Shown here one piece after another: positions 1-25,459 of a DNA stretch of 25,459 bases. The notes under the pieces were generated by a model that was given only the letters and a program-made list of their open reading frames with translations, was not told where the DNA came from and ran no database searches. Every line of letters begins with the position of its first letter. Position 1 is the stretch's first letter. This DNA comes from a virus. The translations under genes and the position numbers were made by a program. The DNA lies in the IMG/VR virus record IMGVR_UViG_3300026625_000038, positions 1-25,459 of that record; one strand, 5' to 3'.

Positions 1-1300
1 GGTAATTTGTTTTTATGTGATTTTGGGGGGTAAATTCAAAAAATATCGTAAAAACCATTTGTTTTTATATTTTTAATAATATTTTAAAAATCAATTATTT
101 CAAAATTTTCCAAAATATCTTAAATTTGCATAAAATTAAAAGTTTGCAAATCATTTTAAATTGGGTTTTTTATTAAATTTTTTTGGGGTGCTATAAAAAT
201 TATTAATATATAAATTGCTATTTATATTTTATCTTGATTTATTTGCAAATTTAAATAAAAAATTCGGAGCTATACAATTTCATAAATTGTAATAAAGTAT
301 CCATATTAGATTATTATTAGATTTAACCGTAAAAACTGGAAATAATATATTTGCAAATGTTTAACTTTATTTATTTAAAAATCGTAAAAATCATATATTT
401 GAAAGCTTTAATTAATAATTTGCTAGTAATATATTTTACAATTTTGGCTAAGTTTGTAATTAGCAACTTGTTAATTATATATTATATAATATGGCGGAAC
501 CAGACATATATTTAAAACTAATAGTTACTAAACATATTAGCAAATTCGTAACTATAAGCTAGTTATATTGTTAGTTGTTAATTAGGCGGAACCAGACATT
601 TTTCTTGCGAGAATTATAAAGTTACTAAACATCTTACGTAATTACATAACTTTTAACTTTACAACTCGCAAACTTGTAAACTTTTTATTTAAACGCATGA
701 TGTAAAAACTTTTTAGTTTTATGGTTTGCAAACTTGCAAGCGTTTAATACTTTGCACTTGCAAAAATTTTTCACCTTTTACATGCAAAATTTTTTCACGC
801 TTTAGTTATACTGTTTTACATTTTTGCATGGGTAATACAATTAAGTGGTGTAGTTAGGTTTATATACTAAAAAAACGCATTTGTTATAAGTAGTGTAGGT
901 TATCGTTTTTTTTATTATTATTATTTTATTGTTATTATATATTAAATTTTAATTTGCAATATTGCATAGTTATAAGTTATAATTATTTATAGTTTGCAAG
1001 TTTGCAGTATTTTAATATTTTAATAATAAGTTTTGCAATTTGTAATTTGTTAATTTACAACTTGTAAGCTATATATTATATAATTAGTTAGTTACTAGTT
1101 AGTAGTTATAATTATAATTGTGGCGTGCAGAGGTATATTTCTCCAAAGTATTACTTTTGGAAAAAGATTAAAAAGGTTAAAAAACGGAGAAAGGTAGTAA
1201 AGGTAAAAATTTGTGTGTATAAGTTTACAGAAAAATTTAAAAGTGAGGAGTGAGATATATAGAGTGAGGTAAAGGGAAATGGAAGGAGAGAAAAAACAAA
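1..1300. repeat. Left inverted terminal repeat (ITR), ~1300 bp
   Basis: nt 1-60 are the exact reverse complement of nt 25400-25459. The register is conserved: ATG at 1279 mirrors the minus-strand ATG at 24181, both 1279 nt from their end. Identity holds through nt 1300. Spot checks show a few substitutions (1060/1066 and 1008 versus the right copy). Confidence 0.97.
492..652. repeat. Imperfect ~70-bp direct repeats within the ITR (GGCGGAACCAGACAT ... AGTTACTAAACAT)
   Basis: GGCGGAACCAGACAT at 493-507 and 585-599. AGTTACTAAACAT at 523-535 and 620-632. Mirrored in the right ITR (for example 24861-24875). Confidence 0.85.
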
Positions 1301-1533
1301 TAAACGTGAAAAAATTGGGTAAGAAGCAAAAAGCCATTCTCCAGCTTTTGGCTGAGAATGGTGGTTCATTATGGCAAGAAGATATAATATCTCATTTTGC
1401 TTGGGCATCAAAATATCAATATTATATGTTAGCGAGGTTAAAGAAACTGCAACAAAGGGGTTTAATTTCCGTAAAAACGGAAATTAACCCTGAAACGGGA
1501 AGGATGAAAAAGCGAGTATATTTAATTCAATAA
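1279..1533 (+). CDS. Terminal gene, 84-aa winged helix-turn-helix DNA-binding protein
   Basis: Intact ORF. First 7 codons (MEGEKKQ) and the promoter lie inside the ITR. The pattern KAILQLLAENGGSLWQEDII...YYMLARLKKLQQRGLISVK...RVYL is typical of a wHTH (helix-turn-helix plus beta wing). GAGGT sits ~11 nt upstream of the ATG. Confidence 0.75.
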   Translation: MEGEKKQINVKKLGKKQKAILQLLAENGGSLWQEDIISHFAWASKYQYYMLARLKKLQQRGLISVKTEINPETGRMKKRVYLIQ

Positions 1534-1650
1534 TTTTTTAATTTAAGTTAAATATTTTTTCTTTTTTGTTTTCTTTTCTTGTTATTAGTTTTGGTATTTT
1601 TATATTCTTTCTTATTTCTAATTATTTTCTTTTTTTCTATTTTTTTGTCA
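1534..1650 (+). terminator. T-rich tract downstream of the left terminal gene (putative archaeal terminator region)
   Basis: ~115 nt dominated by T runs (tttttt, ttttttt) directly after the stop codon. Archaeal termination commonly uses T tracts. A mirrored A-rich tract lies at 23300-23410. Confidence 0.35.
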
Positions 1651-1741
1651 ATAATTTATTGCATTATTGTGATTATAATTATAAGTTCTAATTTTATTTG
1701 TTTTTCATCTATAATTTATTTCATTACTTTGATTATAATCA
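1649..1741. repeat. Two copies of a ~33-bp motif ending in the palindrome TGATTATAAT(C/T)A (left arm)
   Basis: caataatttattgcattattgtgattataatta (1649-1681) and ctataatttatttcattactttgattataatca (1709-1741), 60 bp apart. Inverted counterparts lie at 22361-22393, 22433-22462 and 23263-23296. Confidence 0.8.
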
Positions 1742-1765
1742 AATAAAGTAAAAGAATGCCGAGTT

Positions 1766-1790
1766 GTATATATGATATTAGGAATATAGC
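1766..1790 (-). promoter_or_regulatory. Structural-type promoter module facing leftwards into an ORF-free region
   Basis: gtatatatgatattaggaatatagc is the reverse complement of the module. No minus-strand ORF lies downstream of it. Confidence 0.4.
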
Positions 1791-1804
1791 TTTGTGGAGT
1801 ATAG

Positions 1805-1816
1805 TATAAATATGTC
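1805..1816 (+). promoter_or_regulatory. TATA box + GTC promoter of the HTH/AcrIII-1 operon
   Basis: tataaatatGTCata, 32 nt before ATG 1848. Confidence 0.6.
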
Positions 1817-1847
1817 ATATTTCTTATTTTATAATGGGATAGACAAA

Positions 1848-2018
1848 ATGAAAAAAGAGGTACAAGTTGGAAACAAAACATATGTAATACAAAACAAAGA
1901 AGATTTTGTTAAGCTAGTGCATGAACTTGCAGTACAAGGTTATACTTTGTCAGAAATAGCGAAATTGCTAGGAATTTCAGAAAAAAGAGTTTTAAGTTAT
2001 ATGCAAGAATGTTGGTGA
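1848..2018 (+). CDS. 56-aa helix-turn-helix DNA-binding protein
   Basis: The track ORF starts at GTG 1794, but a TATA+GTC promoter at 1805-1816 lies inside that extension, so ATG 1848 (MKKEVQ...) is preferred. GYTLSEIAKLLGISEKRVLSYM is a classic HTH. The gene ends 6 nt before the next gene. Confidence 0.7.
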   Translation: MKKEVQVGNKTYVIQNKEDFVKLVHELAVQGYTLSEIAKLLGISEKRVLSYMQECW

Positions 2019-2024
2019 TTTAAA

Positions 2025-2384
2025 ATGGGTAATTTATATTTATTAAATTCGCCAATAATACCTACAAAAAAGAATATTGTAGTTGCTATAAGAAATATAT
2101 CGCTTGATGATACTAAAAAATTGGTACAAAACCAAAAATTTATATCTGCAATTGGACATGATGTTACTGCTAAATTACTAAGCATGTTGCTAGGTGTAGA
2201 AGTTCCAGTAAACAGAATACAAGTTTATTTTGATGAAGGTGATGAGGCTATAGTATTTACTTTAAAACAGCGGTTGGCAGAAGGGCAAGTCCTAAAAACA
2301 ATTGAAGAAATCGAAAAAATTGGGTATGAGTTAAAACTTATAAAAGTGCTAACTGGTTTTACTTACGTTTATAGTTCTTCATAA
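2025..2384 (+). CDS. acrIII-1: DUF1874-family protein, viral ring nuclease anti-CRISPR AcrIII-1 (119 aa)
   Basis: Family-typical motifs: SAIGHD (His45), VNR (Arg64) and RLAEGQVL..EEI (Glu86). Spacing matches SIRV1 gp29 / STIV B116 as I remember them (catalytic His47, Glu88). Size is ~115-120 aa. Confidence 0.8.
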   Translation: MGNLYLLNSPIIPTKKNIVVAIRNISLDDTKKLVQNQKFISAIGHDVTAKLLSMLLGVEVPVNRIQVYFDEGDEAIVFTLKQRLAEGQVLKTIEEIEKIGYELKLIKVLTGFTYVYSSS

Positions 2385-2420
2385 TCTATTTTAAATATTT
2401 TTTTTATGTTTATTTTGGTT

Positions 2421-3491
2421 TTATTTTATGTATTTCTCAACTACATTTATTAGTTGTTTTTTCACATTTTGGTAACTAAAATTTTCTAGCCAAAAACTAT
2501 GATTTTCTTCAATTTTAGCTTTGTAATTATCATAATTATCTAAAACTTTCAAAATTTTGTTTACTGCTTTATCAATACACATTTCCACGCCCTGGCCTAC
2601 ATGTATTGGGTTACCCGGCAAAACTGTTGGAGAATTGCAAGGATCAACTAGTAAATCTTTTAATTGAGATGGGTAATATTCTTCCCACGCCCCGCCTTTT
2701 GTCGCAATTGCGGGAATTTTTGAAATAAACGCTTCTAAACCGTTTAATTCAAAACTCCCGCCTCTTGAAGTTAATAAATATAAATCCGAAATTCTGTACA
2801 TTTTAACTATATTATCAAAACTTACTACTCCTGTTACATTAAACATTTTTAAATCATTAAAATCATTTTTTGGCATACCGCTTTTAACTAAAAAGTAAAT
2901 ATCATCTCTTTCTTTTTGTAGTTTTTTTGCTATTTCATGAAAAATATCGGTTCCTTTTCTAAAATCCGAGTGCCATAATGAAATAAATATTAATTTGATT
3001 TTCTTTTCATTTTTTATTTTTTCAATATAAGAAACGTGTTTATCTATTTCTAATTCTTTATCATTTGCTAATAATTTTGGGTTAAAATTATGTACGACTT
3101 TATAAGCTGGTATTTTTAAGCCGGAGTTTATAAATGCGTTAATTGACCACTGCGAATTTAATATTATTGCATCGGCGTAATTATTTGCATAATTGATGTA
3201 TTTTTCGGCAATTTTATTAGTATCTGCAACTTCTACACCTAAAACGGCACTTACTTTAGTTCTGTAAGTTTCAAAGAATGAAAATTCAATTTTTCCCCAA
3301 TACCACATACTGTAAAAAAATGGATGAATTATGGAAATTGGAAATTTAAAAGGTGTAAATTGGTAAAAAGATAAAATTGGTATTTCATAAACTGTATATT
3401 TTTCTTTTAACATTTTTATATGTTCTTTTGCTACAAATTTAAATGAAACATCGTGGTGCATAGGATGTACATAATAAATTGTTTTACTCAT
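2421..3491 (-). CDS. Glycosyltransferase, GT-B fold / group 1 (356 aa)
   Basis: C-terminal GT1 signature SRGGSFELNGLEAFISKIPAIATKGG. Size matches the ~355-aa rudiviral glycosyltransferase. Confidence 0.85.
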   Translation of the reverse strand: MSKTIYYVHPMHHDVSFKFVAKEHIKMLKEKYTVYEIPILSFYQFTPFKFPISIIHPFFYSMWYWGKIEFSFFETYRTKVSAVLGVEVADTNKIAEKYINYANNYADAIILNSQWSINAFINSGLKIPAYKVVHNFNPKLLANDKELEIDKHVSYIEKIKNEKKIKLIFISLWHSDFRKGTDIFHEIAKKLQKERDDIYFLVKSGMPKNDFNDLKMFNVTGVVSFDNIVKMYRISDLYLLTSRGGSFELNGLEAFISKIPAIATKGGAWEEYYPSQLKDLLVDPCNSPTVLPGNPIHVGQGVEMCIDKAVNKILKVLDNYDNYKAKIEENHSFWLENFSYQNVKKQLINVVEKYIK

Positions 3492-3533
3492 TTTCTTGTT
3501 ACCAAATTATATTTGTAATTTATGACAAATAAC

Positions 3534-3551
3534 AATTTTTACGGGACTAAT
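3534..3551 (-). promoter_or_regulatory. TATA box + GTC promoter of the 356-aa glycosyltransferase
   Basis: The minus strand reads taaaaattgttatttGTCataa. Confidence 0.5.
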
Positions 3552-3566
3552 TTACAACAAGTGTTA

Positions 3567-3599
3567 CAGCACATATACATAATATAATATATGTGCTGT
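3567..3599. promoter_or_regulatory. Palindromic variant module between divergent genes (possible bidirectional promoter or operator)
   Basis: cagcacatata-cataatataa-tatatgtgctg: perfect 11-bp inverted arms around an AT core, between the glycosyltransferase (minus, ATG 3491) and the 269/284-aa gene (plus). Confidence 0.5.
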
Positions 3600-3635
3600 G
3601 CATGTTTATTTTTGCCAAGTAAGAAAATAATAATT

Positions 3636-4445
3636 GTGAGTGTAACTTATACATCAATTTCGGATTTGTTGGCTTCACCATTCCAGCGTTTGACATCAAG
3701 TATGTGGAATACTGCCGTTTTGTTATTAAACCAATTATATCAAACCGGCGGAAATGCAGTAACATCAATTCTCCAAAATGGGAATTTGGTAATCCCGAAT
3801 TGGATAATTGCCGATGCCGGTTATTTTTATAATGATGTTTATGTTGCTGGCCAGCCTGTAATAACTGAACTTGATCCTATTTATATTGCTGGTTTTATTT
3901 CAACTGCTAATGACCAAATAAACGCAATTTTGTACAGTAATGAACAACTTTATAATTCGCTTGTTAATTTACCGCAAGAAATTTCAAACGTAGTACAACA
4001 AGATTTACAAAATTTTTATGCGTCATTTTACAATTTAATAAATTCTGTATCTCAACAATTAGGAATTCCTTTGCAAAATGCAGTTTATGCTGTTTCTAAT
4101 TATTTAGCTTATTCACTTTTTTATATTTATTTAGCAACTGTCGGTTTGGCAAATACAATAAACCAGCTTACGTTATATTTAGCACCTCCTACTATACAAG
4201 GTTTACAACTTAATGTTGGTACTACACCTAACCCGCTTTATTCCGGTTCGGCATTGCAAACTGCAAGAATAATTTTACAAAACTTAAGTAATTATATAGT
4301 TTACATTGGTAACAACATTTATAATAACTTTCCGATTTTGCCAAATGATAGTTTAGAGATACATGTAAATAACCCGGCAAACGTTTACGCTTGGGCCACA
4401 GGCCCTACTACAGTTTACGCTTTGTTTGAGGTAATAAGTTCATGA
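3636..4445 (+). CDS. Conserved structural-type protein (269 aa from GTG 3636; 284 aa if ATG 3591)
   Basis: Long intact ORF rich in N/Q/Y/I. ATG 3591 lies inside the palindromic promoter element 3567-3599, so the in-frame GTG 3636 is more plausible. Its N-terminal motif is shared with the 316-aa and 530-aa proteins. The stop overlaps the next ATG (ATGA). Confidence 0.65.
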   Translation: MSVTYTSISDLLASPFQRLTSSMWNTAVLLLNQLYQTGGNAVTSILQNGNLVIPNWIIADAGYFYNDVYVAGQPVITELDPIYIAGFISTANDQINAILYSNEQLYNSLVNLPQEISNVVQQDLQNFYASFYNLINSVSQQLGIPLQNAVYAVSNYLAYSLFYIYLATVGLANTINQLTLYLAPPTIQGLQLNVGTTPNPLYSGSALQTARIILQNLSNYIVYIGNNIYNNFPILPNDSLEIHVNNPANVYAWATGPTTVYALFEVISS

Positions 4446-4918
4446 ATTATAACGATTATTTTTGTAAATTAGGATGTTGTTATTGGTATGAATTTAATTT
4501 AGCATATGGAAAATTAGATGTTAAAGATAAAACAATTACAATAATTGGAAATGATTGCGGAAGTTCTGCTTTGTATTTTCTTTTGAAAGACGCTAAAAAA
4601 GTAATTGGTTTTGAAAAAAGTGGTGAGTTAAACAAGAGGTTTAAAGAAAAAGTTTGCAAAGAATTTCAAATTTGTGAAAAAGTTGAGATAAATGGGGAAT
4701 GGACTGGTAAAGAGTATCCGAATACTGACATTTTTATTATGGATTGTGAAGGATGTGAAAAAAATTTGAGATTTGAAGAATTGCAGAAATATAAACAATA
4801 TTGTATTGCTATTCATGACTGGACTGAGAATAGATTTGAATTGATGAAAAAACTTTACGGTACAATTTTGACTTTCATAACTGATGATAATAGAGAATTT
4901 GTATTTTGTAAATTATAA
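4442..4918 (+). CDS. SAM-dependent methyltransferase, FkbM-like (158 aa)
   Basis: Motif I-like ITIIGNDCGSSALYF, an acidic residue after beta-2 (VIGFEKS), and IFIMDCEGCEKN, which resembles the FkbM-family KxDxEGxE signature. Size matches the ~159-aa rudiviral methyltransferase. Confidence 0.75.
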   Translation: MNYNDYFCKLGCCYWYEFNLAYGKLDVKDKTITIIGNDCGSSALYFLLKDAKKVIGFEKSGELNKRFKEKVCKEFQICEKVEINGEWTGKEYPNTDIFIMDCEGCEKNLRFEELQKYKQYCIAIHDWTENRFELMKKLYGTILTFITDDNREFVFCKL

Positions 4919-5869
4919 TTAAGTGCACTGGTTATTTATAACTACTGCAGTAGGTGCTATAATAACTGCTCCTACATTTGTATTACAAATTAAATTATTT
5001 ATTACGGAATTATCATTTACATAAATATAACCATTTTGGGTATTTATGGTTAAAGTATTAATAAATGCATTTCCATTAAGGTAAATTTTACCAGTATTGT
5101 ATGAAATTGATAATGTTTCAATTGAAGAACTATCATTTACATAAATATTTTGAATATTATTATTTATGGTTAAAGAGTTAATAAATGCATCATTATAAAG
5201 ATAAATGTTTCCATTACTTGATACAATTACTAATTTATCAATTATTCCATAGTTATAAATGTTTTGACTCAAAGAATTTAAAAGTAAATTTTTTATATAA
5301 GTATTGTTTGAAACTGATAGGTTATTGCTTAAGTTGTATATTAATACATTTAAAAATGCAGTTTGCGTGCTTAGTAGGTTAATAAATTCGGCACCTGAAC
5401 AACTTAAAATAAAATAAGTATTATAATTAAAAGTTAATAATTGATTTACTGCATAAATTACATTTGCAAATTGCGAAGCTTTAACAATTTCGTTCGGTTG
5501 TACATAATTTAATTTTGTTTGTAATTGTATATTAGCCATATTTGCTAATTCTATAATTGCGTTTATTAAGTTGTTAAAATCATCAGCGTTAAGCGGTGTA
5601 CCCGTTTGGGCATTAAGTAAAGGGGTAAAAGTATAAGGCGTAAAATTTTGCGGAAAATTATTAAATTGTTGAATTGCAGGAAATATATAATCTGTATATG
5701 GAAATGCTGATAAAAAATTAATATATTGAAATACGCTATATGTTAAATATAAATCTTGTACAATTTCATTCCATAGTGAAGAAGAAATTATTGAATATTT
5801 ACTTGGTGGAGATAACAAATTAGCAATTTGGTAAACATCAGTGCATTGAGTAGTAGTCGCGATGGTCAT
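4919..5869 (-). CDS. Structural-type protein with tandem 40-aa repeats (316 aa)
   Basis: Intact ORF 7 nt downstream of the 530-aa gene, so likely an operon. The C-terminal half has two 40-aa repeats (IYLYNDAFINSLTINNNIQNIYVNDSS / IYLNGNAFINTLTINTQNGYIYVNDNS), suggesting a beta-helix or fibre. Confidence 0.75.
   Translation of the reverse strand: MTIATTTQCTDVYQIANLLSPPSKYSIISSSLWNEIVQDLYLTYSVFQYINFLSAFPYTDYIFPAIQQFNNFPQNFTPYTFTPLLNAQTGTPLNADDFNNLINAIIELANMANIQLQTKLNYVQPNEIVKASQFANVIYAVNQLLTFNYNTYFILSCSGAEFINLLSTQTAFLNVLIYNLSNNLSVSNNTYIKNLLLNSLSQNIYNYGIIDKLVIVSSNGNIYLYNDAFINSLTINNNIQNIYVNDSSSIETLSISYNTGKIYLNGNAFINTLTINTQNGYIYVNDNSVINNLICNTNVGAVIIAPTAVVINNQCT
5011..5250. repeat. Two 120-bp tandem repeat units inside the 316-aa gene
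   Basis: tatcatttacataaata...atttatggttaaag..ttaataaatgcat recurs at 5011 and 5131, matching the 40-aa protein repeat. Confidence 0.85.
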
Positions 5870-5876
5870 TGTTTTA

Positions 5877-7469
5877 TTAACCTACAAATACTATAGTTTG
5901 TTGCGGTTGAGAATTTGAAGGCATTACTCCATTTGGAGGATAAGCTCTAGTCCTAACCCAATATATTGTAGGAAAATTGTAACTTTGTGCGTTATAAGCC
6001 CATCCAAGTGCAAGATAATCAGTTTCTGCAGTTACAGAATTATTAGTATACGAATTACCTTCATAATACCATGTTACTGTTGTCCCACCATTCCGTACTC
6101 CAAAAATTTGTATTCCTGACGAAGAAATAGAAACAGTATTAATTTTTGTATTATTATTAAAAAGTGTATCAGACCCTGATACGCCTAACATATGCATGTT
6201 TGAGTATCCTGTATACCTATTTAGCTGAAAATATGTATAATTTCTAGAATATGTGGTAGATGACATATTTAAAGCCCATTCTGCTATTATCGATGATGTT
6301 TCTTGAACATTTAAATTATATGCAGAAGGAGCAGAACCGCTGGAAGGTTCAGCGATAAAACCGTTATTTACTTGGTAACTAAAACCTGAAGGGACTGTCC
6401 ATGCCGGGTTTAATGTAGTCCCTTTAAAATTATCATAAAAATTAAATACATTTCCTCCATTATCATATTGTGCATATGTAGAAGATAAATATGGGGCCAT
6501 TCCAGTGTAAGGGTATTGAATTGAATTTTGTATAAACATATAAATAGTTAATGAACCATTTGCTGGAATTGAAGTTGGGATTTTTACCCAAATATAAGCA
6601 TTAGTTAAATTATTTTGTTCAATCCAAGCATATAATGGAGTATTACATTGAGGGTCTAAACAAAATTGCAAGTTTAAAAGCTGACTTGCACTTGATAAAA
6701 GAGTTGATAAATTTAGAATTAGCAATTGTTGAAACGGTGAAGGTGTTGGGTATGGCTGATTATTTGTTATTGTAATTACATAAGTAGATATTGGAGTTCC
6801 AGTAAAACTAATTATCTCACTTAACAAAGTCGGACTTTGTGCAGTTAATTGTATTTCTGATGGAGAACTCGCAGTTATTTTTAAACATTGTTTAGGCATT
6901 AAATATATTGCATTGTTTATTTGTACTGCGTTATTGCCTAAATTTTGAATTGTTATTTCTCTCCAAGTTTGTAAATATGAAGGGTCAAAATAATTTTGTA
7001 TTAAATTTTGTACAGTCGTAGAACCGGAAAATTGAAATTGAGTGCCTGCTACATAGTTTGGTACGGTAATTTTACTTATTAAATTTGGAATTAATAGTTG
7101 TAATTGTTTAGCCAACGGTTGTAATTGTACTTGAAAGTTTAGAGTTGGCAATGTTATAGTTTCTAATCCAAAAAACGGTCTGTTTGCCATACTTTCAAAC
7201 GGTTGTTGGTTTCCCATGCCAAAAGTATAAGCTTCTGGCTCTGACAAATTATGTAAAGCGTTATAACCGTTTATTTTCAAACTTGCAACACTTAAATACT
7301 TTGCAATTACTTCATTTAAATTTTGAAAACTACCGTTTTGGAAATATTGTAATAATTGAGCTGAACCGTATTGATTTAAAAATAATAAATTTTGTATGAA
7401 GTTATTCCATTCTTGCAAAGTTAAATATTCTAGGGGCAATTTATAGTTAATAGTGTACGGTAAAGCCAT
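5877..7469 (-). CDS. Large minor virion protein class (530 aa), C-terminal DUF2341 / ConA-like lectin-type domain
   Basis: Intact ORF behind a structural-type promoter (7511-7537). IWVKIPTSIPANGSLTIYMF resembles the DUF2341 signature, and YDNGGNVFNFYDNFKGTTLNPAWTV resembles the start of a LamG/ConA-like domain. Size falls in the ~530-580-aa conserved rudiviral virion protein class. Confidence 0.8.
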   Translation of the reverse strand: MALPYTINYKLPLEYLTLQEWNNFIQNLLFLNQYGSAQLLQYFQNGSFQNLNEVIAKYLSVASLKINGYNALHNLSEPEAYTFGMGNQQPFESMANRPFFGLETITLPTLNFQVQLQPLAKQLQLLIPNLISKITVPNYVAGTQFQFSGSTTVQNLIQNYFDPSYLQTWREITIQNLGNNAVQINNAIYLMPKQCLKITASSPSEIQLTAQSPTLLSEIISFTGTPISTYVITITNNQPYPTPSPFQQLLILNLSTLLSSASQLLNLQFCLDPQCNTPLYAWIEQNNLTNAYIWVKIPTSIPANGSLTIYMFIQNSIQYPYTGMAPYLSSTYAQYDNGGNVFNFYDNFKGTTLNPAWTVPSGFSYQVNNGFIAEPSSGSAPSAYNLNVQETSSIIAEWALNMSSTTYSRNYTYFQLNRYTGYSNMHMLGVSGSDTLFNNNTKINTVSISSSGIQIFGVRNGGTTVTWYYEGNSYTNNSVTAETDYLALGWAYNAQSYNFPTIYWVRTRAYPPNGVMPSNSQPQQTIVFVG

Positions 7470-7510
7470 ATGTTATGTTATGTTAGTTTACGTAAATAAA
7501 CACACTTAGC

Positions 7511-7537
7511 GTATATATAATATTATGTATATAGCAC
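7511..7537 (-). promoter_or_regulatory. Promoter of the 530-aa / 316-aa structural operon (variant module)
   Basis: The minus strand reads gtgctatatacataatattatatatac, ~45 nt upstream of ATG 7469. Confidence 0.6.
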
Positions 7538-7566
7538 AGTACTATTGTCTTCCTTTTTATATTTAT

Positions 7567-10500
7567 TTAGCGAGCTGAACGTAATTGCCAATTTAATATT
7601 ATTAATTGTATTTCTTCATCAGTTAAACCATACTTTTTAAATTGCTGTAAATATTGTTGTGCAGTATTTAAATCAATTTTTTGTTTTTCAAATAATAAAT
7701 TAATCGTAGTAATAATATCATGGACATACCTGCTAATTCTTCTATTTCTTGCATATTCAAAATAAACATTTTGTAAATCGTTAGGAACTTGAAATTCCGA
7801 AAATACCTTTTGTAATAATTGTGTTGGGTTTGATAAATATTCGCTTATTGTTAAAGCTTTTGAAGGTGTAATGTAAAGTTCTTGGTAAGCCATTAATAAT
7901 TTTCTAATTTGTGCTGATAATTTATAAATACCTAATAAAACGTCATTAATACCATATTGTTTTAATAAACTTTCTAGTTGTGTATTTTGCACACCGTAAA
8001 TTAAAAGTTGAATATATTCAGTTTTAAGAGATTGTACATATTCTCCTACAAAAATTTGTTGGAATAAATTAACGTGTAAATTTAACAATTCTGATGGTAT
8101 AAATGAATATTCAACAAGTTGGTTAAGCGGATAATTATATTTAATTGCGTTTTCAATGTTAGAAAGTGAAGGTAAATATTTTCTCCAAATTTCTAAACCA
8201 AATGAAGAAGCATATTGGTCTAATAAAACTTTAATTTGGTTATCTGGAATTCCTAGTTGTCTTAATTCATTTTCGGCATTACCTAAGTTTACTGGTATTT
8301 TACCAACTTTAAACAATTGACCTTGTACAATATTACTAATAATTGTGTGTAAACTGTAAAATGTTGGTATGTAAGTTTGTACAAATAAATTAGCTAAATC
8401 TTTTTGCATACCTAAATTTTCAAGTCTGCTTATCGCATTTGTTGGAGTTATTTGTAAATCTTTTAATAATGTTTTTATGTATTCAATTTCTGTTGTTAAT
8501 TGAAAAACTTGAATTGCCGGTTTAATTTCATATTCTACAATATCTTTCGGTAATTTTGAAATATTTGCTGTTATACCATGTCTTGCTAATTGCGTGTAAT
8601 AACTTATAATTTTTGGATATATATATTCAAAGTAAAACTTTTGTGTATAAATGTCAATTGCAGTTTTATCTTTCAAAATTTTTCCTAGTTCTGTATTTAA
8701 TTGTTGTTGGTCAAAATAAAGTGTTTTTGCAATACTTTCAATTAACGAAAGTTGAAGTTTTGCAATGTTTATATTATATTCTTCTTGTATTATTTCATTT
8801 ACCAAATAATCATTTACTTTTAGTTTTCTTAATTCTGTTTCCACAAATTTGGGGTCAATCAAAAAGCTTCTTAATTGTTGTTTTAATGCGTTTAAAGTTG
8901 AAGATATGGCAATTTCTTGGTTTAGGTAATTTAAAAACACATCTTCAAACTCTTTTATAACACCTATTGCATTTAGCTCTTTTTTAATTTCATCAACTGA
9001 TAAATACCCTTTTCTAGCTAAACTTTCAATTTGCGAAATTTGATATTTTATAAGTGGTGCAGTTTGGTACTCAAAAATTGTCTCAGAAATTATTGAATTA
9101 TCGAAACCTAAGCTTTTTAATCCTTTTTCTGCGTCTCTACTACTTATAATATAATTTTGTAATTTAAACTGAAATTCTTTTAGTAAATGTTGTAATTGTA
9201 TGTATTTAAGTTCACCTTGTAAAATTGCCAATGCTACATTTTCATTAAAATTATTAGCTTTTAATTCTGATTTTATTTCTTTTTCATTAAATATTCCCAA
9301 TCTCACAATTTGTTGTAATTGTGTTAGTAACAATTGGTTAGTATAAACAATTTGCGATTCTTCAATCATGATATTAAAAACTTGTTCTACTTGTGTTGGA
9401 TAGCCTAAACTTTTGAATAAAGTTTGTATTGTTGTTTGTAAAAATTTTAAATCAATGTAAGGTCTTCCAAAATTGGTCAATGCCCTACTTAAAAGTGATC
9501 TTAAAAATTGTCTTATAAGTCTTTGTGTTGCATATTGGTATTCAAGGTCAAAAACTTTTAAAAATAGGTCTTTACCGGCTAAATTAATATTTTTAATAAT
9601 TTCTTCATATGCTTGAGAAGGTGTTACTACAAATTGTCTAATGCCTTCTTCAACAGCTTTTTGTAATAAACGTGCTGTCTCATTTTTATACATTAATTGT
9701 GCAGTTTTTGGAGTTATTAAATTATTATATGAATATTGTGAAACAGCGTCAAAATTCAAAAATCCATATTGTGCACCTAAAATGACATCACGAATTGAGA
9801 CGGGTTTAAATATAGGGTTTAAAGGTACAAAATCATTAGCCGGAGGTGTTAAATAAGCGTTTGTAAACCAAGCGGGGAAACCAGTTAATAAAATTGTTTC
9901 ACTTAAATGGTCTTGAATTTCTTCAAATGACCTAACTGCTACCCAATTGGCAATTAATCTAAATGGTGGATCTGCAAATGGTAAATCTCCCAAACCTATG
10001 TTATTAAATATTTCTCTTGCAGTTATTTTAAAATCTGCAATAAAAGGTTCTTTTAAAAATTCTTTAAGAGTAACTTGTATTTCTTGTCTAACTTCATTTA
10101 AAAAATCAACTCCAGATTCTGCAAAAGCTTTTATAATTTCTCCAAATTTTATTGGGATTCTACCACCTAAACCAATTGGTGCCAAAGAAATTTCAATTTC
10201 AGGTAAAATTTCAGCTAATTTTTCTGAAATTGCAGGTAAAAATTTACCAATTGTTATTGGAGCTATAAAAGGAGTTAAAAATTGTACAATTTGTGAAATT
10301 GCTGGCGCTATGCGAGACATATTTGAACCAAAGCCGGATAAAAAGTCTTGCACAATTGTAGAAATTATTTGAGCAAACACATTTGCAATGTTTTGAAAAA
10401 AACCATAAGCATCATTTATAAATTGTGAAGCTATTGATGATAAAACTTGAAAAGCGTTTACAATTTGTTGTTCAAGCCAACTTAAAAAACCTTGTATAAT

Positions 10501-10743
10501 TGGTATCGCAGTTTGTACAAAATTTTGTAGAATTGTAAGAAAATCAGTTGCAATATTTTGCATAAAAGTTGGTATATCGCCAATTGCTTGGCCTATAAAA
10601 CTAAGTGTATTTTGTATATCTGTCGTTATTGCATTCATAAAATTTATAAAAGTTGAACTTACCCAATTTGCAAAGTTTTCTAACGCTGATATTTCATCGG
10701 AGAAAAACGTACCAATAGCTCCTAAGTCAAATATTGTACTCAT
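7567..10743 (-). CDS. Terminal fibre / large minor structural protein (1058 aa from ATG 10743)
   Basis: The only >1000-aa ORF. Size matches the SIRV2 P1070 class. The track start at 10767 is TTG, and ATG 10743 (MSTIFDLG) is preferred. It has a helical N-terminus and repeated LxxLG modules in the C-terminal half. Confidence 0.9.
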   Translation of the reverse strand: MSTIFDLGAIGTFFSDEISALENFANWVSSTFINFMNAITTDIQNTLSFIGQAIGDIPTFMQNIATDFLTILQNFVQTAIPIIQGFLSWLEQQIVNAFQVLSSIASQFINDAYGFFQNIANVFAQIISTIVQDFLSGFGSNMSRIAPAISQIVQFLTPFIAPITIGKFLPAISEKLAEILPEIEISLAPIGLGGRIPIKFGEIIKAFAESGVDFLNEVRQEIQVTLKEFLKEPFIADFKITAREIFNNIGLGDLPFADPPFRLIANWVAVRSFEEIQDHLSETILLTGFPAWFTNAYLTPPANDFVPLNPIFKPVSIRDVILGAQYGFLNFDAVSQYSYNNLITPKTAQLMYKNETARLLQKAVEEGIRQFVVTPSQAYEEIIKNINLAGKDLFLKVFDLEYQYATQRLIRQFLRSLLSRALTNFGRPYIDLKFLQTTIQTLFKSLGYPTQVEQVFNIMIEESQIVYTNQLLLTQLQQIVRLGIFNEKEIKSELKANNFNENVALAILQGELKYIQLQHLLKEFQFKLQNYIISSRDAEKGLKSLGFDNSIISETIFEYQTAPLIKYQISQIESLARKGYLSVDEIKKELNAIGVIKEFEDVFLNYLNQEIAISSTLNALKQQLRSFLIDPKFVETELRKLKVNDYLVNEIIQEEYNINIAKLQLSLIESIAKTLYFDQQQLNTELGKILKDKTAIDIYTQKFYFEYIYPKIISYYTQLARHGITANISKLPKDIVEYEIKPAIQVFQLTTEIEYIKTLLKDLQITPTNAISRLENLGMQKDLANLFVQTYIPTFYSLHTIISNIVQGQLFKVGKIPVNLGNAENELRQLGIPDNQIKVLLDQYASSFGLEIWRKYLPSLSNIENAIKYNYPLNQLVEYSFIPSELLNLHVNLFQQIFVGEYVQSLKTEYIQLLIYGVQNTQLESLLKQYGINDVLLGIYKLSAQIRKLLMAYQELYITPSKALTISEYLSNPTQLLQKVFSEFQVPNDLQNVYFEYARNRRISRYVHDIITTINLLFEKQKIDLNTAQQYLQQFKKYGLTDEEIQLIILNWQLRSAR

Positions 10744-10821
10744 ATTATTTATATTACTGCAAAACAAAAATATAAATGATACTGGTAAAATTCAAAAAAT
10801 TTTTACCTTTTAATTTAAAGC

Positions 10822-11034
10822 TTACTCATTTGGTTTCTCACTTTCTCCCTTTACTTGCAATTTTCTCATTTCTTTAACAATTTTTACAACTTCTAACGCT
10901 TTTTGAAAAACTTCGCTTTTTCTAACATTTTCATCATTACACGTGGCTAACGCCATTGTTAAATCATCGAGAGCTAAATAAAGTTTAGCCGTTATTTCCG
11001 TACTTAAACTTAATTTTCTCTTTGTCTCTGACAT
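10822..11034 (-). CDS. Hypothetical 70-aa helical protein
   Basis: Intact ORF between hjc and the fibre gene. It overlaps the hjc 3' end by 50 nt in another frame. No motif recognised. Confidence 0.45.
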   Translation of the reverse strand: MSETKRKLSLSTEITAKLYLALDDLTMALATCNDENVRKSEVFQKALEVVKIVKEMRKLQVKGESEKPNE

Positions 11035-11350
11035 CTTGCTTTAAATTATAAAATATGACACTTTTATATTTTTTATAATGAACAACAACTAAAGTCTTGC
11101 ATTCACAAAAATTAAACATTTCGCAAAATTTAAACAGTTTTTCAATTTGTTGTTTATCTATTTCAACATAATTTTTTGAAGTAGATTTAACTTCAATTGC
11201 GAAAATTACGTTATTATGTGTTGCTATAATATCCGGCAATGCTTGTTTACCTGTGCCGGAAACTGGTATTCTTAAAACTTTATAACCACCTTTTTCTAAT
11301 ATTTCCAAAGTTTTATATTCATAATATTTGCCGGATTGCCGGAAATTCAT
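10985..11350 (-). CDS. hjc: Holliday junction resolvase (Hjc-type, 121 aa)
   Basis: Archaeal Hjc pattern: GxxYE..(YEYKTLEILEKGGY), RIPVSG.G....PDIIA, then IEVKS (catalytic D...E-x-K). The 121-aa size equals the SIRV resolvase. Confidence 0.9.
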   Translation of the reverse strand: MNFRQSGKYYEYKTLEILEKGGYKVLRIPVSGTGKQALPDIIATHNNVIFAIEVKSTSKNYVEIDKQQIEKLFKFCEMFNFCECKTLVVVHYKKYKSVIFYNLKQDVRDKEKIKFKYGNNG

Positions 11351-11353
11351 GGT

Positions 11354-11815
11354 TTACCCCTTATTTAACCATTTAATAAATATTGGGTGTTTTGTCCTAT
11401 TTGTTTCTCCAATTTGTTGAAAACCGGCTTTTTTATATAAAGCATTTGAATGGTCTAACATACCTAAAGTCCACAACACTTCAATCCCGTCATTTTTAAG
11501 TTTTTCACTTAAATCAATTAAAAATTTAACTAAGTAATCTCCAGGTGCCGTTTTTGTAATTCTTCTAATAAAATATGTTCTATCAAATGGAATATTATAA
11601 TTTTGTGCAATAAAACGAAAAGGCGTATTATCGTGAAGCCATGCAATTGCAACTATAAATTTTTGGTTTTCTTCATTTGCAATATATAAAAAATAACGGG
11701 AATATTTTCCAGCTCCACTGCCTTGAGGTATTGATTGCGAATGATAAAATTCAATTAACAACCTTGCAAATTTTATTAATTCTTTTTCTTTCGCTTCTTC
11801 AATTACAAACTCCAT
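11354..11815 (-). CDS. GNAT-like acetyltransferase-fold protein (153 aa from ATG 11815), putative
   Basis: The C-terminal ...NALYKKAGFQQIGE is a typical GNAT motif B. RRITKTAPGDYLVKFL resembles the acetyl-CoA-binding loop. The track start at 11827 is TTG. The gene lies 3 nt upstream of hjc, so likely an operon. Confidence 0.6.
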   Translation of the reverse strand: MEFVIEEAKEKELIKFARLLIEFYHSQSIPQGSGAGKYSRYFLYIANEENQKFIVAIAWLHDNTPFRFIAQNYNIPFDRTYFIRRITKTAPGDYLVKFLIDLSEKLKNDGIEVLWTLGMLDHSNALYKKAGFQQIGETNRTKHPIFIKWLNKG

Positions 11816-11841
11816 ATTTACCAACAATTATTACAGTGTAT

Positions 11842-11855
11842 GACATATATATACA
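11842..11855 (-). promoter_or_regulatory. TATA box + GTC promoter of the GNAT-like / hjc operon
   Basis: The minus strand reads tgtatatatatGTCatac, ~27 nt upstream of ATG 11815. Confidence 0.55.
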
Positions 11856-11901
11856 TTATGCGTATTGTGAATTTTTGTTTTTTAACTGCACATTTGTAAT
11901 T

Positions 11902-13302
11902 ATGGCTACTGTGTTAAGTAAAAGAAATATTGCATCGATGAAACAAAAATTATATCAAAAAGTTTTAAATAGAAATACATTTCCGGCATTTTCAGCGATG
12001 TTTGATGCCGGTGTTTTTTCAGTTTTACCTTCAGCATTGGAAAGTATTGAAATACCGGAAGGTATAAATACAAATTACGGTATTGCTTACGCTTCAATTA
12101 TTACAACTTTGCTTTCTTCATTAAATAATTTAGCAATTTCAACATTTAATTCTGATATAACAAGTTTTACAAATTTACAACTAGGTTTTACTCCTTTGTT
12201 TGGTACTGCAAGCGGTTTACAATTTGTACAACAAAGTACCGCTTTATATGATAATTATGTAAAACTATGTTCAACTTTGTATCAACCGGCGGTTTTTGAT
12301 GAAACTTATTTTGGTTTAAGCGTTTATCAACCAGCATTAGCAATTGAATACCAAAACGCTTCTTGTAAAAAAATTGAAAAATATTTTTCTCAATTACCAG
12401 TTTCAAATATTTCTGTTGATTTACCTAGTTTAGGTATTGGTAATACTAGTATTACAAGTTCCGATAGTTTTAGTTTACAAAATATACAGAATACCGGAGT
12501 TAATGATTTATTAAATACATTAAATATAAACTACAATCAACTACCCGATTTAGCTAAGTTTGTTATTTCGTTTATTCCAAATTTAAACGAAATAATTAAT
12601 AGTGGACTTGCGCTTGATGTTGGGTGGCTAGATAGGTGTGTTTTAGTCCCAAATATTGAAGAAATACCAAGTTATAAAGTACAATTACAAAACGGTATGA
12701 TTTTGCAAAATTTTGCGGATATTTTTGGGATGATTTTGGATTATACACCTCTAGATTTTGCGGTTTTAATTCCCGAATTTAATCCTAATAATGTTACACA
12801 ACTAGATTTAGTTGCTATTTTAACGGCAGATAAAACTGTAATTTCAATATTTGGCAGTTTGTTTAAATTGCATTTGTATGACCCTTCACCAGGTGGGACA
12901 AATATAGCTTATAATTCAGAAATTGAGAATTATGCTGTTACTTATCAACAATTTCTCAACATTCAACAAATTGTTAATAAAAAATATGCCAATGTCTGGT
13001 ACGCTAAAATGGTGGCAAGTGCAATAATTGAAATTGCTAGATATCCATATCAACAAAATTATAGTTATAATTCCGGAAAAAGGACATTATCTTATTCTGA
13101 CTTTTTGAATTATTGGCAAACAAAATGGTCTTTTTATGGGGTTTCGCAAGAAGATTTACAATTTGCGCAACAATTTGGAGAACAATTGCAAGGCCAAGCC
13201 CAAGTTGAAAATGTGTTAAAACAAGCACAAAAATCTACTAAAGTAAAACAATATAAACCGATATTTTATTATAAAAACTTCCAAAATATTGCAAGTAGGT
13301 AA
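11902..13302 (+). CDS. Conserved minor virion protein class (466 aa from ATG 11902)
   Basis: The track ORF begins at 11677 but overlaps the divergent gene and promoter. ATG 11902 (MATVLSKRN) lies after the divergent promoter region 11828-11901. Size falls in the ~460-490-aa conserved rudiviral structural protein class. Confidence 0.8.
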   Translation: MATVLSKRNIASMKQKLYQKVLNRNTFPAFSAMFDAGVFSVLPSALESIEIPEGINTNYGIAYASIITTLLSSLNNLAISTFNSDITSFTNLQLGFTPLFGTASGLQFVQQSTALYDNYVKLCSTLYQPAVFDETYFGLSVYQPALAIEYQNASCKKIEKYFSQLPVSNISVDLPSLGIGNTSITSSDSFSLQNIQNTGVNDLLNTLNINYNQLPDLAKFVISFIPNLNEIINSGLALDVGWLDRCVLVPNIEEIPSYKVQLQNGMILQNFADIFGMILDYTPLDFAVLIPEFNPNNVTQLDLVAILTADKTVISIFGSLFKLHLYDPSPGGTNIAYNSEIENYAVTYQQFLNIQQIVNKKYANVWYAKMVASAIIEIARYPYQQNYSYNSGKRTLSYSDFLNYWQTKWSFYGVSQEDLQFAQQFGEQLQGQAQVENVLKQAQKSTKVKQYKPIFYYKNFQNIASR

Positions 13303-13317
13303 CACAAAATTTCCACA

Positions 13318-13343
13318 CTATATTCCTAATATTTTATATATAG
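13318..13343 (+). promoter_or_regulatory. Structural-type promoter module, copy 1 of a tandem triple
   Basis: ctatattcctaatattttatatatag: a TATA-rich core flanked by the dyad CTATAT...ATATAG. Confidence 0.55.
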
Positions 13344-13377
13344 CGTGGTGGAACTGTGAAACTACACAAAAACAGTG

Positions 13378-13402
13378 CTATATTCCTAATATAATATATA
13401 TA
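13378..13402 (+). promoter_or_regulatory. Structural-type promoter module, copy 2 of a tandem triple
   Basis: ctatattcctaatataatatatata, exactly 60 bp after copy 1. Confidence 0.55.
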
Positions 13403-13462
13403 ACTCAGCATTTTTGTGGAATTGCAATATTTTTATAACAAAAAACCGTATAAAAAGCGAGT

Positions 13463-13487
13463 CATATTCCTAATATAATATATATAG
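13463..13487 (+). promoter_or_regulatory. Structural-type promoter module, copy 3 of a tandem triple (proximal to the ORF at 13536)
   Basis: catattcctaatataatatatatag, 84 bp after copy 2 and ~49 nt upstream of GTG 13536. Confidence 0.6.
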
Positions 13488-13535
13488 CGCAGTGGCACTG
13501 AGTATTTTTTATCTCCTTTTTGCAAAATATTAATT

Positions 13536-13880
13536 GTGAAAGAAATAGACCCTTTTGCAAACTTGTTTGGAATTGTTAGGTTAGCAATTGACAAAATCAG
13601 AGAATTGGAATTACAAGGCCAAATTTACGGTTTATCTCGCTATCTTCCAAATTCAATTATTCTTGTAAAAACTATAAATTTTCCATTAATAGTAGATTTA
13701 TATATCCCGGGTTTTACTTTTTATTTTCAATTTCTCATAGTAAAAGACCCAAAAACTAACCAAATTCGAATAAGTGATTTTAGGGTAGTTTACCCGCAAC
13801 CTATTGCAATACAAACAAATACAATGAATAATTTGCCGGGCATGGACATAAACCCCACAACCGGTGAAGAAGATGGATGA
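13536..13880 (+). CDS. Hypothetical protein (114 aa, GTG start)
   Basis: Intact ORF ~49 nt downstream of the third tandem promoter module. It overlaps the next ORF. Confidence 0.6.
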   Translation: MKEIDPFANLFGIVRLAIDKIRELELQGQIYGLSRYLPNSIILVKTINFPLIVDLYIPGFTFYFQFLIVKDPKTNQIRISDFRVVYPQPIAIQTNTMNNLPGMDINPTTGEEDG

Positions 13881-14103
13881 AATAACTTTAATATTTGCAA
13901 TTATCTCAACAACAATAACTACTTTACTTGCAATTATTCAACTTTATATAAAAATTAAAAATGCGTTAAAAGACGCTGTAAAAGAAATTGTAGATTCAGA
14001 ACTACAAAATTTGAAAATACAAATTGAAGAACTAAAAATAAGCCAAAATGAACTAAAAACACAAATTGAAGAAATAAAAAGGAAAATATATGAAAAGAAA
14101 TAA
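13864..14103 (+). CDS. Small membrane protein, N-terminal TM helix plus coiled coil; candidate pyramid-forming egress protein (PVAP-like)
   Basis: ITLIFAIISTTITTLLAIIQLYI is a TM segment, followed by a heptad-like helical region (ELQNLKIQIEELKISQNELKTQIEEIKRKI). This is the same architecture as SIRV2 P98 / STIV C92. The start may be ATG 13873. Confidence 0.55.
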   Translation: MKKMDEITLIFAIISTTITTLLAIIQLYIKIKNALKDAVKEIVDSELQNLKIQIEELKISQNELKTQIEEIKRKIYEKK

Positions 14104-14106
14104 ATA

Positions 14107-15114
14107 TTATTCCATAAACCTTATATATAACCTTTCAATATCATAATTTTTAGCTAATTCTTTTAAGTTTTTACTTCTTTCTTCTCTGTCTTTTAATTCA
14201 GTTGCAATAAAAATTGCATTTATCATATTTTCTGTATTAAATTTATAAATTTGCCATTTTTGACCGTGGTCTTTATCATAATACTCCTCAACTTTATCAT
14301 TTTTAATTAGCAAATTCCATTGCCAACTTGTAAACTCATCAAATGGAGATATTAATTGATGGATAACTGGTGTACCCATCGCCATACTTTCTAATACTGG
14401 CAGACCAAAGCCCTCTGCACCGGAGGGTACAATTATATAATCCATAATTGAATAAAAAGCAAAAATATATTCTCTCGGATTATAACCGAATTCGCTAACA
14501 AAATGTACATTTTGTGGGACTTCATATCCTTTAAATTGTTTATGAGAAATTACAAAAAAGTGTACTTTTTTTGCTAATTCTGTATATTTTGTATTTAATT
14601 CTCTAAATACTTCTAACATTAAATCCATATTTTTTCTCTTTGTTAAACCTGAGACAATACCAAACTTTATTGCATTAGGAAAATCTTTATTTATTTTTTC
14701 TTTTAATTGCGGTATAAATTCTTCAGCTTTTTTAACAACATCAAAATTTATACCGTGAAAAACCGGCAAATCCACTCTCAGACCTACTTCTTCCAAATTT
14801 TTAGCTGTAAATTTAGAATTAGGTATAAAAGTTATATCTTGTAATAAATATTTATTTACAATTTCTAAATTTGGTATTCCGTCAGCAGTTGTATAAAAAT
14901 ATTTTGTATTTTTAAATTGGTTATAAGCGTAAAGATAAGGGTTAAGTGTAGGAGGGTGAAAAGGTACAAAAACAATTAATTTATCACTTTGTGGAATTAA
15001 ATACGGAATTGTAGAAATTGTAACAATTTCTCCATTTTTTCTTAATACACAAGCTATATCTTCTGCCACATTTCTAATTGATGAATAATTCATAGTTAAA
15101 ATTGTAGTTTTCAT
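14107..15114 (-). CDS. Glycosyltransferase, GT-B fold / group 1 (335 aa)
   Basis: GAEGFGLPVLESMAMGTPVI is the canonical GT1 E-x7-E region. The 335-aa size equals the SIRV ORF335 class. A TATA+GTC promoter lies at 15135-15154. Confidence 0.9.
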   Translation of the reverse strand: MKTTILTMNYSSIRNVAEDIACVLRKNGEIVTISTIPYLIPQSDKLIVFVPFHPPTLNPYLYAYNQFKNTKYFYTTADGIPNLEIVNKYLLQDITFIPNSKFTAKNLEEVGLRVDLPVFHGINFDVVKKAEEFIPQLKEKINKDFPNAIKFGIVSGLTKRKNMDLMLEVFRELNTKYTELAKKVHFFVISHKQFKGYEVPQNVHFVSEFGYNPREYIFAFYSIMDYIIVPSGAEGFGLPVLESMAMGTPVIHQLISPFDEFTSWQWNLLIKNDKVEEYYDKDHGQKWQIYKFNTENMINAIFIATELKDREERSKNLKELAKNYDIERLYIRFME

Positions 15115-15134
15115 ATTTAGAATCTTAGGACTAT

Positions 15135-15154
15135 GACGTTAATAAACTATAAAA
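15135..15154 (-). promoter_or_regulatory. TATA box + GTC promoter of the 335-aa glycosyltransferase
   Basis: The minus strand reads ttttatagtttattaacGTCatag. Confidence 0.5.
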
Positions 15155-15181
15155 CAGAAAAAAAATAAAAAAAAATATAGC

Positions 15182-15586
15182 TTAACTTACGTACCCGGTT
15201 GTAGAACCTGTTATTATATTAGTTACAGCGTCAAGTACTGCAGGGTTGGCGTTAAAAGCTGAAACATAGTACGCCTTTAAACCGCTTATCATATTAACTA
15301 ACGCAGGTCCACTGCCTAACCTATTAAGTGCCCTAGCAACTTTAAGTCCGAAACCTTGATATATTGCCCTATTTGGCCCTGTTATACCGTATTGTGATAA
15401 AACTGCACGTACATTTTCATTTACACTCGTAAACTTTGGTACATTAGTTTGGTAATTTTGCTGTGCAATTGGCGAAATGTTTGTTAAAATTGTTGAAGAT
15501 ACGGTTGGGTTACTAAAAGCAGTAAACTTAGCTTGCCATTTCGAAAACCTCTGTGAATAAGATCTGGGTGTTCTTCCCTTTGCCAT
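15182..15586 (-). CDS. Rudiviral major capsid protein (134 aa)
   Basis: MAKGRTPRSYSQRFSKWQAKF...NVPKFTSVNEN...YGITGPNRAIYQGFGLKVARALNR...LKAYYVSAF...AVTNII closely matches my memory of the SIRV/ARV 134-aa capsid protein. A strong promoter module lies upstream. Confidence 0.95.
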   Translation of the reverse strand: MAKGRTPRSYSQRFSKWQAKFTAFSNPTVSSTILTNISPIAQQNYQTNVPKFTSVNENVRAVLSQYGITGPNRAIYQGFGLKVARALNRLGSGPALVNMISGLKAYYVSAFNANPAVLDAVTNIITGSTTGYVS

Positions 15587-15634
15587 GTTTCTCCAGTTAT
15601 AATCTTATTTTTCTAAAATAAAAATTGACACGGT

Positions 15635-15660
15635 GTATATATAATATTATGTATATGTAT
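15635..15660 (-). promoter_or_regulatory. Major capsid protein promoter (variant of the module)
   Basis: The minus strand reads acatatacataatattatatatacaccgtGTCaat, ~50 nt upstream of the capsid ATG at 15586. GTC follows the TATA box. Confidence 0.65.
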
Positions 15661-15761
15661 TGTTTTTATTGTAATTAGCCATTTTAAAAACTATCAATAA
15701 CTAAATTTTACTTACTTATCAATAACAACTATTTTCAATGTAACACAACAAGTACACAACA

Positions 15762-15787
15762 CTATATTCCTAATATATTATATATAG
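15762..15787 (+). promoter_or_regulatory. Structural-type promoter module (distal copy upstream of the 108-aa ORF)
   Basis: ctatattcctaatatattatatatag. Confidence 0.5.
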
Positions 15788-15857
15788 CCCGCAAAATTTG
15801 TGATTTTGGCCTTTTATTTAAAAATTATTTTCGCTATGAAATAACAAACACGCAGTG

Positions 15858-15881
15858 CTATATTCCTAATATATTATATAT
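15858..15881 (+). promoter_or_regulatory. Structural-type promoter module (proximal copy upstream of the 108-aa ORF)
   Basis: ctatattcctaatatattatatat, 96 bp after the previous copy. Confidence 0.5.
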
Positions 15882-15987
15882 GTTCTGTTGTAATTGTACT
15901 AGTTACTACCAATATACATACCTATAATTTACCATATCTTGGAACTGGAAGAAAAGTATTTAATTGCAAAAAACATAACCATAAATT

Positions 15988-16314
15988 ATGGATGAAATTG
16001 TTAAACTTGAATGTAAAAAATACACATTTCAGCTCTTTAATTGGCTGAAAATGCGTTATCCCGACTATGTTTATGATTATATGGTTTTAGAATATGAAAA
16101 TTTACTATCTATTAAAATCAAAATGAATATTACAAAAAAGAAATATGAGAAAAAAGGTATAGGAATTTTACATTATATTGTAAAAGCTTTCAAATATCCA
16201 CAACATATAAAAATAAATTGGCGCTATAACCGTAACATGTTTAACATCGTAGTTTTTTGCGGTGAAACTGAAAGGGTATCATATATGCTTCATAATGAGA
16301 ATGAAAATATTTAA
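15988..16314 (+). CDS. Hypothetical protein (108 aa)
   Basis: Intact ORF ~108 nt downstream of two tandem promoter modules. No motif recognised. Confidence 0.5.
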   Translation: MDEIVKLECKKYTFQLFNWLKMRYPDYVYDYMVLEYENLLSIKIKMNITKKKYEKKGIGILHYIVKAFKYPQHIKINWRYNRNMFNIVVFCGETERVSYMLHNENENI

Positions 16315-16326
16315 AAAATAAAAAGC

Positions 16327-16338
16327 TATAAATATGTC
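16327..16338 (+). promoter_or_regulatory. TATA box + GTC promoter of the 52-aa RHH gene
   Basis: tataaatatGTCata, identical to the element at 1805-1819. Confidence 0.6.
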
Positions 16339-16366
16339 ATACTTTTTATAAATATATGGTGAAACA

Positions 16367-16525
16367 ATGCAAGAAAGAAAAGAAAAAATAAAGGTAATAT
16401 TTGGTATACAACTTGACAAAGACTTAAAAACAAGACTAAAACTTTACTGTGCTAAGAAGGACATGACTTTAACGAGTGCCATTGAAGAAGCTATTGAAGA
16501 GTACTTAACAAGAAGAAACGCATAA
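16367..16525 (+). CDS. Ribbon-helix-helix (CopG/SvtR-like) transcription regulator, 52 aa (not in ORF track)
   Basis: Hand translation: MQERKEKIKVIFGIQLDKDLKTRLKLYCAKKDMTLTSAIEEAIEEYLTRRNA. It shows a beta strand (VIFGIQLD), helix 1 (LKTRLKLYCAKK) and helix 2 (TLTSAIEEAIEEYL). Its own TATA+GTC promoter lies at 16327-16338. Confidence 0.7.
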   Translation: MQERKEKIKVIFGIQLDKDLKTRLKLYCAKKDMTLTSAIEEAIEEYLTRRNA

Positions 16526-16527
16526 AT

Positions 16528-16872
16528 TTATTTTTTACTTTTTTTCATATAAAGGTATACATTTTTTATATCTTTTTTTGTTTTTGGAACCGATTGAATA
16601 TTTATATCTGCATGTCTTGGCATATTTTTATGTATTTTAAAATAATCAAGCCGTTTATTTGTAAAAACTAAAACATGATAATGTAAACCGTGAAAATTTG
16701 TAGTATATTCTTTTACGCTTATAAAATGTGCATTTTTGTCATGATTATAGATATATTTTCTAAATTTTTTTACAATAGGAATAACATCTGAAAATTGATA
16801 GTTAGTGGTAATAGTAACAAAATATGTAAAAAAATAAAGATCATGATACCTAAAAACTTTACTACTGTCCAC
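16528..16872 (-). CDS. HUH-type replication initiator (Rep, SIRV1 ORF119 class), 114 aa, GTG start
   Basis: HUH motif in GLHYHVLVF. Candidate catalytic Tyr in KNVYLYMKK near the C-terminus. The N-terminal hydrophobic strand YFFTYFVTIT resembles motif I. Size is close to the 119-aa rudiviral Rep. Confidence 0.78.
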   Translation of the reverse strand: MDSSKVFRYHDLYFFTYFVTITTNYQFSDVIPIVKKFRKYIYNHDKNAHFISVKEYTTNFHGLHYHVLVFTNKRLDYFKIHKNMPRHADINIQSVPKTKKDIKNVYLYMKKSKK

Positions 16873-16890
16873 ACCAAAAAGTAAACATAT

Positions 16891-16908
16891 GACACTAAAA
16901 TATAAAAC
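16891..16908 (-). promoter_or_regulatory. TATA box + GTC promoter of Rep
   Basis: The minus strand reads gttttatattttagtGTCatat, ~19 nt upstream of GTG 16872 (near-leaderless). Confidence 0.5.
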
Positions 16909-16958
16909 ACAATCTTTTTTAAGTGTTATACAAATTTATATTTGCCATGAAAAAGAAA

Positions 16959-17216
16959 ATGAAATATATCGAACTCAGGATACCAGCAAAGTATAAACAG
17001 TTTTTTTATGAAAACAGACAAAAAATTCTCGAGGAAATTGACAAATTGCTGACTAATAAAAAACAGTTTCAACCAAAAGACACCTATTACATCTATGATG
17101 AACGTGTTTTTTTAACAGTTGATGAATTGTATTACCAAAAACTAGAAGAATTGTCAAAAAAATATAAGGTAAAACTATCGAAATTAATAAGATCTATATT
17201 TTTTAACTTAAGTTAA
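16959..17216 (+). CDS. Hypothetical protein, possible C-terminal RHH-like DNA-binding domain (85 aa from ATG 16959)
   Basis: The track start at 16923 is GTG, and a TATA-like atttatattt at ~16934-16943 sits within the extension. FLTVDELYYQKLEELSKKYKVKLSKLIRSIF fits a strand-helix-helix pattern. The start is uncertain (16947 or 16959). Confidence 0.5.
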   Translation: MKYIELRIPAKYKQFFYENRQKILEEIDKLLTNKKQFQPKDTYYIYDERVFLTVDELYYQKLEELSKKYKVKLSKLIRSIFFNLS

Positions 17217-17254
17217 ATATTTTTTTTCTACCCCCACTTTTCTAGTTAGGAAAT

Positions 17255-17274
17255 TATATATATTTATATTTGTC
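17255..17274 (+). promoter_or_regulatory. TATA box + GTC promoter of the gp17-19-like operon
   Basis: tatatatatttatatttGTCata. Confidence 0.6.
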
Positions 17275-17305
17275 ATACTATATATTTATAATTAGGAGGT
17301 CGAAG

Positions 17306-17692
17306 ATGGCTTCCCTCGAAGAAATAATAAAAAACTTAGGAAGAGAAGCTAAAGAAAAAGAGCAAATAGCGACAAGAGTGCTAAAAATTAAGGGCTTAAA
17401 GCGAATAGTTGTACAATTGAATGCAATACCGGAAAATGGAAAAATAAGATATAGTATGACAATACATAGTATAAACAATTATAGAAAACAAATAGGTATT
17501 ACAGCCAGCGACGCTGAAGACTTCTTATTAATTGGCCAATTTCTAGAAAAATATGCGGAAGTTTTGAATGAATATATAAAGTTCACACCAAGAAATAGTA
17601 ATACACCACAAGAAGAAGAAATAGAATTGGAAAATAATGATAATAACGAAACAAAAAAACCAAAAAAGAAAAACGTTGAAGAAGAATTTTAA
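17306..17692 (+). CDS. ssDNA-binding protein class (SIRV2 gp17-like), 128 aa
   Basis: ATG 17306 is preceded by AGGAGG (17294-17299) and a TATA+GTC promoter (17255-17274). It is the first gene of a three-gene operon with the 436-aa and Cas4-like genes, matching the order and sizes of SIRV2 gp17-gp18-gp19. It has an acidic/basic C-terminal tail. Confidence 0.65.
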   Translation: MASLEEIIKNLGREAKEKEQIATRVLKIKGLKRIVVQLNAIPENGKIRYSMTIHSINNYRKQIGITASDAEDFLLIGQFLEKYAEVLNEYIKFTPRNSNTPQEEEIELENNDNNETKKPKKKNVEEEF

Positions 17693-17717
17693 AGTGTCAT
17701 AAGACAATATTTTTTTT

Positions 17718-19028
17718 ATGAGTAGTCAGTTTCAATGGCTAGAAAAGGTAAAGTTACATACTTTTTTTTACAACCCCCGCAATACTGAAAGAATTCTCAA
17801 TATCATTTTAGGAGAAAAGCAAATTGATGAAACAAAAAAGAATGAAATTTTGAAAGCTTATAAACGTGGGGTAGATTATCAATACTTTAACGCAAACCTA
17901 CCCTATTTTCACGAAATAAAATTTATTTCTAAAATAACAAGTTTTAAAGTAAAGGATGATTTGATAATTGCCAGGTTTCAAAATGGCTTTACCGGCGAAT
18001 TTGACCCACATCAAATCGCCGATAACCCGGATGATTTTTATAATTTAATTACTTCTTACATGTTTGTAAAAATAAAAAAAGGGTCATCAAATTGGTATAT
18101 TTCCGATATTTTTTCAATTGAACCGCCAAATAATTATGAAATTGCAAAAGAATTATTTGAATTGGCAAACGCTGAAAAACAAACTTATGCCCTACTTTTG
18201 CAAGCTTTCGGTTATGACCCGCAAAAAATGGAACAAGATGATATACTTTTAACTTTACCGCGTTTAATGCCACTTTTTAAGTCCCCAATTACAAAAAGGC
18301 AAATTAATTATATTGAAATTTCAAACAGGGGAACCGGAAAAACTACTACTTTTATGATTTTGCAAGAAGTATTTAATTTTCGTTATTACACAGAAGCTCC
18401 AACATATGCAAACTTAATTTATGATGCAAGAAATAACATGTACGGTGCAGTATTTTTGTCAAACGGTTTAATTTTTGACGAAATACAAACATGGAAAAGT
18501 GGTTTTTCTTCAAAAGAATTAAATACAATAAATTCAACACTAAGTACCGGGATTGAAAATTGTGTTTGGACTCGTGGCGCCGGGACAGAATCAAAGTCCG
18601 CAACAATACAAAAATGTATACCAATTATTTATGCAGGTAACCCCTATAGTTTAATAATTAATAAATTAGAAGCACCAGATATTGAAGGTTATTTGCATAA
18701 TTATGAAATTTTCACTTCTGCGATTTTGGACAGAATACATATTACACAATTAGCAATTAAGAAAACATATGATAAAATTATAAATTCAAGGGTATTATAC
18801 CCTTCAATTTTAAAAGCTTTAGTTGAAATTATCCAAGATAAAATTAATAAAATTACAAATTATATTGTTTGCGATAATTTACAATCAAGAAGACAAGAAC
18901 AAGCAATAGATGTACAATTAATTTTGCAAGCATTTGATGTTGATTTAAAAATAGGCCAAGAACCGAGTGAGCAAATTTGTAAAAAAATAACAGAATTTAT
19001 GAGATTTTCTAACTTAGAGGAAAGATAA
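17718..19028 (+). CDS. Conserved 436-aa rudiviral protein (SIRV2 gp18 class, reported ssDNA annealing), with P-loop-like motifs
   Basis: Size and position fall between the gp17-like and Cas4-like genes. It has a Walker A-like NRGTGKTT and a Walker B-like GLIFDEIQ. Confidence 0.8.
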
Positions 19029-19030
19029 CT

Positions 19031-19645
19031 ATGAATTATGAAGATTTAATAAAACAATCTTTTAGACGCAAATATGCAGAAGATGTAGTTTTTCCTAGCG
19101 AAATTGGAATATGTTTTAGGAGGAGTTATCTTTCTCGCAAATTTGAATTTGAAAAACAAATTAATGAAATTTATTTAGACTTAGGAGAACAACAACACAA
19201 ACATATTGAAGAATATTTCAAAGAAAAATTAAATTGCCAAGTTGAAATTGAAATACATGATGAAATAGAAAATTTAAAAGTTAATGGAAGAATTGACTTA
19301 ATTTGTAATAATGACCTCATTGAGTTAAAAACAATTGCAACTCAATATTTCCAAATCAGGGAATACCATTTATACCAAGTTGCACTTTATTATTATATTT
19401 TAAAAAAGCAAAATTACAAGATTAATAATGTGTATATTATATATTTAAATAGGATAACGAAAGAAGTTAAGCAATATAAAATTGATGATAAAGTATTGGA
19501 GGAACAGACAAAAAAAGCGATTGAGTGGATAAAAAAGTATAAAGAGTATTTAAAAGCTGAAGACTATAAAAAAGTACCGGGCGTGAATAATTTTATTTGT
19601 AAACATTGTGAATTTAAAACAAAATGTTATGGTTCACTTTTTTAA
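19031..19645 (+). CDS. Cas4-like / RecB-family (PD-(D/E)xK) nuclease with 4-Cys cluster (204 aa; SIRV2 gp19 class)
   Basis: N-terminal Cys (GICFRRSY) plus C-terminal [10 protein letters not shown] (C-x2-C-x5-C), which is the Cas4 Fe-S arrangement. Also GRIDLI, ELKT (E-x-K) and QVALYYYIL (QhxxY). Confidence 0.85.
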
Positions 19646-19683
19646 ATTACAACATATAAAAAAAATATACCTTTAAGTTTTGC

Positions 19684-19860
19684 TTACTTGTACATTTTAA
19701 ATTTTTCAACCTTTATATTATAAGTGTTGTTATCTTTTATCACTTTATCTATCGCCCTCCTTATTACTTCACTTCTGTCCATGTTGTGTTTACTTGCATA
19801 TCTATCTAACAATTCCAGCATTTCTGGGTCAATTTTAAATGAGACCACTTTCATTGTCAT
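19684..19860 (-). CDS. Ribbon-helix-helix (CopG-like) DNA-binding protein, 58 aa (not in ORF track)
   Basis: Hand translation of the minus strand: MTMKVVSFKIDPEMLELLDRYASKHNMDRSEVIRRAIDKVIKDNNTYNIKVEKFKMYK. It shows a classic RHH (strand VVSFKID, helices LLDRYASKH and RSEVIRRAIDKVI). Its ATG directly abuts the TAA of the upstream 88-aa gene. Confidence 0.72.
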   Translation of the reverse strand: MTMKVVSFKIDPEMLELLDRYASKHNMDRSEVIRRAIDKVIKDNNTYNIKVEKFKMYK

Positions 19861-20127
19861 TTACATCACTTCTTCAAGTTTCCTTGTTATTTTTATTTTT
19901 CCTATTGTTATATTAACAAAAATGGTATCATTATTAAATGAGTGGTAAAATTGTATTTCAAACTTTAATATTTTACCGCTTATTTTTAAGTAACCGTATA
20001 TTTCTACGTCTTGCTTAGTGTAAAATAAAATTTTGAATCTTGTTGAAAAGTTGATAGTATTCATTAAAATTTTGTATATTTCTTCTTCTTTTATGCTATA
20101 TACCATGTCTTCCAGGCTGTATTCCAT
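19861..20127 (-). CDS. Hypothetical 88-aa protein (candidate anti-defence gene, first gene of an operon with the RHH)
   Basis: Intact ORF behind two promoter elements (20154-20172 and 20203-20228). No motif recognised. Confidence 0.6.
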   Translation of the reverse strand: MEYSLEDMVYSIKEEEIYKILMNTINFSTRFKILFYTKQDVEIYGYLKISGKILKFEIQFYHSFNNDTIFVNITIGKIKITRKLEEVM

Positions 20128-20153
20128 ATTTCATCGTATTACTTATGGTTTAT

Positions 20154-20172
20154 GACACTTAAAAATATTTTT
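20154..20172 (-). promoter_or_regulatory. TATA box + GTC promoter of the 88-aa/RHH operon
   Basis: The minus strand reads aaaaatatttttaagtGTCataa, ~27 nt upstream of ATG 20127. Confidence 0.55.
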
Positions 20173-20202
20173 GGTTTTTAAGCTTCATGGTTATCACTGG
20201 CT

Positions 20203-20228
20203 GTATATATAATATTAGGAATATAGCA
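20203..20228 (-). promoter_or_regulatory. Structural-type promoter module facing the 88-aa/RHH operon
   Basis: gtatatataatattaggaatatagcac is the reverse complement of the module, ~80 nt upstream of ATG 20127. Confidence 0.5.
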
Positions 20229-20277
20229 CTGTGCATTATTGCTTGTTCTTTCTAATTTTTTAATTTGCATTCTATAA

Positions 20278-20946
20278 TTATAACTTTTCTAATAATTCTC
20301 TTAATTTTTTATGATGCCTTAATATTGCCGGTTTATGACACATTTTTTGTTTTTTCTTTTCTCCCATTATATCTTGGAAACCGCCGGCAATATAGCAACT
20401 AAAAACTATTTGATATCCACCTGGAGATACTTGTAATGGCTGTTTTAAAATACCTAGTTTATCATACGGTGGACTAGAATTAGGTATAAAATAATTCGGA
20501 TAAACAAAATCAGAAACTTGTATATTATCAATTACATAATAATAATCTTCAACTGGATCGCCAACTTCTTGCATATAAAATTTGGAAAATAAAAAAGAAG
20601 GCGATACGGCTAATAATGTATTTACGTATGGGTCTGCTAACATTTCCAAAACTTCATGTGAAAGACCTACAGTCCACGAAAAACCAATATTATTAAAACT
20701 GTTTATAAAAACTTTAGCATAAGGTATATTATTATTATCAACATCATGATAACCACCTGCACCTGGCACATCGCTATTATCTTCAATTATAACTTGCCAA
20801 CCTGTACAATTAGGATCCGCCGAAATTATAGCTTCAATATCCCAAATAGGGTAAAAATCTTGTTGTATTTGTTTATTTATAGCGTTTACAATTGGCTGTA
20901 AATTAATTTGGTATGAACTATTATTTTTCAAACAAAGTTGTATCAT
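20278..20946 (-). CDS. Hypothetical protein (222 aa) with an HExxE..DP motif, possible metal-dependent hydrolase
   Basis: Intact ORF with GAGGYHDVD...VGLSHEVLEMLADP...EVGDPVED and a basic C-terminal tail. It is not among the rudiviral core genes I recognise. Confidence 0.65.
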   Translation of the reverse strand: MIQLCLKNNSSYQINLQPIVNAINKQIQQDFYPIWDIEAIISADPNCTGWQVIIEDNSDVPGAGGYHDVDNNNIPYAKVFINSFNNIGFSWTVGLSHEVLEMLADPYVNTLLAVSPSFLFSKFYMQEVGDPVEDYYYVIDNIQVSDFVYPNYFIPNSSPPYDKLGILKQPLQVSPGGYQIVFSCYIAGGFQDIMGEKKKQKMCHKPAILRHHKKLRELLEKL

Positions 20947-21033
20947 ACATTATATATTTAATAAACTCGTTAAAAAGCATTGCGTAAAAATGATACACCT
21001 ATATTATAACCCTATAAAAATAAATACACCAAA

Positions 21034-21255
21034 ATGAATATAAAATTGATAAACATGTCAAATTCAAATTCAAATAACACATTTAATACAATTGTGTTTA
21101 TAGTACATGCAACAATTTTTGCTTTAGCTTTATTATTTGTATTTATAAACCCACAATTATTAAATAACCAAAATTATGTAGATATATTATTTACACTATT
21201 ATCAACATTGTTAATACACGGTGGATATCATATAGGAAGAAGCTCCACTAAATAA
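21034..21255 (+). CDS. Small membrane protein (73 aa, two predicted TM helices)
   Basis: Hydrophobic segments IVFIVHATIFALALLFVFI and ILFTLLSTLLIHGGY. It is the only plus-strand gene in the right arm. Confidence 0.5.
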   Translation: MNIKLINMSNSNSNNTFNTIVFIVHATIFALALLFVFINPQLLNNQNYVDILFTLLSTLLIHGGYHIGRSSTK

Positions 21256-21328
21256 TCTTCTCTTGGTCTCACACTTGGCTTTCAAAGAGAATTGAAGGAC
21301 CTGAGTTGGGTGAACCCATAATTAAATA

Positions 21329-22219
21329 TTATGAAATTTCATGAAGCCCAAACCCCATATCCTTTAATGCTGTATACCTCAAATCTTCATAATCTATTCT
21401 ATTTAAAACTTCTTCTTTATTCATTATAATATAATTATCTTTTTGCAACAACAGGAATTTTGTTCCCTCAAACAGGAATTTTGTTCCCTCATCAACTTCT
21501 GCTAAATTAGCATATGCATCACTATTTGTGGTAAACAGCATTGACTTTAATTTATTATCTTTTATATATTCTGTAAACCATTTAAGAAGCATTTGTAACC
21601 TTTTAGGGTGCAAGCTTAGTGTCTCGATATCATCTATTAGAAGTATATCTGGTTTATGATGATATACCAACCAAAGTAACTTTACCGTGTTACTAATACC
21701 TCTTCCTAAATTATCCAAATATGTTACATTATCACCGTTTTCATATAAAAAATCATCAACTACACGTATCACAGCACCATCAATAAGTCCTTTTATCATG
21801 TCATTGAACTTCATATCTTCATCATCAGGCTTAACAAATATACCGTAATGTGGTTGGTGAACCATTGTCCGAAAGGCGTAAGGATATATTATCATCACCT
21901 TATACTTAGTACTACCTTTACAATCATAATGATACATTTCAGAAAAAGGTGAAATAACAGAATTAAATGGAAGACGTGTTCTTTCTGCTTTAACATGTTC
22001 ACATTTTACTTCTTCATCGTTAATATTAACTGAAAAGTTTTCATAATTAATGCTACCTTTTGTATTTAAAATTGTAGAAATATTATCCTTATTCGTTAAT
22101 GCTATTCTCTCCAAAAACGCGGTTTTTCCGACTCCGTTATTACCAACTATAGCAACTGTAGATATATTTTCAAGCAATATGGAACGATTGTAATAAACTA
22201 CTAATAGTTTATTTAACAT
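21329..22219 (-). CDS. Minimal ABC-type / AAA_21-like ATPase (296 aa)
   Basis: Walker A VAIVGNNGVGKTAF, signature-like LGRGISNTVKLL, Walker B plus D-loop ILLIDDIETLSLHP, and an H-loop-like MLFTTNS. It contains an in-frame 21-bp tandem duplication. Confidence 0.85.
   Translation of the reverse strand: MLNKLLVVYYNRSILLENISTVAIVGNNGVGKTAFLERIALTNKDNISTILNTKGSINYENFSVNINDEEVKCEHVKAERTRLPFNSVISPFSEMYHYDCKGSTKYKVMIIYPYAFRTMVHQPHYGIFVKPDDEDMKFNDMIKGLIDGAVIRVVDDFLYENGDNVTYLDNLGRGISNTVKLLWLVYHHKPDILLIDDIETLSLHPKRLQMLLKWFTEYIKDNKLKSMLFTTNSDAYANLAEVDEGTKFLFEGTKFLLLQKDNYIIMNKEEVLNRIDYEDLRYTALKDMGFGLHEIS
21450..21491. repeat. Perfect 21-bp tandem duplication inside the ATPase gene
   Basis: aacaggaattttgttccctca occurs twice back to back, encoding EGTKFLF-EGTKFLL in frame. 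Confidence 0.95.
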
Positions 22220-22248
22220 AATCTTCTTCCCCTTAAATACAATAATCT

Positions 22249-22397
22249 TATGACAAATATAAATCGTTTAAAAAACTATTAACTTAAATTCTTCTCTTCT
22301 CATTTTTTTAGAATAAAAAACAACAAACATCTCACAAATATCCAATCTCTTTCCTTTCTTTGATTATAATCATAACAATACAATAAATTATAGATAA
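22249..22397. repeat. ~150-bp direct repeat, copy A (upstream region of the ATPase gene)
   Basis: Aligns by eye over ~150 bp with 23151-23298: tatgacaaatataaat...aaactattaacttaaattcttc...ttagaataaaaaa...tttgattataatca...caataaattatagata. Confidence 0.8.
22252..22266 (-). promoter_or_regulatory. TATA box + GTC promoter of the ATPase gene
   Basis: The minus strand reads cgatttatatttGTCataag. Confidence 0.55.
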
Positions 22398-22499
22398 CTA
22401 AACAAAAGAAACGAATAAGAAATTAATCTCTTGTTTAATCACAATAATGAAATAAATTATTGTTAAACGAAAACAAAAATATAAAAAAAGGAAATACCT

Positions 22500-22691
22500 T
22501 TAACTATTTTGACGTAATTTTAAATCCAATAACACAAGAAGTGGTATATAAACAAAAATATAACCCAATAACATTATAATACCCAAATAAAAAACGTCCC
22601 AATTCTTTGGTATTACATTAAAATACTCAAATATATAAAAAATAGTCAAAGGCAAAAATAAAAGAAAAAGGATTAAAATTATAGCTTTCAT
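22500..22691 (-). CDS. Small membrane protein (63 aa, two predicted TM helices)
   Basis: AIILILFLLFLPLTIFYIF and LGIIMLLGYIFVYIPLLVLL. Its ATG overlaps the stop of the upstream 145-aa gene (ATGA), implying translational coupling. Confidence 0.55.
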   Translation of the reverse strand: MKAIILILFLLFLPLTIFYIFEYFNVIPKNWDVFYLGIIMLLGYIFVYIPLLVLLDLKLRQNS

Positions 22692-23125
22692 TCTCCCACT
22701 GGTGGAATTAAATAATAACTTAAAGGCAAACTTCCAAGATTTACATATAAAATTTCTTTTATATTTTGTGGTAATCCATCAAGCATTGTAACCGGTTGTT
22801 TACCGCTGTATAGCACATATTCTTGGATTTGTTGTATAGCACCGTTTTTCTCTATACTTACAACACTTACTTTTATTTGAACATTAGCTAAATTACTGCG
22901 ATAAACTGAATACATTAAATATTTAGCGGGATATAAAAGGTAAGACCTTGTACCGTGCCTACCACTAGCAGTTAAATGTAACCGTGAACTTATAATTTTT
23001 TTAGTATTAAAACTTAATAATATGGTATCTGCGTACCCACCATGACTTGTATTTTTATAGTTAAAAAATACAAGTACTTTTTCTTTCTCATTACCGTTAC
23101 TTTTTTCTTCTATTTCCTTTTCCAT
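22688..23125 (-). CDS. Hypothetical protein (145 aa)
   Basis: Intact ORF with a TATA+GTC promoter (23154-23168) in a duplicated upstream region. No motif recognised. Confidence 0.68.
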   Translation of the reverse strand: MEKEIEEKSNGNEKEKVLVFFNYKNTSHGGYADTILLSFNTKKIISSRLHLTASGRHGTRSYLLYPAKYLMYSVYRSNLANVQIKVSVVSIEKNGAIQQIQEYVLYSGKQPVTMLDGLPQNIKEILYVNLGSLPLSYYLIPPVGE

Positions 23126-23150
23126 TCTCTTTCACGTGATATAATAGCTT

Positions 23151-23298
23151 TATGACAAATATAAATCCTTTTAAAAACTATTAACTTAAATTCTTCTTCC
23201 TCTATTTATTTAGAATAAAAAATAACAGACAACTCATAAATACCCAATTTTCTTCCTTTCTTTGATTATAATCAAATTAATGCAATAAATTATAGATA
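23151..23298. repeat. ~150-bp direct repeat, copy B (upstream region of the 145-aa gene)
   Basis: See copy A. The offset is ~902 bp. Confidence 0.8.
23154..23168 (-). promoter_or_regulatory. TATA box + GTC promoter of the 145-aa gene
   Basis: The minus strand reads ggatttatatttGTCataaag, a duplicate of the ATPase promoter. Confidence 0.55.
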
Positions 23299-23410
23299 GA
23301 AAAATAAAAGAAATGAGAATAAAGAGCAATAAAGATAACTAAAGAAATAAAATAAAGGAAAAACAGAAGATAAAAAAATAAAAAAAATAAAAAAAGATTA
23401 AATTAAAAAA

Positions 23411-24181
23411 TTAGTCTACCTTGCGTGTAGGAACCGGATGTGCCATTATGTAGTAGTTATTACTGTATAGGTCTGTCAATTTCTCTTCATGATCGGGTGA
23501 TTTGATAGTCAACATTACATACTCAGGCACATAAACTAAATACGCCAAACCCGGACTAGAATACAGATGATATAATTTTATATTGCCATTGCTTTCAATA
23601 ACGTGGTTATATATCTGAATATTCCTTGTTACTTCGAATTCATCAGGTCTGATATATTTCGGCGATGGAACATTATAGATAAATAAATGTCCTTGTTCTA
23701 CAATTTGTTCAAATTCATACAATTTACCTTTAACAAACTTATCATAAATTTCTATTGTGTAATTACTGTAACTAATTAGTAATTTTGAATTTGCTAACCC
23801 ATGATTTGTTAAAATGTTTGAAATAATATTTTTCATATCTTCTATATCTCTACTAATTTTGTTTCTTGAATAAACTGAAATCATAGACGCAATTGGCGTG
23901 TAATATATACCCCTACTTTCTTCAAGTTGATTATTTTGATATTTATAACAACCTTCAAAAGTCAACCCTGATCTTGATACATATTTTGCACAGTCTATAA
24001 AATAATCTGAAATTAATGAAATTTTTATTACTTGTCCCCATTTTGTTTTTAACATAAAAACAGTCGGCAGATAACTTATTTGTCTTAAAATTCTAACTTC
24101 ATACTTTTGCTCTCTTCCTTCTTGTTTTTGTTCTTGTTGTGTTTCTTGTGTTTCTTCTGTTTGTTTTTTCTCTCCTTCCAT
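23411..24181 (-). CDS. Right terminal gene, hypothetical protein (256 aa) with an acidic/Q-rich N-terminus
   Basis: Intact ORF. Its first 7 codons (MEGEKKQ) and promoter are ITR-encoded and identical to those of the left 84-aa gene. The remainder is unrelated. Confidence 0.75.
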   Translation of the reverse strand: MEGEKKQTEETQETQQEQKQEGREQKYEVRILRQISYLPTVFMLKTKWGQVIKISLISDYFIDCAKYVSRSGLTFEGCYKYQNNQLEESRGIYYTPIASMISVYSRNKISRDIEDMKNIISNILTNHGLANSKLLISYSNYTIEIYDKFVKGKLYEFEQIVEQGHLFIYNVPSPKYIRPDEFEVTRNIQIYNHVIESNGNIKLYHLYSSPGLAYLVYVPEYVMLTIKSPDHEEKLTDLYSNNYYIMAHPVPTRKVD

Positions 24182-25459
24182 TTCCCTTTACCTCACTCTA
24201 TATATCTCACTCCTCACTTTTAAATTTTTCTGTAAACTTATACACACAAATTTTTACCTTTACTACCTTTCTCCGTTTTTTAACCTTTTTAATCTTTTTC
24301 CAAAAGTAATACTTTGGAGAAATATACCTCTGCACGCCACAATTATAATTATAACTACTAACTAGTAACTAACTAATTATATAATATATAGCTTGCAAGC
24401 TGTAAATTAACAAATTACAAATTGCAAAACTTATTATTAAAATATTAAAACACTGCAAACTTGCAAACTATAAATAATTATAACTTATAACTATGCAATA
24501 TTGCAAATTAAAATTTAATATATAATAACAATAAAATAATAATAATAAAAAAAACGATAACCTACACTACTTATAACAAATGCGTTTTTTTAGTATATAA
24601 ACCTAACTACACCACTTAATTGTATTACCCATGCAAAAATGTAAAACAGTATAACTAAAGCGTGAAAAAATTTTGCATGTAAAAGGTGAAAAATTTTTGC
24701 AAGTGCAAAGTATTAAACGCTTGCAAGTTTGCAAACCATAAAACTAAAAAGTTTTTACATCATGCGTTTAAATAAAAAGTTTACAAGTTTGCGAGTTGTA
24801 AAGTTAAAAGTTATGTAATTACGTAAGATGTTTAGTAACTTTATAATTCTCGCAAGAAAAATGTCTGGTTCCGCCTAATTAACAACTAACAATATAACTA
24901 GCTTATAGTTACGAATTTGCTAATATGTTTAGTAACTATTAGTTTTAAATATATGTCTGGTTCCGCCATATTATATAATATATAATTAACAAGTTGCTAA
25001 TTACAAACTTAGCCAAAATTGTAAAATATATTACTAGCAAATTATTAATTAAAGCTTTCAAATATATGATTTTTACGATTTTTAAATAAATAAAGTTAAA
25101 CATTTGCAAATATATTATTTCCAGTTTTTACGGTTAAATCTAATAATAATCTAATATGGATACTTTATTACAATTTATGAAATTGTATAGCTCCGAATTT
25201 TTTATTTAAATTTGCAAATAAATCAAGATAAAATATAAATAGCAATTTATATATTAATAATTTTTATAGCACCCCAAAAAAATTTAATAAAAAACCCAAT
25301 TTAAAATGATTTGCAAACTTTTAATTTTATGCAAATTTAAGATATTTTGGAAAATTTTGAAATAATTGATTTTTAAAATATTATTAAAAATATAAAAACA
25401 AATGGTTTTTACGATATTTTTTGAATTTACCCCCCAAAATCACATAAAAACAAATTACC
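24160..25459. repeat. Right inverted terminal repeat (ITR), ~1300 bp
   Basis: Reverse complement of 1-1300. Divergence begins at 24159, corresponding to left nt 1301. Confidence 0.97.

Follow-up and report, generated by a model that had tools for sequence, protein, structure and literature searches.

The closest described system to the gene pair analysed here is the gp20-gp21 operon of the rudivirus SIRV2, in which gp20 (ORF84a) and gp21 (ORF59b) are neighbours with a 4-nt overlap, immediately downstream of gp17-gp18-gp19. The same gp17-gp18-gp19-gp20like-RHH arrangement is found in SIRV1 and SIRV3. It may be noted that the gp17-gp18-gp19 module comprises a ssDNA-binding protein, an annealing ATPase and a Cas4-like nuclease. 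SIRV2 gp21 is a viral member of the aCcr1 clade (Li 2023, PMC9976892), and its expression leads to growth arrest, enlarged cells and raised DNA content, an outcome also reported on overexpression of ATV gp29 and SMV3 gp63 (PMC9976892, PMC9976878). The protein binds AGTATTA in the promoter of cdvA and in other host promoters, and represses cdvA via the aCcr1-box. Among viral promoters, it binds those of gp17 and gp20-gp21, which are called middle-late (EMSA was used for the gp20-gp21 promoter). Knockout of gp21 failed, and so did its replacement by the host gene, i.e. the cellular protein could not stand in for the viral one in SIRV2; the clade is described as core and probably essential (PMC9976892). 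The aCcr1-box is given as a 9-bp palindrome, A(T/G)G(A)TA(G)A(T/G)TACN (Yang 2023, PMC9976878), and the R2A, K7A and R27A changes were introduced into aCcr1 to give variants deficient in DNA binding (PMC9976878). The rudiviral gp20-gp21 (viral aCcr1) operon is already known, and the present locus adds a member.

Other small regulators of these viruses have also been described. Archaeal anti-CRISPR (Acr) genes are immediate-early, terminal and single, and stand under the control of the wHTH protein Aca8 (Bhoobalan-Chitty 2024, PMC11065993). SIRV2 gp20 and gp21 are not among the 354 archaeal anti-defence genes predicted in that work (PMC11065993). SvtR (SIRV1 gp08 / SIRV2 gp15, ORF56b) is a small rudiviral RHH repressor that binds its own promoter. 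The promoters of SIRV1 and SIRV2 are known to carry a GTC motif after the TATA box (Kessler 2004, as cited in PMC5569661).

Genomic setting and organization of the gene pair

The window, i.e. the whole stretch of DNA that was analysed, is a complete linear virus record of 25,459 bp with perfect inverted terminal repeats (ITRs) of 1,300 bp and a GC content of ~27%. The gp17-gp18-gp19-like block of the window has ~74% DNA identity to Sulfolobus islandicus rod-shaped viruses. On the basis of this identity along with the terminal repeats, the window is read from its sequence as a complete rudivirus genome, the lineage of which is not represented among the matching phage records. The close relatives used for comparison were the IMG/VR loci L005 and L061, which belong to the window's own lineage. 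An accessory, anti-defence right arm starts at 20278, and the gene pair abuts this arm.

The 88-aa gene (19861..20127, minus strand) and the 58-aa RHH gene (19684..19860, minus strand) are both present as the initial annotation had described them, the TAA of the former (19863-19861) directly abutting the in-frame ATG of the latter (0 nt). When compared with two close relatives, the 88-aa gene has 8 and 14 synonymous against 4 and 1 non-synonymous changes (pN/pS 0.11 and 0.02), and the pN/pS values of the 58-aa gene are 0.03 and 0.07. Given these low values, both ORFs are real genes under purifying selection. For either gene, a word-indexed homologue search gave nothing beyond near-identical proteins, and the wider relatives of both were collected by tblastn, HMM search and IMG/VR scans.

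The 88-aa gene carries a Shine-Dalgarno-like sequence AAGTGATG (19864..19871, minus strand) in its final codons, at a distance of 3 nt from the RHH ATG. The junction sequences of all lineages with a downstream RHH gene contain GGTGAT, GGGGTAAT or GAGGTAAT 4-10 nt ahead of its ATG. The Shine-Dalgarno-like motif (GGTGA / GGGGTAA) is contained in the final codons of the gp20-like gene, and SIRV1 and SIRV2 have the same motif along with an ATGA overlap. From these junctions we infer that the gp20-like gene and the RHH gene are translationally coupled in most lineages. All 16 uncultured IMG/VR loci have the order gp17-gp18-gp19-gp20like-RHH on one strand, and in each of the 16 an in-frame ATG comes immediately after the stop codon of the gp20-like gene. 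In the Usarudiviruses (SIRV4-11), gp20 is followed instead by a gene for a 63-aa acidic coiled-coil protein and the aCcr1-like RHH gene is elsewhere; therefore gp20 does not strictly need an adjacent RHH gene.

In the window's lineage (L005, L061), the coupling of the pair is maintained, but its orientation is opposite to that of gp19; it is served by promoters of its own and borders on the accessory right arm. The likeness to SIRV2 gp20-gp21 thus covers the orthology of both genes, the gene order, the tight coupling, the TATA+GTCATA promoter and the position of both pairs next to the gp17-19 block. The differences are the inverted orientation relative to gp19 at the border of the accessory right arm, and a TAA-ATG junction of 0 nt in place of the ATGA overlap. 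On the side of the host, no gp20-like ORF was found alongside the cellular aCcr1 genes examined, and hence the partner appears to be virus-specific. Judged by these gene neighbourhoods, gp20 is a virus-only companion of the viral aCcr1 in most, though not all, lineages. In SSRV1, ARV1 and SRV, the small genes upstream of the aCcr1-type RHH gene showed no homology to the gp20 profile by hhalign.

Downstream of the pair, a T8 run (19658..19665, minus strand) is located 19 nt past the RHH stop codon and is likely an archaeal oligo-T terminator. A sigma-70 promoter/terminator scan has no bearing on an archaeal virus. The Shine-Dalgarno-like motif, the T8 run and the aCcr1-box described below were not part of the initial annotation.

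The 58-aa RHH protein

The product of the 58-aa gene consists of a single RHH domain (Pfam RHH_1, E 5.9e-8, 32.8 bits against a cut-off of 20.5), and the same Pfam search gave a weak, sub-threshold match to DUF6290. Its SIRV2 orthologue is gp21 (ORF59b), of aCcr1 type. Identity to the SIRV1/2/3 proteins is 56-58% in the alignment and 53-54% by tblastn, which also gave lower-identity matches in many crenarchaeal viruses. A scan of one genome per prokaryote species recovered chromosomal homologues in Sulfolobales. Within the alignment, the identity is 48-57% to the aCcr1 rows from cellular genomes and 46-57% to the viral members of the clade, as against 22% to SvtR; BLASTP of the 58-aa protein against SvtR returned no alignment. 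In a maximum-likelihood tree, which is based on 60 columns only, the 58-aa protein is placed inside a clade (support 92/96) with SIRV2 gp21, the other viral members and all cellular aCcr1 proteins, and SvtR is split off at 100/100. By these sequence comparisons, the protein is a member of the aCcr1 clade and is distinct from SvtR. The SvtR orthologue of the window is a separate gene at 16367-16525, with 67% identity to SIRV2 gp15. The resemblance to SvtR is that of a small rudiviral RHH repressor with binding to its own promoter, the latter being predicted for the window's protein; the two belong to different clades and have no alignable similarity.

The clade features kept in the 58-aa protein are the beta-strand K-V-V-S-F-K and R29, the R of (N/D)RSE. 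Residues R2, K7 and R27 of S. islandicus aCcr1 correspond to K4, K9 and R29, where the R-to-K change is conservative and is the same in SIRV2 gp21. The C-terminal tail is divergent from that of SIRV2 gp21. The likeness to the cellular Sulfolobales aCcr1 (SiRe_0197 / SiL_0190; PMC9976878) therefore extends to a 58-aa single-RHH protein, to the beta-strand signature [KR]-V-V-[TS]-F-K with the conserved R in NRSE, and to the presence of the target motif AGTAATAC at the locus. The window's copy differs in being viral and in its predicted co-expression with a virus-only partner, whereas the cellular genes stand without a gp20-like ORF.

The 88-aa protein

The 88-aa protein belongs to the rudivirus gp20 family (SIRV2 ORF84a / SIRV1 gp13). 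It matches the profile phrog_8868 over full length with E 1.1e-13, and the family motifs FY-K ... GYL ... FE ... (T)IG, which are invariant columns of the alignment, are all present in it. Identity to the proteins of SIRV1-11 is 32-38% by tblastn and 33-41% in the alignment. An HMM search of 1.84 billion (1.84e9) representative proteins with the gp20 family recovered only 11 clusters, and the gp20-like loci recovered from IMG/VR all have rudivirus-like gene contexts. Across these searches, gp20 is a small family found in rudiviruses only. A literature search gave no function for gp20, and the 88-aa protein has no Pfam family and no PADLOC match.

The AF2 model of the 88-aa protein (pLDDT 90, pTM 0.81) has two N-terminal helices and a five-stranded antiparallel sheet, and a second AF2 run with a deeper alignment gave the same fold. 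On searching this fold against PDB by Foldseek, the best E was 0.19 with nothing specific. VIA-align wide gave a best Z of 5.9, under the usual noise level of 7-8, the matches being generic cystatin-/NTF2-like cases of a helix on a curved sheet. The only entries found in BFVD were the SIRV1 orthologue and a 119-aa paralogue from SIRV9. The profile of the protein against PDB sequences gave only chance matches to TcdA repeats (E >=0.035), and the unnamed bacterial clusters found in the ESM Atlas at 0.90 are within the chance range.

We also modelled the two proteins as a read-through fusion in which the TAA was replaced by G, using a paired alignment of 16 rows. The model had a pTM of 0.55 with junction pLDDT <50, values that refer to an RHH protein modelled without the dimer partner that it needs. 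The junction was unstructured, the N-terminal strand of the RHH was not formed and no confident packing of the two parts was seen; the RHH folds only as a dimer.

Promoters and the candidate operator

Two promoter elements had been proposed upstream of the pair in the initial annotation, and both were confirmed as over-represented motifs. The proximal one (20151..20172, minus strand) has a TATA box and a GTCATA motif, i.e. the rudiviral TATA+GTC signature. Its pattern TTTTWADNTGTCATA, here at 20165-20151, occurs 7 times in the genome where 0.93 matches are expected, and is also present ahead of the gp17-like, gp18-like, p97, p296, p145 and p356 genes. The TATA+GTCATA module is found ahead of the gp20 homologues of SIRV1, SIRV2, Usarudivirus and the uncultured loci as well. 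The distal one, TTCCTAATATTATATATACAG (20201..20221, minus strand), previously called structural-type, is a promoter-like module with 7 matches in the genome when up to 3 mismatches are allowed, against 0 expected. Of these, one copy at 15653-15633 is 47 nt upstream of the capsid gene start and three tandem copies are present at 13323-13487. The module is invariant in the relatives L005 and L061, and is an addition of the window relative to SIRV2 gp20-gp21.

Between the GTCATA motif and the ATG of the 88-aa gene we found an exact aCcr1-box, AGTAATAC (20136..20143, minus strand), which is a candidate autoregulatory operator. Only 1 of the 7 TATA+GTCATA promoters of the genome, that of the 88-aa gene, has the box at this position. 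L005 and the window share the 10-nt block AAGTAATACG without a change, yet differ at 5 of the remaining 12 bases between GTCATAA and ATG (p ~0.03, hand calculation). The intergenic region is 100% identical to L061, an identity that does not read as constraint, since pS ranges from 0.01 to 0.31 among adjacent genes, which points to a recombination mosaic. The motif AGTAWTAC has 9 matches in the genome against 2.5 expected, a count inflated by palindromic and ITR double counting that comes down to ~6 independent sites. Also, unlike that of the window, the gp20 promoters of SIRV1, SIRV2 and most further lineages lack the exact box. Specific binding of the aCcr1-box (AGTATTA / AGTAATACN) by the 58-aa protein is predicted, and the exact box in its own promoter is circumstantial evidence for it. 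Autoregulation through the candidate box at 20143-20136 is plausible since the orthologous SIRV2 gp21 binds its own gp20-gp21 promoter.

Functional interpretation

Taken together, the sequence comparisons and the analogy with SIRV2 make it highly probable that the pair is an orthologue of the gp20-gp21 operon, i.e. a bicistronic unit with coupled translation and promoters of its own, in which the RHH protein represents a viral aCcr1. If it acts as gp21 and the cellular aCcr1 do, the 58-aa RHH dimer would bind aCcr1-boxes (AGTAATAC / AGTATTA) in host promoters such as that of cdvA. Repression of the cdvA type would block cell division, and the host would be held in a replication-permissive state. 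The RHH protein would probably also bind the exact box in its own promoter, where the overlap of the box with the expected transcription start would lead to negative feedback on the operon. We infer both the repression of cdvA and the binding to the own promoter from the SIRV2 and cellular proteins, and the most likely role of the RHH protein would be to repress host division genes while feeding back on its own promoter. The 88-aa protein would be made in fixed proportion to the RHH protein from the same mRNA, and the best guess for it is a virus-specific, protein-binding accessory of the middle-phase host-takeover/replication programme. A more specific but tentative proposal is that gp20 may be a virus-specific partner of the viral aCcr1, which either alters the activity or targets of the regulator or acts on a second host component of the cell cycle or defence. 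If true, such a role might help explain the failed replacement of gp21 by the host aCcr1 in SIRV2.

The initial annotation had read the locus as acr-aca-like, a reading that makes the 88-aa protein an inhibitor of CRISPR-Cas or of another defence and the RHH protein its dedicated autorepressor. The layout holds, as a small protein of unknown fold is followed by a coupled RHH gene behind tandem promoters. This resembles the archaeal Acr/Aca8 loci (SIRV2 gp01/gp54 Aca8, AcrID1, AcrIIIB1; PMC11065993), where a small protein is likewise accompanied by a small DNA-binding regulator in a rudivirus; autoregulation is predicted here, and SIRV2 gp21 does bind its own promoter (PMC9976892). The location next to the right-arm accessory, anti-defence region from 20278 fits as well, and so do the extra gp20-family paralogues in some genomes and the divergence of gp20 between lineages, which exceeds that of the other genes of the block (32-45% identity, compared with 65-83% for gp18 and gp19). 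In SRV, moreover, a member of the DUF1874 / AcrIII-1 family is encoded immediately upstream of the aCcr1-type RHH gene. The Aca-type regulator, however, is the part that did not stand. The RHH protein falls in the aCcr1 clade, with its documented role in the host cell cycle and its core, probably essential nature (PMC9976892), and is not of a recognised Aca family. The Aca8 homologue of the genome is a different gene (1791-2012, 39% identity, E 4.4e-17) that adjoins a DUF1874 gene. While Aca8 is a wHTH protein with immediate-early single terminal target genes, the window's pair uses an aCcr1-clade RHH. The SIRV2 gp20-gp21 promoter is middle-late and both genes are outside the predicted anti-defence set (PMC9976892, PMC11065993). 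The class of anti-defence genes is immediate-early, single, terminal and poorly conserved, whereas the present genes are bicistronic and have orthologues beside gp19 in at least four rudivirus lineages. The location of gp20 next to the replication operon is constant across many lineages, and in other rudiviruses the orthologues of the pair lie beside this replication block, unlike the Aca8 loci. Short-term selection is strongly purifying. In the comparison with AcrID1 and AcrIIIB1 that the initial annotation had proposed, and with AcrIA3, the hhalign probabilities were <1%, and there was no Pfam or PADLOC match. We therefore consider this reading improbable: the locus is not a demonstrated anti-CRISPR locus, and an anti-defence role of the 88-aa protein is unsupported.

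It is also conceivable, though unlikely, that the 88-aa protein functionally belongs to the gp17-gp18-gp19 replication/recombination module and that its coupling to the RHH gene reflects a shared expression unit only. The gp20 homologues adjoin the gp19 nuclease gene in every lineage examined, including the Usarudiviruses where no RHH gene follows; the promoter class is the same as that of gp17 and gp18, and SIRV2 gp21 binds both the gp17 and the gp20-21 promoters (PMC9976892). But the own promoters of the pair and its inversion relative to gp19 in the window's lineage imply that it travels with the RHH gene and not with gp19, and the Shine-Dalgarno-coupled junction to the RHH gene is kept in most lineages. 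No nucleic-acid-binding fold was recognised by Foldseek against PDB or by VIA-align, and the pI across the gp20 family ranges from 5.6 to 10.1. The initial annotation also named a toxin-antitoxin-like alternative, in which the 88-aa protein would be the toxin and the RHH protein the antitoxin. RHH proteins are common as antitoxins, and in such systems the antitoxin gene usually comes first. The tight coupling of the genes and the weak sub-threshold DUF6290 match would agree with a pair of this kind, yet its gene order is reversed here and the 88-aa protein matches no toxin family in Pfam, phrog or PADLOC. Also, the closest relatives of the RHH protein are stand-alone, essential cellular aCcr1 genes without a gp20-like neighbour, and the SIRV2 RHH protein expressed alone itself arrests growth (PMC9976892), all of which leaves a toxin-antitoxin function extremely unlikely.

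With the pair read as a gp20-gp21 orthologue, the viruses with their own copy of the host cell-cycle repressor aCcr1 now include a further, divergent rudivirus lineage. As a lead the anti-CRISPR proposal is weak, and the gp20 partner is the only part worth bench follow-up. The interest of gp20 lies in a confident predicted fold without a known match and in its conservation and coupling to the viral aCcr1 in most SIRV-like viruses with no cellular counterpart. The promoter of the window's pair also provides a clean natural example of an exact aCcr1-box in what is predicted to be the regulator's own promoter.

Regulators and candidate anti-CRISPR genes

The genome's more credible candidate for an aca-acr unit is the pair formed by a homologue of the wHTH regulator Aca8 (1791-2012, + strand; 39% identity to SIRV2 gp54, E 4.4e-17) and the 119-aa gene directly downstream of it (2025-2384, + strand), which we take to be a DUF1874/AcrIII-1 gene. 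An orthologue of SvtR, an RHH protein of a separate clade, is also encoded as a 52-aa gene (16367-16525, + strand; 67% identity to SIRV2 gp15/ORF56b) and adjoins a Rep-like gene. Other viruses carry different genes in the slot before the aCcr1-type RHH, the class to which the 58-aa gene belongs. In the Stygiolobus rod-shaped virus SRV (ORF148-ORF58, L013 1380-2018), the slot holds an STIV_B116-like/DUF1874 protein of the AcrIII-1 family (Pfam E 6.8e-17), located 15 nt upstream of the RHH, and in ARV1 and SSRV1 it is occupied by a different small family that is helical-looking by eye. The right arm further contains a 296-aa AAA_15/AAA_21 ABC-type ATPase (21329-22219, - strand) with matches to the AriA, AbiLi and PtuA-type defence ATPases; a nuclease domain is absent from this protein. 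Cran1, a host OLD-family ATPase, is itself among the aCcr1 targets (PMC12796447).

Distribution and possible recombination of the gp20 gene

The gp20-like gene with its RHH was also found on contigs of three bacterial genome assemblies, namely Colwellia asteriadis JCM 15608 (L024), Streptomyces gamaensis CGMCC 4.7304 (L025) and Planomonospora alba JCM 9373 (L026). The gp20-like ORFs of all three have scores equal to that of the SIRV3 gp20-like ORF, and the Planomonospora RHH is identical in sequence to SIRV3 gp16; these contigs are almost certainly rudivirus DNA contamination. Within the Usarudiviruses an acidic coiled-coil protein of 63-67 aa stands downstream of gp20 in place of the RHH, and other uncultured rudiviruses encode a similar protein as a separate gene (L006 2738-2929; L088 4160-4363). 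Some rudiviruses also have a second, divergent gp20 paralogue of 119 aa, phrog_28348-like and with a C-terminal extension (L088 5253-5612; L086 ~5831-6148; SIRV9 A0A1X9SJI3). When 19861-20290 was compared with the close relative L061, the 150-bp region upstream of the 88-aa gene showed 100% identity, and synonymous divergence stood at 0.30 for both the 88-aa gene and the RHH gene, as against 0.01-0.11 for their neighbours. Taken together, these two patterns suggest that a recombination breakpoint lies close to the start codon of the 88-aa gene.

Additional aCcr1-box palindromes

Each ITR carries one copy of the 15-bp palindrome AAAGTATTACTTT (1144-1158, mirrored at 24302-24316), within which a perfect palindromic aCcr1-box is contained. 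The start codon at the ITR end, which feeds the terminal genes, is found about 125 nt downstream of it. Expression of those genes, too, might be touched by the viral aCcr1. Two abutting aCcr1-boxes form the perfect 16-bp palindrome GTAATACTAGTATTAC at 12440-12455, which falls within a 541-aa ORF (11677-13302).

Follow-up and report, generated by a model that had tools for sequence, protein, structure and literature searches.

An uncultivated rudivirus genome with a probable mosaic right arm that encodes an AcrIIIB1/AcrIA4 homologue and a stand-alone ABC-type ATPase

Results

Six genes that adjoin the right inverted terminal repeat (ITR) of an uncultivated rudivirus related to Usarudiviruses probably represent its right-hand variable arm, a mosaic of at least four independent units rather than a single system (we put the probability at roughly 0.7). 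The stretch of DNA analysed, hereafter the window, spans 25,459 nucleotides and is a complete linear rudivirus genome of 25.5 kb with a perfect 1,300-bp ITR and a core that is approximately 76% identical, at the nucleotide level, to SIRV8/9. An earlier note on this DNA had described the segment as six genes of unknown role, none of which it could match to rudiviral core functions, that might act as one system. The six ORFs (222, 73, 296, 63, 145 and 256 aa) are present exactly as listed there, and the island does lie next to the ITR, with the 256-aa gene beginning within the repeat. The features are as follows.

20278 to 20946, minus strand: gene for the 222-aa predicted zincin/metzincin-like metallohydrolase, with the variant motif H97-E98-x-x-E101-x-x-x-D105
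20947 to 21033, unstranded: divergent intergenic region of 87 bp, promoters of the 73-aa and 222-aa genes
21034 to 21255, plus strand: gene for the 73-aa small membrane protein (phrog_9152)
21256 to 22463, unstranded: 1.2-kb cassette of promoter copy A, ATPase gene and 3' spacer, a present/absent indel between close relatives
21329 to 22219, minus strand: gene for the 296-aa stand-alone minimal ABC-type ATPase of the AAA_15/AAA_21 clade
22220 to 22499, minus strand: regulatory region copy A, upstream of the ATPase gene, a duplicate of copy B
22500 to 22691, minus strand: gene for the 63-aa protein with two transmembrane segments
22688 to 23125, minus strand: gene for the 145-aa protein of the ADG.11 family, predicted anti-defence, soluble
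23126 to 23410, minus strand: regulatory region copy B, upstream of the 145-aa/63-aa operon
23411 to 24181, minus strand: gene for the 256-aa homologue of SIRV2 gp48 (ORF249)
24160 to 25459, unstranded: right ITR, 100% complementary to positions 1 to 1300 of the left arm

The terminal arms of rudiviruses are the home of variable anti-defence genes (PMC11065993), in agreement with the earlier note. The left arm encodes a DUF1874/STIV_B116-like protein of the AcrIII-1 family, an ADG.02-family wHTH protein and an Aca8 homologue, so that the published rudiviral anti-defence layout is found at both ends of the genome (PMC11065993). Across the related metagenomic contigs L009, L003 and L027, each of the six ORFs has conserved counterparts. 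Pairwise dN/dS was 0.08-0.37 in all comparisons with enough substitutions (256-aa gene, 0.37 against L009; 145-aa gene, 0.14-0.15; ATPase gene, 0.12-0.32; 73-aa gene, 0.15-0.18; 222-aa gene, 0.08-0.23), which indicates purifying selection on all six genes wherever substitutions sufficed. For the 63-aa gene, the comparison with L009 gave 1.23 from just three substitutions, and that with L027, where the protein is intact and 92% identical, gave 0.13.

Homologues of an anti-CRISPR and of a predicted anti-defence family

The 256-aa protein is homologous over its full length to SIRV2 gp48 (35% identity, 249 aa, E=7e-44, BLASTP), the validated anti-CRISPR AcrIIIB1/AcrIA4 (PMC11065993; bioRxiv 10.1101/2024.04.02.587611). 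It matches phrog_6092 at 1e-73, and tblastn detected it in 41 virus records, with a query coverage of 80% or more in 39; carriers include SIRV1, SIRV2, SIRV4-11, SIFV, SIFV2, four betalipothrixvirus species and ARV2. Far from being unmatchable, the protein is conserved among rudiviruses and betalipothrixviruses. Judged by homology, its most likely effect is to block type III-B CRISPR interference of the host, and possibly I-A interference as well, although its target specificity may differ from that of gp48, given the 35% identity. A 26-aa N-terminal extension rich in E, Q and K is lineage-specific. The first 22 nt of the gene, the start codon and six codons, are the innermost 22 nt of the ITR, and MEGEKKQ opens both this ORF and an 84-aa ORF on the left arm. 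Since the gene starts inside the ITR, its promoter is expected to lie there too, mirrored on the left arm; the first unit would be this acrIIIB1/acrIA4 homologue, transcribed from within the repeat.

The 145-aa protein could likewise be matched. It aligns with SBRV1 gp53 (39.7%, 131 aa, 2e-26, tblastn) and has further homologues in SFV1 (gp04) and SBFV1 (tblastn), and the family alignment contains the conserved motif SSRLH.S..GRHGTR.YLL.PAKYL. SBRV1_gp53 (AZI75942.1) is listed as ADG.11, class 'ADG/Acr', in Supplementary Data 1 of PMC11065993. The 145-aa protein thus belongs to this published family, whose anti-defence role is itself a prediction. Homology bears out the earlier anti-defence reading for two of the six genes. 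The reported coupling to a two-TM protein was also confirmed: the 145-aa and 63-aa genes overlap by 4 nt (ATGA) and are translationally coupled, and the 63-aa protein has two strong hydrophobic segments. Profile searches gave it no family match above threshold, and no membrane ORF is coupled behind the ADG.11 homologues of L025, SBRV1 or SFV1. The second unit would be a bicistronic operon for the ADG.11-family protein and the small two-TM protein.

A duplicated promoter region and a 1.2-kb cassette

In copy B of the regulatory region, a BRE-like stretch rich in purines is accompanied by a TATA box and the element AAAGGATTTATATTTGTCATAA; copy A carries the element AAACGATTTATATTTGTCATAA, and the two copies are approximately 85% identical over the promoter-proximal ~180 nt. 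The 18-mer element occurs in exactly two copies in the window, and with up to three mismatches six matches were found, against 0.36 expected. Its 15-mer core, TTTATATTTGTCATA, also lies upstream of the SIRV9 acrIIIB1 homologue gp52, and the variant TTTTAAATTTGTCATA of this core lies upstream of SIRV9 ADG.17 and ADG.18. The shared, duplicated promoter and these SIRV9 placements correspond to the two ADG criteria of PMC11065993. However, TTTATATTTGTCATA with two or three mismatches also precedes core genes (the 140-aa gp17 homologue and a 356-aa glycosyltransferase gene), so promoter sharing is not specific to anti-defence and is suggestive of such a role. The 87-bp divergent region falls outside this duplicated class.

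The alignment with the close relative L027 follows window positions 23135-22464 and then passes straight to 21255-20988, a clean 1.2-kb indel. The third unit would be this cassette, in which a duplicated operon promoter is joined to the minimal ABC-type ATPase gene.

A divergent pair with a zincin-like putative metallohydrolase

The 73-aa protein had been described as a two-TM protein; it has one strong hydrophobic segment (residues 15-44), and the second is weaker, leaving the two-TM assignment marginal. It matches phrog_9152 at 6e-16 and has homologues in SMRV1 (gp30), SIFV (SIFV0074) and SIFV2 (gp68/69) by tblastn. In SMRV1 the homologue comes first in a string of methyltransferase and glycosyltransferase genes.

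The HExxE motif noted earlier in the 222-aa protein is conserved across 92 family sequences, in which E98 and E101 are invariant, as are H67, E127 and D130, and H97 is at least 90% conserved. The family is widespread and unannotated (112 homologues, no Pfam match). Foldseek searches with the AF2 model (pLDDT 90.4) gave weak metzincin matches only in the PDB (snapalysin, E=0.03; MMPs, karilysin and ADAM) and, in BFVD, an uncharacterised caudoviral protein (E=5e-10, TM 0.68-0.76), followed by weaker matches to poxviral and SprT-like metalloproteases. The protein is confidently modelled as a zincin-like fold with an HExxE motif and is a putative metallohydrolase. Its family also occurs in bacterial chromosomes, phages and other virus-like contigs that lack the ATPase, and the bacterial chromosome loci have no defence context. 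Because of these contexts and the SMRV1 gene string, an anti-defence role is less favoured for the 73-aa and 222-aa genes. Together they would form the fourth unit.

The genes other than the anti-CRISPR homologue might instead serve the virus's own cycle. The small membrane proteins would then help the virus to enter or leave the cell, the zincin-like protein would contribute to maturation or remodel the host envelope, and the ATPase would take part in DNA transactions as Rad50, RecF or SMC do. No homologue of PVAP/P98, the rudiviral pyramid egress protein, is detectable in the genome, so that another membrane protein must handle release; the SMRV1 gene string, the Rad50 and SMC heads among the structural neighbours of the ATPase and the purifying selection on all these genes are likewise consistent with such roles. 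Nevertheless, the two small proteins show no resemblance to PVAP, no gene of this set is conserved throughout the rudiviruses, all sit in a terminal variable arm and the ATPase is dispensable in L027, and we regard this explanation as distinctly unlikely.

Distribution of the six genes

All six genes occur together in the window and in L009, and they were not seen together outside near-identical genomes. L027 retains the 145-aa, 63-aa, 73-aa and 222-aa genes and lacks the ATPase and 256-aa genes. Both strands carry genes of the island, which make up four or more transcription units and differ from one another in phyletic distribution. The gene-neighbourhood comparison that the earlier note had proposed thus found no co-occurrence of the block beyond near-identical genomes and contradicts its single system.

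These distributions tell against the proposal that all six genes, or the ATPase and the small membrane proteins, form one cooperative superinfection-exclusion or abortive-infection module, in which the ATPase would be the sensor and the membrane proteins would supply the effectors. In its favour, Septu, PARIS, AbiL, OLD and Gabija draw on the clade to which the ATPase belongs, the two small membrane proteins flank it, and the six genes are kept together in the window and L009. The 73-aa protein also has a weak match to SLATT_5 (E=0.031), and the 63-aa protein one to SieB (E=0.27), but these lie far below the respective cut-offs of 29.5 and 26 bits. However, L027 lacks the ATPase yet keeps the 222-aa gene and the two membrane genes, ATPase homologues elsewhere never have these neighbours, and it is the ADG.11 gene, not the ATPase gene, to which the 63-aa gene is coupled. 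The module is largely refuted by the missing co-occurrence, and we consider it very improbable.

A minimal ABC-type ATPase with relatives on host chromosomes

Assignment of the 296-aa protein to an ABC/AAA_21-like family withstood scrutiny. It passes the Pfam gathering thresholds for AAA_15 (38.9 bits against 32.1) and AAA_21 (29.8 against 27), and matches the PADLOC models AriA, PDC-M38A, AbiLi and PtuA at weak E-values. Structural comparison of AF2 models, also proposed earlier, covered the 222-aa protein, as described above, and the ATPase (pLDDT 86), whose top Foldseek matches are retron/Septu PtuA, Rad50 and SMC heads (E~1e-6 to 1e-5); the nearest solved structures are PtuA of retron-associated Septu systems. 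The sequence contains a Walker A motif (GNNGVGKT), a signature-like LGRGIS, a Walker B motif (ILLIDDIE..LHP), an H-loop TTNS with Asn replacing His, and a clade-specific C-terminal motif, YEDLRYTA. In 78 of 80 homologues, Asn stands where the H-loop normally has its His, and, likewise in 78 of 80, Asp or Asn follows Walker B in place of Glu. The protein has neither a nuclease or other effector domain nor a conserved partner and therefore does not match the build of OLD, Gabija, PARIS or Septu, the modules whose ATPase family the earlier note had named.

Homologues of the ATPase occur in four unrelated mobile-element backgrounds, each singly: one is a rudivirus, another an integrase/MCM element, the third a 39-46-kb virus-like contig in which no neighbouring gene has a Pfam annotation, and the fourth an SSV1_D-63/IS605 context. 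Neither the membrane genes nor the 222-aa gene lies beside the ATPase in any of them. Its closest longer relatives, identified by profile search and cluster look-up, are ATPases of 440-500 aa, and those that could be traced are all on Sulfolobales chromosomes. At both of the two chromosomal loci examined, a small partner ORF comes after the long ATPase gene and overlaps it; this ORF is 40% identical between the loci and has no Pfam or PADLOC match. The whole viral ATPase aligns to the C-terminal domain of these chromosomal proteins (99.9% probability, E=1e-30, hhalign), whereas their N-terminal domain of ~200 aa is missing from it.

This mobility raises the alternative that the ATPase is a defence or exclusion gene carried by the virus, comparable to P2 Old and satellite-borne PARIS; alone, or by recruiting a variable partner or a host effector, it would be directed at rival viruses or plasmids instead of host immunity. 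The PtuA structures and the PADLOC matches to AriA, AbiLi and PtuA are in line with this, as is the partner ORF behind the chromosomal relatives, an arrangement found in two-gene defence modules. In L004 the ATPase gene adjoins two further AAA_15 ATPase genes and an integrase gene, and in L004 and L005 an adjacent or overlapping ORF of 217-241 aa behind the viral-type ATPase leaves room for an ATPase-plus-effector pair. However, the two ORFs are not related to one another, nothing in the window is related to either of them, and neither L023 nor the window has such a downstream partner. The missing effector domain, the replacements at the H-loop and after Walker B, and the promoter region common to the ATPase and the predicted anti-defence operon also argue against an exclusion gene, and we consider it unlikely.

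The mechanism that we prefer, in which, as for every island protein, we infer both activity and target, is that the ATPase is made early and interferes with the host long-ATPase module. ABC heads act as head-to-head dimers, which makes dimers between viral and host ATPases conceivable; the viral protein might pair unproductively with the ATPase domain of the host protein or, alternatively, titrate the host partner protein. The ARV1 homologue of the ATPase, gp35, is absent from the published ADG list (PMC11065993).

Together, these observations suggest that the island is probably a mosaic anti-defence arm typical of rudiviruses, not a six-gene system, and that the ATPase is the one lead within it worth following.

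Results

A complete rudivirus genome with six genuine right-arm genes

The window is a complete linear genome of 25,459 bp, bounded by an inverted terminal repeat (ITR) of 1,300 bp whose two copies match perfectly. Its core genes, which include those for the major capsid protein, a 1,066-aa tail-fibre protein, a Holliday junction resolvase, homologues of gp17, gp18 and gp19, and glycosyltransferases and methyltransferases, are collinear with those of the Usarudiviruses SIRV8 and SIRV9 and of SIRV2 at ~76% nucleotide identity. No close cultured virus was found for this genome; an IMG/VR contig of 17.6 kb (L009) has 97% identity to it across 10 kb. The segments of interest are as follows.

1-1300 and 24160-25459: left and right copies of the ITR
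1279-2384: left-arm genes of predicted anti-defence type
20278-24181: right-arm genes encoding, in order, proteins of 222, 73, 296 (ATPase), 63, 145 and 256 aa
22220-22499: regulatory region of the ATPase gene (copy A)
23126-23410: regulatory region of the 145-aa/63-aa operon (copy B)

All six right-arm ORFs listed in the earlier note were confirmed in place. Each is kept in related contigs, with dN/dS of 0.08-0.37 wherever substitutions sufficed, which marks all six as genuine genes for proteins. One comparison departs from this, that of the 63-aa gene with L009, where dN/dS is 1.23 on just three substitutions; in a second related contig, L027, the same gene is intact (92% identity, dN/dS 0.13).

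Two of the genes belong by homology to anti-defence families

The earlier note had described all six genes as being of unknown role, a description that no longer holds for the 256-aa and 145-aa genes. The 256-aa protein is homologous over its full length to SIRV2 gp48/ORF249 (BLASTP, 35% identity over 249 aa, E=7e-44), shares 50% identity with the Usarudivirus copies and matches phrog_6092 at 1e-73. Homologues were found by tblastn in 41 virus records, 39 of them covering at least 80% of the query; these records include SIRV1, SIRV2 and SIRV4-11, SIFV, SIFV2, four betalipothrixvirus species and ARV2. SIRV2 gp48 is AcrIIIB1 (PMC11065993), and because inhibition of subtype I-A has also been reported, it is named AcrIIIB1/AcrIA4 (bioRxiv 10.1101/2024.04.02.587611). 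By this homology the 256-aa gene falls in a known anti-CRISPR family, and its product is a predicted anti-CRISPR of the AcrIIIB1/AcrIA4 family, in which activity has been demonstrated for SIRV2 gp48 only. Like gp48, it is encoded in the right terminal arm, in a single copy per genome, behind a strong early-type BRE/TATA promoter. It differs from gp48 in having a 26-aa E/Q/K-rich N-terminal extension made by the ITR boundary, in a promoter that sits within the ITR and is common to a left-arm gene, and in having no AcrIA3 (gp47) gene adjoining it.

The 145-aa protein matches SBRV1 gp53 (tblastn, 39.7% over 131 aa, 2e-26), and also SFV1 gp04 and SBFV1. SBRV1_gp53 is listed as ADG.11, in the category 'ADG/Acr', in Supplementary Data 1 of the study that defined predicted anti-defence gene (ADG) families (PMC11065993; Bhoobalan-Chitty et al. 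2024). The 145-aa protein is thus assigned by homology to ADG.11, a predicted anti-defence family, and resembles SBRV1 gp53 further in that its gene lies in a terminal arm behind a virus-specific shared regulatory sequence. Unlike that of SBRV1 gp53, its gene shows translational coupling to the gene of a 63-aa protein; the coupling proposed earlier was borne out by an ATGA overlap, and two strong hydrophobic segments agree with the proposal that the 63-aa protein has two transmembrane (TM) helices. [quoted passage not shown]

The ITR boundary suggests exchange of gene cassettes

The 256-aa gene abuts the ITR, and its upstream sequence, ACAGAAAAATTTAAAAGTGAGGAG, resembles the promoters of SIRV9 gp01 and gp56, GAGAGAAAAATTTATAAAGGAGGA, a likeness judged by eye rather than by a matrix scan. 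The ITR ends 22 nt into two different genes (1279-1300 and 24160-24181), so the promoter and the first seven codons (MEGEKKQ) are identical in the 256-aa gene and in a left-arm 84-aa ORF (1279-1533). The sequences that directly follow the two stop codons likewise resemble each other (1531-1679 and 23265-23413, 73%). Such an arrangement suggests that gene cassettes were swapped while their flanks stayed conserved.

Compared with L009, the 256-aa gene is the most diverged arm segment, at 87.7% nucleotide identity as against 96-100% elsewhere. Positive selection on this anti-CRISPR homologue was considered and rejected: overall dN/dS is 0.37, and the divergence is that of a central patch (codons 71-185, window 23627-23971) with dS 0.64 and dN 0.21, between flanks with dS of 0.05-0.11. 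The high dS of the patch therefore points to an allele segment imported by recombination, not to selection. In the L009 version of the gene the ATG start is replaced, with Leu-Glu-Val in the position of Met-Glu-Gly.

At the opposite end of the genome, three left-arm genes belong to the anti-defence layout published for rudiviruses, with which the right arm also agrees. The three genes, all within 1279-2384, are as follows.

84-aa wHTH protein: homologue of ARV1 gp38 (ADG.02) and, weakly, of SBRV1 gp52 (ADG.09/AcrIA3 family)
74-aa protein: Aca8 homologue
119-aa protein: STIV_B116-like/DUF1874, AcrIII-1 family (Pfam, 113 bits)

Shared regulatory sequences and a cassette indel

The ~280-nt regions upstream of the ATPase gene and of the 145-aa/63-aa operon are duplicates. 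Over the promoter-proximal 180 nt, copies A and B share ~85% identity and contain a purine-rich BRE-like stretch, TTTATATT and TGTCATAA. The same 15-mer core also precedes SIRV9 gp52 (the acrIIIB1 homologue), and a variant of it precedes SIRV9 gp03 (ADG.17, viral antitoxin family) and gp53 (ADG.18). ADGs were predicted from a strong promoter together with surrounding regulatory sequence common to other genes of the same genome (PMC11065993), and both features were found at the ATPase gene and at the 145-aa/63-aa operon. These sequences would be consistent with co-regulation of the ATPase with the ADG.11 operon; because similar core elements are likewise present before some core genes, promoter sharing is suggestive only.

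A second repeated element, near-palindromic in form (GCTATATTCCTAATAT-N-ATATATA with the variant TATACATAATATTATATATAC), precedes numerous core genes, that for the capsid among them, as well as the Aca8 ORF (1752-1796, 3566-3613, 13318-13415, 15616-15663, 15755-15791 and 20181-20233). It probably represents a separate regulatory class.

The comparison with L027 bears directly on how the arm is assembled. Between flanks of 87-94% identity, window positions 21256-22463, that is, copy A and the ATPase gene, are cleanly absent from L027, and its AcrIIIB1 slot holds a different gene of 98 aa; the 145-, 63-, 73- and 222-aa genes are retained. The indel and the replaced slot indicate that the right arm is rebuilt cassette by cassette, and the indel, flanked by duplicated promoters, offers a direct view of rebuilding through recombination at shared regulatory sequences. 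The proposal that the six genes form one system was not upheld: there is good evidence that they are inherited independently, and no evidence of joint action was found.

The 73-aa and 222-aa proteins

The 73-aa membrane protein (phrog_9152) had also been proposed to have two TM segments; one strong hydrophobic segment was confirmed, and the second is weak. It has homologues in SMRV1, SIFV and SIFV2. In SMRV1 (L108 2483-4866, gp30-gp27) the homologue overlaps the start of a SAM-methyltransferase gene and heads a string comprising that gene, a conserved rudiviral protein and a glycosyltransferase, a context that hints at a membrane-associated role apart from defence. Matches of the 73-aa protein to SLATT_5 (14.1 bits, gathering threshold 29.5) and of the 63-aa protein to SieB (11.3 bits, threshold 26) were below threshold and were discarded, along with matches to NACHT and BRCT. 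An egress role was also considered. No homologue of PVAP/P98 (SIRV2 gp49, SIRV9 gp17) was found anywhere in the genome by tblastn at E<=0.01, and when the 311 six-frame ORFs were searched with an HMM, the best match had an E of only 0.84 (the syntenic slot lies at about 16315-16527); the idea that a small membrane protein is a divergent PVAP was rejected for want of sequence homology in both searches.

The HExxE motif noted earlier in the 222-aa protein is real and conserved (H97-E98-V-L-E101..D105), with E101 invariant in 92 sequences; the invariant residues of the family are H67, E98, E101, D105, E127 and D130. No homologue was found in cultured viruses. Metagenomes yielded 112 (proteins P0094-P0205), including some on large bacterial chromosomal contigs of up to 918 kb and on other virus-like contigs, archaeal ones among them, and never adjoining the ATPase. 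A Pfam scan of all 92 family members returned no meaningful family.

The AF2 model of the 222-aa protein is confident (pLDDT 90.4). Its best Foldseek match in the PDB is a weak one to snapalysin (E=0.034, probability 0.91, TM 0.26/0.40); in BFVD it strongly matches an uncharacterised caudoviral protein, A0A6J5KQ96 (E=5e-10, TM about 0.7), and weakly matches poxviral and SprT-like metalloproteases (E 0.01-0.4). In this model the N-terminal half appears to share with metzincins and other zincins (snapalysin, MMPs, karilysin, ADAMs, SprT-like proteins) a sheet-plus-active-site-helix arrangement, with a His-Glu pair on the helix and further acidic or His ligand candidates. However, its motif is HExxExxxD rather than HExxHxxGxxH, the zincin matches reach only E 0.03-0.5 and TM 0.25-0.40, and the sole strong structural match is the phage protein. 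The best reading of the model and the conserved residues is that the 222-aa protein may be a metal-dependent hydrolase whose HExxE site departs from the canonical form.

A compact ATPase related to a longer host protein

The earlier assignment of the 296-aa protein as ABC/AAA_21-like is well founded, since it scores above the Pfam gathering thresholds for both AAA_15 and AAA_21. PADLOC gave weak matches to AriA, PDC-M38A, AbiLi and PtuA. The AF2 model is confident (pLDDT 86), and its best Foldseek matches in the PDB are to PtuA proteins of retron-associated Septu systems, followed by the heads of Rad50 and SMC proteins and the nucleotide-binding domains of transporters, at E-values of about 1e-6 to 1e-5. 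PDB sequence searches with the four larger proteins returned nothing useful, a search with the ATPase-family profile returned generic ABC-F and Rab P-loop matches only, and an NCBIfam search added nothing.

Across 80 homologues the Walker A motif, GxNGVGKT, is invariant, and the signature-like loop is LGxGIS. Walker B reads ILLID, with position 197 being Asp in 67 sequences, Asn in 11, Glu in one and Ser in one; the Glu at +3 is invariant, with LHP shortly beyond it. The H-loop is TTNS, not TTHS (position 232 is Asn in 78 of 80 and His in two), whereas more distant AAA_15 relatives retain TTHS. The canonical catalytic residues, a Glu right after the Walker B Asp and the H-loop His, are thereby absent from most of the family. 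Residues 244-250 (window 21470-21490) lie in a 7-aa in-frame tandem duplication, EGTKFLF-EGTKFLL, located in a loop where AF2 confidence dips and present in four of the 80 members.

The protein shares with the ATPase domains of Septu PtuA, PARIS AriA, AbiLi, OLD and GajA the ABC fold, Walker A, the signature-like loop, a Walker B followed by ..E..LHP, and the TT.S context of the H-loop. In contrast to these, the viral family is only 264-296 aa long, carries Asn in place of the H-loop His, matches with TM-scores of only 0.31-0.48, and has no coiled-coil or dimerisation insert and no Toprim, HNH or other effector or conserved partner gene; it is a bare single-domain ABC head. No effector (HNH PtuB, Toprim AriB/OLD/GajA, AbiLii) was found fused to the ATPase or in an operon with it, and the ORFs downstream of its homologues differ in every context and are absent in L023 and the window. 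Thus, of the proposed kinship with OLD/Gabija/PARIS/Septu-type systems, the placement in the AAA_15/AAA_21 clade stands, but the ATPase cannot be a complete system of this type, as it lacks any effector. The 222-aa protein was rejected as a conserved operon partner; neither it nor the 241-aa ORF of L004, the 217-aa ORF of L005 and the 193- and 219-aa ORFs of host loci described below show similarity across groups, and these latter ORFs have no Pfam or PADLOC match.

The family comprises 93 matches in a large protein database. Among cultured viruses it has no homologue besides the distant ARV1 gp35/ORF210, which, according to a 2014 review table, is the one ATPase of rudiviruses and lipothrixviruses that is ABC-like and not of the Lon type; beyond that table, nothing was found in the literature on archaeal-virus AAA_15 proteins. 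ARV1 gp35 shares with the ATPase 30% identity over 123 aa, a C-terminal FEDLR motif and a rudiviral arm position, but is shorter (210 aa) and very divergent. The ARV1 gp35 accession and, for the family of the 73-aa protein, the names SIFV0074 and SIFV2_gp6x were absent among the matches listed from the published ADG list. The ATPase occurs in four backgrounds, with different neighbours in each.

Rudivirus: the lineage of the window
L004: a 31-kb metagenomic element encoding an integrase and an MCM-like protein, plus two further AAA_15 ATPases
L005 and L023: virus-like contigs of 39-46 kb, with neighbours lacking Pfam annotation
L021: SSV1_D-63/IS605 context

In L004, positions 8001-14850 hold three different AAA_15/AAA_21 ATPases (291, 383 and 299 aa) along with a tyrosine integrase, the MCM-like protein and Hjc.

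The main alternative to an anti-defence role is that the ATPase serves as a virus-borne exclusion function, which we regard as rather unlikely. An anti-defence role, tentatively favoured here, turns on the relatives of the ATPase in host chromosomes. The short viral type was not found among the matches listed from GTDB representative genomes, nor in PLSDB plasmids. In an exhaustive profile search the viral-type ATPases collapse into one 50% cluster, and the next relatives are 440-500 aa long; the traceable ones are all chromosomal in Sulfolobales.

Acidianus sulfidivorans: WP_110379144.1
A. brierleyi: WP_168367108.1
Metallosphaera and Sulfodiicoccus: chromosomal long ATPases
Loci examined for the gene pair, on Sulfolobaceae chromosomes: L028 8001-9963 and L031 8001-10065

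The window ATPase aligns end to end with the C-terminal domain of the long ATPases (hhalign 99.9%, E=1e-30, 28% identity). Common to both are the motif YEDLRY, specific to the clade and placed near the C terminus, and the Walker B context DD.E..LHP. The viral protein differs from the host ones in lacking their N-terminal domain of ~200 aa, in having no partner gene, and in an H-loop of TTNS rather than TTQS. In L028 and L031 the host ATPase (464-478 aa; ~200-aa N-domain plus AAA_15; PADLOC AbiLi 3e-17, AriA 8e-18) is followed in both cases by an overlapping partner ORF of 193-219 aa. The two partner ORFs are 40% identical and have the stretches FGDG..DR and IDKEHC in common. This gene pair is a candidate for an undescribed archaeal defence module.

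Discussion

We favour the interpretation, with a probability of about 0.7, that the right arm is a mosaic rudiviral anti-defence arm. Two of its six genes are anti-defence by homology, and the recognition of AcrIIIB1/AcrIA4 and ADG.11 clears most of the apparent mystery. As a whole the region is what knowledge of rudiviruses predicts: arms of fast-exchanging anti-defence genes with shared promoters. The zincin-like, unannotated HExxE family of the 222-aa protein is of wider occurrence, spanning bacteria, tailed phages and archaeal viruses.

Within this explanation, the ATPase might act in anti-defence by interfering with a homologous host module, a possible role that we favour but hold tentatively. 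A more specific version, which we consider doubtful, is that the 296-aa protein is a 'headless' viral copy of an ATPase used in host defence. It would poison the two-gene module of Sulfolobales, made up of the long AAA_15 ATPase and its small partner, either through dead heterodimers or by sequestering the partner. The minimal ABC head, altered catalytic residues and anti-defence-type promoter would all be in keeping with such a copy. If true, archaeal viruses would, to our knowledge, have their first described dominant-negative anti-defence protein of the ATPase type, and the host pair of long ATPase and partner would stand out as a new archaeal defence system.

The remaining value of the region lies mainly in the ATPase and its host relative. 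The gene for the compact ATPase travels on its own between mobile elements of several kinds in Sulfolobales, and together with its host relative it offers a testable way into a possible new archaeal defence/counter-defence pair.

Follow-up and report, generated by a model that had tools for sequence, protein, structure and literature searches.

A stand-alone ABC-type ATPase with a degenerate catalytic site in Sulfolobales viruses: a candidate host-interference gene

The AAA_15/AAA_21 class of ATPases owes its fame mainly to anti-virus systems, among them OLD, Gabija, PARIS, Septu, AbiL and retron effectors, in which these proteins serve as sensor or motor subunits. What, in such a case, does a virus do with an ATPase of this kind that is encoded alone? 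The question is raised by a gene in the window, i.e. the whole stretch of DNA that was analysed (25,459 bp), which is a complete linear virus genome with perfect inverted terminal repeats (ITRs) of 1,300 nt. As judged from its sequence, the virus belongs to the rudiviruses, which are rod-shaped and infect archaea of hot springs; its capsid protein (134 aa) and that of SIRV2 are 86% identical, and a conserved 436-aa ATPase/Cas4-like nuclease block is present. The ATPase gene is found in the right arm, at a distance of about 1.9 kb from the ITR boundary on the inner side and of about 1.7 kb from this block. The open reading frame of 296 codons given by the first-pass annotation stands, as its start codon is backed by the matching N-termini of homologues. 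The neighbours that the annotation described, encoding proteins of 73 aa, of 145 aa and 63 aa (a pair) and of 222 aa, are likewise in place. The coordinates are collected in Table 1.

Table 1. Coordinates of the ATPase gene, its motifs and the associated regulatory elements in the window
Feature	Position	Strand	Remarks
CDS, 296-aa stand-alone ABC-type ATPase (AAA_15/AAA_21)	21329..22219	-	ATG start
Walker A/P-loop, GNNGVGKT, residues 26-33	22121..22144	-	K32 in 144/145 members
Signature-like (C-loop), LGRGIS, residues 171-176	21692..21709	-	G174 in 145/145, S176 in 140/145
Walker B and D-loop, ILLIDDIE, residues 192-199	21623..21646	-	D196 and E199 in 145/145
H-loop position, FTTNS, residues 229-233	21521..21535	-	Switch His replaced by N in 140, H in 5 of 145
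C-terminal motif, YEDLRYTAL, residues 277-285	21365..21391	-	Common to cellular long forms (EDLRY-type)
In-frame 21-nt tandem duplication, EGTKFLF twice	21449..21490	-	In ATPase CDS; 20/21 nt identical
Core promoter-like element, TTTATATTTGTCATA	22249..22263	-	About 30 nt upstream of ATPase ATG; exact copies at 23151-23165 (-) and 17263-17277 (+)
Upstream regulatory block, copy 1 of 178-nt direct repeat	22237..22414	-	Upstream of ATPase
Copy 2 of 178-nt direct repeat	23139..23316	-	83% identity; upstream of 145-aa/63-aa pair
Operator-like motif, ATAATTTATTGtATT ... TGATTATAATCA palindrome	22361..22391	-	Proximal copy upstream of ATPase
Operator-like motif, second half-site copy	22446-22460		Upstream of ATPase
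Operator-like motif, two copies	1651..1741	+	Left arm, upstream of HTH + AcrIII-1 operon
HTH + AcrIII-1 (PF08960) operon	1794-2384		Left arm; small HTH protein at 1794-2018

The annotation had called the product a minimal virus-encoded ABC-type ATPase, AAA_21-like, with no nuclease, TOPRIM or other effector domain attached, and the profile searches and the structural model agree with it on both counts. The protein scores above the curated gathering cut-offs of two Pfam models, AAA_15 (PF13175; 38.9 bits against 32.1) and AAA_21 (PF13304; 29.8 bits against 27), and precomputed Pfam matches on its homologues give the same families. In the PADLOC library, which has no curated cut-offs, the top matches were PDC-M38A (3.2e-9), AriA (3.3e-9), AbiLi (3.9e-7) and PtuA (6e-6), all of them partial; GajA, too, is among the closest defence-system profile families. 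The NCBIfam and PDB sequence searches returned matches at the level of the P-loop alone, all below cut-offs. None of the profile searches placed the protein in a virion-assembly or replication family.

The AlphaFold2 model, built with 38 sequences in the input, is of good quality (pLDDT 85, pTM 0.86) and consists of a single two-lobed ABC domain and no extra domain. Its Foldseek and VIA-align neighbours are SMC heads (Smc1 head, Z 14.6, rmsd 3.5, 215 residues aligned), Rad50, PtuA, AriA, OLD and transporter nucleotide-binding domains, and as Z is tied at about 14 for all of them, the search has no power to separate the ABC subclasses. TOPRIM was found on the protein neither by Pfam nor in the model. 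The polypeptide ends about 60 residues past the H-loop, and the C-terminally fused TOPRIM nuclease domain by which the OLD family is defined is lacking; PADLOC and the fold search, too, gave no attached effector.

The catalytic motifs were surveyed over 145 distinct members of the viral family (Table 1). It had been stated at first pass that all ATPase motifs are present, and every motif quoted there was indeed found. The statement nevertheless goes too far. The Walker A and the signature are those expected of the ABC superfamily; the catalytic Glu that should follow the Walker-B Asp is, however, an Asp, and the 'H-loop-like' FTTNS holds Asn where the superfamily has His. At residue 197, the catalytic-Glu position, D occurs in 132 members, N in 11, and E and S in one each. 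In a profile alignment, the viral D-D-I-E falls on the D-E-F-E of a canonical Thermoproteota AAA_15-type ATPase, so the change from Glu to Asp is real and not an error of register. D-D-x-E is also what the remoter relatives carry, those from cells among them, with Gln at the switch position. A candidate for the Q-loop is position 122, which is Gln in 67 of the 145 members; this loop is poorly modelled (pLDDT about 62) and its placement is uncertain.

An Asp in the catalytic position is still able to support hydrolysis. Since the catalytic Glu and the switch His are both substituted in nearly all members of the family, it is predicted by analogy that the viral proteins bind ATP and form the ATP sandwich dimer, and that they hydrolyse ATP slowly. 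The analogy is with the 'degenerate' sites of ABC exporters, where the Walker-B Glu is changed to Asp, often along with changes in the H-loop, and where ATP is bound and turned over much more slowly (PMC7756269). Those of the heterodimeric exporters, such as TAP1 and the first nucleotide-binding domain of ABCC proteins, share with the viral protein both the Glu-to-Asp change and the non-His switch (PMC7756269). They differ in being membrane transporters, in which a competent site accompanies the degenerate one; a homodimer of the viral ATPase would carry two degenerate sites. The viral protein is, in all, very probably an ABC ATPase of the AAA_15/AAA_21 class that has no effector, is restricted to viruses and has a degenerate catalytic site.

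The distribution of the family was followed in several collections. A word-indexed search of 5.8 billion proteins gave 93 clusters at 48-92% identity, all metagenomic. When 1.84 billion cluster representatives were searched exhaustively with HMMER, 32 matches were obtained in all, namely one full-length 50% cluster, several fragments and, for the rest, a distant group that includes forms of about 460-490 aa. By tblastn against 50,697 phage and archaeal-virus records, the sole match was ORF210 of ARV1 (30% identity over residues 159-281), and this was also the only (distant) relative in the 42 rudivirus records that have a capsid gene. A structure search of viral models adds a protein of an uncultured archaeal virus and an 'ABC transporter' of SBFV3. 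No relative came up when patterns of the viral family were scanned against 185,579 species genomes, and in 151 Sulfolobales genomes a profile search brought up the long cellular form alone and no short, viral-type one. The 145 members were seen on virus-like contigs exclusively.

Genomic contexts were taken from 80 metagenome loci, obtained by pattern-based retrieval, and from one viral contig, L006 (45,683 bp; the same contig as L084). The gene was found in at least six unrelated types of neighbourhood. These include the rudivirus type of the window itself, a betalipothrixvirus-like type, an SMV2-like monocaudavirus type in which a tyrosine recombinase (integrase) directly follows the ATPase gene, an ATSV-like type and two further ones, one of which has only weak similarity to SIRV2. 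In the cultured representatives of these virus types, the gene was absent by tblastn of the same 50,697 records. The window copy is 76-82% identical to the ATSV-like and integrase-linked copies and 51-57% identical to the lipothrixvirus-like ones, and it is because of this order that the gene is taken to have moved between virus families. It is thus a non-core accessory gene, common to four kinds of Sulfolobales virus. As a separate observation, one contig of 26.4 kb encodes a long form (P0100) together with a short form (P0106).

Stand-alone ATPases of this class usually work with a partner encoded nearby, and the first-pass annotation had proposed the 73-aa membrane protein, the 145-aa/63-aa pair or the 222-aa protein for this role. 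Open reading frames were called in the 80 loci and the viral contig and clustered into neighbour families, and none of these flanks the ATPase in more than about one-fifth of the loci. With at least six neighbourhood types that are unrelated to one another, none of the proposed partners is conserved across them, and the proposal is not supported. The 73-aa protein (phrog_9152) adjoins the ATPase in six loci, in either orientation. SBRV1, SFV1 and SBFV1 also encode the 145-aa protein, and tblastn found nothing related to the ATPase in them. As for the 222-aa protein, it was seen in near-identical relatives alone and belongs to no recognisable family; the phage collection contains no relative, and the PDB gave no sequence match of any significance.

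Comparisons by hhalign among the downstream families of about 220-245 aa (F59, F9, F41, F120, F103, F136, F49 and others) gave probabilities of at most 5%. A Pfam scan of ten neighbour families recognised the integrase alone, and no nuclease, TOPRIM, HNH or protease. The neighbours had no match to RloB/TOPRIM, DUF4435, HNH or helicase families in Pfam or PHROG. The conserved adjacent effector gene that marks two-gene systems such as AbiL, PARIS, Septu and Gabija is, therefore, not seen beside the viral ATPase. Some loci seemed to have the ATPase twice (the 'F0' members, 286-395 aa), but this was an artefact of single-linkage clustering, as BLASTP gave no real similarity to the query.

Among cellular proteins, the closest to the viral family are long forms of about 460-490 aa (464-488 aa), which are chromosomal and occur patchily in Sulfolobaceae and Thermoprotei. 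They were found in Acidianus sulfidivorans (WP_110379144.1), Metallosphaera yellowstonensis MK1 (locus L087), Stygiolobus and metagenome-assembled genomes, and in five of the 151 sampled Sulfolobales genomes, one of which also has a disrupted copy. Identity between the viral and the cellular ATPases is about 25-30%. The two share a homologous core, the D-D-x-E Walker B, a non-His switch and the C-terminal EDLRY-type motif. They differ at the H-loop position, which is Gln in the long form and Asn in the viral one, and in a conserved additional N-terminal domain of about 210 aa, which the virus lacks. As a lead only, the Atlas links this domain to the MJECL34 family (TM 0.84). The best PADLOC scores of the long-form ATPase were to AbiLi, NsnB and AriA.

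In three of five loci (L087, L090 and L091), the long form is followed by an overlapping, conserved, Cys-rich reading frame of about 200 aa, a partner gene that is also absent from the virus. In L087, the ATPase and its partner together span 8001-9963. Two shorter reading frames take its position in L089, and none does in L088. The arrangement resembles the AbiL/OLD-like pairs, and the partner may be considered a candidate nuclease. The Atlas gave it a feature score of 0.93 to the DUF3226/OLD-TOPRIM cluster and a TM of 0.62 to the DUF3226 cluster. Its model (pLDDT 68) aligned by VIA with PDB 2p62 over 161 residues at a Z of 9.2, which is tied with generic Rossmann-like folds. The partner had no Pfam or PADLOC match, the PF11536 model did not match it, and Foldseek with its model gave no significant match. 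The DUF3226 model found nothing in the sampled Sulfolobales genomes, and hhalign between the partner and a true DUF3226 protein returned a probability of 0.65%; the true DUF3226 protein itself had no match in the PDB. A genuine pair of ATPase and DUF3226 genes, in the same overlapping arrangement, was found in another Thermoproteota genome (L171). The hhalign comparison of the cellular partner with all viral neighbour families stayed below 1%.

As a class, the AAA_15/AAA_21 ATPases are already well known. AbiL (AbiLi with the RloB-like AbiLii), the class-2 OLD-like systems and PARIS (AriA/AriB) agree with the viral gene in the Pfam class of their ATPase. In these systems, of which L171 is an example, the Walker B has its canonical D-E and the H-loop its His, whereas the viral ATPase has neither and lacks a TOPRIM, RloB or DUF4435 partner; the helical insertions of AriA and PtuA are also missing from it.

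The closest known viral counterpart is ORF210 of ARV1 (gp35, YP_001542652), the best structural match among the viral models. Like the window protein, it is a stand-alone short ABC-type ATPase encoded in the right arm of a rudivirus. It differs in its length of 210 aa, in lacking the beta-rich insert in the N-lobe of the window ATPase, in its Walker-B region (D-A-P-E) and in the Gln at the H-loop position. The gene, annotated since 2005, carries the label 'putative ATPase'. It has also been listed as an 'ABC transporter' (PMC4124505). The searchable literature gave nothing on a compact family with the conserved D-D-x-E/Asn site, on its spread over four kinds of Sulfolobales virus, on its relation to the two-gene module of Sulfolobaceae, or on a motif held in common with an anti-CRISPR operon.

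The gene has its own promoter, as the 280 nt upstream of it contain the core promoter-like element of Table 1. The duplicated promoter region reported at first pass was recovered as a direct repeat, one copy of which precedes the ATPase and the other the 145-aa/63-aa pair (Table 1). Both copies carry the motif in question, which is about 33 bp long and ends in the palindrome TGATTATAATCA. Of its five occurrences in the genome, two precede the ATPase, one precedes the 145-aa gene and two precede the operon of a helix-turn-helix protein and AcrIII-1, the identity of the latter being given by Pfam at 113 bits. In rudiviruses, common upstream sequences mark early and anti-defence genes (PMC11065993). 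On sequence grounds, the motif held in common with the AcrIII-1 operon speaks for possible co-regulation, and not for function. The ATPase is probably expressed early, alongside anti-defence genes, and the regulatory motifs lend circumstantial support to this timing and to a role in conflict. ORF210 of ARV1 was not found among the predicted anti-defence genes in the accessible part of the supplements of PMC11065993.

Because two catalytic residues are altered, no partner is conserved and a control element is held in common with an anti-CRISPR gene, it is reasonable, but unproven, to regard the ATPase gene as a candidate host-interference gene. The most likely reading, to which a probability of about 0.35 is assigned, is that of an accessory and probably early conflict gene whose product disturbs an ATPase-nuclease module of the host by mimicking it. 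The viral protein is an ATPase of the OLD/AbiL/AriA/PtuA-like class reduced to its nucleotide-binding core. It is proposed that, expressed early together with the anti-defence genes, it would bind ATP, form a head-to-head sandwich dimer and hydrolyse slowly. Since hydrolysis would be slow, it would act as a nucleotide-dependent clamp or switch and not as a motor. As a mimic of the ATPase core of a host ATPase-plus-effector module, it would co-assemble with the host ATPase or capture its partner, and the module would be blocked. There is a precedent of a general kind, as viral homologues of host toxin-antitoxin components can inhibit host immunity (PMC11065993). In its strict form, the proposal describes a decoy, a dominant-negative ABC head that turns ATP over slowly and by which the host ATPase, or its captured partner, would be kept in an ATP-bound complex without activity; this version is somewhat less probable.

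Several observations weigh against mimicry. The identity between the viral and the cellular ATPases appears low for a mimic that has to co-assemble. The host module is present in only five of the 151 sampled genomes, while the viral gene is common in metagenomes. Further, the host module is itself no more than a putative defence system, and the hints as to its partner are structural and weak.

The protein could also be a weapon of the virus against other viruses, i.e. the sensor or switch of a superinfection-exclusion or inter-virus competition system, with a variable neighbour or a host nuclease as the effector. Viruses that share one spring are rivals for the same hosts, and the closest profile families of the ATPase (AriA, AbiLi, PDC-M38A, PtuA and GajA) all belong to defence systems. 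The gene lies in a variable arm near the ITR and, in the SMV2-like elements, beside the integrase, which is a typical site for cargo. Such a system is, nevertheless, unlikely. No effector-like gene was recognised among the neighbour families tested, and the neighbours have no hidden homology to one another or to the cellular partner. To our knowledge, the ATPase and the effector stay adjacent in the known systems of this class, and that adjacency is missing here.

The slow hydrolysis and the good match to SMC and Rad50 heads would also fit an accessory of DNA metabolism, an SMC/Rad50/RecF-like, ATP-dependent clamp that would assist when linear genomes with hairpin ends are replicated, recombined or processed at their ends, and the ATPase/Cas4-like nuclease block is not far away. 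Z is, however, tied across all ABC classes, so that the structural comparison gives no preference to SMC or Rad50. The model has no coiled-coil insertion and no long helices between the lobes, and the profiles favour AAA_15/AAA_21, with SMC_N (12.6 against a cut-off of 40) and recF (16.1 against 172) both far below. Almost all cultured rudiviruses replicate even though they lack the gene, and a clamp of this kind is, on balance, still less probable. The label 'ABC transporter' on ARV1 ORF210 and on the SBFV3 relative suggests yet another role, that of the nucleotide-binding subunit of a small virus-encoded transporter, for which the flanking 73-aa and 63-aa membrane proteins could be the membrane part, the 73-aa family being adjacent in the six loci mentioned above. 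But these small proteins are missing from most loci, no permease-sized membrane protein and hence no cognate permease is encoded nearby, and Pfam ABC_tran stays under its cut-off (20.7 against 25 bits). The Gln of the Q-loop couples an ABC nucleotide-binding domain to its permease, and the candidate position for it, the placement of which is uncertain, is Gln in only 67 of the 145 members. A transporter is highly improbable.

If the preferred reading, interference with a host ATPase-nuclease module, is true, the family would represent a new type of anti-defence protein, and it would point to the two-gene module of Sulfolobaceae as a defence system. If the strict decoy were true, a new anti-defence class, the ABC-ATPase decoy, would be at hand in four archaeal virus families, co-regulated with AcrIII-1. 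If there is no interference, the family would still be a well-defined one in which a non-motor ABC head can be studied on its own.

A minor feature of the window copy is its in-frame tandem duplication, by which the heptapeptide EGTKFLF stands twice in the protein. It is absent elsewhere in the family and is found again in one homologue, P0002, which is 91% identical to the window ATPase.

A two-gene module containing a D-D-x-E ABC ATPase, the same non-canonical Walker B as in the viral protein, is present on Sulfolobaceae/Thermoprotei chromosomes; among the 151 Sulfolobales genomes sampled, it was detected in 5. Its first gene encodes a product of 464-488 aa, in which a conserved N-terminal domain of ~210 aa is followed by the ATPase. 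The second gene overlaps the first, and its Cys-rich product of ~200 aa carries the conserved motifs GDG..DR, PESG.KG and DKEH. An identical gene arrangement is seen in a Thermoproteota genome (locus L171), where an AAA_15-type ATPase is paired with a bona fide DUF3226 protein (205 aa; PF11536, 113 bits); this ATPase is canonical, with 363 aa, D-E-F-E and the H-loop His. The Sulfolobaceae/Thermoprotei module is put forward as a candidate for an uncharacterised AbiL/OLD-like system.

The distant D-D-x-E/Gln-switch group of ATPases includes a long form, P0100 (462 aa), and a short form, P0106 (248 aa). Each is assigned to a Logan contig of 26,420 nt, and apparently both are encoded on one and the same contig. 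In SMV2-like monocaudavirus contigs (L055-L066), a tyrosine recombinase (Phage_integrase, 31 bits) lies directly downstream of the ATPase gene; the cultured SMV2 genome yielded no ATPase relative by tblastn.

Feature coordinates in the window and in the fetched loci
Feature	Sequence	Position	Strand
Two-gene module	L087	8001-9963	
Two-gene module	L090	8001-10065	
Two-gene module	L091	7474-9469	
AAA_15-type ATPase and overlapping DUF3226 gene	L171	1495-3203	-
ATPase gene beside tyrosine recombinase	L059	1471-2202	
ATPase gene beside tyrosine recombinase	L063		
In-frame 21-nt tandem duplication, ATPase gene (EGTKFLF x2)	window	21449-21490	-
145-aa protein gene (duplicated promoter block in common with ATPase gene)	window	22688-23125	-
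~33-bp motif, palindrome TGATTATAATCA at its end	window	1651-1741, 22361-22460, 23263-23293	
Promoter-like 15-mer TTTATATTTGTCATA, third exact copy	window	17263-17277	+

Within the viral genome, the ~33-bp motif is present in five copies, each upstream of a sub-terminal transcription unit; the units served are HTH + AcrIII-1, the ATPase and the 145-aa gene. The motif is a candidate operator of the small HTH protein (1794-2018). Homologues of the 145-aa protein are encoded by SBRV1 (40% identity) and by the filamentous viruses SFV1 and SBFV1 (43-44%).

The two repeat units of the tandem duplication are identical at 20 of 21 nt and map to a low-confidence loop of the ATPase. The duplication is shared with the homologue P0002 (91% identical) and is missing from every other family member. 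The third copy of the 15-mer overlaps the listed TTG start of a 140-aa ORF (17270-17692), the real start of which probably lies further downstream.
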